Of a stretch of DNA of 64,000 nucleotides, positions 1 to 64,000 are shown piece by piece. Position numbers and translations under genes: made by a program. Every line of letters begins with the position of its first letter. The first letter of the stretch is position 1. Under the pieces are notes generated by a model. It was not told where the DNA came from and searched no databases. It saw only the letters and a list, made by a program, of their open reading frames with translations. The stretch lies in the NCBI GenBank assembly GCA_964584895.1, contig CAZPAW010000001.1:37936-101935 (forward strand). The letters are read 5' to 3'. The DNA comes from an uncultured Candidatus Saccharibacteria bacterium. GTDB lineage: Bacteria; Patescibacteriota; Saccharimonadia; Saccharimonadales; JAGQNJ01.

Positions 1-1183
1 TATCATCAAAATCCTCACTGTTTCGCTTCATCGAGCTATTAGAAAAAACAGACTGATTGATGCCTCGATTTACTTCTTCGTTCAATGGATTCACGGCAGA
101 ATCAAGAGATTCTGGCATTGTATTCGCAGTCAGGGTGCCACCCATAGTAGGAGGCGATGAATTATAAGTCCTCTGCGGAATGCTTGAGGCTGAGAGTGAT
201 CCAGGCATCAAATCAGTGCCGTCGTCTGGACTGTGACTCTCGGACTTTACATCTCTAATAGCAGGCTGAAACCGCGTAACCGATGGTGACGTTGGTTGCT
301 GTGGCCTTTGTTGGAACGGGGTTGGCATTGTTTCGACTACTCGATGTTCAAGCTCTGGGTGCTCTGATGCATCAAGGCTATGATCGATATTTAATTCACC
401 ATCTTTTGAGGCACCCTGCGTTCGCTTAATTACGGTAGGTACAGCCTGAAGATTAGTAGCAACTAACTGCTGATTAGCGCCCGCTGCCATTAATTTTGCG
501 CTCAACCCCATGGTTAATGGTGAGGTTTTTTCATTGCTGAATCTCTTTGTCTCGGACACGATACCGGTCAATAATGAAGTTGCCATCTGAGCATCAAAAC
601 TGTTAGGTTTTAGTACCTCTGCGATATCGGCAACCATTTCACACAAACTACTGGCCTTATCATCCTGAAGGTCTAGAGTGCCGAGAGGCGTGCCAAGACT
701 ATTAGAAATAGAAATGACAGTTGCATCATGAAGTATTCTGCCATGAGCAATTATTGCTTTATCTAGGTCTTCGCGGTTGTGGACACCTAAAGCAACCACA
801 ACATCAACATTAAAATCACCCTGACTAAAATCAAAATCTTTATCTGAAATTGAAGTTTTATAAGGAGTTATAAATATCTTTACTACCTTATCTTCAACTT
901 TATATCTCAATTTATCTGCTTTTGTCTTGTCGAGCGAAATAATGAAATCGCGTAGACTATCGGTAGTTTTTTCTAAGGTTGCTTCGGGTTTTAAAAACTC
1001 GATAGTCGACGGGATGTCGCCACTAAAAACAGCTGTCGCATGTTTGCCAAGTTTGTTTAAAAACAGAGTAAGTCCAATACAAGCCGAAAGCTGATCAACA
1101 CTTGGATTAGCGCTAACTGTTACCAGGACATTTGTAGCTTGTCCTATGCGGTCAACAATACTTTGTTTTGAAGTCGGATTCAT
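1..1183 (-). CDS. DHH/NrnA-like fold protein, first ~394 codons (gene continues past the window start); catalytic DHH motifs not evident; Pro/Ser/Gln-rich tail
   Basis: My own minus-strand translation from ATG 1183: MNPTSKQSIVDRIGQATNVLVTVSANPSVDQLSACIGLTLFLNKLGKHATAVFSG... It stays open to position 1. It is absent from the ORF track because no stop lies in the window. Confidence 0.45.
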   Translation of the reverse strand, partial: MNPTSKQSIVDRIGQATNVLVTVSANPSVDQLSACIGLTLFLNKLGKHATAVFSGDIPSTIEFLKPEATLEKTTDSLRDFIISLDKTKADKLRYKVEDKVVKIFITPYKTSISDKDFDFSQGDFNVDVVVALGVHNREDLDKAIIAHGRILHDATVISISNSLGTPLGTLDLQDDKASSLCEMVADIAEVLKPNSFDAQMATSLLTGIVSETKRFSNEKTSPLTMGLSAKLMAAGANQQLVATNLQAVPTVIKRTQGASKDGELNIDHSLDASEHPELEHRVVETMPTPFQQRPQQPTSPSVTRFQPAIRDVKSESHSPDDGTDLMPGSLSASSIPQRTYNSSPPTMGGTLTANTMPESLDSAVNPLNEEVNRGINQSVFSNSSMKRNSEDFDD

Positions 1184-1336
1184 ATTTTTTATTTTTAAGT
1201 TATCTTAACTAGCAGTCTACCATAACCACTATAATCTGTCTACCCCTTATTTCAAAATATAAAAATAAAACAATATTGATTCTGGCTGGAAGAGTTAATG
1301 AGAAATATCCTAATACATTCTTTCCCTGTTTTCCTC

Positions 1337-1365
1337 TTTACAAATAATACAATGCTTTGTATAGT
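1337..1365 (+). promoter_or_regulatory. Sigma-70-type promoter for rpsT (TTTACA-N17-TATAGT)
   Basis: The hexamers and 17-nt spacer were read directly, about 55 nt upstream of rpsT. Confidence 0.5.
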
Positions 1366-1418
1366 TAAAACTCGAATATTTTAATTCAAATCTATCGTTG
1401 AAAGGAACAACTATTTAG

Positions 1419-1778
1419 ATGCCAATCATAAAATCAGCTAAAAAACGAGTAAGAACAGCAGAAAAAGCAGCTGCAAGAAACAGTAAAGTTCGCAAATCAA
1501 TCAGAAGCTCAATCAAAGCATTACAAGATGCTTTAGAAAAATCAGATAAAAAACAATTAACAAAACTTTACACAGAGGCACAGAGTGCGCTGGACCAAGG
1601 TGTAAAAAAACACATCATACATAAAAATAAAGCTGCAAGAAAAAAATCACAACTTTCTAGTCAGATTAAAAATGCAGGAGCCAAGGTTACTACCCCTCCA
1701 AAGACAAAAAGCACATCAAACAGCAAACCTACAACAAAAGCAAAAACTACTCCAAAAAAAGCTGTTAAAAAATCTTAG
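1419..1778 (+). CDS. rpsT: 30S ribosomal protein bS20 with a Lys/Thr/Pro-rich C-terminal extension
   Basis: N-terminus MPIIKSAKKRVRTAEKAAARN is typical of S20. At 119 aa it is longer than the usual ~87 aa. Confidence 0.9.
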   Translation: MPIIKSAKKRVRTAEKAAARNSKVRKSIRSSIKALQDALEKSDKKQLTKLYTEAQSALDQGVKKHIIHKNKAARKKSQLSSQIKNAGAKVTTPPKTKSTSNSKPTTKAKTTPKKAVKKS

Positions 1779-2743
1779 TTATTTTTAATTATCTCTACAA
1801 TCTCTAAAAGCAGTTGCTTTAACGCGTTATCTGCATTAATTGATTCAGTTTTTAAAGTAACATCCAAATCTGATACTAATCTAATAATTCTCTTTAATTG
1901 AGGTTTAGTAATTTTTGATAAAATTCGCTTTGCTTTATCAACCACGAAAGGACTTAATTTTGCTTTTGATGCGATCTGCGATGATGATAAATTTCCACTA
2001 GCTTGCACGACAGCCAAGATATGGAGTTGCCAAATAATCATTCCTAGTATCGCAATCGGCTCTTGGCTCAATAGTCTTTGCTCTTCATAAAGTTCTAGCG
2101 TTTTTGAATAATTACCTGAGAAGGCCATATCGATAAGCTGAAAAACATTACTCTCTGGAGAATTTTCACACAGCAATTCAATACTTTCTTTCGAAATTTG
2201 ACTATCATAAGTTATTAACTTATCGATCTCATGACTTAATCTTATTTGGTCTATTCCAACTCTGTAGATTAGAAATTTTGCCGTAGATCGATCAATATTG
2301 CCATCATTTTTGATTACTTTTTCAATTACCCATGAATCAAGATTATGAGAATCGATTGTATTAAACTCTTGGTATTGGGTCTTTGTTTTTAATATTTTAT
2401 ATATTTTTGCTCTTTTATCGATTTCCCTTAGAACAATTACAATATCCGATTGGCTAGATAAAGCAATAACCTGCTCAATATTATCTGACAACATTTTATT
2501 TTTATTCGGGTTATCGATAATAACAAGTCGATCACTACTAAATAATGATGTATTACTAACTGAGTCGATAATTTGTTCATAGCTTGCATCCTCGGCATCA
2601 ATATTCACTAGGTTAATCTTGCCAAACTTGTCGCAAAAAGTCGTTTTTATTTCATCGAGTCTCGACTTTAGCTCATACAGATTATTGCCAGCAAGAGTCG
2701 TTATCATAGTGTGTTTATCTCTGTTTTCTATCGAGATCAGCAA
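1775..2743 (-). CDS. holA: DNA polymerase III delta subunit (probable true start at Met13, coordinate 2707)
   Basis: Size and holA-like layout (LAGNNLYELK..., C-terminal helical domain). The call rests on family resemblance only. Confidence 0.65.
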   Translation of the reverse strand: MLISIENRDKHTMITTLAGNNLYELKSRLDEIKTTFCDKFGKINLVNIDAEDASYEQIIDSVSNTSLFSSDRLVIIDNPNKNKMLSDNIEQVIALSSQSDIVIVLREIDKRAKIYKILKTKTQYQEFNTIDSHNLDSWVIEKVIKNDGNIDRSTAKFLIYRVGIDQIRLSHEIDKLITYDSQISKESIELLCENSPESNVFQLIDMAFSGNYSKTLELYEEQRLLSQEPIAILGMIIWQLHILAVVQASGNLSSSQIASKAKLSPFVVDKAKRILSKITKPQLKRIIRLVSDLDVTLKTESINADNALKQLLLEIVEIIKNN

Positions 2744-3518
2744 TCACTAAAGAGCCGTCAGTTATATAATGATGGCCAAACCCATTTCTGGTTTTATAGG
2801 CACTAAAAAAATGATCAATATGCTGTGATTTTGATAATTTATTAGCATTTTTCAGAGTTGAAATAATAAAATCTCGTTCTTTATCAACATTAGAATTGAT
2901 CCGATGAGTAAACTGCATCGTAAATAATGATAGACCTACCGCCTCATCGTAGGTTGCCGCCCCCAGCCAATCAACTTTATAGCCCCCCGGCAAATACCAG
3001 CCTGTTGGAGTTTTCCAAAACCTAACATGGTGTCGTTTTCGAGGATTATTCTCAACCTCCATTTGAAAAGCAATATCTTGTTTATTACCGAATAGCACTG
3101 CATCGCTGACCGGAGCAGATGGATAACTTTTTCTAAATGCCGATGCTTTTATCATCCTCCATATAGTATGTATAGATAGTCTATCTGCAACCGTCCAGCC
3201 AGCGCCCTCCATGGCTCGAACCAAGTCATTTTTACTGCCATTTATTGCGAGGTTTACAGGATCACACAATAACCCATCATTAGTACGTGTTCGACCAATA
3301 AAATTATCTGGAACATATATTCTTGATAATAACTGATGGATTCTTGGCAATACAAAATATGCAGTCATCAACCACAAAATAACCAAACTAATTAATATAT
3401 TATCTCTTTGCCATACCTCAGGTAATAGCGTGAAATATACAAAAAGAACAAAAACTATCGATCCGACGAGTATTGCAAGTCGCTTTAATAAAACACCGAA
3501 TGACCATATATATTTCAT
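2715..3518 (-). CDS. Membrane protein with LssY-like C-terminal domain
   Basis: Two N-terminal TM helices, then DPVNLAINGSKNDLVRAMEGAGWTVAD ... HHVRFWKTP, resembling the LssY_C family. Confidence 0.5.
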   Translation of the reverse strand: MKYIWSFGVLLKRLAILVGSIVFVLFVYFTLLPEVWQRDNILISLVILWLMTAYFVLPRIHQLLSRIYVPDNFIGRTRTNDGLLCDPVNLAINGSKNDLVRAMEGAGWTVADRLSIHTIWRMIKASAFRKSYPSAPVSDAVLFGNKQDIAFQMEVENNPRKRHHVRFWKTPTGWYLPGGYKVDWLGAATYDEAVGLSLFTMQFTHRINSNVDKERDFIISTLKNANKLSKSQHIDHFFSAYKTRNGFGHHYITDGSLVIADLDRKQR

Positions 3519-3526
3519 TTGTTATA

Positions 3527-4405
3527 TCACTCCTTGAGCTTTTGGCATTGAGGACAAATATGTGTACCACGACCAGCAACTCTAATCTTCTCTATTATTG
3601 TACCGCACCTTTGGCATAACTGCCCTTCTCGTCGAAAAACCTTTGCTATCGATAAGTAACTCCCTTTCTTGCCCTCTGCATCAACATAATTCCTATCAGT
3701 TGACCCGCCAGCTTCTATACTACGGATTAAAACAGCCCTAAGTTCATCATATAAATAACGCAACTGTTTTCTTGAAAGATTCCTAACCAAGGTCTTTGGA
3801 TGGATTCTTGCAGCAAACAATGACTCGTCAGCATAAATATTACCCACACCCGCAATAACGGTCTGGTCTAATAAAGCTGCTTTGATGTTCGAATTTTTTT
3901 TTCGTAAAAATCTGGATACAAAATCATCGCTAGAAAAACTATCTTCTAGAGGTTCTGGGCCAACTTTTTTAAAAAAATCGATGTTTGGTACTTCTATAGT
4001 AGGAATTAATCTCATCCATCCAAATTTCCTTTGATCGTTAAAAAATAATTTACCGTCGCCAAAGTCTAAAGTGACCCTCGTTGATTTATCTGGCAAATCA
4101 CCTACTAGACTGCTACTAGGATGGCCTGCACCAAATCTAGTCTGGTCGTCAATAGATCTATAGACCAACTGTCCAGTCATTTTTAAATGTATGACAAGAG
4201 AGTAATTTGTGCTCAAATCAATTATGATTACCTTTGCTCGTCGTTTTATCGCAATAATACTAGCATTAATTAAAAATTGATTGATGTCATTGGTAGAATT
4301 AGGAAAACTTTTTTGCCAATCAAATGATACAAACTTTATCTTTTTATTGATAATCAGTTTACTAAGACCGCGCTTAACAGTCTCTACCTCTGGTAATTCT
4401 GGCAC
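3527..4405 (-). CDS. mutM: Formamidopyrimidine-DNA glycosylase
   Basis: MPELPEVETVKRGL N-terminus, H2TH region and C-terminal zinc finger CQRCG...CPQC. Confidence 0.93.
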   Translation of the reverse strand: MPELPEVETVKRGLSKLIINKKIKFVSFDWQKSFPNSTNDINQFLINASIIAIKRRAKVIIIDLSTNYSLVIHLKMTGQLVYRSIDDQTRFGAGHPSSSLVGDLPDKSTRVTLDFGDGKLFFNDQRKFGWMRLIPTIEVPNIDFFKKVGPEPLEDSFSSDDFVSRFLRKKNSNIKAALLDQTVIAGVGNIYADESLFAARIHPKTLVRNLSRKQLRYLYDELRAVLIRSIEAGGSTDRNYVDAEGKKGSYLSIAKVFRREGQLCQRCGTIIEKIRVAGRGTHICPQCQKLKE

Positions 4406-4436
4406 AGCTATATTGTAACAAGATAATTATATATAT

Positions 4437-4748
4437 TTATGTGGTTTGATAAGGATTGGCTTGTTGTAACAGTAAAGCGCCGAGCTGTCTTACATCCTCA
4501 CTAATACCTGATATCATAACGTCCTCGAGAATATTTCTCACCACTGCATCAGGATCAGGTACCACGCTTAAATCTATGATTAAACTTATCGGAAATGGAA
4601 ATTCTTCAGGCGCCCTAGTCTTGAGAGAGTTGGCCGCGTCATATATTGCTCTAGCCCCGTCAACGCTTGAATAATCGGCAAAATCTGCAAGCAGAAGTGC
4701 ATCTTGACGACATTCTATTAATAATCTGTCTTCTATTCCTACGACCAT
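4437..4748 (-). CDS. Hypothetical protein (orphan, G+C-richer)
   Basis: ORF only; the opposite-strand ORF 4456-4674 is judged to be its shadow. Confidence 0.5.
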   Translation of the reverse strand: MVVGIEDRLLIECRQDALLLADFADYSSVDGARAIYDAANSLKTRAPEEFPFPISLIIDLSVVPDPDAVVRNILEDVMISGISEDVRQLGALLLQQANPYQTT

Positions 4749-4819
4749 GGTTATAGTTAATTCTTTTAGCTATTATTATACCCTCCTGTCAACTAGCAAA
4801 TAATAAGTATAATACTTGC

Positions 4820-5062
4820 ATGACAACATCTATAAAAGATCTACTATCAAAGCGCATTTCGGATGAACCCCCAGAATTTCAAATAATTCGAGATTTTGTT
4901 CAAGAAAAATTTCAAGAGAAAGTCGATCTAAAACTCCAAAATAATACCATCGTCATAGGGGTGAAAGGCTCTGCTCTTGCCGGCGAACTACGACTGTGTT
5001 TGCACGAACTCCAGTCGATACTAAATAGCGACCAAGTTAAATTGCGGATACAAGTACTTTAA
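4820..5062 (+). CDS. Small DUF721/DciA-like protein (tentative); leaderless start
   Basis: The 80-aa pattern ...IVIGVKGSALAGELRLCLHEL resembles DUF721. TATAAT (4808-4813) lies 6 nt before the ATG. Confidence 0.45.
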   Translation: MTTSIKDLLSKRISDEPPEFQIIRDFVQEKFQEKVDLKLQNNTIVIGVKGSALAGELRLCLHELQSILNSDQVKLRIQVL

Positions 5063-5064
5063 GG

Positions 5065-5346
5065 CTATTGACTAGCGACATACGCTAAAAATTCAGCGAC
5101 ACTATCGGCTCGGGATTCAACCGGAACAATAGAACGATCAAATTCTGGATCAAACCGTTCTGTCCCATATTCATCACTTTCACACGGCATCCTTACGTAA
5201 TTGGCTATTACGGCCATCCCCCCATACTCAATTATGTCGGCAGGACCTTTAGGCGTATTTATTATGCAATGTTTTGTCTCTATATCTGTTAATGACATGA
5301 TTTTTATATTAATGTTTACGCTTATTATTATACTATTTACTGTCAA
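5065..5346 (-). CDS. Hypothetical protein (likely starts at an internal Met, MSLTDIET...)
   Basis: ORF only; overlaps the stop of the HAD gene by 4 nt. Confidence 0.45.
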   Translation of the reverse strand: MTVNSIIISVNINIKIMSLTDIETKHCIINTPKGPADIIEYGGMAVIANYVRMPCESDEYGTERFDPEFDRSIVPVESRADSVAEFLAYVASQ

Positions 5347-5927
5347 CCGCGCGTATTTAACAATGGCTCAATTTTACCCTTAAAATCATCAAAACTAATA
5401 TAGACCAAACCTTTCATTCCAATCATTTCTGCACCCTCAACCATACGTTTTTTGTCATCGACAAAAACACAGCTATATGGCTCAACACCAAGTTTATCCG
5501 CCGTTATTTGATATGCCTTACGTTCAGGCTTTAAAATGCCTATATCGCCACTAACTACAATCTCGTCAAAGTAATCGTCCTGTTTTTTCTCGTCGTCAAA
5601 TATCCTCTCGATAAACCCAACACCAACATTGGAGAGTACAGCAGTTTTATAAGTTTGTTTTAGCCCTTTTATATACTCCAGCAATTCCCAATCAGCGCCT
5701 CTTACTTTATCCAACTCTATGTCTAGCTCTTTTCTTGTGACTTTAAATATTGTTGCCACGCTATTCCAAAAATCATCTCGAGCTATCTCACCCCGATCAC
5801 ATACCCTACGTAGCTTTTGAACCTTGTTTTGTTTTGCCTTATCGTTTTTTAAATAATCCCTCTGAACCATTGTCAGCGTATCTGGATATATCACTCCGAA
5901 ACAATCAAATATTATCGCTTTTATCAT
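5343..5927 (-). CDS. HAD-superfamily hydrolase
   Basis: N-terminal IIFDCFGVIY (motif I-like) and C-terminal VFVDDKKRMVEGA (motif IV). Confidence 0.75.
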   Translation of the reverse strand: MIKAIIFDCFGVIYPDTLTMVQRDYLKNDKAKQNKVQKLRRVCDRGEIARDDFWNSVATIFKVTRKELDIELDKVRGADWELLEYIKGLKQTYKTAVLSNVGVGFIERIFDDEKKQDDYFDEIVVSGDIGILKPERKAYQITADKLGVEPYSCVFVDDKKRMVEGAEMIGMKGLVYISFDDFKGKIEPLLNTRG

Positions 5928-6159
5928 TTGCTATAAAATATATAGAATTTAATCAACGCCGCCAAGACGTACGTCAAACATAATCGTAGTACACGCACTA
6001 CAAACTAGATCTGTTAGGTGTACGTCTAGAAAAATAACAATCAGATCGTGAGGTAGATTTTTCGCGAATCTAATCTAACTTCATAACGCCTTTAAACTCA
6101 GACAACATCTTATTTTGCTCAAGCTTGTAATGATATAGTACCAGCAATATAATGAATTT

Positions 6160-6519
6160 ATGATAAAGCAAACTAGGTTAGAAAAACCTAGATTCTACAG
6201 AGAACCCTCAGAATCTGATATTGAATCAATGGGAGTGCTTGCTGCAGAAATTAATGCACGAACGCGTGCAAGAATTGTTGGGAGCAGAGCAATATCGGCA
6301 ACGGTGGCGATTGGTACTGGTACTGCCATTACAGCATATGAGTTATTGTGGGGGGGAGATATAGAGATTGTTAATTTGCTTGGCTACTTTGGTTCTCCAA
6401 TTTTAATAAACACGGTAGCTGAGTTAAAAATAGAGGGGCAACTTCGTCATATGGGCGAGGAGCTTATACGAATACTGCCTGAAATAGGGCAACCTACCGC
6501 CGAAGAAAATTCAATATAA
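6160..6519 (+). CDS. Hypothetical protein; leaderless start
   Basis: ORF; TATAAT (6148-6153) lies 6 nt upstream of the ATG. Confidence 0.5.
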   Translation: MIKQTRLEKPRFYREPSESDIESMGVLAAEINARTRARIVGSRAISATVAIGTGTAITAYELLWGGDIEIVNLLGYFGSPILINTVAELKIEGQLRHMGEELIRILPEIGQPTAEENSI

Positions 6520-6603
6520 ACTGTCATATTGAACCACATAGTATTATTATTAAATCAGCACAAAAAATATTGCGAAAACTTTATAATCGTATAGAAAATT
6601 ATT

Positions 6604-7599
6604 ATGTTAGACAAAATTAAAATTGACGGCAAACTTACTCTTATGTGGACCGAGGCATTACGGGCATTGGTTTGTATGTTTCCAACGTTTGCCGCAATGG
6701 GACTAGGAAAAACATCGGCTTTAGTTGCGCTCGGACAAGGTGGATTTTTCTTTAGTTCTTTGTTTTTGCCAAGAAAGTTTTCTGGAAGAGCCATAATGGC
6801 GACTTTGATTCTAACATTAGGTCTCGCAATATATATGTTAGGTGGAGTGGTAGCTCCCAATACTTTAATGGCATTGTTTTTTACTTTCTTAATTTGTGTA
6901 AGCTTAAGTTTTTTGAGCGGTTGGACAATCGGTGGTCCTCTTGCGTTAACTCTCGTTATGATATATACCGCTGGACTTAATTCAGGCTCACCAGAGAAAG
7001 CCTCTGCTAATTTTCTGGCTTTTGCTATTGTGCTTACCTGGTCGGCACTGATATCACTGCTACCAATATGGAAGCCAATCGACCCACCAAAGGTTGATAC
7101 TTCTCAGCCTAATGAAGCGCTCGCCGAACAAGGACTCAGGATGGCATTTGGAGCAACAATTGCCTTAGCAATTTCGTTTGTGGCAGGATTTACGAAACTT
7201 GGCTGGGCTACAAGTGCGGTAGGTAATGTGGTCCGATATGAACCAAAGTTATCAAAACTCCGAGCTATGGCCAGATTGATAGGTACTATTGCAGGAGCAA
7301 TATTAGCAGCAATCGGCTTAGCGCTTATAAATAGTGTTACCGTACTAGTAATAGTTGGGATTATTTTTGCAGTGCTAAATGGCTTATTCAAAAAAACCAA
7401 ACTGGGTATGTTGCCTTTCTTTTATACGGCGACGATTTTACTCTTATATTCTGCAAACGACTTATCTGCGGGGATGACCAATGTAATAGAAAGAGTAGCC
7501 TATAACTTAGTCGGCATCACAATAGCAATTATTGTTGTCGTCTTTCCTTTCCCGCTGATAATGAAAAGATTATATCCTAAGAAATCCAGCACTAAATAA
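6604..7599 (+). CDS. FUSC-like (aromatic acid exporter family) integral membrane protein
   Basis: Multi-TM protein; the MARLIGTIAGAILAA motif resembles the FUSC R-x-x-GT-x-x-G signature. Confidence 0.55.
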   Translation: MLDKIKIDGKLTLMWTEALRALVCMFPTFAAMGLGKTSALVALGQGGFFFSSLFLPRKFSGRAIMATLILTLGLAIYMLGGVVAPNTLMALFFTFLICVSLSFLSGWTIGGPLALTLVMIYTAGLNSGSPEKASANFLAFAIVLTWSALISLLPIWKPIDPPKVDTSQPNEALAEQGLRMAFGATIALAISFVAGFTKLGWATSAVGNVVRYEPKLSKLRAMARLIGTIAGAILAAIGLALINSVTVLVIVGIIFAVLNGLFKKTKLGMLPFFYTATILLLYSANDLSAGMTNVIERVAYNLVGITIAIIVVVFPFPLIMKRLYPKKSSTK

Positions 7600-7701
7600 T
7601 AATTGGCTCAAGCTTATAATATCGATTAATATGGTCTCGTCCCTAGACTAGGCCGGTAATTTACTAAAAATTTTGGATCCTACCACCCTATATACCGGAT
7701 T

Positions 7702-8277
7702 TTAAAATTCAGTACCTCTAGTAAAATCATCGTAATTATATACCTGATCTTCGAACAAATTATTCACTTTACCAATAGAGCCACCAAAATTTCCATCTTT
7801 CGTACTACAACTTGTTGCCCATGCTGGTTTAGGAGCCCCATCAGTTGTTACATTTACTAAAGAGTATTGATACAGCTCGCCACCCGGACATACACCGGGT
7901 ATACTTAGCGCCTTACGTTCTCTCTGACGACTTGTAAATCCAGCATTTAATAGGGCTGATAAGAATACTTCATACGACTTTTGAGTATTTGTAGTTCGGG
8001 TAGATCGTACTTCCTTAAAATCATAGCCTTGAAACAACGTCGCGACTACTTCGTCTCTATTGACGCTGATTGTGAGCTCTTGATGTTCTTTATCGTTTGT
8101 AACTCTACCCCTAATATGAAGCTGAGCACTAGCACCTGTTGAAGCAAAATCAGTCAAAGCCGTTTGCTGTCTTTCTTCTTGCTTATCACTTGATCCACCC
8201 CAAGGAATAGCAAAAATAATAAGGCCGCCTATAACAACGAACGCAATTATCGCTAAAACAACCAAAAACTGTCTCAT
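7702..8277 (-). CDS. Membrane-anchored extracytoplasmic hypothetical protein
   Basis: N-terminal TM helix (FLVVLAIIAFVVIGGLIIFAI), then a soluble domain with Cys pairs. Confidence 0.55.
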   Translation of the reverse strand: MRQFLVVLAIIAFVVIGGLIIFAIPWGGSSDKQEERQQTALTDFASTGASAQLHIRGRVTNDKEHQELTISVNRDEVVATLFQGYDFKEVRSTRTTNTQKSYEVFLSALLNAGFTSRQRERKALSIPGVCPGGELYQYSLVNVTTDGAPKPAWATSCSTKDGNFGGSIGKVNNLFEDQVYNYDDFTRGTEF

Positions 8278-8325
8278 TACACATATATTATAACACTCTT
8301 ATGCAACTATTTCAATACCCATCAC

Positions 8326-8658
8326 CTAAACTTGCTCTTCAACAAATTCAAGAAAAATTCGGTCCTCAAAACCACCTCTTTGTTCAAGCTTTTGACTACG
8401 AACAGCTTCGATTTTTTCTCTTGAAAATCCGAAAATTGCATCAATAGCAAGCAAGACCTCCTGTACATCTGCACGCTCTTCTAAGCCTGGGTCTTCAAAT
8501 AACTCACTCGCCTCCTCAATCAACTTTTCAAGCAGTCGTTTTTTGTATTCATCACTTTCAAGTATCCGGGTTTTTGGTACCGCCCCATTTTTTTCAATTA
8601 CTTCCGGAATACCATCGCGAACTAGTTTATTATGCTCTACTCTCACAGTTCTCCCCAA
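8326..8658 (-). CDS. MazG-like / PRA-PH-like nucleoside triphosphate pyrophosphohydrolase
   Basis: KLVRDGIPEVIEKNG ... EEASELFED ... EVLLAI pattern typical of small all-alpha NTP pyrophosphatases. Confidence 0.7.
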   Translation of the reverse strand: MGRTVRVEHNKLVRDGIPEVIEKNGAVPKTRILESDEYKKRLLEKLIEEASELFEDPGLEERADVQEVLLAIDAIFGFSREKIEAVRSQKLEQRGGFEDRIFLEFVEEQV

Positions 8659-11315
8659 GTTTTGCCGATACTCGTATCGACTGTTAATTTTATTGGAAGT
8701 TTTATGACGTTTTCCATGGTATCTTTTATTAATTTGGCGACAGCTTTAGCTGATTTTTCGGGACACTCTACTATTACACTGTCATGAATCTGAAGCAGCA
8801 TTCTATATTGGTTGTCTGTTGACTGTTTACTAGTAACCGTTAACTCATCCAGCTTTTGCTGAATGTTAATCATAGCCTTTTTCATGATATCGGCCGCACT
8901 TCCCTGAAACGGCATGTTTACTGCCGCCCTATATGCTGATTCGCGTACCATAAAATTAGATGATTTAACATCCGGTGTCGGTCGTCGTCGACCAAAAATA
9001 TTTTCTACATATCCCATGTCATGGGCCTGTTTTTTAACTGATTCTATGTATTGCTGTAATTTTGGTCTTACCTCAAAAAACTTATCAATAAACTCTTTGG
9101 CCTGAGCATATGTCATACCTGTGGCAGACACTAATCCATGCGCACCTAATCCATACATAATTCCAAAGTTAACAACCTTTGCATCTCGACGCATGGATTT
9201 TGTCACATCATCAACTTCGCGACCATAAATCAAGGCGGCGGTTGCCTGATGCACATCAATATCTTCATTAAATTGCCGGATTAATTCTTTGTCGTCAGAT
9301 AAATACGCTGCTAACCTTAATTCAAATTGACTATAATCAGCGCTTACAAGCATATTGCCCTTTTCGGCAACAAACGCTTCACGAATCCTCTTGCCTAGTT
9401 CGGTCCTGACCGGAATATTTTGCAAATTTGGATCAGTCGAGCTTAGCCTACCCGTCTGAGCAATCGTTAAATTAAAGGTTGTGTGGACTCTAGAATCTTT
9501 ATCGATAAGCTGAGGTAAGGTGTCGATATAGGTATTTTTTAATTTTGTAACTTCTCTATACTGACTTATTAGTTCTATTATAGGATGCTGACCACGCAAC
9601 TTATCAAGCTCCTTTGCAGCCGTCGAATACCCGGTCTTACCCTTTTTTATCCCCTCAGTCGGTAACTGCAAATCTTTGAACAAGATATCAGCTAGTTGTG
9701 ACGGACTAGCAATATTAAATTCCTTATCGGCAAAACCATAAATCTCTTGAGTCAAGTCACTAATTTTGTCATCTATCTCTACCGACAGGACGTCCATGTA
9801 CTGTACATCCAGTTTTATACCAGCATTTTCCATCCGTCCAAGTACGGGAATTACTGGCAGCTCAATCGTATTAAAAACCTCTTTTAGCCTTTTATTATCG
9901 GATTTATCAAATTCTTTTACTAAATATTTATATAGTTTTTGTATGACAGATAATTCAAGAATTAGCCTAGCTTCAGCTTCGAGTTCTGTGGCTTCGATTT
10001 CTAAGTCTAAATATTCTCGAGCCAGTTCGGCAGTTGTTTGACTCCTAATTAATGGATTGAGCAAAAAACCAGCAATCTGCGTATCAAAAATTTCACTCTT
10101 TTTTGTATCAACTCCATGTAGCCAGAGACCTTTGAGCAACTTTTTTATATCTGCACTTACAAAATTAGTATTAGAAAGTTGTTTTTGAATATCTTGCTGA
10201 TTCAATAATGACGAAGGTATCCTGTATACTTCAGATTTTGTGTGACTAAACAAATAAAGATTATCTATTTCGTCGCGATTAATATCACTAAAACTAGCCA
10301 TTGCACACACAGACTCGTTATCGCCAAAACCGATAAAGTCCTTTGATTTCTCTATCCTGATTAGCGTTGGGGATTTGATGCCCTGGGCTTTAATCTCTTG
10401 TTTTTCCGTTGATTCGGCTATCTGCATCACCTCTGGCAGTTGTCGCACAAGGCTTCTAAATTGTAAACTCTCTAGCTTGTCTTTCACGGCAATAGGGTCG
10501 CAATTTTTTATATCGAGTGATTTTAAATCTAGTTTTATCGGTGCATCGGTCCAAATAGCTGCTAATTTTTTACTAAGATATGCCAAGTCTTTGCCAGCTT
10601 CGAGTTTCTTGCGTAAGCTATCTTTGATTAAATCTAGGTTCTCGTAAACCTCATCGAGTGTTTTGTATTGTTTTAGTAGCTCAACTGCCCCTTTTTCTCC
10701 AATACCAGGAACACCCGGAATATTGTCTGAACTATCGCCTTTAATAGACTTAAGGTCTAGAAATTGTTTGACTTCAATACCAAATTTTTCACGAAAACTT
10801 TCAGGATGAAAAAGCTCGATATTTGAAAGACCTTTTTTTAACGCATATACATGTACATTGTCGTTAATAACCTGCAACAAATCTAAATCACTGGTCACTA
10901 GAGCAGTATCAATACCTTTATCTTTAGCCTGCACTGCTAACGAGCCCATTATATCGTCAGCTTCATAGTCATCGAGCTCGTAAAGTGGCCAACCAAAGGC
11001 GTCCAAAAGATCATGAAGCAGCGGGATTTGATCGTAAAAATCTGGCGGTGCGGGTTTGCGACCGGCTTTGTATTCTGGGTACAATTCTACTCTTCGACGT
11101 ATATTGGTTTTTTGTTTGTCCCACGCCACACAAACATAATCCGGCTTTAGTTTGCGCATAACCTCTAGCGCCATACTGGCAAAGCCAAAGACTCCACCCG
11201 TCGGCACACCATCTTTTGTACTCAAGTTTGGCATTGCATAATAACCACGATAAAACACACTCTTGCCGTCAATTATCACCAGTCGCTTACGCTCGCCTTT
11301 TTCCTCCTCAACCAT
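8643..11315 (-). CDS. polA: DNA polymerase I
   Basis: 890 aa with a 5' nuclease domain, DYSQFELRLAA (motif A region) and QIHDSVIVE (motif C). Confidence 0.95.
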   Translation of the reverse strand: MVEEEKGERKRLVIIDGKSVFYRGYYAMPNLSTKDGVPTGGVFGFASMALEVMRKLKPDYVCVAWDKQKTNIRRRVELYPEYKAGRKPAPPDFYDQIPLLHDLLDAFGWPLYELDDYEADDIMGSLAVQAKDKGIDTALVTSDLDLLQVINDNVHVYALKKGLSNIELFHPESFREKFGIEVKQFLDLKSIKGDSSDNIPGVPGIGEKGAVELLKQYKTLDEVYENLDLIKDSLRKKLEAGKDLAYLSKKLAAIWTDAPIKLDLKSLDIKNCDPIAVKDKLESLQFRSLVRQLPEVMQIAESTEKQEIKAQGIKSPTLIRIEKSKDFIGFGDNESVCAMASFSDINRDEIDNLYLFSHTKSEVYRIPSSLLNQQDIQKQLSNTNFVSADIKKLLKGLWLHGVDTKKSEIFDTQIAGFLLNPLIRSQTTAELAREYLDLEIEATELEAEARLILELSVIQKLYKYLVKEFDKSDNKRLKEVFNTIELPVIPVLGRMENAGIKLDVQYMDVLSVEIDDKISDLTQEIYGFADKEFNIASPSQLADILFKDLQLPTEGIKKGKTGYSTAAKELDKLRGQHPIIELISQYREVTKLKNTYIDTLPQLIDKDSRVHTTFNLTIAQTGRLSSTDPNLQNIPVRTELGKRIREAFVAEKGNMLVSADYSQFELRLAAYLSDDKELIRQFNEDIDVHQATAALIYGREVDDVTKSMRRDAKVVNFGIMYGLGAHGLVSATGMTYAQAKEFIDKFFEVRPKLQQYIESVKKQAHDMGYVENIFGRRRPTPDVKSSNFMVRESAYRAAVNMPFQGSAADIMKKAMINIQQKLDELTVTSKQSTDNQYRMLLQIHDSVIVECPEKSAKAVAKLIKDTMENVIKLPIKLTVDTSIGKTWGEL

Positions 11316-11349
11316 ACATTAATAGTATACGCTAAGGTATATGGTTATG

Positions 11350-11616
11350 TTATTCGCCGTACCAATAGTCAGGCATATCCCATGCATCTGGATCTAAATC
11401 GGGATCCCTTGACCAGTTAGACCACCCTTCCGGTATTATTCCAAAATTTTCAAGTGTCTCATCATCGAATATCTGAAGCACTCTTTGTCGTTGATCATAA
11501 TCTAGGTCATCATATTCATCGAGCGCTCGTAAATCTTCTTCTGAATATTCTGAATCTGATGCTTCATGCCAATAACCTGCTTTTTCATTTTCGTATTCTC
11601 GTTCAAAATTACTCAT
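11350..11616 (-). CDS. Small highly acidic hypothetical protein
   Basis: 88 aa, rich in Asp/Glu/Trp; overlaps the upstream ATPase gene by 4 nt. Confidence 0.5.
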   Translation of the reverse strand: MSNFEREYENEKAGYWHEASDSEYSEEDLRALDEYDDLDYDQRQRVLQIFDDETLENFGIIPEGWSNWSRDPDLDPDAWDMPDYWYGE

Positions 11617-12245
11617 TTTGTATCTCCTTGTTTTAATTGATTGCTAACTATTTCTGCCACCTTTTCATACTTGTCCTTAAAGTCTTGAGACGGCTCTATG
11701 ATTACCCTGTTGGGATGTGACTGCCACGCCTTACGCGTAGCTTTTTCAGCTTCTAACACATGGGCTATTTCACTTTCTACCCTTATTTGATTGCCCGATG
11801 ATGCCTGGCGATAATGCTTGTCGCCCAGGAATGCCACTGTACCAAGGTGGATAACCACCTTATAGCGATTATGAATTTGTGAAATGTCCGGTATTTTAAA
11901 CCGATCCCTAAATTCATCGACTCCTCTTTTGAAATACGCCGCCTGATCAAGCACTCCTCTGTCGCATACAATTAACCGTTTATCGGTATTTCGGGCAATT
12001 TCTTGATGATTTGCCTCTATCGAATGTTGAAGTGCATACAGCGGATCTTGTAAAGATAGTTGCCATCTCTCGCTGTATGGCAACGCGTCGCTAGGCATCG
12101 GAAAACCTCCCCCAATCAACATATTGGCGGCTTCGGGTACCATTTCGACTTCTTTTCCAAAATCTTGCGCTAGTTGATCCAGCACTCGAGTTTTTCCGGC
12201 GCATGGCCCACCGGTCAAAACAATTTGTGGTATTTCTATACTCAT
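11613..12245 (-). CDS. P-loop ATPase (AAA_28/NadR-kinase-like)
   Basis: Walker A LTGGPCAGKTRVL and Walker B-like LIVCDRG. Confidence 0.65.
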   Translation of the reverse strand: MSIEIPQIVLTGGPCAGKTRVLDQLAQDFGKEVEMVPEAANMLIGGGFPMPSDALPYSERWQLSLQDPLYALQHSIEANHQEIARNTDKRLIVCDRGVLDQAAYFKRGVDEFRDRFKIPDISQIHNRYKVVIHLGTVAFLGDKHYRQASSGNQIRVESEIAHVLEAEKATRKAWQSHPNRVIIEPSQDFKDKYEKVAEIVSNQLKQGDTK

Positions 12246-12269
12246 TTTTTTCTCCTGATTATTAATTGG

Positions 12270-13016
12270 TTACATTGTTTGTTCATTTTCGCCTTTAGTT
12301 TTATCCCGATGCTCTGATACTTTTTTGAACAGGTCATCGCTTCCCTCATTAACATCAGGGTGGAGTCTTTTTAGTAGAGTCTTTATTATTTTTTTCTGAG
12401 CCTTAGCCGGTTCAAGATCGGCAAGCGATTCTCCCATTTCGCCGATTATGCTATCCACTTCTTTCTCTAGCCACAGGTACTCGGTCAGCACGATCGTAGT
12501 TGCTCCGTTTAGCCAATCTAGTATTTGAGTTTTTATCTCTATCCCAGCTTCAGTTTGCTCGAAGACCGGTTCTTCGTACTCAACTTTTGAATCGAAGACG
12601 CTTGGGTCTACGACAGTCTCAGGATCTTCTCTTAGTCGGTTGGCATATGCCTCTAGCTCTAATCGAGTCCTTTCCTCATTCGATGACCAAGTTGTATCCG
12701 AATCTAATGATTCGTCGCCATCATAGAAATGAATATTTTGAAACCGGAATGATATTGGTTCGTATCTAGAGATTTTTAGCGTTCTATAAGTATCGCGCCA
12801 AGCCCCGTCATAAGATTGTGTGATGCTAATTGTTATTGGGTCTATAGATTGGGGTGGCTCAACTGTAATATGTCGTCCTAAAAGCCAAGCTTCTAAATTG
12901 CCCAATCTATCTGTATATGAACGATTTCTAATCTCGTTAAGCGCACCAATTTTGAGTTTTTTGCATATTGATAACTGATTCGAATGGTTCTTTAAGGGTA
13001 AAATGCAGTTTTTCAC
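12270..13016 (-). CDS. J-domain-like protein, probably the 3' portion of a gene split by the integrated element (first ~24 codons element-derived)
   Basis: C-terminal KKIIKTLLKRLHPDVNEGSDDLFKKV carries an HPD J-domain signature. The 5' 80 nt overlap the recombinase gene, and there is no internal Met for about 190 codons. Confidence 0.5.
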   Translation of the reverse strand: MKNCILPLKNHSNQLSICKKLKIGALNEIRNRSYTDRLGNLEAWLLGRHITVEPPQSIDPITISITQSYDGAWRDTYRTLKISRYEPISFRFQNIHFYDGDESLDSDTTWSSNEERTRLELEAYANRLREDPETVVDPSVFDSKVEYEEPVFEQTEAGIEIKTQILDWLNGATTIVLTEYLWLEKEVDSIIGEMGESLADLEPAKAQKKIIKTLLKRLHPDVNEGSDDLFKKVSEHRDKTKGENEQTM

Positions 13017-14481
13017 CCTCTAAAGTCGCATTCGAAAGTATGAAGTCGAGCAGATAGCGTTTTTGCTCCACTTTCGAAGATTCCGCATCAAATAGTTCGA
13101 CTGCTCGGCTGCATACATCTAATAAGTAGCTCGCACCGATAACGAATGCCTTGTCGCCATCGCTATGGTCTTGTACTTCATCGAGGATTTCTTTTTGGCG
13201 TACCTCGATTTTCTTAGTCATACGCTCGAAAATATCATGCCGAGAAGCGAATTGCTTACGGTCTTTGAATAGCTCCTCAAGTTCTTCATCTAGCTTGTCA
13301 TACTCTGCTTGAAGCGATTGTTTCTTTTTCGTATAAAACTCCTGCTCCTTAGCGTGGTTCTTTTCAATCTCTTTAATTAATTCTGGGAGCTTGTCCTTCG
13401 GGAGCTGAATAGAGCGTAGAAGTTCACGAATTTGGTCATATAGGACTGATTCATTAAACCATTGTGCACCGTGCTTACCGCCATATTCCGTACACTTGCC
13501 ATAGACATTATTGCCTTTGCCTTTTGGTCCATCGAATGTAATGGAATAGCCACATTCATGACATCTTAGTCGCTTAAATAAGAATGGTTTACTGTTGTAC
13601 TTGGTTTTATTTTGTCCACGCTGGTTATTTACATCCTGAACTTTGTCCCAAAGCCACGGCTCAATAATTGACGGGTAGGTGTGTTCATATTCAACATCAT
13701 GAAACTTCATGCGTCCAACATAGAAGGGATTTTCAAGTATCTTTGCCCACTGACTTGTGCCAATTGGCTTCCCTTTGTCGCGGCTTCTTAGACCCTTCTT
13801 CTTCATCATTTTTGCAATCACTTTATATGGCAAACCAGTGGAACGATGCTCAAAACCTTCTTTAATTAAGTGGTCGCGTTCAGGGTCGAGACGAATACCC
13901 TTGAATATCACTTTTCCTTTTGCGTCGTGTTCCTGAAAATTCTCATAGCCAATTGGTGCCCGTCCTATCCATATGCCATCGTTAACTAGTTGGTCGAAAC
14001 GACGCTTAACATTATCACGAATAGCTGCTGAGTAGTACCCAGCTAGTGCAATGTTTACGTCTAGCTGAAACCACTCTGTGGCGGACGAGTCCTTATTCAT
14101 AATTAGGTGGTCATGCGGGAAGTGGAGCTCAATCTTATTCTCACGACATAACCTAACGAGTGCTACTTTTTCATCACCAGATGAATCGCGACTAAATCGG
14201 TCAACTTTGTCAAAAACGACAACTATCGGTTCAGTCTGTTTAGTTTTAGCTATTGGCTCAAGGACTAATTCCTTAAATCGTTTTCGCTCTTTTGACTTAA
14301 ATGCCGTCTCGTCGAACTCAACATATGTACAATCTCTACCGACAACCCAACCTTTTTTTCTCGCATATTCCTTCACGCGTCGCTTTTGTGCAGGAAGCGA
14401 CTCTATCTGCTTTACATCCGATACTCGTGCTACTAAATAATTCATTGTTGTATTCCTTACATTATTATAAATGCTTACCAT
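12937..14481 (-). CDS. Large serine recombinase/integrase (probable start Met13 at 14445, RBS AAGGA)
   Basis: YLVARVSDVKQ (catalytic Ser), VDRFSRD, a recombinase domain, zinc ribbon CHECGY...YGKC and a coiled-coil region. Confidence 0.9.
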   Translation of the reverse strand: MVSIYNNVRNTTMNYLVARVSDVKQIESLPAQKRRVKEYARKKGWVVGRDCTYVEFDETAFKSKERKRFKELVLEPIAKTKQTEPIVVVFDKVDRFSRDSSGDEKVALVRLCRENKIELHFPHDHLIMNKDSSATEWFQLDVNIALAGYYSAAIRDNVKRRFDQLVNDGIWIGRAPIGYENFQEHDAKGKVIFKGIRLDPERDHLIKEGFEHRSTGLPYKVIAKMMKKKGLRSRDKGKPIGTSQWAKILENPFYVGRMKFHDVEYEHTYPSIIEPWLWDKVQDVNNQRGQNKTKYNSKPFLFKRLRCHECGYSITFDGPKGKGNNVYGKCTEYGGKHGAQWFNESVLYDQIRELLRSIQLPKDKLPELIKEIEKNHAKEQEFYTKKKQSLQAEYDKLDEELEELFKDRKQFASRHDIFERMTKKIEVRQKEILDEVQDHSDGDKAFVIGASYLLDVCSRAVELFDAESSKVEQKRYLLDFILSNATLEGEKLHFTLKEPFESVINMQKTQNWCA

Positions 14482-14498
14482 TCAAATCTCTACTTATG

Positions 14499-14519
14499 GG
14501 AGGGGCTTAATGCCCCTCC
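14499..14519. other. Perfect 8-bp GC-rich hairpin (GGAGGGGC-TTAAT-GCCCCTCC) between the two recombinase-related ORFs
   Basis: Inverted repeat read directly; no U-tract on either strand. Confidence 0.6.
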
Positions 14520-14521
14520 GC

Positions 14522-14959
14522 TTACATAGCCAGCCTTTCGGTGATTACTCGATATTCAGCCTCGTTCATAAGCGGCTCGTGCAAGCCATGGTATATCTTG
14601 CCTTCATAGCTAATTTTGCCCCTATAAAAAGGATTATTTATCACCCCATAGACTTGTCGCCGAGTAGCTCGTGGACTAATCAGTTTTGCTACTTCGTCTA
14701 TAAAGCTCTCTTTTGATTTATCATCGAGAAAATCTTCTATAAGTTTTTGCAGGGCACGACCCTTGCGGTTAATCTTCATAACTTTTGTTTTGAAATTGGG
14801 ACTGTAGCCAAACGGTGGTCTGCTTACCCAGTAACCGCTTTCGGCTCTGTTGCGTAATCGTTGCATAATACGCTCCCTGCTGTGTTCTGCGGCGACCGTT
14901 TTCATATACCCATTTAGTATTTCAGAAAACTCTTCTGCACTTACTTTTTGGCTTGTCAT
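14522..14959 (-). CDS. Stand-alone 'Recombinase' (PF07508-like) domain protein lacking the catalytic resolvase domain and zinc ribbon
   Basis: ESGYWVSRPPFGY ... VYGVINNPFYRGKISYEG matches the recombinase-domain pattern of large serine recombinases. It is only 145 aa. Confidence 0.6.
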   Translation of the reverse strand: MTSQKVSAEEFSEILNGYMKTVAAEHSRERIMQRLRNRAESGYWVSRPPFGYSPNFKTKVMKINRKGRALQKLIEDFLDDKSKESFIDEVAKLISPRATRRQVYGVINNPFYRGKISYEGKIYHGLHEPLMNEAEYRVITERLAM

Positions 14960-15153
14960 TTCGTTAATTCCTCCGTATTTGAGTTAGTTAGTTTCTCCAA
15001 TTCTTTTTGCTGCATGTCCATCTGGATGAGCGTCTCCATAAAGTTCACTAGATTAGCCATTGCTTCCTCATCCGACTTTTGCACATCAGACTTGTTTCCG
15101 AGAAAACGACTATTACTATTAGATGCTCGTTTATTCGTTTCCGTATTACTCAT
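14956..15153 (-). CDS. Small hypothetical protein
   Basis: 65-aa ORF overlapping both neighbours by 4 nt and 8 nt, consistent with operon coupling. Confidence 0.4.
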   Translation of the reverse strand: MSNTETNKRASNSNSRFLGNKSDVQKSDEEAMANLVNFMETLIQMDMQQKELEKLTNSNTEELTK

Positions 15154-16216
15154 CAGGCTGTTCCTCTAGCCAGTAATACTTGGAGCTGCCTCGTCCTTTG
15201 GTAGGTTGTGGTAACGCTCCCTCTGCAACCCAGCGATTGAGTAGCTTGCGTAAATCATGCTCGTTGGTTGCAACACTCCGCTCCGTCAACTTTTCTAATA
15301 GGTCAATTTGTCGTAGTTGCTTATGCTCCGTTAGTAGGTCAACTACAGCAGGTAGCAAAATAGCGGATTTTTCTGGCGGTCGCCTAAAGACGCCTAGGTA
15401 TTCAAAGCTAAAGTTATCCTCGTCTACGTTGACCTTTACTTGGAAGGGGTCAAGCTCGACATCATATCGTTGCTTTTCTTGCGTAAATGTCAAATAGAAC
15501 TTTTCTTTACGACTAACGCCAACATGGCTATCAACGGCAGCTAAAATATCGCTACTTCCACGCATCTCGTTACCCGCTCCCGTGTTCATTGTTCCCATTT
15601 TGCGGTGATGTTGGGTCACAAGTATAGCTACGTCTTTTTTCGTAAAGCTCCGTAGCTTTTGAAACACCTTAGACATATCTCTGGCACTGTTTTCATCGGC
15701 ACCGTGTACTCGGATGAGGGCGTCAATAATGACCAATCCGATGTTATTCTCGGAACAAAAGTCCAGCACCTGGTCTATATGGCTATCATCGAGCTGAAAT
15801 CCTCCAAACGATGAAACATAGATAGGTAGGTCTTCGGCTGCATGTAGCTGCTTGAGACGCTTTTGCATAAGACGCTCACCATTCTCTTCGTCGATGATGA
15901 GTACGCCTGTTTTCTGTGTGTTAAATTGTCCGAAAAGCGGTTCACCTTTTGCGGCTGCGAGTGCTATTTCTAGTAATGTGTATGTTTTGAATGAGCGTGA
16001 TTGCCCCGATAGAATAGTAATAGAGGAAGCAGGTATTAGCCTGTCTACTATGTATTCTTGGTCGGGAAAATCCTTAGCCATTAGCTGGCCTATTTCTTTT
16101 ACTTCGAACATTGCTGTTCTCCTTCGATATGCGAGAGACCGACTAGCGCGAGCACCATTTAGTATTTGGTTTGCTAGAAGGTCTCTTAAAAAGTGCTCTA
16201 TCTTCACGATACGCAC
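15146..16216 (-). CDS. RepA/AAA_25-like RecA-fold ATPase with a C-terminal winged-helix-like region (probable start at 16111, RBS AAGGAG)
   Basis: ITILSGQSRSFKTYTLLEIALAAAKGEP (atypical Walker A, G-x4-FKT), VLIIDEENG (Walker B) and VTQHHRK. Confidence 0.7.
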   Translation of the reverse strand: MRIVKIEHFLRDLLANQILNGARASRSLAYRRRTAMFEVKEIGQLMAKDFPDQEYIVDRLIPASSITILSGQSRSFKTYTLLEIALAAAKGEPLFGQFNTQKTGVLIIDEENGERLMQKRLKQLHAAEDLPIYVSSFGGFQLDDSHIDQVLDFCSENNIGLVIIDALIRVHGADENSARDMSKVFQKLRSFTKKDVAILVTQHHRKMGTMNTGAGNEMRGSSDILAAVDSHVGVSRKEKFYLTFTQEKQRYDVELDPFQVKVNVDEDNFSFEYLGVFRRPPEKSAILLPAVVDLLTEHKQLRQIDLLEKLTERSVATNEHDLRKLLNRWVAEGALPQPTKGRGSSKYYWLEEQPDE

Positions 16217-16291
16217 ATACGAAGGAGATTAATTTGAGCTACGAAATGTCCCGGCCAGAGACTAGCCGTAACAGATATAAAAACTATGCAA

Positions 16292-17143
16292 TCACGAATT
16301 ATTTACGATTTTACTACTGAGTATTTTTAAGTGCTGATTAAAGTCATCTTGCTGCTCTTTGGTGAGGTTTACTTGAGGCGTAAAACGAACCCGTTTTTCA
16401 CTAATGCCGTCAAAGAAAATAGCCTTCAACTTTTTGCCAAATCCAAGATAACGAACCTGCTCACCCAAATCGTCATAGGTCGCACACCCGTTAAGGGCTT
16501 TAACATCGGCTAGAGCAACTGTTCTTTCGGTATGACTTTGTAGATAGTGCATGAAGTTGTAAAGTCCGCCGTCAAGACGAACTCTCTTTTGCAAGATTAA
16601 CTCTCCATCGGTATAGCCAACCAGCACTTTAGTGCCGTCGAACTTCACACAAGCAGTTGATGACATTTTGCTTACTTTAGGGGTACTATCTTGCGTTGGT
16701 GGTGAGTAGTTATTGTCAAGATATGGCTTTGCTGCCTCGATATACTTCTCATAATATTTAAGAAATTTGGTTAAATTAGGCTCGACTTTAAAGCCTCTAA
16801 TCATATCAATCGGGTGATTTAATCCGACGTCTTCTTTGGCCGAATCAACCTCAAAACGTCGAATAACGCCCTTGTCTCGTAGTAATTCAAGAACTTTCAA
16901 TTTACCACTTGCTATATTCATACCAAAACTTGGTATTTCACGGATATCTCCATAAAATCCATCAAACCATTGCTCTTCATCTAGCGGGTCAAATTGTGCC
17001 CAGTAGTAAGCGTTTGGGGTCTCTGCCTGTATAGTAACTGAATTGTTACTTTTCTGGCCCTGCAAGCCATCTTTAATATCTTGGAGAACCATAGCTGTTA
17101 GCATGATTTTTTCGTCAGGTTTTTCAAAAGTTTTATCGGACAT
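16292..17143 (-). CDS. Hypothetical protein, first gene of the leftward element operon
   Basis: 283-aa ORF with no motif I can recognise. Confidence 0.5.
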   Translation of the reverse strand: MSDKTFEKPDEKIMLTAMVLQDIKDGLQGQKSNNSVTIQAETPNAYYWAQFDPLDEEQWFDGFYGDIREIPSFGMNIASGKLKVLELLRDKGVIRRFEVDSAKEDVGLNHPIDMIRGFKVEPNLTKFLKYYEKYIEAAKPYLDNNYSPPTQDSTPKVSKMSSTACVKFDGTKVLVGYTDGELILQKRVRLDGGLYNFMHYLQSHTERTVALADVKALNGCATYDDLGEQVRYLGFGKKLKAIFFDGISEKRVRFTPQVNLTKEQQDDFNQHLKILSSKIVNNS

Positions 17144-17308
17144 TCTATGACCATTTTACCAATTTATTCCATATTTCTAAAAAACAGCAAAAAGTCGTAA
17201 AGTCCACAGTAAACCGACAGTTATTGCAATAAAACTTTATAATAAAAACTCCTAAAAACGACCTTTTCGCCACAACGTAATTTTGTGAAAAATACTATAT
17301 AATAAAAG

Positions 17309-17414
17309 GGCTTAAACCAATTTCAGGAAGAGTAGTATTTGCTACTTGATTTGTGTCATATAGTCGGCACTCGTCAATAAGCATTTGGACACAAATCCTG
17401 ATGTTGGTTTAAGC
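17309..17414. promoter_or_regulatory. Nested inverted-repeat region in the divergent control region of the element
   Basis: Outer GCTTAAACC (17310-17318) pairs with GGTTTAAGC (17406-17414). Inner GATTTGTGTC (17348-17357) pairs with GACACAAATC (17388-17397). There is also AGTAG/CTACT (17331-17346). Confidence 0.55.
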
Positions 17415-17483
17415 ACCTAGGCGAGTGTCGATTTTATTTGAGCTCGTTTAGGCGAATAAATTAACAGCCTAAGGAGGGCTCAA

Positions 17484-18038
17484 ATGAATACAAAAGAGAA
17501 AAAGTCAGTATTTAAGCGGTGGTGGTTCTGGGTCATTGTCGTTATCGTACTCATCGGTATCGGCGGTGCGGCAGGTGGCAACAAGGGCGATACCGCAACC
17601 AACACGGGTAGCAACGGCTCACAAGACCAAAAAGCAGAGGAAAAGACCGAGTTCAAGGTTGGCGAAACAGCGAGCTTCGATAACAAGACAATTACCGTTA
17701 CCGATGTACAACGCAACTACGATACTGGTAACCAGTTTGCTCAACCGGAGTCTGGCAAAGAGTTCGTTATTGTAACCGTTAATATCGTGAATAATAGTGA
17801 TTCTAACCTTGACTACAATACTTTTGAGTTCAAGATGCAGGACTCTAACGGCGTTCAGCAGAGTGAAGCGATTACCGCTCTTTCAGAAGGAAAGCTCAAC
17901 AGTGGCTCACTCGCCAAAGGTGGTAAAGTTACCGGCAAGCTCGCCTATGAAGTTCCGAAAGATGACGCAGGTTTGAAACTCCTGTACCAGAACTTTAGCT
18001 TCTTCGACAACAAGGCCATTACATTTAATTTGCAATAG
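17484..18038 (+). CDS. DUF4352-like membrane-anchored Ig-fold protein
   Basis: N-terminal TM helix, then FKVGETASFDNKTITVTDV ... EFVIVTVNIVNNS ... GKVTGKLAYEVPKD; RBS AAGGAGG. Confidence 0.75.
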   Translation: MNTKEKKSVFKRWWFWVIVVIVLIGIGGAAGGNKGDTATNTGSNGSQDQKAEEKTEFKVGETASFDNKTITVTDVQRNYDTGNQFAQPESGKEFVIVTVNIVNNSDSNLDYNTFEFKMQDSNGVQQSEAITALSEGKLNSGSLAKGGKVTGKLAYEVPKDDAGLKLLYQNFSFFDNKAITFNLQ

Positions 18039-18058
18039 CAGCGCAATAGCAGGAAGAA

Positions 18059-18084
18059 CACCCGCTTTGATAGGCGGGTTTTCT
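18059..18084 (+). terminator. Rho-independent terminator after the DUF4352 gene
   Basis: CCCGC-tttgatag-GCGGG followed by TTTT. Confidence 0.65.
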
Positions 18085-18130
18085 GTATCTCTATATTGAG
18101 CTGTTCTGACAAAGCAAATATTATTAACAT

Positions 18131-18439
18131 ATGAAGCCGATTCGTTCATTCCGTGCAATCTGTCGAGACTACAGACTAACTCCATTACAGACCGACACAT
18201 TACAGTCCCTCGTAGACCAGCGTAGAGGCGTCTTACATCCGTACTGGATTCAGTTGGCACTCTTTGTACCATACGACTTCGCCAAGCGTTTATATGACGA
18301 GTTAATCGAGAATGAGTGGGCGGTACCTGATGAGGTCGAAATTGACGACACTGTTTATGAGTCTGAACTAACTGATAGTGAGATAGAAATCATTGCCGGT
18401 ATTGAACTGCGAGCTAGTAGCCATTTCTCATCGCATTAA
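18131..18439 (+). CDS. Hypothetical protein (weak call)
   Basis: ORF only, no clear RBS; converges on and overlaps 18414-18647. Confidence 0.3.
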   Translation: MKPIRSFRAICRDYRLTPLQTDTLQSLVDQRRGVLHPYWIQLALFVPYDFAKRLYDELIENEWAVPDEVEIDDTVYESELTDSEIEIIAGIELRASSHFSSH

Positions 18440-18647
18440 CGAAATCTAAAAATACGGCCTTTCGATGTAGCCCGTATTTTGTATTGAGTTCCTTGGTTTT
18501 GCCTGCCGTCGCCTCGTTTATTCTATCGAGTATCGGCTGAGCAAGTGCCCTGGCTTCTTCACGAGTTATTTCACCAGTAACATAGCGACGCTTGATGTCT
18601 GCGATGTCTGTTCTGTTTTTAGTAGCTTGGTCGATTGGTGTTCCCAT
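18414..18647 (-). CDS. Hypothetical small protein (weak call)
   Basis: ORF only. Confidence 0.35.
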   Translation of the reverse strand: MGTPIDQATKNRTDIADIKRRYVTGEITREEARALAQPILDRINEATAGKTKELNTKYGLHRKAVFLDFVNAMRNGY

Positions 18648-18783
18648 AGCCTAAATATATTGTCCGAGTAAAGGTGGTTCAAGGCTCAAAATGACAGGAG
18701 ATTATCAGATAACAGCAAGCATACCTAGTAAAACTTCGGTGTAAATAGTACAATCATGACAAGCGTTTCACGCCAGACCTAAA

Positions 18784-18911
18784 CCGTATCTTATACGGCA
18801 TGGTTGAATAATCCACAAAGAGAAACAGCTCGTCATGAGTACTTCTCTTTGTGGTCATTGCTGGAAACGGCAATGGGTGGCTCTCGGGCTGCCGCTCGTG
18901 GCGGGCTTTTT
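18784..18911 (+). promoter_or_regulatory. Structured leader upstream of the surface-protein operon (four hairpins, the last followed by a T-run)
   Basis: CCGTA/TACGG (18784-18798); perfect 12-bp CCACAAAGAGAA/TTCTCTTTGTGG (18813-18854); CATTGC/GCAATG (18856-18875); GC hairpin plus TTTTT (18888-18911). Confidence 0.55.
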
Positions 18912-18959
18912 GGTTCGCTGAAACTATATAACAAAAGATACCCTAGAGGAGGCGGTACC

Positions 18960-19499
18960 ATGTCAGAAGCACACAATACAGAACAGGCAGAGGGTCAGGG
19001 TCTTGCGATTACATCACTGGTTCTCGGTATTTTAGCAATTATCACATGTCTTGTTTGGTATATCGGGATTGTGCTTGGCGTTTTAGCCATTATCTTCGGA
19101 GCAGTATCGGTCAAGAAACGAGGACGCAAGAAAGCGATTGCAGGAATTGTAACAGGTAGTATTGGTGTTATTCTGAGTCTGCTTATTATTTGGATGGTAT
19201 CGGCGGCACTACCTAGCCTACAGAAGAGTCAGCGAGACACCGCTCGCAAAAATGACATTTCAGTTTTAGTAACTGACGTATTGTCATTCCAGACGGAAAA
19301 TCGGGGGCAGCTTCCGGCTACAAATAACCTAACTACTTCCAGCCTTTCTCAAGTTACCTCCCTTGCTAGCGAGGGCGAACCGACAACCGACAAAGCCGTG
19401 TTTAAGACTGGTGTAAATTGCGACGGCGTATCGTCTGCTCGAAATTACTCAATCACTATTCTACTAGAAAACGGTTCGCCGTATTGTCAAGGTTCGTAG
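18960..19499 (+). CDS. DUF4190-like membrane anchor fused to a type IV pilin-like globular domain
   Basis: RBS AGGAGG precedes ATG 18960. TM helices are followed by LPSLQKSQRDTARKNDISVLVTDVLSFQTENRGQLP (pilin alpha1-C/alpha-beta pattern) and a C-terminal Cys...Cys pair. The ORF-track start at 18804 translates the structured leader. Confidence 0.6.
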   Translation: MSEAHNTEQAEGQGLAITSLVLGILAIITCLVWYIGIVLGVLAIIFGAVSVKKRGRKKAIAGIVTGSIGVILSLLIIWMVSAALPSLQKSQRDTARKNDISVLVTDVLSFQTENRGQLPATNNLTTSSLSQVTSLASEGEPTTDKAVFKTGVNCDGVSSARNYSITILLENGSPYCQGS

Positions 19500-19516
19500 C
19501 CAGAGGATTATGAGAG

Positions 19517-20191
19517 ATGGAACGGTTCTTTAGCGGATTAATCACAACCCTGAGTGTGCCGATACTGCTATTGAATGTGCTTGGCGGCATAGTCGGAGGT
19601 ATTTGGTTGATGATTGCTGGAGAGTGGTCGCTTTTTATCGGCGGCTTACTCTATATGATGTTTGGTGCGATGATTATCGGACTGTTGCTTATGCCTAGCA
19701 TACTTTTCGCGGCACCTGCTGCCGCTTTCGCCGAAAAGAGGAAGTACGTTCTATTCTTCATTTTCGGCTTGTTAGGTATCGCATATACTTATGGGCTTAT
19801 TGCTGTATCTACATACTACATTGCTGACATCGCACTGAGCTCTCAATCTGCTCCTCTATGGGCAAGTCTGCTGTGGCTATATGCCGTAGTGCTTGCTCCT
19901 TGGCAATATATGGCATCAAAGGAACAAGACAATACCTCAACTGGCATGACGACATTCTTCCTCGCTTTGGGAGTTTTTGCATTGATGATTTGTATCGGAG
20001 TATTTGGCATGACATTGGGTCAAGCGTTTCCTGTGCTAGTTGCGATTCTCGTCATTTCTTTGGTTATTCAGCTATTGTTTACCTATGCACTTACTCGTGC
20101 CGAGAGGCACACAAACCGACACGATGACGTTATAGATGTTGACGAACAATCAGAAGATGACAATAAGCGAACATGGGGAGATTTGGAGTAA
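19517..20191 (+). CDS. Polytopic membrane protein (about 6 TM) ending in WGDLE
   Basis: Hydrophobic segments throughout, with an acidic C-terminal tail ...DDNKRTWGDLE. Confidence 0.6.
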   Translation: MERFFSGLITTLSVPILLLNVLGGIVGGIWLMIAGEWSLFIGGLLYMMFGAMIIGLLLMPSILFAAPAAAFAEKRKYVLFFIFGLLGIAYTYGLIAVSTYYIADIALSSQSAPLWASLLWLYAVVLAPWQYMASKEQDNTSTGMTTFFLALGVFALMICIGVFGMTLGQAFPVLVAILVISLVIQLLFTYALTRAERHTNRHDDVIDVDEQSEDDNKRTWGDLE

Positions 20192-20583
20192 TGAGTAAAC
20201 AACAAAAACGAAGCCTAAAGCTGCCGATATTTTTGATTATAGGACCAGCTCTCGGACTAATACTATCAATTATTCTATACGCGATAATTAATTTTATCGT
20301 TGCAAGCTCTATGCCAGATATTTCATCTTCCCCTAGTATTTCGGAGGGTGCGAGTATCGCACAGGGTGCTGATGAGCAAGACTTATACGGTAGTGACGAT
20401 GGCTCTATGTTTCGGACTATATCAAATATCCTGCTATTCTTGCTTGGTGCTGGGAGCATGTTGGCATTTGTACCGTGTCTTGTGGTTGGTATAATCATGC
20501 TCAATAAACGCCGTAACTCGCAAATAGATGATACGCCTACGGTACGGAGTAGGGAGTCACGGGACTGGGGAGATTTAGAGTAG
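20191..20583 (+). CDS. Two-TM membrane protein ending in WGDLE
   Basis: Starts at MSKQQKRS (TAATG overlap with the upstream stop); tail ...RSRESRDWGDLE. Confidence 0.55.
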   Translation: MSKQQKRSLKLPIFLIIGPALGLILSIILYAIINFIVASSMPDISSSPSISEGASIAQGADEQDLYGSDDGSMFRTISNILLFLLGAGSMLAFVPCLVVGIIMLNKRRNSQIDDTPTVRSRESRDWGDLE

Positions 20584-21401
20584 TGCAACTTCCACATTCA
20601 AACGCTCGTCAAAACTATATAGACCAAATTAAAGTCGTCGAGGCAAATCTCAGAGACGCTACATCTGGCGAGAAAGATAATGCGCTACTTGCTCAAGTTC
20701 AGAAACGGCTTGATTCTCTAGCTGAAAAATATCAATATAGTGAAGAAATCGGTGCGGCGAAGTATAAACTCTATGAATTACAGGCATTAGTTCATTATTT
20801 CAATGGGCATGATGACGATGCGCTTGATTTTATCAATCAGGCAATAGAAACTCGCGGCGAAACATATGCAAAAGCGGAAAAACTCAAAAAGCAATTATCA
20901 CTCGGTGATTCTTATGTCACGAAAACTACTAATCCTGACAAAATGACAAAAGAACAGCGACGCAAGCAAAAAATTGGACTTGAGGGCTGGCTGGCACTAT
21001 TTACTGTTGGCGTAATCTTATCTGTAATCCTTTACCTAATAGCGGCTGGATTGTGGCTTTATAACCTCGGTAATTTAAGTAATACAGCAGACGACTTTGC
21101 GGCGGGCTTATTGAGCCCTTATTATTCATTTTTGATGATTAGCTCATTTGTCATGGCTTCTTTAGCGGCTTGGTTGCTATTCCTGCTCTTCAAATGGAAA
21201 CGCTTGGCGCGATGGATTGGTATTGTTCTGCTTTCGCTATCAATACTAATATCGTTTATTGACTACATGTGGTACTCAGACCTAACGACCCAGCTAACTG
21301 GACTTGACCCACAAACAGGCAATTCAGGTGTTCTCTGGGCTGTCGTTTGGATAATCTATCTCTGTGTATCAAAGCGTGTAAAAAGGACGCTCACAAAATG
21401 A
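20583..21401 (+). CDS. Helical/TPR-like N-terminal domain fused to a DUF2569-like 4-TM domain
   Basis: GTG start overlaps the upstream TAG; GLEGWLALFTVGVILS and the following TM helices. Confidence 0.55.
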   Translation: MQLPHSNARQNYIDQIKVVEANLRDATSGEKDNALLAQVQKRLDSLAEKYQYSEEIGAAKYKLYELQALVHYFNGHDDDALDFINQAIETRGETYAKAEKLKKQLSLGDSYVTKTTNPDKMTKEQRRKQKIGLEGWLALFTVGVILSVILYLIAAGLWLYNLGNLSNTADDFAAGLLSPYYSFLMISSFVMASLAAWLLFLLFKWKRLARWIGIVLLSLSILISFIDYMWYSDLTTQLTGLDPQTGNSGVLWAVVWIIYLCVSKRVKRTLTK

Positions 21402-21772
21402 GCGAGCGTAAAGAAGATTACTCATGGCTATATATCGGGATTGCGGTGCTTATTGGCGGTGCGATTTTGTACTTTCTCTTTTTGCCGCCTAGCTCTGGTT
21501 CTGTAACGGTAAAATATCGTGATGACAAAGTAAATATTTCGGCTACTAACTTTGAGCCGCTCAATAAATCGGATTCAACCGTCAAGGGCGCATGGTACGA
21601 CAGCAGCAATGAATACATGGTCATCAAGCTCGGTAGTACCTATTATCATTACTGCGGTATGCCGAGTAGTGTATGGGGCGGCCTAAAGGCTGCTTCATCG
21701 CCATATGAATATTATCAAGACGATGTAAAAGGTAATTTCGACTGTCGAGTTAATCCTGTACCGAGCTATTAG
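21398..21772 (+). CDS. Membrane-anchored KTSC-domain protein
   Basis: ATGA overlap with the upstream gene. VKGAWYDSSNEYMVIKLGSTYYHYCGMPSSVWGGLKAASSPYEYY fits the KTSC domain pattern. Confidence 0.65.
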   Translation: MSERKEDYSWLYIGIAVLIGGAILYFLFLPPSSGSVTVKYRDDKVNISATNFEPLNKSDSTVKGAWYDSSNEYMVIKLGSTYYHYCGMPSSVWGGLKAASSPYEYYQDDVKGNFDCRVNPVPSY

Positions 21773-21774
21773 TT

Positions 21775-22089
21775 ATGAAAAATATGATTTCTATCAATAA
21801 ATATCTATTAGCCAGTTTGATTGTTGCTACGTTAGCTGCTGGTAGCTACGCAGGTTTTTACTATACAAATCAACATTACCAAAACAAAGAAGCGAGAGAG
21901 CTAAGCCAAGAGGCTGAAACTGACCAGAAGAATCTGATATGTGAGGCACGAGTTCAACGTGGCAAGACGGGTGACGTTAAAAGCGACTACTTTATTTTTG
22001 AACGAAGTGCGAAGCAAGAAGATTGTGAGCGGTTTATTGAATACAAAAATATTCCAGATGATACCGAGGGCTATTGGATGGGGTTTTAG
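21775..22089 (+). CDS. Small membrane-anchored hypothetical protein
   Basis: N-terminal TM helix (LLASLIVATLAAGSYAGFYY). Confidence 0.5.
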   Translation: MKNMISINKYLLASLIVATLAAGSYAGFYYTNQHYQNKEARELSQEAETDQKNLICEARVQRGKTGDVKSDYFIFERSAKQEDCERFIEYKNIPDDTEGYWMGF

Positions 22090-22101
22090 GAGTAGAGGCG
22101 T

Positions 22102-22995
22102 ATGAATAATAAAGAACTTGAACAAAACAAAGCAGCGAAAGAACCGAGTAAGCTCCGTCGTATTCTTTACGGATTTTCATGGTCAATTATTTTCCCAATT
22201 ATTATTGCGGTGCCGTCTTTCATTATTATGCTGATGATACTTAGTCAAATCCTGACCTCCAACGTCAATAATCAAGACTTTAGTAACACTCTAGCAACTG
22301 ACGGTATATTTTATCTTGAACTATATCTCTTTATCTTCGTTACGGTGCTTGTAGCTGTTCTATTCCTCGCTAAATGGCTACTTCGTACCCGTAAACGATT
22401 GTTTTTCCGTAGTGGGGCGAAAGTACTTGGTGTCTATATTTGGGTTGGTATTTTTGCTACTGGCCTGACGATGGCACTCATTACAAAAAATCCCGACGCC
22501 ATTAAACCACCCGCCGAACAAAACGCACAGCTTATGCAAGTTATCGCAGATGTCGGTGGTGATACAGCTAAGTTAAAAGATGTATCAGTGAAGTATGTTG
22601 CTGACTACAAAGATGGTTTCAAGAATCAGGCGGGCGAATACGCATCTTACGATGACAGCAAAGGCAACTTCTCGTATGGTGTTATGACTGTTAAACAAGG
22701 GCTTGACCCAGAAGAAGAAAAAATAGTTGTTGCTCATGAGTATCTACACCATGTATGGGAAGCGGAGCTTGACCCCGCTACATTGCACGACTTGACGAGC
22801 CAACTGATGACACTTTATGGCAAGGACGACTGGTTCAAGACAAGAGTAGCCACTTATTCGGATACGAACATGCTATTACCGACAGAGTTATTTGCTTTTT
22901 ATTGCACCGAGTCATCAGACCAGTATTTGACACCATACGTTATTGACGAATGTAACAAACACATAAACCGTGATGCGCTGCGATTTATACGCTAA
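22102..22995 (+). CDS. Membrane-anchored putative zinc metallopeptidase (HExxH)
   Basis: Three to four N-terminal TM helices and VVAHEYLHHVWE (HEYLH). Confidence 0.6.
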   Translation: MNNKELEQNKAAKEPSKLRRILYGFSWSIIFPIIIAVPSFIIMLMILSQILTSNVNNQDFSNTLATDGIFYLELYLFIFVTVLVAVLFLAKWLLRTRKRLFFRSGAKVLGVYIWVGIFATGLTMALITKNPDAIKPPAEQNAQLMQVIADVGGDTAKLKDVSVKYVADYKDGFKNQAGEYASYDDSKGNFSYGVMTVKQGLDPEEEKIVVAHEYLHHVWEAELDPATLHDLTSQLMTLYGKDDWFKTRVATYSDTNMLLPTELFAFYCTESSDQYLTPYVIDECNKHINRDALRFIR

Positions 22996-23013
22996 TCGTA
23001 TACTAATTTATAT

Positions 23014-23886
23014 ATGGATGACGAACATTTAACTGCACTCTACAGCCAAATGATGGACGAATGGTTCAGCTCATTAAGGGTTGGCGATAAAGTCTATAAC
23101 TACAGCGATGACAGACCAGATAAAGGCATGGTCAGAAAGCTGCGTGAAGGAGTTATCAAAGAAATCCATGATAATGGCAGGTATGACCGCTACGTTATCG
23201 TCGATAACCTAACGACAGGTAGACAAAACAAATGGGGCGACTATGCTCTGGTAAGACCACCAGAGATTGAGGCAGTGTCTGAAAAGTTGACTCAACTACA
23301 TACGGTTGATGAAGCTGATTTATTGCAAAAACCAGAGAGAATAGAAAAGACCGTCGATGAAAAAGCGGCACAGGCAGACTATGAGTGGCTTCTCGAAAGT
23401 GCTAAAGAGTTACTGAAAAATGAAGATGTGCAACTAGGTAAATGTAGCGGCATATACGGGGCATTTAATAAGAAGACTGGCGAGTGTATCTACATCGGTA
23501 AATCACGCTCTTCAATTGCTACCCGTTGGCGTGAACACGCTCGGTTCTGGAAAAAGCTACGACCAATTCACAGGCAACCACTCCTGACGCAATACCTGCA
23601 TTTTTTCAGCGACCAAATCGAGTGGAAGGTGCTGCTCCCTGTTGCAAGTGATGTAGATAACGACCTACTCGAATACAGCGAGCGACGCCTTTTTGAAAAG
23701 TACCAGCCGATTGCAAACTCTATCGTGCCAAACGGCACATTCTACGGCAGGAGCGTTATGGAGGGCGAAGGCGATTCTATCTCGGTGTCAGAGTGGAATC
23801 CTCGTATGGTTGAAATCAGAATACGCAAAGGTCAGTTCAATGGTTTCTCTGATGGTAAATCTCACTTCGATAACGAGTTAGATTAA
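23014..23886 (+). CDS. GIY-YIG nuclease-domain protein with an unknown ~150-aa N-terminal domain
   Basis: CSGIYGAFNKKTGECIYIGKSRSSIATRWREH and a downstream Glu (LEYSERRLFEKYQP). Confidence 0.7.
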   Translation: MDDEHLTALYSQMMDEWFSSLRVGDKVYNYSDDRPDKGMVRKLREGVIKEIHDNGRYDRYVIVDNLTTGRQNKWGDYALVRPPEIEAVSEKLTQLHTVDEADLLQKPERIEKTVDEKAAQADYEWLLESAKELLKNEDVQLGKCSGIYGAFNKKTGECIYIGKSRSSIATRWREHARFWKKLRPIHRQPLLTQYLHFFSDQIEWKVLLPVASDVDNDLLEYSERRLFEKYQPIANSIVPNGTFYGRSVMEGEGDSISVSEWNPRMVEIRIRKGQFNGFSDGKSHFDNELD

Positions 23887-23994
23887 AAACGCAAAACCTA
23901 CTCCTATATAAGTAATTCGTTTTCTCGTTTTTTGCTTTGGTAGTCAAACCGTTTATTTTAGGGTTAAAAGTCATGGGCAGTATAATGAAATTAG

Positions 23995-24894
23995 ATGCCG
24001 ATATATACCAGAGTAATGCCTGAAAACTTGAGAGAATCAGTCGCTCATTTTGAGAGTCTAATTATTGATATTGAAAAAGAGATGGACGGTGCGAGTGTGC
24101 CAAATGGTGATTCCACTCGATGGCACATAGCCTCGACGTCGCTTTACCTCGCAACACAACATGCCAGAGCAATATGTATACTGGTGCAACGCCACGATAA
24201 TGAAGCTGCTGGATTACATTTACGAGCATTATTTGAAGTTTATATTCGACTGGTGTATATGCTGTCAAAGGCTAATAATTCACGCTTATTGGCAGTCCTA
24301 TACGCCGACGCTGTAAGCTACGAGCGATACAGCAAAGATGTAAAGAAAGTAAACCTAGACGCATACGAGTCAGTACCGAATGAAGTACAAGACCGCTTAA
24401 ACCAGCTCAATGCTAGGATTGAAGTGCATATCAAGGACACGATACAACAAGAGAAAATATATCGTAAGCAATTAACAGACATGGACCACACAGAGTTCTT
24501 AGACGATAAAAATAAGCTCAAGTCGGGCGATAGCATAAGTCGGCACCTCTCTATAAAGTATATGTGCAGATGTCTCCAAGACGTTGATGGACAGAACTTG
24601 CTAAAAGAATATGCCTCAATTTACAGCAACTTGTCGATGTACGCTCATACAAGCACTGTGTATTTAGCGAAAATGGTTCACAGACAGCCAAACGGTAATA
24701 TCCGAATCGGCACAGTGTCTGGTGAAGAAAATGAAGAAGTCTCCATACGCAATGTCGCCACGGCACATCATTACCTGGCGGGAGTTATTTTGCAGTGTTT
24801 GCGTGAGAAGGGACTGTCGCAAACAGAGCTAGAGGATAGACTAAATAGCTTAGAGAATAGCAAAAGTAAATATGATGAATTTCTAACGGTTTAG
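23995..24894 (+). CDS. All-helical hypothetical protein (possibly DUF5677-like); near-leaderless
   Basis: LHLRALFEVYIRLVYM ... YSNLSMYAHTS pattern; TATAAT (23981-23986) lies 8 nt before the ATG. Confidence 0.45.
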   Translation: MPIYTRVMPENLRESVAHFESLIIDIEKEMDGASVPNGDSTRWHIASTSLYLATQHARAICILVQRHDNEAAGLHLRALFEVYIRLVYMLSKANNSRLLAVLYADAVSYERYSKDVKKVNLDAYESVPNEVQDRLNQLNARIEVHIKDTIQQEKIYRKQLTDMDHTEFLDDKNKLKSGDSISRHLSIKYMCRCLQDVDGQNLLKEYASIYSNLSMYAHTSTVYLAKMVHRQPNGNIRIGTVSGEENEEVSIRNVATAHHYLAGVILQCLREKGLSQTELEDRLNSLENSKSKYDEFLTV

Positions 24895-25009
24895 AATTAT
24901 TACGCTAAACCGAGTTCTCCTAGCCCACTACCTAGATATTGTCGTGCTAGCCTGATTTCTCTAGATATGCTAATAATAGAGCGGTAATGTTGCTTTCGGA
25001 ATACTTCCA

Positions 25010-25138
25010 CTAAGGGGCGGCACCCCAGATTAAGCTGATATCATCCAGATCTTCAATACTCGGCTCGCTCGGCTGAAGTCCGGCTTCTCGCACTAGGATA
25101 CCTCCGTTTGCAAGTTCTAAATTTTGATCTTTTTCCAT
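25010..25138 (-). pseudogene. Orphaned 5' fragment (42 codons) of the host gene interrupted by the element
   Basis: My own translation: MEKDQNLELANGGILVREAGLQPSEPSIEDLDDISLIWGAAP*. It is below the ORF-track size cut-off. The frame joins 12270-12947 across the shared GGTGC. Confidence 0.45.
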
Positions 25139-25184
25139 TATTATTGGTCCTTAGTTACATTGATATATTGATGATTTTGGCTAT

Positions 25185-25207
25185 TAAAAAAGCCGAATAG
25201 ATCGGCT
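25185..25207 (-). terminator. Rho-independent terminator (second of two) downstream of the kinase-like gene
   Basis: Minus strand: AGCCGA-tctat-TCGGCT-TTTTT. Confidence 0.65.
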
Positions 25208-25227
25208 TATGTTTGAATTCTTGGCAT

Positions 25228-25259
25228 AAAAAAACCTCCTCGTTTATGGTTGGAGGGGG
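25228..25259 (-). terminator. Rho-independent terminator (first of two) downstream of the kinase-like gene
   Basis: Minus strand: CCTCC-aaccataaacga-GGAGG-TTTTTTT. Confidence 0.6.
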
Positions 25260-25304
25260 TTGTCGGTTTTTCGAAACCTCTTTTAAAATACTACATTTAG
25301 TATA

Positions 25305-25889
25305 TTATGTCAAGTACTTTTCTAATGCTTTTTCAGCCTTTTTTTTGAATACTTCGACATCGTTGCCGTTATTTTCTAAAAATATATCAGCCTTATCTTT
25401 AACAGCGCTCATGTTAAGCGTGGCTAAGTCGCCCTCAGGATGCATCTCACGAACTTCATCCTCCATGAACTCAGCATAACTACGATTATCTTCACCAGCA
25501 CGATTACGAAGATGTGCGTTGGCTTGGATACGCTCATAACGGACCTTGGGATCCGCGTCAATCCATATCACCTGCCCGCCAAACTCATGAACAACCTCTA
25601 CTTCACTGGGATGACGTAAACTGGCAATAGCTAAACCAGAGTAAGCATGTTGTTTTTTCTTGTAATGTTCTATTGCTTTTTGTGCAAGAACCCCATGTCC
25701 AAAATCACGTCTCCACTCCGCACTAAGTCGCGATGTTTCTGTGCGATTTATAGGCACATTACGAAGACGTAATTCATCTCTCAACATTTCAGTAACTGAT
25801 ATAAACAAAAAATTGTGGCGCTCCGCCAACATGTCGCCAACAGTGTCCTTCCCGCTCCCGTTTGTTCCAGAAATCCCAATCACCTTCAT
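25305..25889 (-). CDS. P-loop nucleotide kinase family protein (dephospho-CoA kinase / dNMP kinase-like)
   Basis: IGISGTNGSGKDTVGDML Walker A. Confidence 0.6.
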   Translation of the reverse strand: MKVIGISGTNGSGKDTVGDMLAERHNFLFISVTEMLRDELRLRNVPINRTETSRLSAEWRRDFGHGVLAQKAIEHYKKKQHAYSGLAIASLRHPSEVEVVHEFGGQVIWIDADPKVRYERIQANAHLRNRAGEDNRSYAEFMEDEVREMHPEGDLATLNMSAVKDKADIFLENNGNDVEVFKKKAEKALEKYLT

Positions 25890-26233
25890 TCTATATTAAT
25901 CCTATCTTCCTTTTCTTTTGAATAATGAGGGGTATTTATGAGTAGCATCTTCATTCTACCTTTATAACTAAACTTTGTTTTTGGAGGAATACTTATTAGA
26001 TCGCCATCCCGAACAACAAATTCTTCATCATCGAGCAAAAAAATGCCTTCGCCTTTTAAAATGTAATAGTTATATTCTGCCTCTTGCTCTTTATAGGCGA
26101 TACGTAAACGATCATCCACCTCAATAATGAGATGTTGAGTTAAGGGACTATTGGTTTTAAAGAACTTTCCTCGATGACCATCAATATCAAAATCAAAAGA
26201 ATTTGGCTCACTGAAAACATATCTATTACTCAT
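25886..26233 (-). CDS. Cupin-fold protein
   Basis: About 115 aa; beta-rich pattern [29 protein letters not shown]. Confidence 0.55.
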
Positions 26234-27351
26234 TTTATATAATCGTGAAGTTTGCGACTATCTTTATGTTTTCGTAGTTTTGCTAGCGCCTTTGCCTCGA
26301 TCTGTCTGATGCGCTCACGGGTTACGTTAAATTCTTGGCCAACTTCCTCTAAAGTATGGCTTCGTCCATCTTCTAGACCAAAACGTAGTTTTAGTATTTT
26401 TTGCTCTCTATCAGATAGTGCACTTAGCATAATTTTTACATGTTCTTTAAGTAGCGAACCAGTAGCAGATTCTTCTGGTGTTACCGTATCTTCATCCTCA
26501 ATAAAGTCACCAAGCACGCTATCTTCTTCATCCTCACGCACACTAGCATCAAGGCTAGAAATATCTTGCTTAATCTTCATAATGTGTTCGACTTTTTCAA
26601 CGTCAATTTCCATCTCTTTGGCAATTTCTTCATTTGTCGGCTCACGGTTAAGTTCTTGAGTTAGACGACGTTGAGTCCTGAGCAATTTATTTATTGTCTC
26701 CACCATGTGTACGGGGATTCTAATCGTCCGAGCTTGGTCGGCAATCGCCCGAGTTATGGCTTGCCTAATCCACCAAGTTGCATAGGTACTAAATTTGAAG
26801 CCCTTATCTGGATCAAATTTTTCTACAGCACGCAGTAATCCGGTATTGCCTTCTTGAATCAGGTCAAGCAAATCCAATCCTCGCCCAACATATCGTTTAG
26901 CAATCGACACAACCAGACGCATATTGGCCTCGGCCATTTTGTCCTTTGCGCCTTTTTTACCATTGACCACTTCATAGGCTAATTTTAGCTCTTCATCGGG
27001 TTTAAGTAGTGGTATCTTACCAATTTCTCGAAGGTATAATCTAACCGAGTCGTCAGCAATATCGTCAAGAAATACTTTGTCCTCGACTTTAATCTTCTCT
27101 TCTTCGTCCTCTACCCATTCGTCGGTAAAATCCTCAACATTAGGTTCTGTTGCTTCAATTATTTCAATCTCGGCTTTATCAAGCTCTTTGTAAAACTTTT
27201 CTAAAGTTACAATATTCTCTGGTGTGTCCGGAATCAGCTTAAAAATCTCACGTTGTTCGAGTTTGTTTTCTTCTTTATTCGCTCTTTTAATCAGCTTCTT
27301 TTTTGCTGACTCAATCTCTTTTACGGTCAGCTTCTTTTTTTTATTCACCAT
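26230..27351 (-). CDS. rpoD: Primary RNA polymerase sigma factor
   Basis: Region 2 [17 protein letters not shown]; region 4 [24 protein letters not shown]. Confidence 0.95.
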
Positions 27352-27359
27352 ATGATAAA

Positions 27360-29096
27360 TTATCCCCTTGTGCGCTTTAACATTTGATTAAGTTCTTGAT
27401 CTCTCTCAATTAGTTTGTTTTGTTCGGACTCATCCGCTTCTCGCATTTGTTGCGCAAGAATCTGTTTTTGATTTTTTACGTAATTCTCTATCACATGGAC
27501 CTGCAACCGAGCGGCTTCGTATTGAAGCTCTACAAACTCGAGGTTGGAATAGAGTTCCTCATAAAGTACTTCAAGGATTTTACCATAATCATCGTTTTCT
27601 CGCAACCGCTCTGCCGATCTATCGCTACCCAATAGACGGGCATAAAAAACCCGTGCAGACTCACTGCTAAACATATCTACGCTAAGTCTTTCTAGCAACT
27701 TACGAAGGTCGACATGTTTTAGGCATAACGCCAATAGTTGATTTTGTGATTTAGTATTATCTGCTTGTTGTGAGCTGACTTTTTGAACTTCAACTTTTTT
27801 GTAACGGACAGATTTGTCCAAATCATTTTTTGTATGCGTAAATTTTTTGTTCAGTGCACTTTTATCGACTTGAACAATTTCTGCAAGTCGGGTCAGATAG
27901 TGGTCTTGTTCTACCGAATCAGTTAATTGATGAATCACCGGCAAAACTGCATCGGTGATAGCCTTTTTGCCACGGGCAGTTGATGGGTCGTTTTTTGTTT
28001 TATACTGACTAATTAACCAATCAAGCGCATAATCGTAAGAATTAATCACTTCACGCCAAATTTTTGGATCCTTTTTTATTAACTCGTCAGGATCTTTCCC
28101 TTCAGGAATAGTTATAATACTCAGATTAATATTAGTTTTACTGGCTAACGGTATCACGCGCTCCATCGCATTTATCCCAGCACTGTCTTGATCAAATGCT
28201 AGTCGTACATCATCAGTAAACCTTGCAAGCTCTTTCAAATGCATTTCCGTCATTGCCGTGCCAGCACTAGCCACCACATTTGCTATCCCAGCCTGATGCG
28301 AGGCAATCACGTCTAAATTTCCTTCTGCTACCACTACAAAACCATCAGCTCTAATTTGATCTTTAGCAAGATGTAGCCCAAAAACATTCCGTCCTTTGTC
28401 ATACAATATTGTCTGAGGAGTATTGATATACTTTGGTCCAGTGTCATTATCCGCCAATAATCTGGCAGTAAAGCCAATAACTCGCCCCTGCCCATCACAC
28501 AGTGGCACCATAATTCGACCACGAAACATATCAGATATCTTGTTGTATCTATCCGTAGCAAGGCCTGCACTGACTATTTCTTTATCACTAAAATTTTTAC
28601 CTCGCAAGTATTTAGTTAACGCATCGCCCGTGTTAGGAGAATAGCCAATTTTAAACTTTAGAGCCGTTTCTTTAGTGTAGGCTCGTTTTTTTAATATGTA
28701 TTCTAGTGCTGTTTTATTTTTAGAAAACTGTAATTGATAGAATTTTGTCGCAGTTTCCAAACATTTATATAGTCTATCTTTTTGTTTAGTCCGATCTGCA
28801 TAACCTCCACTGCGATATTTACTAAGATCAACTCCTGCTTTGCGTGCTAAGATTTCCAGTGCGCCCTTAAAATCGACACCCTCCATCTCCATAACAAAGC
28901 TAAACATATTACCACCTTTGCCACTACTAAAGTCGTGCCAAATTTGTTTCTCTGGGCTTACCATAAAACTAGCGGTTTTTTCATTACTAAAAGGGCTAAG
29001 GCCTTTTAGATTCCGCCCAGCCCGTTTAAGCTCGATATATTCCCCAATAACATCTTCAACACCCAAGCGTTGCTTGATATCCTCTACTGCATCCAT
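27360..29096 (-). CDS. dnaG: DNA primase with all four canonical zinc ligands substituted
   Basis: [30 protein letters not shown] aligns to CPFHNEKTPSF...HCFGCG. The TOPRIM region [11 protein letters not shown] is present. Confidence 0.9.
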
Positions 29097-29179
29097 GTAT
29101 ATAGCTTATAGCTAATAGTAGAAAGCTGAAAGCAAAAGCTTAATATCTTACCGAAAGAATAATAGATTGCGTTTTTTGA

Positions 29180-29908
29180 TTAATGCCCGCCACGACTAAT
29201 CGATGCCGATATAGAAGACACAACAGCTCCTCGACCTCGCCTACCCCCTGCACCCAAATTACTGAATGGTTTTTCACGCTTTGCAAGCATAGTCTGTTCT
29301 TGATATCCAGGCGTATTGGTTTCTTTTCTAAGCTTTTCTGCTTTTCTACTTGCTCTCCACAAAGATAGTTTATTAACGCCTAGCTTTACCTGTCCTGCAA
29401 TCACTTTTTCCCTCGCCCAACTAGGCATATCGCGGTAGAGTGCGGACATTAACACAGATTGGGGTAATCTCTGGTTCTCGCCGGCAGCAACAGCATTCTG
29501 CCAAGATGGATGTGTAACTGCTGCTTCTAATAAATCTGGTGATAATGTTTCACCCGCTTTACTAGCACGCATCAAATCTGACTCAAGTCTTGCGCCTACA
29601 CTACCCCAATGCGCCGGAACAACACCGCTAAAATGTTCCAGCCAGCCGGTTGCCCACTCACGATCAAATTGTGTTGCCCTAGCATTAATCTCTCTTTCAG
29701 CAACATTTTGGGTTGGACCATCACGATGTTCAGCAAGCAAAGACAATTGCTGGTTTATAGTTTCTGGACTGGAATGAAATACGCCATCTTTGAATAAATC
29801 TTGCTCAACCGTACCGCTCCGTTGTTCAGGCATCTCAATACGATCAACCGTTGCGACTGTATTAAGCGCTTCATGTCCCGCTACAACATTTGGCATTTTT
29901 TCACTCAT
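29180..29908 (-). CDS. Orphan protein (242 aa), second gene of a bicistron
   Basis: ORF; G+C-richer than its neighbours in my spot count; Gly/Arg-rich C-terminus. Confidence 0.6.
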   Translation of the reverse strand: MSEKMPNVVAGHEALNTVATVDRIEMPEQRSGTVEQDLFKDGVFHSSPETINQQLSLLAEHRDGPTQNVAEREINARATQFDREWATGWLEHFSGVVPAHWGSVGARLESDLMRASKAGETLSPDLLEAAVTHPSWQNAVAAGENQRLPQSVLMSALYRDMPSWAREKVIAGQVKLGVNKLSLWRASRKAEKLRKETNTPGYQEQTMLAKREKPFSNLGAGGRRGRGAVVSSISASISRGGH

Positions 29909-29920
29909 TTTTATATCTTT

Positions 29921-30289
29921 TTAATTATTTTCGTTAGGTAGTCTTATTTCTGGCGATCTCAGATCAGGTTGCACATTATTTGTACGAATTGGATATTGTC
30001 TAGGATTTGTTGGCTTTTTTTGACCATTAATCTGTTCATACGGAGAAAACTCTGTACCTTTAGGATTTTTGCTCTCATCTTCTGGGGGATCAATAGTCCT
30101 ATCACGATTCACTGGTAAACGATCTTGCTCTTGTTGTTTACTAGATCCATGCTGGTGGTCACCTTCTAATCCAACTGCAAATCCTTCAGTCACTTCACCA
30201 GGAATAATAAATGCCGGTTGTTCAGGGTGCCGTGGCGCGCTAGGATCAACATCAGGATGTACTTGTAGTTGTGGGGCCTGTTCACTCAT
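29921..30289 (-). CDS. Orphan Pro/Gln-rich protein starting MSEQAPQ
   Basis: ORF behind promoter P1; shares its first 7 residues with 63131-63547. Confidence 0.6.
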   Translation of the reverse strand: MSEQAPQLQVHPDVDPSAPRHPEQPAFIIPGEVTEGFAVGLEGDHQHGSSKQQEQDRLPVNRDRTIDPPEDESKNPKGTEFSPYEQINGQKKPTNPRQYPIRTNNVQPDLRSPEIRLPNENN

Positions 30290-30342
30290 TTTTTTGATTC
30301 TTTTTTCTTTATTTTTTAAATAGACATTTTAGTCTTTATTAC

Positions 30343-30371
30343 ATACTAGCATAAGCATGTGAATTTGTCAA
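30343..30371 (-). promoter_or_regulatory. Promoter P1: TTGACA-N17(..gcttatgc)-TAGTAT, then N6-AAGACTaaaatGTCT
   Basis: Read directly on the minus strand. Confidence 0.7.
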
Positions 30372-30413
30372 TAATATTATTACTTATTAGTGGCTGTAGG
30401 TTAATGATTAAAG

Positions 30414-30971
30414 TTAAGGGGTTTGACTTAAATCAATAATGTCTTGTGCAGTGTTGACGCCTATACCCTGAGGATTGCCCTTTGTATATAACGTGACGTG
30501 TGGAGGTTGTTCTTCTAAAGCAAGCCCAGTTAGTTCGTTTAGCTGAGCGATAAAACCGCCAGCACCTGGCGTTTCTACCATTTCAATAATCGACTCTCTG
30601 GGCTCGTCCTCACCCTCGTATTGTTTTCTCAGTCTATAACGCTCCCCAGTTGGCTGAGCACCCCATTCGGTTGTCTCTGCAAGTTCTGCTATTTGGTCTG
30701 CAAGTTCTGGCCTAGCCTTAATTGCCTTTTTTATCTGCCTTCCTTGTTTAAAGCCGATGACCGTCTGATGTAGCTCTACTTTTGGCTGAAAGCCTTCTGC
30801 TGCGAGTTGCGCTGCTTCGTCAGAATCAATAAGCGTTTCGTCGCGAATATCTAAAAGTATTGTGCCAGTTTTTGCATCAAAGCGAGGTGTGGCACGTTCT
30901 TTTGTTTCGTCTACGGCAGCGCTGGCATCTAGAGCTTCTGTTTGATTTGGTAGTTTTGTTTCAATGCTCAT
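30414..30971 (-). CDS. Orphan protein with two H-x-T-x motifs (possible 2H phosphoesterase fold)
   Basis: ELHQTVIG and PPHVTLYT lie about 105 residues apart. Confidence 0.5.
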   Translation of the reverse strand: MSIETKLPNQTEALDASAAVDETKERATPRFDAKTGTILLDIRDETLIDSDEAAQLAAEGFQPKVELHQTVIGFKQGRQIKKAIKARPELADQIAELAETTEWGAQPTGERYRLRKQYEGEDEPRESIIEMVETPGAGGFIAQLNELTGLALEEQPPHVTLYTKGNPQGIGVNTAQDIIDLSQTP

Positions 30972-31010
30972 TTTTGATTATTTCTAAGGAAAAAAATTAA
31001 TCTTAATTAG

Positions 31011-31039
31011 ATATTAGCATAAGCTTGTTATATTGTCAA
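31011..31039 (-). promoter_or_regulatory. Promoter P2: TTGACA-atataacaagcttatgc-TAATAT
   Basis: Read directly. Confidence 0.7.
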
Positions 31040-31258
31040 TATATATTTATGGAAGTTTGCTTTTTAGGCTTAAGTATTATTTTGATAGAAAATGTTTTGT
31101 CGTGTGTAATCACAAAGTCACATAGCTAATATAGTAACCTTACTGCCCAGTCGAGAATTCTATGATCAGTTACCTCAGCAATTAGTTTGTTGTTGTGTAG
31201 CTTTATGTGAATACTAATAGATAGAGTTTTATATGATTAGCTCGTTCTACTTAACCTA

Positions 31259-31828
31259 CTATACTTCAGCCTGCTTTTCGCGTGCTGCAATCTCTTGACG
31301 AGTCTGACGGGCCATTAACGTCGCCACCTTTAAAGATTCATTTTGTGTCATTGGAATATCTGACCGTTCTAAATCAGGTTCACTACTCTTAGCACCCTCT
31401 ACTTCACCATGCATCACTTCACCAGAAACGGGATCTTTAATAGTTTTGACGCGCACTTCTTTCACTCTCTCTTTTCCTGCAAAAGGATATTCTTGTCTCT
31501 TTTCAAGCTTAGTAACTTGTAGCGTAGGATCCTCGCTTTCCTTTCTTGTTTCAAAGTATCTGCTTACAAACGGAGACCAACTAGCTGTAGATCCTCTGTT
31601 TTCATGAATAACCATCGAATTCGGCGATCCAGCACTTCTAATGCTGTCCCCTTGAGTATTCGCTTGCTTGATCACGCCACCGGACCTTACTGCGCGCCGT
31701 GCTAGAGCCCCTGCAACCCGCTCAAGTTGTACTGCAGCTTGTTGAGGTGTCCTTTCTTTATTCTCAACTAATTTCATTCTTTGAGTTAGTGTTCTCTCTG
31801 TTCGATCTAGTAATTCTCGTTCGTTCAT
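31259..31828 (-). CDS. Orphan protein (189 aa)
   Basis: ORF behind promoter P3. Confidence 0.6.
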   Translation of the reverse strand: MNERELLDRTERTLTQRMKLVENKERTPQQAAVQLERVAGALARRAVRSGGVIKQANTQGDSIRSAGSPNSMVIHENRGSTASWSPFVSRYFETRKESEDPTLQVTKLEKRQEYPFAGKERVKEVRVKTIKDPVSGEVMHGEVEGAKSSEPDLERSDIPMTQNESLKVATLMARQTRQEIAAREKQAEV

Positions 31829-31867
31829 AATTTTTTCCTTGTTTTTGTTTGATTAACGTCTGCAGAC

Positions 31868-31896
31868 ATATTAGCATAAGCTTGATTGTTTGTCAA
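31868..31896 (-). promoter_or_regulatory. Promoter P3: TTGACA-aacaatcaagcttatgc-TAATAT
   Basis: Read directly. Confidence 0.7.
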
Positions 31897-31957
31897 TATT
31901 CATTGAATACGGTTAACCCCTAGTAAGAAGTATGTTGTTTATGCTTAAATATAGCTC

Positions 31958-32608
31958 ATGGATCCAAACCAACAGCCCGTTCAACCACCAGAGCCCATTC
32001 AGTCGCCTCCACCCAGTCAACCACTGAATACTAATCAGTATGATTTTATTAATAATCCACAGCCTTCAGGGTCTAAATTTAGTAAATTTTCTTTCAGTGG
32101 CGGTAGCAAATTAAAAACTATTGCAATCGGACTAGGTATCTTCACTATATTAGTTTTGATATTTAGTTTAATTTTTGGCGGTAGAGGTGGTGGAGACAAT
32201 GAAACATTATTGTTGGTAGCAAAAAAGCAAAGCCAACTAATTGCCCTAGCAACCGTCGGAACGGACAAAAGCGGGAGTACAGATGCGCAGAATCTAGCGC
32301 AAAGCACATTAGTTACTATTACTTCTGATCAGAATCAAACGATTGCGATTATCGCAAAGAATGGAGAAAAACTTAAATCTAAAGATTATGTATCGCCTAT
32401 AGATGGCACGGTAAGCACTGAACTAACTCAAGCAGAAACCAATGGTCGATTTGATGAAGTCTTTATTAATAACACTCAGATTGCATTAGAAGAATACCAA
32501 TCATCGCTCAAAAAAGCTCTGCCTTTAATTAACGGTCCGATCGCAAAACAATCAATCCAAAAATACTATGAAAATGCAGGTCTACTAATAGAGAGTATTC
32601 AACGATAA
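31958..32608 (+). CDS. Single-pass membrane protein with a Pro/Gln-rich cytoplasmic N-terminus
   Basis: MDPNQQPVQPPEPIQSPPPSQP..., then TM helix IAIGLGIFTILVLIFSLIF. Confidence 0.55.
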   Translation: MDPNQQPVQPPEPIQSPPPSQPLNTNQYDFINNPQPSGSKFSKFSFSGGSKLKTIAIGLGIFTILVLIFSLIFGGRGGGDNETLLLVAKKQSQLIALATVGTDKSGSTDAQNLAQSTLVTITSDQNQTIAIIAKNGEKLKSKDYVSPIDGTVSTELTQAETNGRFDEVFINNTQIALEEYQSSLKKALPLINGPIAKQSIQKYYENAGLLIESIQR

Positions 32609-32621
32609 TTTTTACGTAATT

Positions 32622-32996
32622 TTACATATTGGGAATAATTGAATCTGTTTTTAAAACAAGTTCATAAGAGTGTCGGACGAGCCCCTTTATATCGTCATCC
32701 GATAACTGCCCAGACAGAATAATAGTATTCCAATGTCTTTTATTGAGATGATAGCCCGGCATAACCGACTCGTACTTTTCACGAAGATGAGTTGCAAGCG
32801 TTGGATCACACTTTAGGCTAACCTTTAATGGGTCAGCATTTTCTGGGACCAAGGCAAACATTTTACCGTCTTTTTTTGACCCAATTTTATAAACCGCTAC
32901 ATCCTTACCAAAAGGATAGTCTAGCCAAGCATTAGGCATCGACAAAATAATCTGTTCTATTTGATTATGGTTCATAATCCCATAATTATATAACAA
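32622..32996 (-). CDS. MmcQ/YjbR family protein
   Basis: LDYPFGKDVAVYKIG...KMFALV...LKCDP...PGYHLNKRHWNTI. Confidence 0.75.
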   Translation of the reverse strand: MLYNYGIMNHNQIEQIILSMPNAWLDYPFGKDVAVYKIGSKKDGKMFALVPENADPLKVSLKCDPTLATHLREKYESVMPGYHLNKRHWNTIILSGQLSDDDIKGLVRHSYELVLKTDSIIPNM

Positions 32997-33033
32997 TAAT
33001 AGTTATAAAAAGATCTGGTTAAAAATGTAGCTT

Positions 33034-33543
33034 CTATTTTGGCAAATAACCTTTTTTTATGGCATCGCGTATAGTTTTGCTCTCTCTAGTTGGTAAATTT
33101 CGTGAAAAGAAATTTTTAACTGTATCGAGTCTTGAAGCACCTAGGCGACTTCTATATCCATACCGAAAAACAGCCATTGCACCCAAAGAGCCTAGTACTG
33201 GTTCTCGAGCATCAGGATGCTCTAAATCTATTGGGCTTACCTCTCTTTTTTCGCCGATTGAATGTGGCGCTTTTCTGCCAGATACAGTTGAGAAATGTTG
33301 TGTAATATCGGATGGTGTTAATGATTCAGGCCTAACCTCGCCCTCAAGACCCAGTCTTGCCATATACTTAATTCGTGAATCATTATCCGCAAACAAGCCT
33401 AGTACTTCAGTAGTTCTACGGGCAAATTCCCGATTTCGCTCTTCAGGGGAACCTCTACCGTGCACAGACCCAGGTATATGCGGTGGTGTGTAGACTACAT
33501 CTGGACCATGTTCAGGATGTCGTATAGTTTTTGGTGTTGTCAT
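33034..33543 (-). CDS. Orphan protein (169 aa)
   Basis: ORF behind promoter P4; the shadow ORF 33059-33493 is rejected. Confidence 0.55.
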   Translation of the reverse strand: MTTPKTIRHPEHGPDVVYTPPHIPGSVHGRGSPEERNREFARRTTEVLGLFADNDSRIKYMARLGLEGEVRPESLTPSDITQHFSTVSGRKAPHSIGEKREVSPIDLEHPDAREPVLGSLGAMAVFRYGYRSRLGASRLDTVKNFFSRNLPTRESKTIRDAIKKGYLPK

Positions 33544-33589
33544 AATTTTGCCCTTTATTTTTATAGCGACTTTTCTAAGTCTTACAAAG

Positions 33590-33618
33590 ATAATACATCA
33601 TGCTTGTGGTTTTGTCAA
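33590..33618 (-). promoter_or_regulatory. Promoter P4: TTGACA-aaaccacaagcatgatg-TATTAT, then N6-AAGACTTagaaAAGTC
   Basis: Read directly. Confidence 0.65.
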
Positions 33619-33651
33619 GCTTAGTTTTATCAAATATATTATTTTAGTCTA

Positions 33652-34209
33652 TTATGATGGATGTTTTTTGAACCAGTCTAGGTAGTACTGGAGTTCGGCA
33701 ATAGAACCTTGAATGTCTTCAAAAGCACGGTGTACTTCTGGTTTTTTGAACTCTTTTCCGAATTTGCCATGCATCACGATCTTCCAGGCACTGACATCCA
33801 ACATACGGTAGTGTAGTTTTAGATCTAGTGCCGGCATCCACTGAGTAATAAATTTACGGTCATTGTAAATAGAGTTGCCGGCCAAAATTGCTGTTTCTTT
33901 GCCAAAAGTTTGATCCATAATCGCCAGTAATTCTTGTTCTACTACGAGGATTGGTTTACCGCTATCTAGATTATTGACGAACGAATCGCGATTTGTTGGA
34001 TAGCTTTGCCACCAATTGTTGGCCTGCATACGCTTAACAACAAGAGCTTTAGGCTGTTTTACTCTTGCCTCATAACTGGCAAGGGTTTTAAAATCCATAT
34101 CTGTTATTTCGGCTGCAATTTCTAAAATTACATCTTTTTTGGGATCCAGCCCTGTCATTTCTAAATCTACCCATAGCAGTTTAGTCGGTCTGGCATTTTT
34201 ATCTTTCAT
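33652..34209 (-). CDS. orn: Oligoribonuclease
   Basis: LLWVDLEMTGLDPKKDVILEIA (DEDDh exo I) and C-terminal H-x4-D (HRAFEDI). Confidence 0.9.
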   Translation of the reverse strand: MKDKNARPTKLLWVDLEMTGLDPKKDVILEIAAEITDMDFKTLASYEARVKQPKALVVKRMQANNWWQSYPTNRDSFVNNLDSGKPILVVEQELLAIMDQTFGKETAILAGNSIYNDRKFITQWMPALDLKLHYRMLDVSAWKIVMHGKFGKEFKKPEVHRAFEDIQGSIAELQYYLDWFKKHPS

Positions 34210-34235
34210 TGCGGTTATTATATCCTTGTTTTACT

Positions 34236-35438
34236 TTATTGCCCAAGTTTTGCCGACGTTTGATCCCAATTAGTGCGTTCTTCGATTGCGGACTGAAGAG
34301 TTTTATCGCCTTTTTTAGTAATGTGAGTACTGTTATCTCCAGCAATAACATCAAATTTTAATTGATATTTAGGCTTTATGAGATTGGCACCTTGTTTCAA
34401 ACAATTATCATTATATGTTTGGCATGTTTTAGCTATATTCAGCCATTTTTGAAGGTTATCATCGTAGTTAACTGACATTCTAAGATCAACGCTTGCACTT
34501 CGCATACCTTCACTATCAATTTGGTCGAAAATAAAATTACCGGTTGAATAAAAAATTAGTTTGTTTTTGTATACTTCACTATTTTGCACCCAATGAGGGT
34601 TATTAGCTATCACAAAATCAGCCCCAGCATCAATTACTCGACGAGCTATATCTTGTTGAATCGGTGTAGCACTTGTTAGATATTCTTGGCCCATATGTAC
34701 AAACGCGAAAACTGGCATTAACTTCGCATATTTTTTTATGACGTCTATCTCTGTAGGTTCTGGAGTACGATAAAAATAATGCCAAGCGCAAAATGCTATA
34801 GGCAAAGATCCGGTTTTTTTCTGATTATCTGTCATTTTTAATCTAATCGGCAAAGCTACCACCTGGCAGGTATCATCGGTCATCGACGGATCATAATGAC
34901 CAAAGGTTTGAGCGCCTGCTTTTGTGATGACATCCTGTGTTTTTATATAACCATCTAAGCCCTGATCACTACTATGATTATTAGCTAGATTAATAATATT
35001 GAAATATTTAACTGCATCACTCAAAAATTCTGGTCGACAATTAAACTTTAGCTGATCTACTTGAACTTGATATGGAATATTAATATCAAGGACAGGACAC
35101 TCTAAATCAGCTACCCAAGCATCATACATATCTCTGTCAAACGATTTTAACTGACTAAAAGGATGGGTGTAATCATAAGATCCATCAGCCTTTTGTGACC
35201 ATTTTTCAATTGCCCTCCCCCAAAAAATCGTTCCATTAAATAAGTACCTACCATTTACTGACTGAACCTTAGGGTTATTTAACGCATTTTTTGCAGAATT
35301 AGATGATACGGGTGGCGCCGACTGCCTGTTAAAGAATAGCCAAAGACCTACCAACAAGACGACAAGAACTAGAAGAGATAATAATAAATACTTTAAGAAA
35401 CGGTTTGACTTCGACAATTTACCTGCTCGATATTTCAC
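34236..35438 (-). CDS. CapA-family (PGA_cap) metallophosphoesterase-like protein, membrane anchored
   Basis: N-terminal TM helix; LANNHSSDQGLDGY; FVHMGQEY; NPHWVQ. Confidence 0.75.
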   Translation of the reverse strand: MKYRAGKLSKSNRFLKYLLLSLLVLVVLLVGLWLFFNRQSAPPVSSNSAKNALNNPKVQSVNGRYLFNGTIFWGRAIEKWSQKADGSYDYTHPFSQLKSFDRDMYDAWVADLECPVLDINIPYQVQVDQLKFNCRPEFLSDAVKYFNIINLANNHSSDQGLDGYIKTQDVITKAGAQTFGHYDPSMTDDTCQVVALPIRLKMTDNQKKTGSLPIAFCAWHYFYRTPEPTEIDVIKKYAKLMPVFAFVHMGQEYLTSATPIQQDIARRVIDAGADFVIANNPHWVQNSEVYKNKLIFYSTGNFIFDQIDSEGMRSASVDLRMSVNYDDNLQKWLNIAKTCQTYNDNCLKQGANLIKPKYQLKFDVIAGDNSTHITKKGDKTLQSAIEERTNWDQTSAKLGQ

Positions 35439-35827
35439 TTCTGTTTACTGCCGGGCTTAAAATCAAGAGCGCACGAATTAATACAATACCGCTTTCCGGT
35501 CGGAGTTTGAGGCGCATCATCGAAAACGTGCCCAAGATGAGAACCACAATTTACACACGTTACTTCTACTCGATTAACTCCTAAACTCATATCATCTTCA
35601 AATTTTATATTTTTAGAATTAGCTACATCATAAAAACTCGGCCAGCCACTGCCAGAATCAAACTTTACTTTTGAATCGAATAGCTCAGCTCCACAAGCTG
35701 CACATAAATAACTGCCAGACTTACTATTATGAAGTAACTCACCGCTAAACGGTGGTTCTGTGGCTTTTTCTCTTAAAACCGCATACTGTTTTTTGGTCAG
35801 TCTGGCCTTAAATTCGTTCTCTATCAT
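35435..35827 (-). CDS. msrB: Peptide-methionine (R)-S-oxide reductase
   Basis: CAACGAELF...GWPSF...VTCVNCGSHLGHVF. Confidence 0.92.
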   Translation of the reverse strand: MIENEFKARLTKKQYAVLREKATEPPFSGELLHNSKSGSYLCAACGAELFDSKVKFDSGSGWPSFYDVANSKNIKFEDDMSLGVNRVEVTCVNCGSHLGHVFDDAPQTPTGKRYCINSCALDFKPGSKQK

Positions 35828-35937
35828 TATTAAAACATTATATTCACATTTTTAAGCTTTTTCTAAGTTTTTGAGCGTATCTTTATAGCTACTATTAATT
35901 AAATGTGCGCCTCACTGCGTACAGAAAGGATCATTAA

Positions 35938-36444
35938 ATGGCACTTAAAAGAAACTTAGTATTAGCAGCGTCAGTCGCCACAATCGGGATATCAACATTA
36001 GGGATTGGGGCGGTTTCGGCTGCGCAAAATCCATCAAAAGACAACCTTGTATCAAAGATAGCATCACGATTCAGTTTGAGCGAAGATGATGTCCAAAGCG
36101 TATTCGATGAATATCGAGCAGAGCACGAGCAAGAAAGAAAAGCAAAACTGGAGAATAGGCTAACAAAAGCAGTTCAAAACGGAAAATTATCTGAAGAACA
36201 AAAAAATCAAATTTTAGCCAAAATGGATGAGAATAAGGCGTTTTTTAAATCGCTGAAAGATATGTCTAAATCAGAAAGAAAAACTGCTTTAGAAAATCAC
36301 AGAAAAGAAATGAAAGCATGGGCAAAAGAAAACGAAATAGATAAAAAATGGGCACCACCAAAACACCGACGACATCATGGTCACGGGCACGGCGAACACA
36401 AACCAATCGATGAACCAGACGAACAATCAAGCACTGATAGTTAG
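35938..36444 (+). CDS. Secreted helical protein with a His-rich C-terminus (Spy/CpxP/ZraP-like role suspected)
   Basis: Signal-like N-terminus LVLAASVATIGISTLGIGAVSAA; charged helical repeats; KHRRHHGHGHGEHK. Confidence 0.55.
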   Translation: MALKRNLVLAASVATIGISTLGIGAVSAAQNPSKDNLVSKIASRFSLSEDDVQSVFDEYRAEHEQERKAKLENRLTKAVQNGKLSEEQKNQILAKMDENKAFFKSLKDMSKSERKTALENHRKEMKAWAKENEIDKKWAPPKHRRHHGHGHGEHKPIDEPDEQSSTDS

Positions 36445-36478
36445 TATAATCTAGACCTCCATCGTTTCTTCCAAGCAT

Positions 36479-36516
36479 AAAACCTTGCGCTAATTCAATA
36501 ATGCGCAAGGTTTTTT
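36479..36516 (+). terminator. Rho-independent terminator
   Basis: AACCTTGCGC-12 nt-GCGCAAGG-TTTTTT. Confidence 0.8.
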
Positions 36517-36518
36517 AT

Positions 36519-36550
36519 TCAGCTAATTTTCAGCTAATTTCCCATATAAT
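36519..36550 (+). promoter_or_regulatory. Perfect tandem 11-bp direct repeat (TCAGCTAATTT x2) replacing the -35 element, followed by TATAAT; leaderless start of the response-regulator gene
   Basis: Repeats at 36519-36529 and 36530-36540; TATAAT at 36545-36550; ATG at 36557. Confidence 0.6.
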
Positions 36551-36556
36551 AGTCGC

Positions 36557-37234
36557 ATGCGATTATTAGTAGTAGAGGATAAAGAAAAATTAGCCTTGGC
36601 TCTACAAAAGGGTCTAAAACAAGAAAACTATGCTGTTGATGTGTATTATGACGGTATCGAAGGACTTAATATGGCTAAAACTATCAAATATGACCTGATG
36701 ATTTTAGATCGCATGCTTCCTAGCCTCTCAGGCATTGAAATAGTTAAAGAGATTAGATCTAAAAAGATTCAAACCCCAGTTATATTTTTAACCGCAAAGG
36801 ACACAATAACAGATAGAGTAGAAGGACTTGATGTTGGAGCTGATGATTATTTAGTAAAGCCATTTTCTTTTGATGAGTTATTAGCTCGCGTTAGAGCACT
36901 TCTTCGACGACCACAAAATTCAAAATCAAATATTTTAAGATACAAGGATTTGACTCTTGACGTAAAAACTTTCAAGGTTATTCGTCAAAACAAAGTAATT
37001 GAATTAACGAATAAAGAATTTGCTCTACTAGAATACTTAATGAGAAATCCAGAAAAACCTCACAGCAAGGATCAAATTATTGAACATGTATGGAGCTTTG
37101 ATTCTGAAATTCTACCGAATAATGTCGAAGTTTTTATCGGTTATCTGCGTAATAAAATTGATAAACCCTTCCCTGATGAGCCGGCATTAATACATACTAA
37201 AAGAGGCTTTGGATACGTGCTAGGAGAATATTAA
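36557..37234 (+). CDS. OmpR/PhoB-family response regulator
   Basis: Receiver domain (LLVVEDKEK...DLMILDRMLP) plus a winged-helix Trans_reg_C domain. Confidence 0.92.
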   Translation: MRLLVVEDKEKLALALQKGLKQENYAVDVYYDGIEGLNMAKTIKYDLMILDRMLPSLSGIEIVKEIRSKKIQTPVIFLTAKDTITDRVEGLDVGADDYLVKPFSFDELLARVRALLRRPQNSKSNILRYKDLTLDVKTFKVIRQNKVIELTNKEFALLEYLMRNPEKPHSKDQIIEHVWSFDSEILPNNVEVFIGYLRNKIDKPFPDEPALIHTKRGFGYVLGEY

Positions 37235-38245
37235 ATGTTTAAGTCGGCGGTAATAAAATTAACCCTGCTATATTTGGCGATTATCACAGTAATCTGTTTG
37301 TATTTTAGTCTCAATCTATATGACATTTCGACAAAAGAGTTAGAACGAGGGCTTCGTGTTCAACAAAAACAACTAAGCAAAAAAAGACAAAGACCAATTA
37401 CTAATGAAAGAGACCAAATTGAAAAGGAGTTAGAAGAAGTATTAAGTCTAGGGCAAGCGCGAATTGTCTCGAGACTAATAATTGCAAACGTTGCAATTTT
37501 AGCTATCGGCGGATTAGGCAGTTATCTATTAGCAAAGAAAACGCTTGGCCCTATCGAGAAGGCACACGAAGCCCAAAAAAGATTTACAGCAGATGCAAGT
37601 CACGAACTCAGAACGCCTCTAGCAACAATGCAAACAGAGATTGAAATAGCCCTTAGAGACAAAAACTTGTCACTACCACAGTCAAAGAAAATATTAACTA
37701 GTAATCTTGAAGAATTACAAGATTTAACTCAATTAGCCAACTCTCTATTAAGACTAGCGCGTCATGAAAATATATTACAATTGCAACCAACCAATCTTAA
37801 TAAGGTTATAAAAACTGCTGAAAAACGAATAAAACGACAATATTTGAATATGGATAAGAATTTTAAAGTACATCATAATTACGCCACTAATATATTTGTA
37901 CAAGGAGAACAAGATAATTTAGTTAACTTGTTTATCATACTGTTCGATAACGCTATCAAGTATTGTGCTGAATCTGTGGAAATCAATATCGACGCAAAAG
38001 TACATAGACACTCTGTAGAAGTGTATGTAGCCGACAACGGCTCTGGGATTAAGCAACACGATCTTCCTTATATCTTTGAACGATTTTACCAAGGTGATTC
38101 ATCAAGAAAAAAAGCAAACTCAGGTGGACACGGATTAGGGTTATCGATCGCCAAACAAATTGTCGATTTGCACCACGGTAGTATTTCTGCCAATTCAGAA
38201 ATCGGCAAAGGTACGACATTTAAGATTAAACTTCCTGTAAACTGA
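37235..38245 (+). CDS. Sensor histidine kinase (HisKA + HATPase_c)
   Basis: H-box FTADASHELRTPL; N, G1 and G2 boxes (DNAIKY, DNGSGI, GHGLGLSI). Confidence 0.92.
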   Translation: MFKSAVIKLTLLYLAIITVICLYFSLNLYDISTKELERGLRVQQKQLSKKRQRPITNERDQIEKELEEVLSLGQARIVSRLIIANVAILAIGGLGSYLLAKKTLGPIEKAHEAQKRFTADASHELRTPLATMQTEIEIALRDKNLSLPQSKKILTSNLEELQDLTQLANSLLRLARHENILQLQPTNLNKVIKTAEKRIKRQYLNMDKNFKVHHNYATNIFVQGEQDNLVNLFIILFDNAIKYCAESVEINIDAKVHRHSVEVYVADNGSGIKQHDLPYIFERFYQGDSSRKKANSGGHGLGLSIAKQIVDLHHGSISANSEIGKGTTFKIKLPVN

Positions 38246-38263
38246 ATTGATTAAAAGCTTGGT

Positions 38264-38647
38264 CTATTTTTTCTTTTCTAGTTTGTCCAAACGAAGCCAC
38301 CTATACACGGAATAAATAATGATTGCGGTAATTACAAAGTTGATTAATACAAATACAAATTGTCCCCACGCAAAAACTGCATTATTACTACCAATAGTTA
38401 ACGTAAACTTTTGAGCACTTAGATTTGCGCCACTGCCAAGCATAAGGCCAAGCAAAGGATTAATAAAACTAGCGTTTAAGGTATCGACAAGTACTTTGGC
38501 TTGCGTACCGATAATAAAACCTATAGCTAGACCGACCACACCTTGTGTGCGTAAAAACTCAACAAATCCGCTAAACTCAGCCTTGCTTTTAGCTCGAGCC
38601 TTAGACGCAACTGATCTTCTGGGCTTTTTAGGTTTAACGTTATTCAT
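38264..38647 (-). CDS. mscL: Large-conductance mechanosensitive channel
   Basis: FVEFLRTQGVVGLAIGFIIGTQAKVLVDTLNASFINPLLG. Confidence 0.88.
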   Translation of the reverse strand: MNNVKPKKPRRSVASKARAKSKAEFSGFVEFLRTQGVVGLAIGFIIGTQAKVLVDTLNASFINPLLGLMLGSGANLSAQKFTLTIGSNNAVFAWGQFVFVLINFVITAIIIYSVYRWLRLDKLEKKK

Positions 38648-38651
38648 CGTT

Positions 38652-39077
38652 CTATTGCCAAACAGCTAATATTGCACCCATAATCCCAAGTGCAACCACA
38701 TCTCCTCCTAGCGTTAGCACCGAATAACCTAGAGGACGCATCTCAAACTGAGCCATCATTAATTTATTAGTAGCCAAAATACCAACGGCAACCATAATCC
38801 CCAACGAAGCACCCTGTAACGCTGTCGATAGATCTAAAACCATCACCAATACACCAAGCGCAACTGCCGAGACTAGTGTTGCGATGAATGATAATCCCAT
38901 TGTTTTTGGCATATTAGCTTTTGCGGTATCCTTACGGGTTAAGCCAACCATCTTCATCCACATCTTTCCAAAAACTGGTTCAGCATACCATACGGCACCT
39001 GACGCAAAGGCAGCCATTGATGCTACCACAACAGCTAACCAATTCAGCTCGTTAATATAATCTAGTAACACTTGCAT
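38652..39077 (-). CDS. DUF1761-like membrane protein
   Basis: NWLAVVVASMAAFASGAVWYAEPVFGKMWMKMVG. Confidence 0.6.
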   Translation of the reverse strand: MQVLLDYINELNWLAVVVASMAAFASGAVWYAEPVFGKMWMKMVGLTRKDTAKANMPKTMGLSFIATLVSAVALGVLVMVLDLSTALQGASLGIMVAVGILATNKLMMAQFEMRPLGYSVLTLGGDVVALGIMGAILAVWQ

Positions 39078-39120
39078 GTATTTTCCTCCATTAAATAATA
39101 GTTTAATTATACACCTAGCT

Positions 39121-40305
39121 CTACATTAGTCGTTCTAAAGCCAATGCAATTGCAGCCTCTTTTAGACTAAGTGATTTATCATTAGCGATTTTCATTGTAT
39201 TTTTTATTGCTGTTACCATATATATTTTTAATTTTTTGTTAACGGTTTCTTCGTCCCAATGATGATTCTGTAGATTTTGCACCCACTCTATATAACTAAC
39301 AATTACTCCTCCAGAATTTGCAATAATATCTGGGATTATAATCTTACCTTTGTCTAAAAGGTATGATTCAGCATCGGTGTTAATTGGACTATTTGCTAGT
39401 TCTAATAAAATATCAGATTTTATGTAAGATTTATTTGAATCATTGATGGCATCATCAAGAGCAGCAAGCACCAAAACGTCAACATCAAGGCTAAATATCT
39501 GGTCAACATTTAAAACACGGGCAAAACTACAATTTTGTAACTTATGTTGTTTCTTATAATCAATTAGTTTATCAACATCTAAACCATTATCATCGACAAC
39601 TGTCGCACTTGAGTCACTAACTGCTACCATCTGCCAGTTTGGATTATTAGCTGCGATTTTTGCAAAAAATGAACCGACATTACCAAAACCCTGTACTCCA
39701 ATTTTTAATTTATTAGAATTATTAGTCATTTTTAAGTACTCTTCTAGACAATAAATTCCACCCTGTCCCGTCGCCGCCTCTCTACCTAAACTACCGCCAT
39801 TAGCAAGACTTTTGCCCGTAAAGCTTGCTCTAGATTTATCGCCTGTAATTTCTGAAAATTCACTGACCATCCAATCTATTATCATAGAATTTGTATTCAC
39901 ATCAGGAGCCGGGATGTCTTTGTCTGGTCCAATATGTTGGTGTAAATTACGAACAAAATCTCTAGATATAGTTTCTAATTCTTCATTACTAAGTTCGCGA
40001 GGGTCTACTGCAATCCCCCCTTTCCCGCCGCCCAACGGTAAACCGACAGCAGCAGTTTTAAGCGACATCAATATTGATAAAGCATGCACCTCGTCCCTAT
40101 CGACAGAGTCATGGAATCTGATTCCGCCCTTATACGGTCCCAACTTGTTACTATGTTGCGATCTATAAGCTTTATATCTATTGTCTCCAAGTGCAACCTC
40201 AAACTCATGAATCGCATCTGCTTTAAGCAAATTATTAATTTCTGTCTCCGTTAGCCCTATCTTATTCGCGACCCTTCTGACTAGTTCGCTAGTGGTGTCT
40301 AACAT
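39121..40305 (-). CDS. Glu/Leu/Phe/Val-family amino-acid dehydrogenase
   Basis: KGGIRFH, LPLGGGKGG and the Rossmann motif GFGNVG. Confidence 0.88.
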   Translation of the reverse strand: MLDTTSELVRRVANKIGLTETEINNLLKADAIHEFEVALGDNRYKAYRSQHSNKLGPYKGGIRFHDSVDRDEVHALSILMSLKTAAVGLPLGGGKGGIAVDPRELSNEELETISRDFVRNLHQHIGPDKDIPAPDVNTNSMIIDWMVSEFSEITGDKSRASFTGKSLANGGSLGREAATGQGGIYCLEEYLKMTNNSNKLKIGVQGFGNVGSFFAKIAANNPNWQMVAVSDSSATVVDDNGLDVDKLIDYKKQHKLQNCSFARVLNVDQIFSLDVDVLVLAALDDAINDSNKSYIKSDILLELANSPINTDAESYLLDKGKIIIPDIIANSGGVIVSYIEWVQNLQNHHWDEETVNKKLKIYMVTAIKNTMKIANDKSLSLKEAAIALALERLM

Positions 40306-41972
40306 TACATTTCCTCGGGCGCTCTAATTTCTAAAATCGAAAGCCCATCTGCGAGCACCTTTTTATAACTACTAACAAGTTGGGTTCTAATATTCTCGCG
40401 ATCATTGCCAACTACTCGGTTTTTTTCATAAAAACGATTAAAGGCTTGAGCTAATTCGTAGAGGTATGTAGCGATATGGTGAGGCATTAAGTCTGCGACC
40501 GCTTTTTCAACTATCTCTGGATATTCACTAATTTTACAGGCCAAACTACGCTCCATTGATTCAAAATTGTATTCATCTATTTTTTGGATTTTTACTTTTG
40601 CTAGGATTGAACAAGCTCTAGCGTGGGCATACTGTAAATATGGTCCACTATTACCTTGCAAGCTAATAGATTCTTTTGGATCATAGATAACATCGCCACC
40701 GATTCTATATTTTAAAAACGCATACTTAACGGCTGCTAATACTACACTCTCATCAGCACTACGATTTGACTCTCTTAATGCCTCAGCCGTTACATCCAAA
40801 ACATCGCTTGCTTTTATTATGTTTCCTTTACGTGAACTCATTTTTATCCCACCAGCCAGCTTTACCTTGCCATGAGGAATATAGGTTGTTGCTTTTGCTA
40901 GATTTGGGGCAAACTGTTCTATCGCTTTAATTATTACAGCCATATATTGCTGTTGTTCGTTGTCCGTAACAATTACAGATCTATCAAAGTGATAATCTTC
41001 ATATTTTTGCAAAACTACGCCAATATCTTTGGCTTCATAAGTTGGCAATCCTTCAGAGTTAATAAAAACTCTGGTATGGAGATCATATTTTTCACCAGGA
41101 AAAATAATTGCACCATCAGATTCTTCAAAAACCCCCTTCGCAAGCTGCTCACGAACTTTAACTATTCCGATATTCGCAACTTCACTTTCAGGATAATATT
41201 TTTCCATTTTCGTACCAAGACGTTCATAGAATGCGTCAAAGGCCTCATAACTCCACTTTCGAGCTAACCAATAGATCTTTGCAAAATCAGTCTCATGATC
41301 ATCGTCTTCATGAATTTTATAAACCCGTTTGTTAAGAGCTATCATCTCAGCCCTAATCTTATTATCGGTTTCAAAAATATTATTACCTTCTACGTAACAA
41401 TCAGCCAGCCACTGCGTCCGATCTTTTTCTGGGATATTATTGAGTTTTTCTGGATTCTCTCCACCAAGTTTACGCAAGATTACCCACATCGTAATTGCAA
41501 CATGCCTACCGACATCACCGCCAAAGTTTACACGGTGCACTTTAGCGCCTGCGGTTTCAAATAACGTCGCAATCCCATCCCCAACAACTGTCGTATATAC
41601 ATGACCGGCATGTAGTACTTTAAACGGATTCGGATCAGAGTATTCTGCTACAACCACTTCATCTTTGTAGGTCTGAGGTTTCATTGACGTAGCATCCTTG
41701 GCTAAATCAAAAATTGCTTTATCGGTCAGCCGAATATTAATAAAACCTGGCCCCGCAACGTCTACTTGATCAATAGTCTCGCTGTTTTTTATATTCTTGA
41801 TAATCTTTTCAGCAACTTCTCGGGGGTTTGCATTATTTTTTTTAGCGATTATTAGTGCAACATTACTTGCAAAATCTCCGAACTTTTCGTCTGAACGAGA
41901 CAATTCAATGTCAACGTCCAAATCAAATATTTTTTGGACTGCAATTTTTAATTCCTCTTTTATTGTCCGCAT
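40305..41972 (-). CDS. argS: Arginine--tRNA ligase
   Basis: 555 aa; the class I HIGH region has the variant LHAGHV; there is a C-terminal DALR-like anticodon-binding domain. Confidence 0.9.
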   Translation of the reverse strand: MRTIKEELKIAVQKIFDLDVDIELSRSDEKFGDFASNVALIIAKKNNANPREVAEKIIKNIKNSETIDQVDVAGPGFINIRLTDKAIFDLAKDATSMKPQTYKDEVVVAEYSDPNPFKVLHAGHVYTTVVGDGIATLFETAGAKVHRVNFGGDVGRHVAITMWVILRKLGGENPEKLNNIPEKDRTQWLADCYVEGNNIFETDNKIRAEMIALNKRVYKIHEDDDHETDFAKIYWLARKWSYEAFDAFYERLGTKMEKYYPESEVANIGIVKVREQLAKGVFEESDGAIIFPGEKYDLHTRVFINSEGLPTYEAKDIGVVLQKYEDYHFDRSVIVTDNEQQQYMAVIIKAIEQFAPNLAKATTYIPHGKVKLAGGIKMSSRKGNIIKASDVLDVTAEALRESNRSADESVVLAAVKYAFLKYRIGGDVIYDPKESISLQGNSGPYLQYAHARACSILAKVKIQKIDEYNFESMERSLACKISEYPEIVEKAVADLMPHHIATYLYELAQAFNRFYEKNRVVGNDRENIRTQLVSSYKKVLADGLSILEIRAPEEM

Positions 41973-41993
41973 AACAGATGTAAGTATATCAGA

Positions 41994-42677
41994 TTAAATC
42001 TTAGTTTCTCCGCTAAGCACGTGTGCCAATTGATAAATAATCGTATAGGTAACACTCAGGACCGCAAAAAATGTCAACGTAATTACATACGTTTCCATAT
42101 GAATGATTGGGTTAACAATGCGTTCTGAGATATCAAATAGTAGCCCAAAAGGATTAAACAATATATCCCATGTATTCCATCGCAAATATCTACCTAAATA
42201 GATAGCAAAACTAGAAGCTAAAAAGACTAATTGAATAATCATCCAGGATTGATGCCTTGTCATTCTTGGGCGTAGTTGTGAATGAACAATATATACACTT
42301 AGGTAGCCTAGAATTAACCCGTTAATAATAAAACTCATTACCATAGCAATATCAAATAATATAATCGTATCGCCAGAACTTTGTAGATGTATCAGGTCGG
42401 TAATCAAATAAAAACTATTTGGCAAAAATCCTAACCAGAAGGCAAATAATATGATGCTTTGCCATGATAAAAATGGATTCTTAAAGAGGCGAATTCTTAA
42501 TCCTAAGGCAAAAATCAACGGAACCCACGCTAACACCAAATTCCATGATAAAAACCAATAATTATAGTTACCCGCAACAATAATTCTAGCAACTAGCATA
42601 ATAATGCTGAGAAGCGATGAAATAAACAGAGTTACTAAAACTCGTGACGTAAATGGAATTCTGATTTTTTTGCTCAT
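41994..42677 (-). CDS. DUF1361-like polytopic membrane protein
   Basis: WFLSWNLVLAWVPLIFAL motif; about 6 TM helices. Confidence 0.6.
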   Translation of the reverse strand: MSKKIRIPFTSRVLVTLFISSLLSIIMLVARIIVAGNYNYWFLSWNLVLAWVPLIFALGLRIRLFKNPFLSWQSIILFAFWLGFLPNSFYLITDLIHLQSSGDTIILFDIAMVMSFIINGLILGYLSVYIVHSQLRPRMTRHQSWMIIQLVFLASSFAIYLGRYLRWNTWDILFNPFGLLFDISERIVNPIIHMETYVITLTFFAVLSVTYTIIYQLAHVLSGETKI

Positions 42678-42690
42678 AACTAGGTGTTAG

Positions 42691-42740
42691 TATACTCGTT
42701 TTTATTCTGAGTTACAGCGTACGCCTAAGTCGAGTATAAT
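42691..42740 (+). promoter_or_regulatory. Promoter of the lipid operon with an 8-bp inverted repeat (TATACTCG ... CGAGTATA) overlapping the TATAAT
   Basis: Inverted repeat at 42691-42698 and 42731-42738; TATAAT at 42735-42740; the second ATG at 42748 lies 7 nt downstream, implying a leaderless start. Confidence 0.5.
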
Positions 42741-43371
42741 GCTTTGTATGGATGAAATTATTGATAGCGTTGGCAATTCAGTCCGAACATTGATGCGAAA
42801 CCTGGCTAAATTAATAAATAAAATTAGTAATGGAAGAATAACCCCTGACTTCATAACCTACACGAGTCTTTTTGCTCACCTGCCAATTGCCTATTTAATC
42901 GCAATAGGTAATTTTATGTGGGCAGGAATCTTGCTTATAGTATTTGGGCTATTTGATGCTCTTGACGGCGAGCTTGCACGGCTACAAAAGGCCGACAGTC
43001 CACGCGGAATGGTTCTAGATGCCAGCACTGATCGAATCAAAGAAAGCCTATTATATATTGGGGTTGCCTATTTTTTTGTTCAGAATAATTTAGAAATTTT
43101 TGCGGTATGGGCTGTTGCCGTTTGTGCAGGGGCACTCCTAGTTAGTTACATCAAGGCTAAGGCAGAAACAGCTATAAAAGATAAAAACTTATCAGCTAAT
43201 CAAATCAACCGATTATTTAAAAGTGGCCTCATGCGATATGAAATCAGAATGTTAGTATTGATAATTGGCCTACTTTTTAATGTTTTACAGGGCACAGTAG
43301 TTATACTTGCAATAACCACTTGGTTCACTGCCCTATTAAGATTAGTAAAGATATTACCTAAGCTCAAATAG
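42739..43371 (+). CDS. CDP-alcohol phosphatidyltransferase family protein (likely start 42748)
   Basis: DALDGELAR...G...D...D signature (FDALDGELARLQK...GMVLDASTDRIKE). Confidence 0.85.
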   Translation: MLCMDEIIDSVGNSVRTLMRNLAKLINKISNGRITPDFITYTSLFAHLPIAYLIAIGNFMWAGILLIVFGLFDALDGELARLQKADSPRGMVLDASTDRIKESLLYIGVAYFFVQNNLEIFAVWAVAVCAGALLVSYIKAKAETAIKDKNLSANQINRLFKSGLMRYEIRMLVLIIGLLFNVLQGTVVILAITTWFTALLRLVKILPKLK

Positions 43372-43372
43372 T

Positions 43373-44038
43373 ATGTATAAAGTCGACCTACACACACACT
43401 CAACCGCTAGCCCCGATGGCGGAATTAGTATAGATCAGTACATACATATTATTGGGGAAGGACTCCTTGATTTTGTCGCTGTAACAGATCATAACACTAC
43501 AAAAAATGCGCGCGCACTAAAAGCAAGTTTAGGCGACAAAATAATTGTCGGCGAAGAAATTACCTGTAAAGAGGGTGAAATTATTGGTCTCTTTTTATCA
43601 GAAACAATAAAGCCAGGTTTACACGCCAATGAAGCTGCGAAGCAAATCAAAAAACAAGGTGGGTTAGTATACATCCCCCACCCTTTTGAAACTGTCAGAA
43701 AAGGTCTACCAGTCAGCGTTCTAGATTCAATCAAAGACTATATTGATATTGTAGAGGTATATAATGGCCGCGCACTTGTTCAAAACAAAGGTCCTGAAGC
43801 TAGCGTATGGGCCCGAGTTAATCAAAAAGTTACAGCAGCCAGTAGCGATGCTCACGGTCAAAAGGGACTTGCAACTGCATATTCATTACTAAAAAATGCA
43901 CCGACAGTATATAACCTAGTTGAACAATTAAATTTCGGACACATGAAAATGAACCGTCCTCCACTCAAAACTATGCTCTACCCAAAAGCCCATCGAATTA
44001 GACAAAAATTTTATAAACTACGGAATAAACGTTCATGA
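43373..44038 (+). CDS. PHP-domain metal-dependent phosphoesterase
   Basis: VDLHTHSTASPDG ... VTDHN ... IPHPF. Confidence 0.8.
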   Translation: MYKVDLHTHSTASPDGGISIDQYIHIIGEGLLDFVAVTDHNTTKNARALKASLGDKIIVGEEITCKEGEIIGLFLSETIKPGLHANEAAKQIKKQGGLVYIPHPFETVRKGLPVSVLDSIKDYIDIVEVYNGRALVQNKGPEASVWARVNQKVTAASSDAHGQKGLATAYSLLKNAPTVYNLVEQLNFGHMKMNRPPLKTMLYPKAHRIRQKFYKLRNKRS

Positions 44039-44583
44039 ATCAGTTATTGTTCGTGTTGTGGTTTTTCTTGCCAGCAGGTATTGCTAACGCTTCGCCAACT
44101 TGGGCAAATAAAATCCCCGGTATAAACAAGCTGAATACACCATTAGATTTTGGTAAGAGTATTAATAATAGACGCATTTTTGGTGATAACAAAAGATGGC
44201 GAGGCCTTATCTTTGGCACATTATTTGGTGCACTGACCGGTTATATACAGTTTTTAATATACCCAGAATTTATTCAAGAACTTGGGATAGCTTCATCTAA
44301 TCCAGCCATCACAATGACACTTCTTGGTGGCCTACTCGGCTTAGGCGCCCTACTTGGCGATGCGGTTGAAAGTTTTTTCAAACGCCGATCACAAGTAAAA
44401 CCTGGCGAAAGTTGGTTTCCTTATGATCAAATTGACTTTATTATCGGCGGTATTATCCTTACAATGCCAATCGTTATTTTATATTTAACAACCTACCTAC
44501 TCATTCTAATAGTTTGGTTTGGCCTTCACCTTATAGCCGGCTACATAGGATATCTTCTAAACCTAAAAGACAAACCGATCTAG
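44035..44583 (+). CDS. carS: CDP-archaeol synthase (CarS/DUF46) homologue
   Basis: PLDFGKSINNRRIFGDNKRWRG, GDAVESFFKRR and a C-terminal YLLNLKDKPI align with my recollection of archaeal CarS (PIDFGK..GKRILGDGKTWRG, GDL.GSFIKRR, YRLNLKEVPW). Confidence 0.75.
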   Translation: MNQLLFVLWFFLPAGIANASPTWANKIPGINKLNTPLDFGKSINNRRIFGDNKRWRGLIFGTLFGALTGYIQFLIYPEFIQELGIASSNPAITMTLLGGLLGLGALLGDAVESFFKRRSQVKPGESWFPYDQIDFIIGGIILTMPIVILYLTTYLLILIVWFGLHLIAGYIGYLLNLKDKPI

Positions 44584-44602
44584 GATCACTGATATAAAAT
44601 CA

Positions 44603-44631
44603 TTGACAATTTACTAAACATATGCTAATAT
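44603..44631 (+). promoter_or_regulatory. Promoter P5: TTGACA-atttactaaacatatgc-TAATAT, then N6-AAGACTaaatcGTCT
   Basis: Read directly. Confidence 0.7.
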
Positions 44632-44684
44632 GTGTTTAAGACTAAATCGTCTGGAATATTACAAAAACTAAAAAGGACAATAAA

Positions 44685-45116
44685 ATGAAACGACCGGAAC
44701 TGATAGAAATGCATGGCCATGAAGAAACAATAAGACGAGCTGATGACGGATTGCGTGTTGTTCTAGATAAACCTGAGTCTCCAGTTAATGCCCAACCGCA
44801 AAAATATGGTGAAACAACTCTCTATCAAGGAGGGGTAGTATCGAGCACAGACGACTCACCCGCTGTGAGAGCAAGAATAGAAGATCAAGGAGATAGAACT
44901 TTGACATATGCTGCCGTTAACAGTGGTGTGGGTAAATATGCTACAGAACATGAAACTGTAGGTACTACTGATGCTGTTGGATGGGCAAATGTAGATCGCC
45001 GACTTCCAGAAGGCGGAAGCTATAAACATGTTTTTGGTCCTGATTCAGCAGCAAAGGCAACAGCTTTGGTAACTAAACTTGCTGGCAAGAAAATTGATAA
45101 CAAACGTAATCAGTAA
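44685..45116 (+). CDS. Orphan protein (143 aa)
   Basis: ORF behind promoter P5; RBS AAAGGA. Confidence 0.6.
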   Translation: MKRPELIEMHGHEETIRRADDGLRVVLDKPESPVNAQPQKYGETTLYQGGVVSSTDDSPAVRARIEDQGDRTLTYAAVNSGVGKYATEHETVGTTDAVGWANVDRRLPEGGSYKHVFGPDSAAKATALVTKLAGKKIDNKRNQ

Positions 45117-45371
45117 CAAAAGCCCCAGCAACAGGTATCACTCATAAACTGGCTAGGCTAATTGCTGTATAACATTAATCGCTTTTTTGTAGATATCAGG
45201 TAAGGTCTCAAGTTGAACTTAGTAAGTTATCATTACCTAATTTATGACTTCTTCGTAACCTTCTGACATATTAGTTAGAATCACTTTTTGGTCTTTTTCA
45301 AGTGCTTCTCGCCTATGGTTTGTGAGCTCCGCAAGGCAATCTTTCACTGTTAAAGCCTTGCTCTAAAAATT

Positions 45372-46397
45372 TTATAGTTCTTTTTTGAGTTTTTCGAGCA
45401 AATCAACTTGAGTTGGGTCAACATTATTTAATATTGCGGCGTATATACTTATAAAATCTCCTAGCGCTACAGTGTAGAGTAATTGTTTTAGAATACTATC
45501 GCCTTCTACTTCAACCACAATCGGATGAGGCCGCTTACCCGATAGTAATTTCTCGCTTAGCTGAAAACGCTTTTGTATCTGGGGATGCTCTAGGTTACTG
45601 CGCAGGTCAATAACCGTGTAAGGCTTTTCAATAGGTTGTGCCAACCAGCCAACAAATTCGTTATGGTCAAACTCTGGATACTGACCACACCACGCTACAT
45701 TTTTAGCATTCTCGTTAAAACTAATCTTCCATTTATATGCCACCGGCGCCAAAAGTGGCCCTGCGTAGATTACTGCACTGTTGCCCATAACATCTTGAGC
45801 AATTTTTTTAGCCTCGTTTTTTGCTGTTGGGACAGTTGGTAACCAACTATTAATTGATTCTTTTAAGAACTCTCCCGCAGACTTAATTTGATTTTCTACA
45901 TCGCTCGGCTTTACCAACCCCGCTTGCTCCAAAATAGTAATCAAAGCTTTAAGGATATAAAGTGTTGCAAACCTTGGCTGAGATACTGGTGGGATCTGAA
46001 CAAAAATGTGCCCACGCTCAGCAGCTAATTTCTCTAACTCGCCGCCACAAGAGATTACTACGATTGTGGCGGCTGTTTTTTCAGCCTGATTATATGCAGA
46101 TATTGTTTCTTCGGTATTTCCAGAATAACTACAAACCACAAATAAGGTTTTTTTCGACACATAATGCGGAATATTATAGTTAGAAACAATCTCAAAAGGC
46201 ACGTTATAGCCTGGCCAAGACATACTCAATCGGGCCGATAACGCCGATCCGCCCATGCCCGAGTAAACCACGTTCTCAAAATTACCATCAATATTCTCGA
46301 CTTCAAACTCATGTTCTAATTGTTGCCATTGTTTTTCAGCAATCCCTAATGCATCGCTTTTATCTCTAAAATGTATCTGTTTTAAGTCATCCAACAT
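45372..46397 (-). CDS. Bifunctional phosphoglucose/phosphomannose isomerase (SIS family)
   Basis: About 340 aa; SGMGGSA and SYSGNTEET SIS motifs. Confidence 0.8.
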   Translation of the reverse strand: MLDDLKQIHFRDKSDALGIAEKQWQQLEHEFEVENIDGNFENVVYSGMGGSALSARLSMSWPGYNVPFEIVSNYNIPHYVSKKTLFVVCSYSGNTEETISAYNQAEKTAATIVVISCGGELEKLAAERGHIFVQIPPVSQPRFATLYILKALITILEQAGLVKPSDVENQIKSAGEFLKESINSWLPTVPTAKNEAKKIAQDVMGNSAVIYAGPLLAPVAYKWKISFNENAKNVAWCGQYPEFDHNEFVGWLAQPIEKPYTVIDLRSNLEHPQIQKRFQLSEKLLSGKRPHPIVVEVEGDSILKQLLYTVALGDFISIYAAILNNVDPTQVDLLEKLKKEL

Positions 46398-46467
46398 CTA
46401 TCTCTCCAAACTTTCGATTGATTACTATATAATATCCATTATAATCATACATTATTAAGGGGGCACT

Positions 46468-47040
46468 ATGTTCGGGCACGACAAAGAAGATAAAAAAGAA
46501 GATAACGTAATTCATCCAATCAGCACTAAACCGGTTGATGAAAAATTAATGGGTCTTGACGATGACTCATCTACAGATAGTTCAAATGCATCTGACGACA
46601 ACAAAGATAAAGATATTGAGAATTTAGTTGAAGATATTAATGCGTCAACAAGCGCCACGGTCACTTCTTCTAACAGCGATGATGATAAAACTTCGTCTGA
46701 TGATTTGATCGTGCCTCCTAGCGAATCTGATTCCGTCATAACACAGAGCGAAGAATCAACTACATCTTCAGACGATTCCTCTTCCACCCCACCTTCAAGT
46801 GATCTTATGGACATAAAACGTAGCGCGCTCGAAGAACTGTCGCCACTCATCGATAAACTAGATCAAACACCAGAGGAAAAAACAATGACTTTGCTAATGA
46901 TGATCCAAGCAACCGATGATCAATCTCTAATTGGTACCGTTTTTAATGTCGCTAAAGATATCAAAGATGACAAAAAACGTGCTCAAGCTATGCTAGATAT
47001 TGTTAACGAGATTAACTACTTCACCAGCAAAAAGAAATAA
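46468..47040 (+). CDS. Acidic Ser/Asp-rich protein with a helical C-terminal domain
   Basis: Low-complexity D/S/T region, then a structured tail; RBS AAGGGGG. Confidence 0.55.
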   Translation: MFGHDKEDKKEDNVIHPISTKPVDEKLMGLDDDSSTDSSNASDDNKDKDIENLVEDINASTSATVTSSNSDDDKTSSDDLIVPPSESDSVITQSEESTTSSDDSSSTPPSSDLMDIKRSALEELSPLIDKLDQTPEEKTMTLLMMIQATDDQSLIGTVFNVAKDIKDDKKRAQAMLDIVNEINYFTSKKK

Positions 47041-47256
47041 TTATTTTACTTTGGTCTCGGCATCCGGCTTGTCCTGAATGACTTCGTCAAAGCTACAGCA
47101 AAAAAGCCGAGGACTGTTTGAAGACAGGAAATTGCCTGGAGGTAATTTCCTATCAAGTTCCACAGGCTGTTGTAGCCTTTGACTAGAAGTTATGTCAAGA
47201 CAAACGGAAAGCCAAGAGTTTTATTTTACTTTGACGATACAAAGTAAAAAGAAGTA

Positions 47257-47697
47257 TTATTGTAAACCACCAGGACCGGGGCCGGTGGCTGGGATTTCTG
47301 TGGCACCAGTTGATGGCGTAGATTCGGACTCCGCGCTAGATGAAGGCGTTGAATCTAAATCCAACGTATTATCGTTGTCGCTGCCTGCTTCGTTCGTATT
47401 GTCTGCAGATTCAGTATCGTTATCATTTACAGCGGGGTTGTCTTTCTCGGTCTGATCTTTAGTAGTACTTGTTTGGTCCACAGTTTTATTTTCGTTATTA
47501 CCAAAAATACTTTGATAAACCCACTTACCGCCAAAAAATAGAACTACTGCAATAATGGCTGTAACGGCCACTGTAAGTAACGCAGATACCCAGGAAGGAC
47601 GTTTAACACCATCTTTGTCGCCTTTGTAATATTCTGATACTTCATCAGGCAACATCGATTGATCTAATTTTTTCTTATTGAACGGCCAAATCGCCAT
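47257..47697 (-). CDS. Single-pass membrane protein with a low-complexity Asn/Asp/Thr-rich ectodomain
   Basis: TM helix ALLTVAVTAIIAVVLFF. Preferred over the overlapping plus-strand ORF 47192-47455. Confidence 0.55.
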   Translation of the reverse strand: MAIWPFNKKKLDQSMLPDEVSEYYKGDKDGVKRPSWVSALLTVAVTAIIAVVLFFGGKWVYQSIFGNNENKTVDQTSTTKDQTEKDNPAVNDNDTESADNTNEAGSDNDNTLDLDSTPSSSAESESTPSTGATEIPATGPGPGGLQ

Positions 47698-47836
47698 AAA
47701 CTTATCTCCCGTTAAAAACCTATAGCACTATCATACTAGATTTTAGTAATTTTTGCAACAAAACGCATTCAATTTATTCAATAGTTGGTAAGATATAAAT
47801 AACTTTTGCAACACTGCAAATGGATATGGAGGGTAA

Positions 47837-48805
47837 ATGGCTCAACAAACAACTGAGGGATTTCTGACTTTTCAAGAAGTAAAAGAAAATGGCTTCGCAC
47901 TTATTGACCATAGTGTTTCGCCTGATCTTGTAGACGCTTTAATTGCTGATTATGCTGCTTTTACCGACAACTTCCCTGATCCAACGCCTGAAACTATGAA
48001 TAATATGATTGTTGACCCGAATAATTTAGACGCCCTAGATAGAAGTGCCGATACACAAGGTGAGTGGCATAAATATCGCACCAATCAACCTCACTACGCT
48101 AAACCTAATGGTTATACTAACCGCTCATTTCAAGCAGATGTTCTTAGGAATTTCGGTAGAAGAGTTTTAGATTTAAAAACTGGCGAATTGGTAGATGCTT
48201 ACGAGGATCCAAAGGAATATTTTCATTATGCGCCTGGTCATCGTCAAGCAATGGAGAATGCGCATGAAGAATTTGGTTGGGGGCCGATTCCTTCAGAAGT
48301 CTCAACCCTGTTAACTAGATTTCATACCATACATGGTTTAGCAAAATCTGCAATGAGCTCCTTCTATGGAAAATTAGAAGAAACGCACCCAGAACTAGTT
48401 AAATATGTAAGACCTGAGGATTTGGATATCAGTCCAATAAGACTACTTTTCTACCACCCAGGACAAGGTGATGTACTGGCTGGTGGGCACTATGATCGTG
48501 GTATAGGTACGCTCCAAATTGCAGAAAGTCATCAGGGTCTTAGAATCAGAAACGCACATACTGGCGAAATGGAGATGGTACAAAGAAATCCGCGTACGGG
48601 GGTAGTCTTCCCTGCACTAAAATGGACCGATGGTTTAACAGCATCAGAATTACAACCTCTATGGCATGACGTTGTTAACTCTGATATTCCTAACGAAAGT
48701 CGAAACCTTCACGGTAAAAATGTTGCACGTTGGTCATTGATATTTTTTACAAACTCAAAAGCACTTGGTGAAGATTCCATAAAAAGTCGTACCCACACTG
48801 AATAA
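47837..48805 (+). CDS. 2-oxoglutarate/Fe(II)-dependent oxygenase family protein
   Basis: H-x-D (GGHYDRG) and a distal His (LWHDV) in an IPNS-like layout; RBS GGAGGG. Confidence 0.65.
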   Translation: MAQQTTEGFLTFQEVKENGFALIDHSVSPDLVDALIADYAAFTDNFPDPTPETMNNMIVDPNNLDALDRSADTQGEWHKYRTNQPHYAKPNGYTNRSFQADVLRNFGRRVLDLKTGELVDAYEDPKEYFHYAPGHRQAMENAHEEFGWGPIPSEVSTLLTRFHTIHGLAKSAMSSFYGKLEETHPELVKYVRPEDLDISPIRLLFYHPGQGDVLAGGHYDRGIGTLQIAESHQGLRIRNAHTGEMEMVQRNPRTGVVFPALKWTDGLTASELQPLWHDVVNSDIPNESRNLHGKNVARWSLIFFTNSKALGEDSIKSRTHTE

Positions 48806-48824
48806 TTATCAATTTACAAAAGTG

Positions 48825-48852
48825 TTGACTATATTTATTTTTATGTTAATAT
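48825..48852 (+). promoter_or_regulatory. Promoter P8: TTGACT-N16-TAATAT
   Basis: Read directly; an ATG follows 7 nt after the -10 element. Confidence 0.6.
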
Positions 48853-48859
48853 ACTTTTC

Positions 48860-48910
48860 ATGAGTTTATTTAGAAACTTAAATACTAAGAAAGAGAAACT
48901 ACGGCCTTAG
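48860..48910 (+). CDS. Leaderless 16-codon micro-ORF (MSLFRNLNTKKEKLRP), or the 5' part of a short leader RNA
   Basis: My own translation. It lies between P8 and a strong terminator. Confidence 0.3.
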   Translation: MSLFRNLNTKKEKLRP

Positions 48911-48932
48911 CACGTATACTCTTTTAATATTT

Positions 48933-48975
48933 AAAAATCCCGCGTGTTAAGGCAAAAAACAAGCGGGATTTTTTA
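48933..48975 (+). terminator. Strong hairpin terminator/attenuator (about 16-bp stem with one mismatch), flanked by an A-run and a T-run
   Basis: AAAAATCCCGCGTGTT-aaggcaaa-AACAAGCGGGATTTTTT. Confidence 0.8.
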
Positions 48976-49003
48976 ATTTGTAAAAAATTTAAGGAGAATA
49001 ACA

Positions 49004-49363
49004 ATGGAACGAAGTATAACAACAAGTGAGTTAGACGAAGAAGTACGAGTTCTCGCTGAAACGCATCCTAGTCCAGCTACTTTTGAAGAATCAAATAGAA
49101 CAGTCACGGAGTTGGAAATAAATTACCCTGCTGGTGAATTCACCGTAGTGAAAATCTGGGAATCGAACGAGTGGCAATTAGTCATTGGTGCTTTTGGTCG
49201 AGGTGCTGAATCGCGTGGTACAAGAGTGTTTTCACGAAGACCTGATTCAGATCGTCTAATTCGACACGACGATAGCATTGCGGGTAGAAATGCAGGTCCG
49301 AGAGATACACAAAGAGCCTTTTTTGCATTATCAGCTGCTATCGAGTCCGTACAACAATCATAA
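49004..49363 (+). CDS. Orphan protein, gene 1 of a four-gene operon
   Basis: ORF; RBS AAGGAG. Confidence 0.6.
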   Translation: MERSITTSELDEEVRVLAETHPSPATFEESNRTVTELEINYPAGEFTVVKIWESNEWQLVIGAFGRGAESRGTRVFSRRPDSDRLIRHDDSIAGRNAGPRDTQRAFFALSAAIESVQQS

Positions 49364-49404
49364 AAATTAATACTAAATTAACTAGAAATAAGGAAATTAA
49401 AAAA

Positions 49405-49830
49405 ATGGCAACAAGAGAAGATTACGGTGAACATCATCGACCATATGTTGATAACCGAGGTTTCTTAAGCCCTAGGTTTTACGACCCACATGTGACACAC
49501 GATCAATATTTCAGATATGAGAGTACACCTCCTTGGAGTGATTCAGAAGCACGAATTAGATTTAGAGAGTTTGGCTACCTTGGTTACGTAGCAGTTAGTC
49601 ATATTGAATATGATGAACCTACAGAAGATATTGATATCCCATTAAAGTCAATCATAGAAAACGATACCTTAGCACAATATTTAATATCATGTGGCGCCTT
49701 AATTGGCCCGCGAGCGATAGATTTTCCAGATATAAATAGAACAGAACTGCTACCTGGCGTGATGTTTTTCATGCACCGCGATAACCCAAGCTTACAACAA
49801 ATAAACCAAGGTGATTTACATGCAAGCTGA
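49405..49830 (+). CDS. Orphan protein, gene 2 (paralogue of gene 3)
   Basis: Shares TPP...GY..V...DE...GAL.GP...GV.FF...P spacing with the next ORF. Confidence 0.6.
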   Translation: MATREDYGEHHRPYVDNRGFLSPRFYDPHVTHDQYFRYESTPPWSDSEARIRFREFGYLGYVAVSHIEYDEPTEDIDIPLKSIIENDTLAQYLISCGALIGPRAIDFPDINRTELLPGVMFFMHRDNPSLQQINQGDLHAS

Positions 49831-50179
49831 ACAGTCTTTAATAAGTTGTAACTTTAGTCCAGAAGCAACTCATTCTATGTACAGCCCAATAGCAACTCCG
49901 CCGTTTTTTGAATTAGACGAAGCAAAAAAAAGACATCAAGCATTTCTTGCTAATGGATATCAGTTCGTCGGTGGGATTTGCTTGGTTGATGAAGACGAAT
50001 ATGATTCAAATCTGAGAAGAGTATTATCTTTTCACGAGAAATCATCTATTCATCTTGCTGCCGGAGCCCTATTGGGGCCATACGTAGTTAATGCGGCTAG
50101 TTGCAAACCAATAACATTTAGAGGAGTTAGGTTTTTTATTCCTAATTCACCATTTAACAGAGGAGAATGTAATGAATGA
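49820..50179 (+). CDS. Orphan protein, gene 3 (paralogue of gene 2); start chosen at MQAEQS with RBS GGTGA
   Basis: The ORF track gives 49811; overlaps gene 2. Confidence 0.55.
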   Translation: MQAEQSLISCNFSPEATHSMYSPIATPPFFELDEAKKRHQAFLANGYQFVGGICLVDEDEYDSNLRRVLSFHEKSSIHLAAGALLGPYVVNAASCKPITFRGVRFFIPNSPFNRGECNE

Positions 50180-50936
50180 ACTATTTAGAATAAAAGCTAC
50201 AGAAGAATTAACCCCTAGGGGAAGAACACTTGCGATGAGCGACACGCTACACGATGCAAAAATTGACCCAGACGAAGACGTACTTTGGGAGGAATCCCAT
50301 CCGCTTTTAAAAAATAGCATCCACCGTGTTGCTAGTACACTTGCTGGTCAACTTGGCAGGTTTGAGTATAATCCAAATCAACACCCGAGAATGCTGCCTC
50401 ATTCTAAGACACAAGTACTAGGTCATGAAACAATTGATGAAACTCACACTGTACTGGTAGGAACACCGGGAGCTGCTCTTGCGAAATTTGTGCTTGCAAA
50501 TGGCGATGGTCAATCAAGGTTGCAATTCGTAACAGCCACACCAACCGAAGTTACATTAAGGCCAAATGGTGGAAGTTTTTTGGATTGGTTTACCACTCGT
50601 TTCCAAAACGGGCATCCTTTTATATGGGGTGAGATCGCATTTTTAAATTTGGGAAAAGATCGCGAAATACGACGACCAGTAGATACTATCGATAATATTG
50701 CGCTAGAAGGAATAATGGTTGCTAATGGCGATAGCTTTGAACTACAAGCTCGCAGACAAGTCATGTGGCGCGAAAGACCGTATCGACATAACGTTTCTTC
50801 TGAAGGCGCTGATCTTCGAGCGTTTGGAAGCGAACTAAGAGATAGGTATTTGATAACCCACGCCTGCAATTGGTTAGTTAATACAACATCAACGCTAAAC
50901 CAGGCCTTGTCACCTGAACCACGAACGTTTAAATAG
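50172..50936 (+). CDS. Orphan protein, gene 4 (254 aa)
   Basis: ORF; RBS AGGAGA; overlaps gene 3 by 8 nt. Confidence 0.6.
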   Translation: MNELFRIKATEELTPRGRTLAMSDTLHDAKIDPDEDVLWEESHPLLKNSIHRVASTLAGQLGRFEYNPNQHPRMLPHSKTQVLGHETIDETHTVLVGTPGAALAKFVLANGDGQSRLQFVTATPTEVTLRPNGGSFLDWFTTRFQNGHPFIWGEIAFLNLGKDREIRRPVDTIDNIALEGIMVANGDSFELQARRQVMWRERPYRHNVSSEGADLRAFGSELRDRYLITHACNWLVNTTSTLNQALSPEPRTFK

Positions 50937-50967
50937 TGTACATTAAGTTAGCGAGAAAGCTGGCTTT

Positions 50968-52620
50968 CTACATCATTCCCATGCCACCAGGCATACCACC
51001 ACCGGCTGGAGCAGCTGGTTCTTCTTTTGGCACTTCAGCAACTAGTGCACCCATAGTCATAGCTGTGCCAGCAATCGATACAGAGTTTTGCACCGCTTCG
51101 CGAGTTACTCGGGTTGGATCAACAATCCCAACGGTCTTTAAGTCTACCAACTTAGTTGGCTTAGTAACATCAATGCCCTGCCCCGATTTTGCTTTACGAA
51201 CTTGTGGCCACCACTCATCCGGATTTAGTCCGGAATTTTGGAGTAGTTCGTAAAATGGACGAAGCAAAGCTGTTTTTAGAAGTTGCTTACCATGCGCAAG
51301 ATCATCGCTAGCTTCGACTACAATTTTCTCGCTAAGTTCGGCAAGCGTTACCCCACCACCAGCTACAATACCTTCGTCAAGCGCTGCTTTAACTGCCGCA
51401 ACTGCATCGTCAACCCGATATTTCTTTTCTTCTATCTCTGTCTCAGTAGCACCGCCAACTTTTATAACTGCAACTTTTCCTTGAAGTGCTGCGCGTCTTT
51501 TATCTAGATTCTCTTTGTCGTATTCACTAGTAGCGATATTTGCCTGAGAAGTTATTTGGGCAATTCTTGCTTTTACAGCAGATGCCGAACCCGCGCCTTC
51601 GACAATCGTAGTGTCATCTTTTGTGACAATTACTTTTCGTGCTGATCCAAAAATATCTTGGTCTGCCATATTCTCAAAAGTATGGCCTTGGTCTTCGCTG
51701 ATTACAGTTGCGCCAGTCAGAGTTGCAATATCTTGTAACTCTTCTTTGCGTCTATCACCAAAACTTGGTGCTTTTACGGCGACTGCATTAAGTACACCCT
51801 TTAATTTATTCAAAATTAATGTACCAAGTACTTCACCCTCAACATCATCAGCAATAATAATCAGGTCTTTTTTGCCTTCATTAGCTGCCTTTTCAAGGAT
51901 TGGTAAGAATTCTTGGACAGAACTAATTTTTTTATCAGTAACTACGATAACAGGCTTATTAACTACAGCTTCCATTCTAGTTGTATCGGTAACCATGTAG
52001 GGGCTAACAAAACCTCGATCCATCGTAAAGCCTTCTACGACTTCGCTCTCAAGCTCTAGACTTTGTCCTTCTTCAACAGTTACGACTCCATCTTTACCGA
52101 CTTTACCAATGACATCAGCAATCATGTCACCAATCTGACTATCGCCAGCCGATATTGTAGCTACTTCGGCAACACGCTTTTGATTAGCCTTAATGTCTTC
52201 GCTCATCTTTCCAAGTTGTTTAATCACATCATGCGATGCTTGCTCTAAACCCTTACGTAGTAGCATCGGGTTGTGTCCTGCGGCAATCAGTTTGTTAGCT
52301 TCGTTCAAAATATGAAAAGTCAGTACAGTAACGGTTGTCGTACCGTCCCCTGCTACATCATTCATTTTGTTAGCAGCTTGCTTTATCAGTTCTGCGCCAA
52401 CTTTATAACCTAATGTTTCATCATCTTTGTCTTCGATTTCAACACCTTTTGCTACAGTTACACCGTCATGAGTTACCGACGGGTTGCCATAGGCTTTATC
52501 GATAATTACGTTACGGCCTTTAGGACCCATAGTGGTCTTTACTGCCTCGTATAAAATCCTGGCTCCCTCGAGCACTCGTCTTCTAGCATCCTCATCATAA
52601 AAAACTCTATTTGCCATCAA
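50968..52620 (-). CDS. groEL: Chaperonin GroEL
   Basis: Full-length Cpn60 with AVKAPSFGDRRK and a GGM-type tail (GGMPGGMGMM). Confidence 0.97.
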   Translation of the reverse strand: MMANRVFYDEDARRRVLEGARILYEAVKTTMGPKGRNVIIDKAYGNPSVTHDGVTVAKGVEIEDKDDETLGYKVGAELIKQAANKMNDVAGDGTTTVTVLTFHILNEANKLIAAGHNPMLLRKGLEQASHDVIKQLGKMSEDIKANQKRVAEVATISAGDSQIGDMIADVIGKVGKDGVVTVEEGQSLELESEVVEGFTMDRGFVSPYMVTDTTRMEAVVNKPVIVVTDKKISSVQEFLPILEKAANEGKKDLIIIADDVEGEVLGTLILNKLKGVLNAVAVKAPSFGDRRKEELQDIATLTGATVISEDQGHTFENMADQDIFGSARKVIVTKDDTTIVEGAGSASAVKARIAQITSQANIATSEYDKENLDKRRAALQGKVAVIKVGGATETEIEEKKYRVDDAVAAVKAALDEGIVAGGGVTLAELSEKIVVEASDDLAHGKQLLKTALLRPFYELLQNSGLNPDEWWPQVRKAKSGQGIDVTKPTKLVDLKTVGIVDPTRVTREAVQNSVSIAGTAMTMGALVAEVPKEEPAAPAGGGMPGGMGMM

Positions 52621-52628
52621 AAAACCTC

Positions 52629-52898
52629 CTAATTTACGGTTGCAATTATATTTTTAATAAATACAAGTGTGTACTCTTCGTCGCTTACCTTGACTGTTGT
52701 TGCCTCATATTCATTTTTATAAATAACACGTTGTCCAACTTTAACATCATTGATGCCTTCGCCGACCGCAACAACTTTGGCTGTTTTTGGTTTTTCTTTA
52801 GCGCTGTCAGGTAGATATAGCCCACTCGCTGTCTTTTTTTCAGCATCTTCTGCTTGTACTACCACGTACCCCGCTAATGGATTAATGGGTATTGCCAT
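52629..52898 (-). CDS. groES: Co-chaperonin GroES
   Basis: 89 aa; INPLAGYVVVQ...GLYLP mobile-loop region. Confidence 0.93.
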   Translation of the reverse strand: MAIPINPLAGYVVVQAEDAEKKTASGLYLPDSAKEKPKTAKVVAVGEGINDVKVGQRVIYKNEYEATTVKVSDEEYTLVFIKNIIATVN

Positions 52899-52939
52899 AA
52901 TCTTCCTCCTTTATTTATTTGACACGTTTGGTGATACGT

Positions 52940-52968
52940 ATTTTACAAAACAAAATTGGCACTTGCAA
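52940..52968 (-). promoter_or_regulatory. groESL promoter TTGCAA-N17-TAAAAT
   Basis: The -35 hexamer lies inside the CIRCE spacer. Confidence 0.6.
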
Positions 52969-52982
52969 GCCTAGAGTGCTAA
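52956..52982. promoter_or_regulatory. CIRCE operator (HrcA site): TTGGCACTT-N9-GAGTGCTAA
   Basis: Close match to the consensus TTAGCACTC-N9-GAGTGCTAA, directly upstream of groES. Confidence 0.85.
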
Positions 52983-52988
52983 TTTCTT

Positions 52989-53879
52989 ATGTTTTCCCGC
53001 GATTTGATATACTTTTACCCAATGCTTATAAACAAAAAAGTTCTGATGTCTGGGGCGGATTACTTCAATGATGGATTCGCTATTAATGCACTCATGGACT
53101 CTTCTAACCCTGTAGATATAGATAAAGCGAAGCAAGAACACGACTCAATAAAGCATGCCCTGCAAAGCATCGGTGTAGAGGTAATTCAAGTCCATCCCCC
53201 GAGAGGTTGTCAAGACGGTGTATATACCGCCAATTGGGCTCTTTGTCGAGGCGACACTGCCGTCATGGCCTCACTTCCCAACAAACGAACCGACGAAGAA
53301 GCTTATGCTGCCGAGGTGCTTAGCAAGCTAGGCAAACGACTAGTTTTTCTTCCAAAAGGCTTAAAATTTAGTGGTCAAGGTGATGCTTTACCCTGTGGGG
53401 ATTATCTTTTTGCAGGTACGGGCTATCGAACAGATAAAGACGTACATGATTTTTTAAAAAAGAATCTAGATTATGAAGTTATTAGTCTTCAGGCAATCCC
53501 AACTCTAGACAAACATAAAAAACCAGTTATTAACAAGATTACTGGCTGGCCTGATAGCTTTTTCTATGATATAGACCTAGCAATAGCTGTGTTGTCACCC
53601 AATTTAATTGCATGGTGCAGGGAGGCTTTCACGCCAGAAAGTCAAGCAAAAATTGATAAATTAACAGATATCGACAAGATAGAGGTCTCTTACGAGGAAG
53701 CCGTAAAAGGCTTCGCTTGTAACCTAGTGTCTAACGGTGAAGCAGTCGTCATGAGCCACTACGCACCAAAACTAAAAAAAGCCATCGAGGACGCCGGCTT
53801 TAAAACAATCACTATACCAGCTACAGAATTATTCAAAGGTGGTGGTTATATCCGTTGCACCACTCTGACTCTTAGTTAG
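52989..53879 (+). CDS. Guanidino-group-modifying enzyme superfamily protein (amidinotransferase/DDAH-like); true start probably Met12 (53022)
   Basis: The C-terminal GGGYIRCTTLTL carries a catalytic Cys motif. The N-terminal KKVLMSGADYF is typical of the family. Confidence 0.7.
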   Translation: MFSRDLIYFYPMLINKKVLMSGADYFNDGFAINALMDSSNPVDIDKAKQEHDSIKHALQSIGVEVIQVHPPRGCQDGVYTANWALCRGDTAVMASLPNKRTDEEAYAAEVLSKLGKRLVFLPKGLKFSGQGDALPCGDYLFAGTGYRTDKDVHDFLKKNLDYEVISLQAIPTLDKHKKPVINKITGWPDSFFYDIDLAIAVLSPNLIAWCREAFTPESQAKIDKLTDIDKIEVSYEEAVKGFACNLVSNGEAVVMSHYAPKLKKAIEDAGFKTITIPATELFKGGGYIRCTTLTLS

Positions 53880-53892
53880 CTTTTTAATTCAA

Positions 53893-54609
53893 TTAATCCG
53901 ACATAAAATCTCTAAAGCCGATTCCTGCGTGTCGCAAATCTGCTTTTAGAGATGCTCTAAGAATTGAACCGTGGTTTATACCGAATCTGACGTTTCGGCC
54001 TTCTTCGTTTTCGAATCTTACATGCCCACCATTTCCGTCTCGTCTAACCCATCCAAGTCTTCGTAATCTTCTCGTCACTTCACGTACACCCATTTCCGCA
54101 GGAAATTCAATAGCTGGTTCTTCATTCTGACGAATTCCTTCATTTTCTACTGTGGTAGAACTAGAATCAACTTCAGTAGAGGGTAGTTCTTCTGGTGTAG
54201 TAGGCTTAAAATTTGCAGCAGTTCGACCAACCCATAATGTTATCAATTCCTGTGCAAGCGCAGAGACAACTTCGTCCTGTTCTTCTTCTGAAACATTATC
54301 TGTATTTGATAATAATTTTTCGAAATCTTCCGCGTCATCCAAAAATCTCTGAACACGTGGATCAATTTCGGAGCCAACCTCTGATTTAGGGCTAATTTGG
54401 GCCACAATACTGTGGCGCTCGGCTTCGCTGCGGACAGCACGTTCAGCTAAAAAGGTAGCAGCCGCAAGGCGACGATCGATATCTTCAGTAGCTTGTTCTG
54501 GGGCAAAGGGAGCAGTCATAATAGCAAGCTGAGCTAATATTTCAGGATCATCTCCACCATCAGCAGAAGTTGGATTTAGATGTTTAGGAATGGCAGTAGG
54601 TGATGACAT
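53893..54609 (-). CDS. Orphan protein with a C-terminal HicA-like domain
   Basis: REVTRRLRRLGWVRRDGNGGHVRFENEEGRNVRFGINHGSILRASLKADLRHAGI fits the HicA/YcfA pattern (G-S/G-H ... x-H ... L..aG). Confidence 0.55.
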   Translation of the reverse strand: MSSPTAIPKHLNPTSADGGDDPEILAQLAIMTAPFAPEQATEDIDRRLAAATFLAERAVRSEAERHSIVAQISPKSEVGSEIDPRVQRFLDDAEDFEKLLSNTDNVSEEEQDEVVSALAQELITLWVGRTAANFKPTTPEELPSTEVDSSSTTVENEGIRQNEEPAIEFPAEMGVREVTRRLRRLGWVRRDGNGGHVRFENEEGRNVRFGINHGSILRASLKADLRHAGIGFRDFMSD

Positions 54610-54618
54610 AATATAGTT

Positions 54619-54647
54619 ATATTAGCATATTCTTAGATTATAGTCAA
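54619..54647 (-). promoter_or_regulatory. Promoter P6: TTGACT-ataatctaagaatatgc-TAATAT, 9 nt before the ATG (leaderless or near-leaderless)
   Basis: Read directly. Confidence 0.65.
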
Positions 54648-54659
54648 TGTATATTGTTG

Positions 54660-55427
54660 CTAATCCCTGTTAGCGTCAAGTTCTTTAAAATCATTTTGGA
54701 CTCTTCTTAAAGCATCTGTCGCTCCAGCGGATGCCGCTAGCTTTCCCAAATAGTCCATGGCTTCTTGACCTATTTTAGGGATACCCTCCTTGGCGAGCTG
54801 ATGTCGCAAAATTTCAGCCTCATGCAAAGCCACGTCAATTATGTATTGGGCAATCTTCAAAGAATCCATAAATCGCGGATAAAAATCTAATATTCGGGCA
54901 GTTTCGAGTTCATCTTCGGATAATTTAACGCCCATGAATAGGTCGATCTCCGATGGTAATTGCCTTTTATCATAAACACCAATCCTACCTGTTTCTCCTG
55001 CTTCAACTATTGGATTACTGCTCCCCTCTTCCATGGTCAGACTATCCCAGGTGTCAAACGAATAAGTTGGACGAGGAGCTTTAATAGATGCTTTAAGTTT
55101 GCTCTGCTTAGCAATATCAGAAGCTTTTATTCCGGGGCTAGTTTCGTAAACTCCTGATTCCTGACGATTAGCAATCTGTCTTGCTAACGTTTCTAAAGCA
55201 TCTCCCTGTTGTCGTATATAATCTTCTTCAGTTGTAACATCTTTAGAACAGAAGACTACTTGGTCATGAGGAATACCCATTTGCTCGATAGTCATTTCAA
55301 TAGCATCTGCAACACGCCTAAGAGTAAAATCAGGCAGTTCGCCACGCGTTGTATACATTTCATTATCTAGTAGCACTGGCTCTACCATATGAAGTTCTAG
55401 GGGTTGCTGAAGATTTACCTCTGTCAT
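54660..55427 (-). CDS. Orphan protein (255 aa); leaderless start
   Basis: ORF; TATAAT (minus strand, 55434-55439) lies 6 nt before the ATG. Confidence 0.55.
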   Translation of the reverse strand: MTEVNLQQPLELHMVEPVLLDNEMYTTRGELPDFTLRRVADAIEMTIEQMGIPHDQVVFCSKDVTTEEDYIRQQGDALETLARQIANRQESGVYETSPGIKASDIAKQSKLKASIKAPRPTYSFDTWDSLTMEEGSSNPIVEAGETGRIGVYDKRQLPSEIDLFMGVKLSEDELETARILDFYPRFMDSLKIAQYIIDVALHEAEILRHQLAKEGIPKIGQEAMDYLGKLAASAGATDALRRVQNDFKELDANRD

Positions 55428-55495
55428 AGATGTATTATACCATTATTATTATAAAATAGCTAACTATATGTATTCCAACTTTTTTAATATCGGCA

Positions 55496-55753
55496 TTACT
55501 CAAATCTGATAAGAGATTTTAAAAAAGCGGCCGTAATAGCATCCGCTTGTGTTGAGGTCGGCTCCTGCACTATATCCATGTAACTTAACCTGCCATCATG
55601 AGGCTCAATAAGCGTTACTACATCTGCGGATTCTAGTAATTCATTTACCGAAGGTCCGTCGTACACATAACCATCATCGACGGGTTTATTAGGAAACTGA
55701 TATAGTTGCGCACGTAAAAAATCACTCATATTTGGCATATACCATAATTGCAA
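55496..55753 (-). CDS. Small hypothetical protein (the start may be an internal Met, MSDF...)
   Basis: ORF. TTGACA-N17-TATGGT lies immediately upstream and overlaps the first ATGs. Confidence 0.45.
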   Translation of the reverse strand: MQLWYMPNMSDFLRAQLYQFPNKPVDDGYVYDGPSVNELLESADVVTLIEPHDGRLSYMDIVQEPTSTQADAITAAFLKSLIRFE

Positions 55754-55765
55754 AAGGATTAATTG

Positions 55766-57124
55766 TCAATAGCCTAGTTTCTTGAGTGCGTTTTTAGCCT
55801 CTGATATTTCATCCCAAGGGTCTTCTTTTACTCTATCTGGGTTATGGTCGTCTTGTTTAAGGTGGCGCAGTTCAGCCGCGCGTGGACCGTTGCGCAAAAT
55901 ATCTTTCTCATGCCCTTTACCAAGCAACAATACCGTATCGCCTTTTTTGGCTCGCCCGAGCGAAAATTTTATCGCCTCTGTTCTGTCATGCACCAAAAAC
56001 ATATTCTTATCACGCAACTTGCCTTCTTTTTCAGCGCCTTTTGCGATAGCATCCATAATCTCCTGGCCGTCAATATCTCGATCGTCTTCCTCTGTTATAA
56101 CTATCTCGTCAGCATATTTACCGGCAAGTCGCCCCATGGTCGAGCGCTTACCTTCATCTCGTCGACCGGCAGAACCAAACATCACAATCAATTTACCTTT
56201 GACAACAGGTTTAATATCTTTAAATAGTTTTTCAAAACTATCAGGCGTATGGGCATAATCAACGATTACATCAAATGACTGACCCTCGTCTATCCTCGTC
56301 ATTCGACCTTCTACACCTTGTAAGGCATCTATCCCTGTCTCTATCTGATCCTTGCTAAGTCCAATTGTCCGACCTACGCCCACTGCCGCCATAGAATTAA
56401 ACACATTAAATGTGCCGGGCAAATGACAGGTTATCCAATACTCATCCTTTCCAACAACAGCCGCATAACGACTACCTGAAGGCTTGAGATCAATATGTTT
56501 TGCTCTTATATCACCCTCTTTGACCCCATAAGTTAAATGATTTTTAACATCAACACTAAAAAGTCCAGCACTTGGGTCTTCCCCATTAATTATCCCAGTT
56601 CTTAGACCTTTTTTGTTTTTATTGGCTAGTTTAAACAACATTCGCTTTGCATCACGATAATTTTCAAATGTCCCGTGATAATCCAAATGTTCGTGAGTCA
56701 CATTAGTCATTACAGACACACTTATAGGTACTCCCCAAATACGATGTTGAGCCAAAGCGTGTGATGTAACCTCAAGCACCAGCCATTCTACATTTTTGCT
56801 ACGCATATACTTTAATCTCTTGGCTAGCTGGCCGGGTGAAACACTAGTCATATGCTCGACTTGCGGTTTTATATCGTTATTTACCCCATAAGCAACGGTG
56901 GTCATCAGCCCGGTTTTTAGACCGGCTTCTACCATCATTTTTTGAATCAAAAATGCTGTGCTCGTCTTGCCGTTTGTCCCAGTAACCCCTATTACTTTCA
57001 TCTTTCGAGCCGGAAAACCATTTACTATATTTATCAAAATTGCCTCACACAAATGGCCAAACGGCTCTACTTTTTTAAAAAGCCCAGTTGGAATAATCTT
57101 TTTTACAATCCCTCGAAAGTTCAT
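55766..57124 (-). CDS. Mur ligase family protein (MurE-like)
   Basis: IGVTGTNGKTSTAF P-loop and VDYAHTPDSFEKL. The GSAGRRDEGKR variant replaces the usual GCGGDRD motif. Confidence 0.8.
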   Translation of the reverse strand: MNFRGIVKKIIPTGLFKKVEPFGHLCEAILINIVNGFPARKMKVIGVTGTNGKTSTAFLIQKMMVEAGLKTGLMTTVAYGVNNDIKPQVEHMTSVSPGQLAKRLKYMRSKNVEWLVLEVTSHALAQHRIWGVPISVSVMTNVTHEHLDYHGTFENYRDAKRMLFKLANKNKKGLRTGIINGEDPSAGLFSVDVKNHLTYGVKEGDIRAKHIDLKPSGSRYAAVVGKDEYWITCHLPGTFNVFNSMAAVGVGRTIGLSKDQIETGIDALQGVEGRMTRIDEGQSFDVIVDYAHTPDSFEKLFKDIKPVVKGKLIVMFGSAGRRDEGKRSTMGRLAGKYADEIVITEEDDRDIDGQEIMDAIAKGAEKEGKLRDKNMFLVHDRTEAIKFSLGRAKKGDTVLLLGKGHEKDILRNGPRAAELRHLKQDDHNPDRVKEDPWDEISEAKNALKKLGY

Positions 57125-57147
57125 TATTCTCCAGTATACTAGTTTTT

Positions 57148-58221
57148 ATGTTAGTTTTGGGAATTGAAACTAGTTGCGATGAAACAGCGGCGTCTGTTGT
57201 TGAATTCGCTGGACAGCGAAGGCTTTCCCTTTTGTCCAATGTAGTTGCTAGTAGCATGAATTTACACGTTCAGTACGGTGGTGTTGTGCCAGAAATCGCC
57301 GCACGTTCGCATATCGAATCCATAAATCCAGTTATAAACCAAGCATTAACAGAGGCAAAATACACGTGGGATGATATCGACGGAATAGCGGCTACCTATG
57401 GTGCTGGGCTTGGCGGATCGCTATTAGTCGGGGTTATGGCCGCCAGAACTTTAGCGATTATTCATAAAAAACCTCTGTACGCCTGTAATCACGTGGAAGG
57501 GCATGTCTACGCTAACTTTTTAACCAACACTACTCTCGCAAACTATAATCTACCTTCTATCCAACCAAGTTTTCCTCTGTTAGCTTTGATTGTCAGCGGT
57601 GGGCACACGCAGCTAGCTTGGTTTGAAAATCATTTTAACTATCGATTACTAGGTAGGGCACGCGACGACGCCATAGGTGAAGCTTTTGATAAAGTTGCAA
57701 AAATTCTTGGACTCCCCTACCCCGGTGGCCCGAGCATTAGTAAAGCCGCCATGGATGGAAATCCTGATAAGTATAAATTTACCAAATCAAAACTAGACAG
57801 CCCATATGATTTTAGCTTTTCTGGGCTTAAAACAGCCGTTTTGAGACTTGCTCAAGCAGAAATTGGCAAAGATTACACATTCCCTTCTCAAAACATCGCA
57901 CATCACCTTACAAAAGCTCAAATTAACGATATCGCCGCCAGCTTCCAAAAAACAGCTATAGAAACAGTGGTAGATAAAGCCCTCCTAGCTTACGAAGAAT
58001 TTTCGCCAAAAAGTGTGGTAATTGCAGGGGGTGTGGCAGCCAATCAAGAACTACGATGGCAATTATCACAGCGACTACCCTGCCCTATCGAATATACTGA
58101 CCCAAAACTATGTACCGACAACGGCGCAATGATCGCCACTCTTGGTTGCTACAAAATGAAGTTCAGCCAATCTGCTGCCGACCCCTACAATTTAGATATA
58201 TCACCAAACTTATCTATGTAG
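57148..58221 (+). CDS. tsaD: tRNA N6-adenosine threonylcarbamoyltransferase
   Basis: VLGIETSCDETAASVV, CNHVEGH and GGVAAN. Confidence 0.93.
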   Translation: MLVLGIETSCDETAASVVEFAGQRRLSLLSNVVASSMNLHVQYGGVVPEIAARSHIESINPVINQALTEAKYTWDDIDGIAATYGAGLGGSLLVGVMAARTLAIIHKKPLYACNHVEGHVYANFLTNTTLANYNLPSIQPSFPLLALIVSGGHTQLAWFENHFNYRLLGRARDDAIGEAFDKVAKILGLPYPGGPSISKAAMDGNPDKYKFTKSKLDSPYDFSFSGLKTAVLRLAQAEIGKDYTFPSQNIAHHLTKAQINDIAASFQKTAIETVVDKALLAYEEFSPKSVVIAGGVAANQELRWQLSQRLPCPIEYTDPKLCTDNGAMIATLGCYKMKFSQSAADPYNLDISPNLSM

Positions 58222-58251
58222 TATTACAGTACTGGTATTCTTTTGTCAATA

Positions 58252-58487
58252 TTGTGTCTCTGTTATTTGTTTGCTAAAATGGTTATGAAAACAAAAACGA
58301 GGGTACCGCTAGTAAGTCCATACTAGTTGATCTTTTTAAACAAAATTATTGGTCGTGGGAAATTTTGTAAAAAGGCTTTAAAAATTAAGTCCTGTTATTA
58401 GTTTGTGCTTCTTTCACGTGAAACCCCTTAAGTTTTAAGGAGGTTTTTTTATTTTATGAGCCCTAACAGATGTGGTACTCTAGTTAA
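58252..58487 (+). promoter_or_regulatory. valS promoter (TTGTGT-N17-TAAAAT) and about 200 nt of structured leader, with an SD-sequestering hairpin and an 11-codon uORF overlapping the valS ATG
   Basis: Hairpins at 58309-58326 and 58341-58367; palindrome TTTCACGTGAAA at 58412-58423; CCTTAA-gtt-TTAAGG(AGG)-T7 at 58426-58450; uORF at 58456-58491 (ATGA overlap). Confidence 0.5.
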
Positions 58488-61049
58488 ATGAAGTTAGATA
58501 AGGTGTACGAACCGGCTAAGCAAGAGAAAAAGATCTATACCTTATGGGAAGAGCGCCAAGCCTTTATACCTAAAAACAGGGGTGGCAAAACAACCTTCAG
58601 TCTCGTTATTCCGCCGCCAAATGCCAATGCTAATTTGCATATTGGCTACGGATTGACACTAGCTATCGAAGATATTGCAGTCAGATATCACCGTATGAAA
58701 GGTGAGGCTACTCTGATGCTGCCAGGAGCGGATCACGCTGGATTCGAGACCCAAGTGGTATATGAAAAACACCTAGCCAAACAAGGGAAATCGCGATTTG
58801 ATTTCACTAGAGAAGAGTTATACCAGCAAATCTGGGACTTTGTAACAGAAAATAAAGAAAATTATGAATCACAATTCCGTAAACTCGGGGCCAGCCTAGA
58901 CTGGAGCAAATACGTCTACACATTAGACAAAAAAATAGTAAATCGTGCCTACAAAACATTCCAAAAAATGTGGAATGACAAGTTGATTTACAGAGGTGAA
59001 AGACTCGTAAACTTTTGTACACACCACGGCACAGGTTTTGCCGATATTGAAGTGTCGTATAAAAATAAAAAGAGTCATTTATGGCATATAAAGTACCCAC
59101 TAACTGATGGCAGTGGGGAAGTTATTGTAGCCACTACTAGGCCAGAAACAATGTTTGGCGACACGGCCGTAGCAGTTAACCCCAAAGACAAAAAATATGC
59201 TAAATTTGTAGGCAAAACTATAAAACTACCTCTCACAAACCGCGAAATCCCGATTATTGCTGATGAGATGGTTGATACCGCCTTCGGAACCGGTGCGGTA
59301 AAAATCACGCCAGCCCATGATCAAAATGACTTTGAAGTCGCAAGTCGCCATGATCTACCAATGATTACAGTCATTGATTTTGACGGAAAGATGAATCACG
59401 AAGCACCAGAAGCTTTCGTTAATCAACCCGTTGATGACGCTAGAAAAGCAACAGTTGATGAGCTGAAAAAACAAGGGCTCTTAGTTAAAGAAGAACCTTA
59501 TGAACATAGCGTAGGCCACTGTTATAAGTGCGGTACGGTTATCCAGCCACTATTACGCGATCAATGGTTTATTGACGTAAAACCTCTTGCAAAAAAAGCC
59601 ATAGAGATCCTAAAAACTGACAAGATCAAATTTTATCCTGACAACAAGAAAGGCCAATTAATCCTGTACCTAGAAGGGCTGAGAGACTGGAACATCAGTC
59701 GCCAAATTGCTTGGGGAATTCCGGTGCCAGCCTTTCAAAATATCGACGAACCAGGGGATTGGATTTTTGACGATAGGGTAGAGAGAGAAACGATCACGGT
59801 CGGGAACAAAACCTACGCCCGAGACCCTGACGTCTTTGATACATGGTTTTCTAGTTCTAGCTGGCCTTATGCCACGCTTGGCTATCCTGACGACGAAACT
59901 TTCAAGCAGTTTTACCCACTCAGTCTAATGGAAACGGCTGCCGACATCCTCTACCCATGGGTATCGCGCATGATCATGCTCGGTCTTTATGTAACAGGGG
60001 AGATTCCGTTTAAAGAGGTCTACCTACATGGCCTAATTCAAGACGAACATGGCGCCAAAATGAGCAAGAGTAAAGGCAACACCGTCGACCCTCAAATTAA
60101 AGTCGATCAATATGGATCAGATGCCTTTAGAATGGGGATTATTGCTGATGAAACAGCAGGGAACAACCGACCATATGATGAGAGTAAAATAGTTGGTGCT
60201 AGAAACTTTTGTAACAAATTATGGAACGTAGCGCGCTTTATAGAGGACAAACTTGACGACAACCTAAATTCAAAATCAGAGCCTAAACCATCATCAATAG
60301 CTGATTATTGGATGTTGAGCATCTTACAACAAGCAACAGAAAAAATTAGCAAAGATTTGGACAATCACCGTTATGCCAGTGCCTACGACACACTTTATCA
60401 TTTAGTGTGGGACGACTTTGCCGATTGGTATATCGAAGCTTCAAAATCAGAACCAAATGTACTGTTGCTTGTCGAAAGTCTATATACGATTCTTAAACTA
60501 GCGCATCCTTTCGCGCCGTTTTTAACAGAGGCGATTTGGCAAAACTTTCATAAAGAAACAGATTCGATTCTTGCAATCGAAAGCTGGCCAACTGCTTTAT
60601 CGTCCGATAATAACTCGGCAGAACAATTTAGTAATATCCAAAAACTAGTAATAGAAATACGCCAACTAAAATCAGCCTTAAAAATTAAAAAACCTACCCT
60701 GTTTCACGAAGGAGACAACTTCATCGCATCTAACAGCGACCTAATATCGCAACTTGCCGGATTGAAATCTATCGAGGTTGTAAAAGAGGGAAGTGGACTA
60801 AAAATAGCTAGTCCTAACTATGACGCCTGGCTAGACGTGTCGGATGAGAAACTAGATTCCTATTTAGATGAATTAGAGAATAAAATCGGTGAGACCAAAG
60901 ACCGCATCAACGCACTACAAAAAAGATTATCCAACAAATCATATGTCGACAACGCACCAGAGAGTGTCGTAAACCAAACAAAAGATGAACTAAAACTAGC
61001 AGACATCTCGCTTAACAAACTCCAATCTGAGCTTAAAAAACTAAACTAA
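58488..61049 (+). CDS. valS: Valine--tRNA ligase
   Basis: 853 aa; PPPNANANLHIGY (HIGH region), KMSKSKGN and a C-terminal coiled coil. Confidence 0.96.
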   Translation: MKLDKVYEPAKQEKKIYTLWEERQAFIPKNRGGKTTFSLVIPPPNANANLHIGYGLTLAIEDIAVRYHRMKGEATLMLPGADHAGFETQVVYEKHLAKQGKSRFDFTREELYQQIWDFVTENKENYESQFRKLGASLDWSKYVYTLDKKIVNRAYKTFQKMWNDKLIYRGERLVNFCTHHGTGFADIEVSYKNKKSHLWHIKYPLTDGSGEVIVATTRPETMFGDTAVAVNPKDKKYAKFVGKTIKLPLTNREIPIIADEMVDTAFGTGAVKITPAHDQNDFEVASRHDLPMITVIDFDGKMNHEAPEAFVNQPVDDARKATVDELKKQGLLVKEEPYEHSVGHCYKCGTVIQPLLRDQWFIDVKPLAKKAIEILKTDKIKFYPDNKKGQLILYLEGLRDWNISRQIAWGIPVPAFQNIDEPGDWIFDDRVERETITVGNKTYARDPDVFDTWFSSSSWPYATLGYPDDETFKQFYPLSLMETAADILYPWVSRMIMLGLYVTGEIPFKEVYLHGLIQDEHGAKMSKSKGNTVDPQIKVDQYGSDAFRMGIIADETAGNNRPYDESKIVGARNFCNKLWNVARFIEDKLDDNLNSKSEPKPSSIADYWMLSILQQATEKISKDLDNHRYASAYDTLYHLVWDDFADWYIEASKSEPNVLLLVESLYTILKLAHPFAPFLTEAIWQNFHKETDSILAIESWPTALSSDNNSAEQFSNIQKLVIEIRQLKSALKIKKPTLFHEGDNFIASNSDLISQLAGLKSIEVVKEGSGLKIASPNYDAWLDVSDEKLDSYLDELENKIGETKDRINALQKRLSNKSYVDNAPESVVNQTKDELKLADISLNKLQSELKKLN

Positions 61050-61061
61050 AAATTAAATATT

Positions 61062-61496
61062 TTGCTTGTGCTTGCAAATATTCTATCAACGCGTGATCTG
61101 TCCAATAATGCCGTCGACATTTGGACTTTTAATGAATATAACGCTGAAACCATTCTTGCCGAGGTGCCGATTCAAGAGTTGGGTAGATTAGTGGTTTGGT
61201 TTGGTCAGAAAATACTAACACCCAGAGAAATTACAATGATGAAAAGATCTCACTCGACAGTCGATTTAAATTTAGGGTCAGATTTAGCCTTAGCTACCAA
61301 CACCAGATTTCTCCTTGGGGCAAGCCAAAGACAAAAAGGTGATGATAATCCTTTAACTACTGCTCTAATTGAAAGATCTAAGCCTAGCCGAGATCTAGGT
61401 CACGGAGGTAATGAACAGTGGTTATTCCCCTTGAAATCTCTCGAACTTGGTGTAATCACTAGCGAAGAGTTTTTAGAGGAAGGGTCCTCTGTTTAA
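61062..61496 (+). CDS. Hypothetical protein (weak; non-ATG start in the track)
   Basis: ORF only; its 3' end overlaps the convergent gene by 4 nt. Confidence 0.3.
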   Translation: MLVLANILSTRDLSNNAVDIWTFNEYNAETILAEVPIQELGRLVVWFGQKILTPREITMMKRSHSTVDLNLGSDLALATNTRFLLGASQRQKGDDNPLTTALIERSKPSRDLGHGGNEQWLFPLKSLELGVITSEEFLEEGSSV

Positions 61497-62350
61497 TACT
61501 CTAGGACTTGTTTGACGCGTTCTACGCTGTCTGAAGCTCGATAATCATCAAACCAAAGAACTTTCCAGTCCATGCGTTCTGCGGCCATTAGATTGGCTCT
61601 AGTGTCGTCTATTAGCAGTATTTCACTCGGTTTCACGCCAGCTTTTTCTTCGGCTAGATCATAAATCTTTTTCTCAGGTTTTATTGCATGCACCTCAGAG
61701 CTATCGATAATTACATCGTAGTCAATATTTGGAATAATCCCACTCTCGAGTAATCTATCAATCACCCCTGGCATGCTGTTACTACAGAGTCCAACTTTGT
61801 AATGTTCATGTGCCCATTGCACTAACTCATGCATTTCTTTTATCGGATCAACAGCCTCAAGGTAATATTCTTGCCAAGCGACATTGTCTTTGCCAAGCTG
61901 ATTAGCTAGTATATTGTTAAATTCGTCCATGCTAATCTCGCCCCTGTTAATTTCGTCATTATAACGCCAAAAAACCGACTCAATCTTCTCTAGCGACACA
62001 CCTGATTCAGATGCCAACCGCGTAAATGCCCTGTGAAAAAACCGCACCAAGCATCCGTTAATGTCAAAATAGACAAATCTGATTCCACTTTTAGAAATCT
62101 TTTTCTCAACCACCCCTCCAATTTGTCGCCCAAGCAGACTATCAACCGATACTCCAATAACATCGGCGATTTTCTCAACCGTAAAGACTGACGGCGATTT
62201 AATAGCTCCTCGCTCGATTTTTGCTAATGTTGAATACGACAAATCAGCTTTATCGCACAAATCTTGTTGAGTTAAGCCAGCTTTTTGACGTGCCTCTTGC
62301 AAACGTTTACCAAACTTCTCAACTACTTGCTTTTCACCCACATTATCCAT
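61493..62350 (-). CDS. XRE-family HTH domain fused to a HAD-like hydrolase domain
   Basis: FGKRLQEARQKAGLTQQDLCDKADLSYSTLAKIERG, then FVYFDINGCLV ... LLIDDTRANL. Confidence 0.75.
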   Translation of the reverse strand: MDNVGEKQVVEKFGKRLQEARQKAGLTQQDLCDKADLSYSTLAKIERGAIKSPSVFTVEKIADVIGVSVDSLLGRQIGGVVEKKISKSGIRFVYFDINGCLVRFFHRAFTRLASESGVSLEKIESVFWRYNDEINRGEISMDEFNNILANQLGKDNVAWQEYYLEAVDPIKEMHELVQWAHEHYKVGLCSNSMPGVIDRLLESGIIPNIDYDVIIDSSEVHAIKPEKKIYDLAEEKAGVKPSEILLIDDTRANLMAAERMDWKVLWFDDYRASDSVERVKQVLEY

Positions 62351-62406
62351 TGACCTTATAATACTAGTTTTTGGTATGAGAGGGAAGTACTATTAGCGCT
62401 TTAATG

Positions 62407-62589
62407 CTAGCTTAGCATTTGTTGCACTATAGAAAGAACTGCAAGCATAGCTACAAAACCAAACGCTCCTGCAATACCAGCCACTACTAAAGAATTTGTA
62501 GTGTTACTACCAGTGCGCCTCATCATATACGAATACACCCAGGTACCGCCCCCAGCTGCAAATAAAAACGCGACAAGTACATTCGACAT
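62407..62589 (-). CDS. Small two-TM membrane protein
   Basis: 60 aa, almost entirely hydrophobic. Confidence 0.45.
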   Translation of the reverse strand: MSNVLVAFLFAAGGGTWVYSYMMRRTGSNTTNSLVVAGIAGAFGFVAMLAVLSIVQQMLS

Positions 62590-62666
62590 ATCAATATAAT
62601 ACCACTGAGTTCGACTTATCTAGTACATGAAGTATACGTATAATTGGTTATCGGTATTGGTAAGCC

Positions 62667-63062
62667 TTAGTTTATTCGAAGTTTTTCAGCAAGTTTTGCC
62701 AAAGATTCATGATCTGGCTCTGACTGCATATCTTGTTGCTGGCGAAGCTCATCAGAATGATTAAAGGGGATTAGTTGTACGTGCGCATGAGGCACATCTA
62801 CACCAACAATCCTCTCGCTAACATACGAAAAGGGGAGTACTTCGCGCAAATGTAAGGCTACGGTTTTAGCCGTCTTCATGACTGCCTGATAGTCCTCATC
62901 AGGTAGATCCCAGACAAACTCAACCTGATTTTTTGGCACAATTAGGGTGTGTCCATCGGCAATCGGGTGAATATCTAAAAAGGCAATCGTCTTATCATCC
63001 TCATAAATCTTGTGACAAGGAATCTCACCCTTAATAATCTTGGTAAAAATCGAATCTGTCAT
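62667..63062 (-). CDS. HIT-family nucleotide hydrolase/transferase (H-x-H-x-Q variant)
   Basis: IFTKIIKGEIPCHKIYEDD...; the motif is PHAHVQLIP rather than HxHxHxx. Confidence 0.85.
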   Translation of the reverse strand: MTDSIFTKIIKGEIPCHKIYEDDKTIAFLDIHPIADGHTLIVPKNQVEFVWDLPDEDYQAVMKTAKTVALHLREVLPFSYVSERIVGVDVPHAHVQLIPFNHSDELRQQQDMQSEPDHESLAKLAEKLRIN

Positions 63063-63082
63063 ATCCCTTATTATAAACTAAA

Positions 63083-63110
63083 TAAAAAGAGAGGCTTATA
63101 TTACCTCTCT
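63083..63110 (-). terminator. Rho-independent terminator after the 63131-63547 gene
   Basis: Minus strand: AGAGAGG-taatataag-CCTCTCT-TTTTATTT. Confidence 0.6.
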
Positions 63111-63130
63111 TTATAAGGAAAACTTATTGT

Positions 63131-63547
63131 TTATTTATCGCCACGTATATGTGCTGGTGATCTAAAAACCCGCTTCGAATATCGTGGATCATTAACGTTC
63201 TCCGTCTCTACACTACCGTCTTTTCTAGCTTTATAATGTATTGTCAACGGACCATTTTGATCCCTTTCTCCATGAATTCCTTCACGCCTTCGAACTCCTG
63301 TTTGTGCTGTTGCTTTTGCATTTTCTCTAATCTCATCGGCAACCGCCTCTGCTGAAGCTCCAGAAATCACACTCATTTTTTCGACGTAAGCATGATTAGC
63401 CATCGCTGTTTCTGCTAGGGCACCTTGCGCTTGAGCCCAGCGATCCATTTCTTGTCTTCGCGCCTCTGCTTCAGGTCCCTCAGCCGCAGCTACCATCTGC
63501 ATAGCATTAAATTTACTTTCGTCTACTTGTGGAGCTTGTTCACTCAT
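63131..63547 (-). CDS. Orphan helical protein starting MSEQAPQ
   Basis: ORF behind promoter P7. Confidence 0.6.
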   Translation of the reverse strand: MSEQAPQVDESKFNAMQMVAAAEGPEAEARRQEMDRWAQAQGALAETAMANHAYVEKMSVISGASAEAVADEIRENAKATAQTGVRRREGIHGERDQNGPLTIHYKARKDGSVETENVNDPRYSKRVFRSPAHIRGDK

Positions 63548-63593
63548 TTTTTATTCCTTTTTTTATGTTTTTATTCTTGTCAGTACTAGATAC

Positions 63594-63622
63594 ATATTAG
63601 CACTAAGTGGGATTTTTGTCAA
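63594..63622 (-). promoter_or_regulatory. Promoter P7: TTGACA-aaaatcccacttagtgc-TAATAT
   Basis: Read directly. Confidence 0.65.
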
Positions 63623-63672
63623 CTATATTTTTATAAAATCCAAACATGAATTCTAGTATAATCTAGGACATA

Positions 63673-64000
63673 GTGAATATTTTGAAAAAAATTGGGCTAG
63701 TTTTGTCGGTTGGGCTATTGCCGCTAGCTATTTACACGTTAGTGTTTGTTTATAGCTTTAATCACACTATTGGCGACAAACAATATCTGACGAAATCTAT
63801 CGAAGAATCAGGTTTATATCTGGAGACGAGCAAAATCATCATCAAGCAAGCCACCAAAGATGATCCTAAAAACAAACTTTTAGCCAAATCGATCACGGTT
63901 GCAGCTTCGCCAGAAAATATTCAAAAAATTACTAATCCTGTCATTGATGCCAGCTACGCCTGGCTTAACGGAAGGACAAAAACACCAAAAATAGTCATTA
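63673..64000 (+). CDS. Membrane protein, 5' part (runs off the window end); GTG or TTG start
   Basis: My own translation: VNILKKIGLVLSVGLLPLAIYTLVFVYSFNHTIGDKQYL..., open to position 64000. Confidence 0.4.
   Translation, partial: MNILKKIGLVLSVGLLPLAIYTLVFVYSFNHTIGDKQYLTKSIEESGLYLETSKIIIKQATKDDPKNKLLAKSITVAASPENIQKITNPVIDASYAWLNGRTKTPKIVI

Follow-up and report, generated by a model that had tools for sequence, protein, structure and literature searches.

Results

We analysed a 64,000-nucleotide stretch of DNA from an uncultured Candidatus Saccharibacteria bacterium (the window) and identified an integrative element with its interior at 12945..25016, which together with one GC dinucleotide amounts to 12,074 bp. 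The interior is absent from three contigs that carry both flanks, and is 98.7-99.8% identical to copies found at tRNA-Gly sites. It is also a compositional outlier in a comparison of GC and k-mer profiles inside and outside the element, as an earlier note on this DNA had proposed. The GC content of the element is 42.5% versus 39.2% for the remaining window, the richest host 12-kb window reaching 41.5%, and in tetranucleotide content it lies at a distance of 0.0174 from the host, compared with 0.0070 +/- 0.0013 for windows of the host itself. This pattern is not due to chance.

The backbone of the element comprises an AAA_25 helicase, two small ORFs and a large serine integrase. The AAA_25 (RepA or primase-helicase-like) ATPase (15146..16216, minus strand; Pfam 6.8e-27) carries the Walker A variant GQSRSFKT that the earlier note had read from the sequence, a variant kept in its homologues, and has PHROG and phage tblastn matches to primase/helicase proteins. 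On the same strand lie a 65-aa ORF (14956..15153), which is conserved in two relatives, and a 145-aa protein (14522..14959) that resembles only the RD domain of the integrase, as had been noticed before, and is kept in relatives, again directly upstream of the integrase. Based on position and conservation, the 145-aa protein is a candidate accessory or directionality factor and the 65-aa ORF a candidate directionality factor; to our knowledge, recombination directionality factors share no common sequence family.

The remaining genes include a 283-aa protein (16292..17143, minus strand) without a match in Pfam, PHROG and further family searches, and a DUF4352 secreted or lipoprotein-like protein (17484..18038, plus strand) that also matches PHROGs annotated as Sie-like superinfection exclusion. 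A 77-aa ORF (18414..18647, minus strand) is conserved in four related elements and adjoins a LOOT RNA in one of them (L027). In the window, the LOOT RNA (Rfam RF03000; 18776..18893, plus strand) matches the full-length model with 76.3 bits, above the gathering score of 46.4; it is also present in the related elements L027 and L032. It lies within the cargo, upstream of an operon of membrane or secreted proteins (18873..22995, plus strand) that encodes DUF4190, two membrane ORFs, DUF2569, a KTSC-domain protein, a 104-aa ORF and a 297-aa protein with an HEYLH motif, and that is not conserved in related elements. The GIY-YIG nuclease proposed earlier corresponds to a GIY-YIG-domain protein (23014..23886, plus strand) whose domain match is borderline (22.5 bits versus a cut-off of 22.6). 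The last gene before the right end encodes a DUF5677 protein (23995..24894, plus strand) with a weak PADLOC PDC-S52 match, and this protein was used to locate other right junctions. Pfam and NCBIfam detected no relaxase, coupling protein or type IV secretion genes among the 17 ORFs of the element.

The integrase gene is intact and occupies 12937..14445 on the minus strand (502 aa from MNYLVARVS; Pfam Resolvase and Recombinase, PHROG integrase 1e-50). The ORF that the earlier note had seen ending at 12937 was recovered at 12937-14481, and from the upstream ATG at 14481 the protein would have 514 aa. Of the domain searches suggested at that time, PF00239 Resolvase (6e-14, residues 17-164) and PF07508 Recombinase (7.4e-11, residues 201-287) identified the catalytic and recombinase domains; the zinc ribbon PF13408 was undetected by Pfam in this integrase, yet is detected in some homologues. 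Among 26 integrase homologues, A-R-V-S at residues 6-9 is invariant and includes R7-V8-S9, and Cys295, Cys298 and Cys318 are likewise invariant in the family. In an AF2 model (pLDDT 82.6), a helix spanning 122-155 leads into an alpha/beta domain, and beta-strands at 301-331 precede long helices at 350-453. Its fold agrees with that of the catalytic domains of TP901-1 and Sin, and Foldseek aligned about 560 columns to full-length integrase-DNA complexes (9y66, 9dxh, 9tep, 9iu2 and 4kis, the last also by its C-terminal domain; E 1e-15 to 1e-11). Together, the invariant cysteines, the model and the Foldseek matches indicate a zinc-ribbon domain with an embedded coiled coil. Sequence similarity to solved serine integrases is very low: phmmer returned none, and profile comparison only the TP901-1 catalytic domain (E=0.003).

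In three contigs from other samples (L001, L002 and L003), both window flanks are present at 99.99-100% identity without the interior, and an uninterrupted 264-aa gene stands in the order DnaG, RpoD, cupin, kinase, 264-aa gene, AAA_28, 88-aa ORF, PolA. They represent the empty attB that aligning the flanks had been expected to reveal, and they bear out the earlier view that a non-phage serine-recombinase element of about 12.1 kb lies within a gene that can be rebuilt in frame. A query with the fused protein retrieved P0001, which is 264 aa long, 100% identical and reads ...ISLIWGAALNEIR...; P0126 and P0128 are also products of intact copies. The intact ORF contains one Ala more than the 263 aa predicted.

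The alignment of L001 joins window 35138..25017 (99.99% identity) to 12944..2270 (100%), and the two segments overlap by 2 bp, which places the left copy of the crossover dinucleotide GC at 12943..12944 and the right copy at 25017..25018; the same right junction occurs in contig L017. On the gene strand, the left junction reads ...AAAATTGGT[GC]GCTTAACGAG... and the right junction ...GGGGTGCC[GC]CCCTTAGTGG.... GC is all that attL, attR and attB have in common at the gene site, and the sharing of only these 2 bp with the empty site is the signature of a conservative serine-integrase attP x attB exchange at the central dinucleotide. The pentamer GCACC, taken earlier as the shared core, is indeed present at 12943-12947 and 25020-25024, but the core is GC and the right GCACC lies 3 nt off. 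The tentative argument for different half-sites from the spacing of TAAG did not hold up either: in both arms of the gene attB the symmetric element is AGATTA, at positions 9-14, and not TAAG. The GC core is self-complementary (palindromic), which is unusual, since the typical central dinucleotide of serine integrases is non-palindromic and fixes the orientation of insertion. A palindromic dinucleotide should permit insertion in either orientation (PMC3783163; bioRxiv 10.1101/2024.10.10.617699), and the locus raises the question of how orientation is controlled in such a case.

Insertion at codon 41 leaves the target gene as a stub of 42 codons and a separate 3' remnant. The 5' fragment (25017..25138, minus strand) holds codons 1-40 and the first two bases of codon 41, and its ORF runs on to a stop at 25010; this is the 42-codon ORF (MEKDQN...IWGAAP*) that had been described from 25138 to 25010. 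The 3' fragment, delimited by comparison with the empty site, begins with the GC core, which supplies the first two bases of codon 41, and ends with the stop codon (12270..12944, minus strand); it is annotated by NCBI as a 211-aa remnant (P0127). The ORF 12270-13016, ending in ...LLKRLHPDVN..., is in the sequence as reported, but its N-terminus is spurious and comes from reading the end of the integrase gene in another frame; homologues of the target protein begin MEKDQN and not, like this ORF, MKNCILPLKN. Precise excision would give exactly the empty-site sequence. Searches for the corresponding circular junction yielded no attP sequence, with 0 hits in scans of JGI metagenomes and IMG/VR, and the predicted 539-aa excised form of the integrase is found in no cluster member.

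The target had been called J-domain-like. Its HPD motif is conserved in distant full-length homologues, and hhalign gave 70% probability over 38 columns against the J-domain of E. coli DnaJ; however, the Pfam DnaJ match is sub-threshold (E=0.029, 14.9 bits versus a cut-off of 27.8) and Foldseek against the PDB returned nothing significant and no J-domain match. With the conserved HPD motif as its only basis, the label is weakly supported. The target is a lineage-specific orphan gene that has 10 relatives only among 1.84 billion representatives.

In other metagenomes the same element is found at the 3' end of tRNA-Gly(TCC), with the left junction in L011-L014 and L021-L023 and the right junction, GGG[GC]ACCAAAG, in L015, L016 and L018. 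At the tRNA, the element ends in TGGT+GC, which is complementary to GCACCA and restores both the discriminator base and CCA. In L024 the left end abuts a second, different tRNA-Gly(TCC)-like sequence (anticodon read by eye), and the integrase at this site (P0125) differs by one residue from that of the window, leaving aside the last residue, which is host-encoded: the final codon (Ala) and the stop codon of the integrase lie beyond the crossover in host DNA. The flanking GC content is 48.1% at the tRNA site versus 39.2% here, and symmetry around the GC in the tRNA attB is limited to 2 of 22 positions, the gene attB being more symmetric. A convergent tRNA lies at the integrase 3' end in 59 of 80 loci (76 assessable), nearly all from Saccharibacteria, and in 11/11 relatives with at least 59% integrase identity. 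The invariant C-terminal Trp codon (TGG) of these relatives is the complement of the tRNA CCA. The integrase family normally targets tRNA 3' ends, and the gene insertion is an exception.

Discussion

Taken as a whole, we consider it very likely that the locus is best explained by a serine-integrase element residing in the 264-aa gene, with the tRNA as primary attB and the gene site as a secondary one. The 12,074-bp element, equipped with an intact large serine integrase, appears to have entered this gene of Candidatus Saccharibacteria by means of an attP that would be formed by the 3' end of the integrase gene. Since the same element and its relatives are located at tRNA 3' ends, the gene insertion is most likely a secondary event; this copy is probably an off-target landing at a pseudo-attB, and the gene site was probably used after transfer of the element into a different Saccharibacteria lineage (39% versus 48% GC). 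The B' arm of the gene site may be a partial mimic of the tRNA T-arm (GAGATTAGAAATC versus GAGAATCGAACTC): 9/17 tRNA-conserved positions match, which ranks it among the best 0.6% of the window's GC sites. This resemblance is modest (p about 0.006 per site), and the other attB arm has no convincing similarity to the tRNA, so the pseudo-site reading rests mainly on the behaviour of the family. Excision would call for a directionality factor, and the AAA_25 helicase module may support replication of the excised circle.

Contigs L109 (attL), L106 (attB), L017 (attR) and L016 all stop at the same distance, exactly 30 nt, from where the core begins. On the assumption that Logan assemblies use k=31, these breaks suggest that empty and occupied sites coexist within samples, so that both alleles may be present side by side in some of them.

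It is conceivable, though unlikely, that the gene site is instead a genuine second primary attB, with dual or relaxed specificity and the host deciding between the tRNA-Gly 3' end and the gene. In favour of this, the gene attB is more symmetric around the GC than the tRNA attB. The insertion occurs in the window and in contigs of SRR13355620 and SRR13355622, but these samples possibly belong to the same project as the window's assembly and are perhaps not fully independent; only one lineage shows the insertion and the occupied contigs may represent a single event. Moreover, the site in a sister species is even more T-arm-like (GGATTCGAA), yet is empty in 7/7 contigs, and the close integrase relatives are without exception at tRNAs.

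Somewhat less probable still is a phage satellite or decayed prophage that hijacks the particles of a helper phage, in place of a plasmid-like integrative element. Searches of the element with Pfam, PHROGs and NCBIfam yielded no gene for capsid, portal, terminase, tail or packaging functions, in agreement with the earlier note for the first, third and fourth of these, and no capsid-redirecting gene was recognised among its ORFs, several of which have no assignment. Similarly, megablast against 50,697 phage records gave no nucleotide match, and the right-end sequence is absent from IMG/VR. This has to be set against the 12 kb size and the combination of integrase and AAA_25 primase-helicase-like module, which resemble satellite backbones, the annotation of AAA_25 relatives (25-32% identical) as phage primase/helicase or RepA, and the Sie-like PHROG matches of the DUF4352 protein.

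A domesticated, regulated switch, comparable to skin in sigK, to SPbeta in spsM or to the fdxN element of Anabaena, whose programmed excision would rebuild the 264-aa gene on demand, is very unlikely. Excision would exactly restore the ORF, samples seem to contain empty next to occupied forms, and there is a weak NCBIfam XisF match (36.7 bits versus a cut-off of 375). However, strain polymorphism explains the coexistence equally well, there is no visible regulatory link, the interrupted gene is an orphan, and the same element is mobile and found at tRNA genes of other hosts. Finally, although the window derives from a metagenome-assembled genome (P0124 and P0127 lie on a 402,212-bp NCBI contig) and elements with several contexts are prone to misassembly, a chimeric assembly or binning artefact is extremely unlikely: a chimera would not place both junctions at the same 2-bp GC of one codon with a perfectly restorable ORF, and attL (L109) and attR (L017) were recovered in separate Logan assemblies.

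None of these findings changes the serine-integrase mechanism, which is already known; the element shows some variant features. More tentatively, and with slightly less than even odds, the element may belong to an undescribed Saccharibacteria branch of large serine integrases that targets the extreme 3' ends of tRNAs, with attP in the integrase's own 3' coding end, the invariant Trp codon doubling as the tRNA CCA and, at least in this element, a palindromic GC crossover. Such small plasmid-like LOOT-RNA islands would have moved between distant Saccharibacteria lineages and occasionally into protein-coding look-alike sites. An extension, in which insertion into the gene would reversibly turn the HPD-motif protein on and off, is less likely. 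Saccharibacteria, like other Patescibacteria, have tiny genomes in which few mobile elements have been described, and the genetic tools for them are very limited. The locus supplies a compact 502-aa serine integrase with a putative attP, two naturally occurring attB sites, and actual sequences of attL, attR and the empty site, and is thus a potential integration tool for these bacteria. It also appears to present one element recently transferred between lineages of very different GC, and a natural case of secondary-site use by a serine integrase.

The integrase has the same catalytic, recombinase, zinc-ribbon and coiled-coil architecture as the phage large serine integrases (phiC31, Bxb1, A118/LI and TP901-1), together with short att sites, a 2-bp crossover and no target duplication; insertion within protein-coding genes, as at this locus, is typical of the phage enzymes (PMC9262239). 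In contrast to these, the element has no phage structural module and its usual target is a tRNA 3' end; mycobacteriophage serine integrases have been reported not to use tRNA genes (PMC9262239). In pseudo-attB integration by phiBT1 in Nocardia and phiC31 in heterologous genomes, the same enzyme and attP likewise meet a partly native-like site in an unusual host (PMC5937489), whereas here the event is natural, in metagenomes, and not that of an engineered vector.

Like the skin (SpoIVCA), SPbeta (SprA) and fdxN (XisF) elements, the element splits an ORF that precise excision can restore; unlike them, it is mobile between hosts and sites, shows no evidence of programmed excision and scores far below the cut-off of the XisF model. 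SCCmec is another non-phage, non-conjugative cargo island moved site-specifically by large serine recombinases, and CcrA and CcrB are the best NCBIfam matches, but at 58.8 versus an equivalog cut-off of 700; here there is a single recombinase gene with a truncated paralogue, and the target differs. The filamentous phage phiRSM enters a tRNA-Ser gene by a small serine recombinase. In tyrosine-integrase tRNA islands and integration-dependent immunity phages the tRNA 3' end is also rebuilt (PMC9262239), but the enzyme here is a serine integrase and the identity block is 7 bp (GCACCAA) rather than at least 25 bp. In the immunity phages, as in this element, attP lies within a coding region and integration alters the C-terminus of a protein (PMC9262239), although the gene altered here is that of the integrase itself.

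Empty site, junctions and crossover

The insertion is real, and the earlier note was essentially right in its interpretation. The features on which that interpretation was built are all present in the sequence: the integrase ORF (12937-14481, minus strand), the ORF at 12270-13016 with its C-terminal ...LLKRLHPDVN..., the 42-codon ORF running from 25138 down to 25010, and GCACC at 12943-12947 and 25020-25024. A search with the fused protein retrieved P0001, a database protein that is 100% identical and reads ...ISLIWGAALNEIR...; the rebuilt in-frame gene thus exists intact, although at 264 aa it is one Ala longer than the 263-aa fusion originally proposed. It lies uninterrupted in three Logan contigs, L001 (ERR4450749), L002 (SRR11524814) and L003 (SRR11524805), with the same neighbours as the window flanks, in the order DnaG, RpoD, cupin, kinase, 264-aa gene, AAA_28, 88-aa ORF and PolA.

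L001 matches the window at 99.99% identity over 35138..25017 and at 100% over 12944..2270, with two bases of L001 shared by both alignments. On the gene strand, the empty site (attB) reads ...GGGGTGCC[GC]GCTTAACG..., the right junction ...GGGGTGCC[GC]CCCTTAG... and the left junction ...AAATTGGT[GC]GCTTAACG... (in longer form, attB ...AATCTGGGGTGCCGCGCTTAACGAGATT..., attL ...CTCAAAATTGGTGCGCTTAACGAGATT... and attR ...AATCTGGGGTGCCGCCCCTTAGTGGAAG...). The only bases common to all three are GC, at 12943-12944 and 25017-25018, and therefore the element is 12,074 bp long with its crossover in codon 41. GCACC had been taken as the core, but its right-hand copy lies 3 nt off the true shared bases in the junction alignment. 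The idea of TAAG half-sites was rejected on the same alignment and a symmetry scan. A comparison of composition on either side of the boundaries showed that the element interior is foreign, with a GC content of 42.5%, compared with 39.2% elsewhere in the window, and a tetranucleotide distance to the host of 0.0174 against 0.0070 ± 0.0013 for host 12-kb windows.

The target protein has only 10 relatives among 1.84 billion representative proteins and belongs to no Pfam or NCBIfam family. Its description as J-domain-like is weakly supported: the HPD motif is kept in full-length homologues and hhalign against the E. coli DnaJ J-domain gave 70% probability, but Pfam DnaJ stayed below threshold and a Foldseek search of the AlphaFold model (pLDDT 79) against the PDB gave no significant neighbour. 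The term is best taken to mean that the protein has an HPD motif. Since the insertion point falls within a helix that is modelled with confidence (residues 33-48), inactivation of the gene is almost certain.

A large serine integrase

The HMM searches suggested in the earlier note recovered both the Resolvase and the Recombinase domains of Pfam in the integrase, which also matches a PHROG integrase family (E 1e-50). An A-R-V-S motif and three cysteines are invariant among 26 homologues. Sequence searches against solved structures gave almost no matches; the AlphaFold model (pLDDT 82.6) aligns over ~560 columns to full-length serine-integrase-DNA complexes (E 1e-15 to 1e-11), and its structural matches include phiC31, Bxb1 and the Listeria integrase C-terminal domain. 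The recombinase is a bona fide large serine integrase. The 2-bp shared core is the product expected of the serine-integrase mechanism, and the mechanism is the known one.

A 145-aa ORF at 14522-14959 (minus strand) resembles the integrase RD domain only, with 21% identity to integrase residues 128-260, and at least seven relatives keep it directly upstream of their integrase. It may act on att-site binding or directionality.

The same element at tRNA-Gly(TCC)

The closest database integrase (P0003/P0123) differs from that of the window by one residue and by its C-terminal tail (...NWC-GRRESNSHH...). The contigs that encode it, L011-L014 and L021-L023, contain the same element (98.7-99.8% nucleotide identity), and there the integrase 3' end runs into an opposite-strand tRNA-Gly(TCC), the left junction reading ...AAAATTGGT[GC]GGGCGGAGAGAATCGAACTC. 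TGGTGC, contributed by the element, is complementary to GCACCA, so that the discriminator base and CCA are rebuilt. Through the last element gene, encoding a DUF5677 protein, we found the right junction, CCACTAAGGG[GC]ACCAAAGAAC..., in three contigs (L015, L016 and L018), a second contig with the gene-site junction, 100% identical (L017, SRR13355622), and a further context of the element (L020). In L024, the left end adjoins a different tRNA-Gly(TCC)-like sequence, with the anticodon read by eye. The GC content of the host flank is 48.1% at the tRNA site and 39.2% in the window host, from which it follows that near-identical copies are present in clearly different Saccharibacteria lineages.

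GC is a self-complementary dinucleotide. With serine integrases, orientation depends solely on the central dinucleotide, and palindromic ones allow both orientations (PMC3783163; bioRxiv 10.1101/2024.10.10.617699). Only one orientation rebuilds ACCA at the tRNA site, so selection could explain the uniform orientation there. At the gene site, a single insertion event was seen.

L015 also carries another large serine recombinase (536 aa; 5056-7166), distinct from that of the element, beside an HTH_36 protein, 1.6 kb past the right end of the element at the tRNA-Gly site of the 48%-GC host. It may mark a neighbouring island or one in tandem.

tRNA targeting in the integrase family

Of the 80 loci recovered by a genome-wide scan, nearly all lie in Candidatus Saccharibacteria MAGs, and two are from Streptomyces at ~40% identity. 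An opposite-strand tRNA abuts the integrase 3' end in 59 of the 76 loci with enough flank, and in all 11 relatives at 59% identity or more (ten tRNA-Arg and one tRNA-Gly(TCC)). The integrases share an invariant C-terminal Trp (W500), whose codon TGG is the complement of the tRNA CCA across Arg, Gly, Asn, His and Asp targets. This relation was seen at window positions 12940-12951 and at the integrase 3' ends of loci L025-L069. As a result, the integrase reading frame crosses attP and continues into host DNA; its tail is one host-encoded residue (Ala) in the window and 15 residues at tRNA-Gly, and in a circular element the ORF would extend by 37 codons to 539 aa. AAA_25, a 65-aa ORF, the 145-aa RD-only ORF and the integrase form a conserved backbone, whereas the cargo is not conserved.

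Mycobacteriophage serine integrases reportedly do not use tRNA genes (PMC9262239), whereas tRNA targeting is the rule in this family. We found no literature on serine-recombinase elements in Saccharibacteria. Several variant features deserve follow-up: the targeting of tRNA 3' ends, where the Trp codon overlaps CCA; the palindromic core; a secondary site used in nature; and spread across lineages, in a phylum for which few mobile elements have been described.

Outside Saccharibacteria, the integrase has its closest relatives in Streptomyces and Kitasatospora, at ~40% identity (L047, L048; P0114, P0119). Cultured Saccharibacteria are epibionts on Actinobacteria, the phylum to which these two genera belong.

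The gene insertion as a probable secondary event

Leaving aside the last residue, which the host encodes, the window integrase and the L024 copy differ at one internal position, and the integrase and attP of the window copy are those found at the tRNA sites. Because enzyme and attP are the same and the family rule is tRNA targeting, the gene insertion was probably a secondary (pseudo-attB) event, analogous to pseudo-site integration by phiBT1 and phiC31 (PMC5937489). The site sequences give modest support. The core-adjacent arm of the gene site resembles the tRNA T-arm in register (GAGATTAGAAATC vs GAGAATCGAACTC), matching 9 of the 17 positions that the two tRNA-Gly sites have in common, a score that only 0.6% of the GC sites in the window reach. 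The gene attB is also symmetric, both of its arms having AGATTA at positions 9-14. For the second arm, on the non-tRNA side, comparison of the junction sequences by eye gave no convincing in-register similarity between gene and tRNA sites. The 64-kb window holds no tRNA genes.

A sister species reads GGATTCGAA at the same position, which is even more T-arm-like and is unoccupied in seven contigs. In its contig L004, where the protein is 77% identical, the equivalent site (10091-10152) is GC-GCTTTACCGGATTCGAAAC, again more T-arm-like than that of the window. A second variable region lies near the locus, with ~6.3 kb in the window (29134-35454) and ~2.9 kb in L004 (3202-6091) giving no blastn match to each other.

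Population state and the predicted excised form

Four Logan contigs, L109 (attL), L106 (attB), L017 (attR) and L016 (tRNA attR), end exactly 30 nt past the first core base. L109 comes from SRR13355620 and two more samples and L106 from SRR11524815, and both end in an identical 30-mer. L016 is 12,132 bp long: the interior with both GC copies accounts for 12,076 bp, and 28 nt lie past the core at each end. If Logan uses k=31, as we assume, these ends would be branch points at which the occupied path through the assembly graph joins the empty one, and both alleles would therefore coexist in those samples; this would indicate polymorphism, not necessarily ongoing excision.

The predicted attP reads ...CTCAAAATTGGTGCCCCTTAGTGGAAG... 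on the gene strand. The proposed search for a circular junction recovered none, the right-end 28-mer of the element having 0 matches in JGI metagenome contigs and IMG/VR, and the protein cluster held no integrase of the predicted excised form.

Gene content of the element

A phage-satellite lifestyle might be considered, as the AAA_25 protein is distantly related to phage as well as plasmid RepA or primase-helicase proteins and a cargo DUF4352 protein has Sie-like PHROG matches. The element has no detected capsid, terminase, tail, relaxase or secretion genes and no nucleotide match to phage records, in line with the non-phage content noticed earlier, and is best described as a small plasmid-like integrative island. 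The AAA_25 ATPase (15146-16216, minus strand) does have the atypical Walker A reported before, GQSRSFKT, with no Gly before the Lys. The variant, GxxxS[F/Y/C]KT, is kept in five homologues from related elements, so neither a sequencing error nor decay accounts for it. The remaining cargo includes a membrane-protein operon (DUF4190, DUF2569, a KTSC-domain protein and a HEYLH-motif protein), a borderline GIY-YIG protein and the DUF5677 protein, whose weak match to PDC-S52 was the only indication of a defence function given by PADLOC.

The element also contains a LOOT RNA (Rfam RF03000; 18776-18893, plus strand), whose 76.3 bits exceed the gathering score of 46.4. It lies between a conserved 77-aa ORF and the operon of membrane proteins. 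LOOT has no entry in the main text of Weinberg et al. 2017. It recurs in related elements L027 (3292-3414) and L032 (6740-6856), on the strand opposite the integrase, and could serve this family of elements as a regulatory RNA.

Follow-up and report, generated by a model that had tools for sequence, protein, structure and literature searches.

How host-attached Patescibacteria build and tailor their membranes is an open question. Saccharibacteria and other Patescibacteria have no fatty-acid synthesis and live attached to host bacteria. We interrogated a three-gene locus in a 64,000-nucleotide stretch of Candidatus Saccharibacteria DNA (the window), which an earlier note had read as a candidate lipid-remodelling operon, and asked which lipid its products would make. 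Our comparisons offer a concrete three-enzyme route: judged from families, conserved residues and gene order, its most probable product is phosphatidylinositol, built on ready-made lipid by way of a CarS-like, a PIPS/AIPS-like (phosphatidylinositol-phosphate or archaetidylinositol-phosphate synthase) and a PHP enzyme.

A compact operon with a leaderless start

The locus holds three co-directional + strand ORFs, at 42748-43371, 43373-44038 and 44035-44583, encoding in order a CDP-alcohol phosphatidyltransferase (gene 1, 207 aa), a PHP phosphoesterase (gene 2, 221 aa) and a CarS-family cytidylyltransferase (gene 3, 182 aa). All three proteins are short. Since the gene 1 TAG occupies 43369-43371 and the next ATG lies at 43373, a 1-nt spacer separates the first two genes, and genes 2 and 3 overlap by 4 nt (ATGA at 44035-44038). 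ORF coordinates and domain matches thus bear out the three-gene operon described in the earlier note, with its 1-nt gap and 4-nt overlap. No terminator was predicted downstream of the CarS gene. The ORF that follows, at 44685-45116, carries a promoter-like site and a Shine-Dalgarno of its own and has a counterpart in the closest relative only; we treat it as a separate gene. Searches of the window with tblastn gave no match for diacylglycerol kinase, PIG-L, a second transferase or PgsA-HAD.

A sigma-70-type promoter precedes gene 1 at 42711-42740 (+ strand; 10 of 12 consensus matches), with GTTACA placed 18 nt 5' of a TATAAT at 42735-42740. The TATAAT stops 7 nt short of the start codon at 42748, and no Shine-Dalgarno is present. 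The spacing is conserved: a TATAAT-like box ends 5-9 nt 5' of the start codon in 52 of 62 homologous operons, compared with a random-ATG background of 3%. Independent gene calls also chose the 207-aa start at 42748. The conserved distance from -10 box to ATG and the gene calls together support the leaderless start that had been proposed. An alternative start at 42739, whose ATG overlaps the TATAAT box, was rejected, as both spacing and gene calls favour 42748.

The same TATAAT overlaps an inverted repeat that the earlier note had pointed out. The repeat exists, with perfect 8-bp arms formed by TATACTCG (42691-42698) and CGAGTATA (42731-42738), a length matched by only 2 of 200 shuffles. Neither L001 nor L002, the nearest relatives, has it. 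On the minus strand, CGAGTATACT, which contains the TATACT of the left arm, lies 13 nt 5' of the ATG (at 42677) of a divergent gene for a DUF1361 membrane protein (41994-42677, - strand; PF07099, 1e-36), and sequence and repeat analysis mark this TATACT (42691-42698, - strand) as the -10-like box of that gene. Similar repeats in four other loci likewise consist of two opposed -10 boxes. We rejected an operator function, given that the repeat is gone in the nearest relatives and that such repeats elsewhere are divergent -10 boxes; it results incidentally from two -10 boxes set back to back and is not a conserved regulatory element. The DUF1361 gene and gene 1 share a 70-nt promoter region, and a DUF1361 gene stands upstream of the operon in 54 of 80 related loci. 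Its product is a conserved neighbour, at most possibly an accessory component.

Gene linkage in related genomes

The earlier note had named a lack of synteny in related genomes as one ground for refuting its reading; the order is widely kept, and the reading is not refuted on that ground. Specifically, transferase-PHP-CarS recurs in 62 of the 80 related species-level loci, where the median gap is -4 nt at both junctions, and persists amid unrelated flanks in L025, L028, L039, L062 and L080. Two loci, L040 and L050, have another order, AIPS-like(-) PHP(+) CarS(+), in which the transferase reaches 154-157 bits on the AIPS model. A PIPS/AIPS-like transferase domain and a CarS-like domain are joined in a single fusion polypeptide in P0324 (Nomurabacteria), P0356 and P0387. 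In 28 related genomes the CarS gene is directly adjoined by one for a PIG-L/MshB-like deacetylase, an enzyme that could process a GlcNAc-inositol lipid built from the phosphatidylinositol of the operon. From the Tn-seq tables of Southlakia, a cultured oral Saccharibacterium, CarS, DUF1361 and a matching PHP are all absent, and the one related gene listed is a PgsA-like transferase that is non-essential; since Southlakia seems to lack the module, it is not universal in Saccharibacteria.

A PHP enzyme between two lipid-enzyme genes

Gene 2 (43373-44038, + strand) scores 24.7 bits against Pfam PHP, slightly below the cut-off of 26.4. An AlphaFold2 prediction of its product, run with database homologues, reached pLDDT 88.4 and pTM 0.84, and Foldseek matched the model with probability 1.0 to BVU_3505, the PHP domain of RNase AM and TM0559 (TM-score 0.67). 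The PHP barrel fold is thereby confirmed at the level of the model. Residues H7, H9, D15, H40, E62, H103, D159 and H161 show no variation across two sets of 63 and 64 sequences, and from general knowledge of the PHP family we take them to be the metal ligands. The protein has no transmembrane segment and ends in a polybasic C-terminal tail of charge +9. Residues and model together describe a soluble, metal-dependent phosphoesterase.

Among its nearest structural relatives are nucleotide/RNA phosphoesterases and uncharacterised proteins, and no lipid phosphatases. The assignment of gene 2 as a predicted phosphatase of phosphatidylinositol phosphate (PIP) draws solely on operon position: a phosphatase gene between two lipid-enzyme genes fits a phosphorylated product. 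We consider the assignment plausible and hold it tentatively. A literature search returned no report of a PHP-type PIP phosphatase.

The PHP protein might instead hydrolyse pyrophosphate, recycle CMP or nucleotides, or be an unrelated RNase-AM-like passenger, with the phosphate of PIP then removed by another enzyme or never. In L034, L046 and L072 PHP and CarS stay paired although the transferase is missing, so that the PHP enzyme could serve the CarS step; the characterised proteins nearest to it, RNase AM and relatives of the 3',5'-bisphosphate nucleotidase Cv1693, have nucleotides or RNA as substrates, and the polybasic tail could equally bind nucleic acid. However, in over 60 genomes the PHP gene lies between both lipid genes and overlaps them, and it accompanies the AIPS-like transferase into the rearranged cluster. 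A PIP-synthase pathway moreover requires a phosphatase, for which the cluster offers no other candidate, and the PHP proteins form a subfamily of 215-221 aa without the extra C-terminal domain of the ~290-aa RNase AM/TrpH proteins. On balance, we regard a role outside head-group dephosphorylation as unlikely.

The transferase and its acceptor

The gene 1 product (42748-43371, + strand) matches Pfam CDP-OH_P_transf at 2e-14. Its top NCBIfam models are AIPS (98.2 bits, cut-off 180) and PIPS (84.8 bits, cut-off 170), so that it misses both equivalog cut-offs, and its best PDB matches are the PIPS of Mycobacterium and Renibacterium. The signature is intact, reading D73-A-L-D76-G77-E-L-A80-R81 ... 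G90-M-V-L-D94-A-S-T-D98 (pattern DxxDGxxAR...GxxxDxxxD; residues numbered from the ORF start at 42739), with D73, D76, G77, A80, G90, D94 and D98 invariant in the transferase alignment and R81 nearly so. By these matches, the transferase is a divergent relative of PIPS and AIPS.

The acceptor site points in the same direction. S136, K139, R170 and R201 align with S130, K133, R153 and R191 of RsPIPS and correspond to S132, K135, R155 and R195 of MtPIPS, which mutagenesis has identified as inositol-phosphate ligands, the arginine pair binding the phosphate (PMC4634129). Neither R170 nor R201 varies among 56 transferase sequences. Every one of the 56 family members scores highest on four NCBIfam models of inositol-1-phosphate-using enzymes, and the head group is likely narrowed to inositol-1-phosphate.

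We also considered that the module makes phosphatidylglycerol, with a transferase that uses glycerol-3-phosphate to form PGP and a PHP enzyme that acts as PGP phosphatase. PGP needs a dedicated phosphatase as PIP does, and in one Patescibacteria locus, L073, a PgsA-HAD phosphatase fusion adjoins the CarS-like gene. A source of inositol phosphate was not seen in the material covered: the 41 window ORFs scanned with Pfam include no synthase of myo-inositol-1-phosphate (MIPS), and an INO1 entry is absent from the ~80% of the annotation table that was available for the soil Saccharibacterium genome of Starr (PMC6031116), a portion that lists two SuhB-type genes. Against phosphatidylglycerol stand the uniform preference of the family for the inositol-1-phosphate models, the weak matches to the PgsA model, confined to 17 of 56 members, and the invariance of the PIPS-specific arginine pair. 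Saccharibacteria, in addition, carry a separate PgsA-like gene. Phosphatidylglycerol is thus an improbable product of the operon.

A Patescibacteria-wide clade of the CarS family

Gene 3 (44035-44583, + strand) encodes a membrane protein that matches the CarS-like family PF01864 at 1.8e-35 (122.9 bits, cut-off 22) and barely passes the NCBIfam CarS model NF003114 (148.5 bits, cut-off 148), in agreement with the full-length CarS-family match claimed in the earlier note. A profile of 55 CarS-like relatives found ApCarS (5GUF) as its sole PDB match (1.8e-21, residues 2-176), and ApCarS has the same residue at D38, G50, K53, D109, S113, K116, R117, D131, Q132, D134 and H165. Public records already annotate the CarS homologue as 'CDP-archaeol synthase'. 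When 134 CarS-like sequences from Patescibacteria and 119 archaeal CarS sequences are placed in a neighbour-joining tree, with sampling biased in both groups, the two split cleanly in 84 of 100 bootstraps, and the mean identity across the split is 32%. On this tree, gene 3 belongs to a large Patescibacteria-wide CarS-like clade and does not fall inside the sampled archaeal CarS clade.

The two archaeal CarS genes examined both adjoin mevalonate-pathway genes, whereas the Patescibacteria CarS-like genes do not. Five other Patescibacteria loci show the arrangement diacylglycerol kinase(-) CarS(+) transferase(-), and no GGGP/DGGGP synthase was seen among the scanned window ORFs or in the gene families that recur across the 80 loci. 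Gene context argues against a role of gene 3 on DGGGP or isoprenoid ether lipids. We propose that the enzymes of this clade probably act on phosphatidic acid, which would make gene 3 a CTP:phosphatidate cytidylyltransferase. Purified archaeal AfCarS has a strong preference for DGGGP against phosphatidic acid and fails to complement E. coli cdsA (PMC9385802). Because AfCarS disfavours phosphatidic acid, a shift in specificity must be assumed for the CarS-like enzyme. Our literature search found no report on the function of a bacterial CarS.

A true archaeal-type pathway, from an isoprenoid ether lipid through CDP-archaeol and archaetidylinositol phosphate to archaeal-like inositol lipids, could draw on the transferase and the CarS homologue both scoring best on archaeal curated models, on AIPS scores of 98 bits here and up to 157 in L050, and on the conserved polar core of ApCarS, but the separate clade, the gene neighbourhood, the pairing with diacylglycerol kinase, the lack of GGGP/DGGGP synthase matches in the sets named above and the bacterial nature of the Saccharibacteria hosts known so far (PMC6031116) make it extremely improbable. 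Scarcely better placed is an archaeal-type head-group pathway in a bacterium in which the CarS and AIP-synthase lineages would work on isoprenoid, ether or mixed lipids, and far more likely is its weaker form, a CarS lineage that crossed the 'lipid divide' to work on diacyl lipid. If either form is true, the PHP enzyme would supply the PIP/AIP phosphatase still missing from published work on Actinobacteria and Archaea.

A proposed route to phosphatidylinositol

From the observed gene structure, families, conserved residues, synteny and fusions, we infer substrates, products and an order of steps for the phosphatidylinositol route. Saccharibacteria are described as lacking fatty-acid synthesis (PMC6031116), and the phosphatidic acid needed would come from the host or from diacylglycerol. 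Gene 3 would condense it with CTP to give CDP-diacylglycerol and pyrophosphate. Gene 1 would then move the phosphatidyl group onto L-myo-inositol-1-phosphate, yielding PIP and CMP, and gene 2 would strip the inositol phosphate from PIP to leave phosphatidylinositol. The polybasic tail may keep the soluble PHP enzyme at the anionic membrane surface. All three genes would be expressed from one leaderless mRNA, driven by the TATAAT 7 nt 5' of the first ATG, with the 1-nt gap and the 4-nt overlap coupling their translation. The earlier note had outlined CarS activation, head-group transfer and PHP dephosphorylation as a short pathway, a scheme with which families, residues and synteny are consistent.

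Relation to published work

Much of this idea has a precedent. In the soil Saccharibacterium 'Candidatus Teamsevenus rhizospherense' (Starr 2018, PMC6031116), genes 1165-1167 are the same operon, annotated as phosphatidate cytidylyltransferase, COG0613 and phosphatidylinositol synthase (CDP-DAG-inositol phosphatidyltransferase), and the reconstruction there leads from scavenged lipid to phosphatidylinositol and phosphatidylinositol mannoside through the two lipid enzymes. The roles of two of the three genes and most of the pathway idea are therefore already published for a relative. In the passages and table rows examined, the PHP gene is labelled COG0613 only and given no role, the cytidylyltransferase is not called CarS-type, and the PIP intermediate is not mentioned. 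What our analysis would add is the PHP step and the substitution of CarS for CdsA. For the PIP phosphatase step, the small PHP enzyme offers a candidate that can be tested, and in this bacterial clade the 'archaeal' CarS family apparently takes the place of CdsA, which bears on how strict the split between archaeal and bacterial lipid enzymes is.

Comparison with known systems

The actinobacterial phosphatidylinositol pathway comprises CdsA, the PIP synthase PgsA1 and a PIP phosphatase that is reported as unidentified (PMC4634129, PMC9246714, PMC9385802). The proposed route resembles this mycobacterial/actinobacterial pathway in its two-step chemistry through a PIP intermediate, and gene 1 shares with MtPIPS and RsPIPS the signature motif and the four inositol-phosphate ligands. 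However, the identity of gene 1 to actinobacterial PIPS is low and its 85 bits fall short of the PIPS cut-off of 170, CDP-diacylglycerol is predicted to be supplied by a CarS-family enzyme instead of CdsA, and a candidate PHP phosphatase is encoded within the Saccharibacteria operon.

The inositol-lipid cluster of Bacteroides thetaiotaomicron encodes the MIPS BT_1526, the PIPS BT_1523 and the PgpA-family PIP phosphatase BT_1525 (PMC9246714). Deletion of BT_1525 was shown to make PIP build up. As in that cluster, a PIP synthase is grouped with a dedicated PIP phosphatase, here a candidate, and the PIPS BT_1523 model is matched by 56 of 56 members of the transferase family. In contrast to B. thetaiotaomicron, the phosphatase candidate has a PHP fold. 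Given this fold and the lack of any PgpA-family match in Pfam and NCBIfam scans, we place the PHP protein outside the family of BT_1525, a distinction drawn from the reported PgpA family of BT_1525. The Saccharibacteria cluster also differs in having a predicted CDP-lipid synthase and no MIPS gene.

Gene 3 is like archaeal CarS (AfCarS; ApCarS, 5GUF) in its PF01864 membership, similar length and conserved polar residues, and its partner transferase scores best on the AIPS model. Unlike archaeal CarS, it lies in a separate clade and in another gene neighbourhood, and its predicted substrate would be diacyl phosphatidic acid, which AfCarS disfavours.

The operon and its conservation in Saccharibacteria

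The operon comprises three forward-strand genes that, judged from sequence and gene context, probably specify a bacterial route to PI of the PIP-synthase type. ORF 1 (42739/42748-43371) matches CDP-OH_P_transf (PF01066, 2e-14). ORF 2 (43373-44038) matches PHP (PF02811) at 24.7 bits, slightly below the 26.4-bit cut-off, and has a second match to the NCBIfam 'CehA/McbA metallohydrolase' domain (9e-16). ORF 3 (44035-44583) is CarS-like (PF01864, 1.8e-35) and narrowly passes the NCBIfam CarS equivalog model, with 148.5 bits for a curated cut-off of 148. In the raw sequence, a single spacer base separates the TAG of ORF 1 (43369-43371) from the ATG of ORF 2 at 43373, and ORFs 2 and 3 overlap by 4 nt through ATGA (44035-44038), confirming the genes, junctions and family assignments of an earlier note.

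As a synteny check in relatives, we gathered loci with the CarS-like protein by scanning one genome per GTDB species. This gave 80 loci, nearly all labelled Saccharibacteria or Saccharimonadia (top identity 84-85%), in which gene order was determined by tblastn with the window proteins followed by ORF delimitation. The order transferase-PHP-CarS on one strand is kept in 62 of the 80, with CarS identity down to 42% and a median distance of -4 nt at both junctions. Most loci have the same neighbours (ArgRS and a divergent DUF1361 gene on the upstream side, PGI on the downstream side), flanks that alone could reflect mere block synteny inside one phylum. Since the trio is also found among unrelated flanks in five loci (L025, L028, L039, L062 and L080), its linkage exceeds inherited synteny. 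The module is apparently absent from the cultured oral species Southlakia.

Reduced operons and neighbouring genes were also observed. PHP-CarS stands without the transferase in two loci (L034:5348-6522 and L046:5342-6522), and CarS alone adjoins DUF1361 in another (L067:6001-6522). The DUF1361 membrane protein gene, present in the window (41994-42677, minus strand) and in 54 of the 80 related loci, is in every case transcribed away from the operon, with which it has a 70-nt promoter region in common; its product might be a member of the same lipid module. A PIG-L/MshB-like de-N-acetylase (PF02585, 1e-31) is the tail-to-tail neighbour of CarS in 28 of the 80 loci (for example L003:6542-7279, L034:6503-7240 and L007:1124-1864, all minus strand), often followed by a cupin mannose-6-phosphate isomerase and PGI. 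This enzyme could act on a GlcNAc-inositol lipid, or its adjacency could be plain synteny. The window has no such gene; an unconserved 143-aa ORF (44685-45116) occupies that position.

Promoter and leaderless start

The promoter, GTTACA-18-TATAAT, ends at 42740; the ATG at 42748 lies 7 nt downstream, and no Shine-Dalgarno sequence precedes it. A start at 42739 was rejected, its ATG falling within the -10 box. TATAAT, TATACT or TATATT ends 5-9 nt before the start codon in 52 of the 62 operons (exactly 7 nt in 25), and only 2 of these 52 have a Shine-Dalgarno-like motif. Such a box precedes only 3% of random ATGs, a background that is perhaps ~10% in truth, as several candidate starts were allowed per locus. 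The 207-aa start is also the one chosen by independent gene calls for identical contigs. Together, the conserved -10 spacing, these gene calls and the missing Shine-Dalgarno sequence make a leaderless operon mRNA with a predicted start at 42748, as first proposed from the sequence, well supported.

The 8-bp inverted repeat noticed earlier at the TATAAT is real and unlikely to arise from composition alone, with only 2 of 200 shuffles reaching that length. The left arm coincides with the TATACT box of DUF1361, the divergently transcribed gene. L001 and L002, the two closest relatives, have no such repeat, and where comparable ones occur (L005, L024, L051 and L057) they too consist of the two opposed -10 boxes. 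We take the 8-bp repeat to be a by-product of back-to-back promoters.

Links between the genes in other Patescibacteria

An exhaustive CarS-like profile search returned 2,814 cluster representatives (E <= 1e-3), including labelled examples from Nomurabacteria and Kaiserbacteria (~155-166 bits), indicating that the family is Patescibacteria-wide. Three representatives of 330-353 aa, P0324 (Nomurabacteria, L087:5001-5993), P0356 and P0387, are fusions of an N-terminal CDP-alcohol transferase domain, with AIPS/PIPS as top models, to a C-terminal CarS-like domain. Five loci (L043, L052, L068, L074 and L079) have the arrangement diacylglycerol kinase(-) CarS(+) transferase(-), in which the kinase is of the DAGK_cat/YegS type and the transferase is of a second type with ambiguous head-group class (AIPS 47 bits, PgsA 39 bits). 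A PgsA-HAD phosphatase fusion adjoins the CarS gene in one locus. The rearranged order AIPS-like(-) PHP(+) CarS(+) occurs in L040 and L050, whose transferase scores 154-157 bits with the AIPS model and has the ERTERL and QR motifs. Together, the fusions, kinase clusters and rearranged order suggest that the transferase consumes the CarS-like product, that diacylglycerol-derived phosphatidate is a plausible input, and that PHP travels with both genes.

Head-group acceptor of the transferase

The window transferase scores highest with archaetidylinositol-phosphate synthase (98 bits) and PIP synthase (85), followed by Bacteroides PIPS BT_1523 (62), IPCT/DIPPS (48) and PgsA (only 17). This ranking is identical across all 56 family members, with PgsA reached in 17. 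The enzymes of all four top-scoring models use L-myo-inositol-1-phosphate as acceptor, and among solved structures the nearest are PIP synthases, from Mycobacterium and Renibacterium. In these, the phosphate of inositol phosphate is bound by RsPIPS R153/R191 (MtPIPS R155/R195), a pair conserved in every PIP synthase, with contributions from S132 and K135 (Clarke et al., PMC4634129). An L-INS-i alignment places R170, R201, S136 and K139 of the window transferase (numbered from 42739) at those ligand positions, and a profile alignment independently sets R201 on MtPIPS R195. R170 and R201 are invariant (n=56 sequences), and the DxxDGxxAR...GxxxDxxxD signature is intact. Model ranking, structures and ligand residues thus point to inositol-1-phosphate as the best-supported acceptor. 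The phosphorylated product expected from it accounts for a phosphatase gene in the operon.

Relationship of the CarS-like protein to archaeal CarS

The earlier description of ORF 3 as an archaeal-type CarS homologue holds for the family match and the core: ApCarS is the only match in a PDB profile search (1.8e-21), with identical polar core residues. It needs qualifying as to grouping, since the Patescibacteria proteins form a clade separate from the sampled archaeal CarS. With 134 Patescibacteria and 119 archaeal sequences, a neighbour-joining tree splits cleanly into the two groups (84/100 bootstraps); being distance-based and unrooted, with both samples biased by retrieval route, it shows distinctness, not origin. 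Mean identity between the two groups is 32%.

The two archaeal CarS genes examined adjoin genes for the archaeal type of mevalonate pathway, AcnX and UbiD-like, and neither a transferase nor a PHP gene lies beside them. In these loci (L085:758-4498 and L086:291-4483; hosts Pyrolobus and a Verstraetearchaeota archaeon), CarS overlaps an upstream 214-223-aa gene, which is KaiC/RecA-like in L086 and without family in L085.

Phosphatidic acid is a disfavoured substrate of AfCarS, and the enzyme is unable to substitute for E. coli CdsA (PMC9385802), which makes phosphatidic-acid activity of the Patescibacteria clade a real assumption. The neighbouring diacylglycerol kinase supports such use only indirectly.

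The PHP protein as a candidate PIP phosphatase

Two independent alignments show no variation at the putative metal ligands H7, H9, D15, H40, E62, H103, D159 and H161. From 64 sequences, AlphaFold2 gave a model (pLDDT 88) that retrieved the PHP folds BVU_3505, RNase AM PHP domain and TM0559 (TM-score 0.67) with Foldseek, and no lipid phosphatase was among the matches. The protein has no hydrophobic segment, and a conserved LYPK motif leads into its terminal tail, whose net charge is +9. We interpret this polybasic tail as anchoring the protein at the membrane surface, though binding to nucleic acid is equally possible. From gene position alone, the protein is predicted to be the PIP phosphatase. 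That it instead serves the cytidylyltransferase step is unlikely, an alternative kept alive by the PHP-CarS pair without transferase in L034 and L046.

Other features of the window

The Rfam LOOT RNA motif (RF03000) lies at 18776-18893 (plus strand; 76.3 bits, gathering score 46.4, full model length), overlapping the start of a TTG-initiated ORF (18804-19499). The region ~12270-24900 (G+C 0.41-0.45, against ~0.37-0.39 nearby) resembles a mobile element that has integrated, or what is left of a prophage; it holds a large serine recombinase (12937-14481), an AAA_25 protein (15146-16216), several family-less ORFs, a GIY-YIG protein (23014-23886) and a DUF5677 protein (23995-24894). Minus-strand genes encode an LssY_C-domain protein (2715-3518, 4e-67), MscL (38264-38647) and DUF1761 (38652-39077), the latter two assigned by gene calls on identical contig L081, and an unusual fusion protein in which a HAD hydrolase domain is joined to an N-terminal DNA-binding domain of the HTH_3 (Cro/C1-type) family (61493-62350).

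Comparison with known pathways

The mechanism first proposed, activation, head-group transfer and dephosphorylation, is supported at the sequence level and refined by the inositol-1-phosphate acceptor, trio synteny and fusions. Part of the idea is already in print, and the genes occur commonly across Patescibacteria; public records already label these proteins 'CDP-archaeol synthase'. For a soil Saccharibacterium, Starr et al. 2018 (PMC6031116) reconstructed a route leading from phosphatidic acid through CDP-DAG and PI to PI-mannosides, and the genes in their supplementary table are this operon: 1165 (186 aa; K00981, phosphatidate cytidylyltransferase), 1166 (215 aa; COG0613, PHP family) and 1167 (210 aa; K17884, PI synthase by manual naming). 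The portion of that paper drawn on here assigns the PHP gene no role, and about 80% of its annotation table contains two SuhB-type genes and no INO1 entry.

At two steps the enzymes appear to be non-orthologous replacements, of CdsA by a CarS-type protein and of a PgpA-type phosphatase by PHP, and both questions matter to lipid biochemists. According to published work, the PIP-dephosphorylating enzyme had not been identified in Actinobacteria or Archaea, the sole known example being the PgpA-like Bacteroides BT_1525 (PMC4634129, PMC9246714, PMC9385802). Unlike BT_1525, the candidate PIP phosphatase of the trio has a PHP fold.
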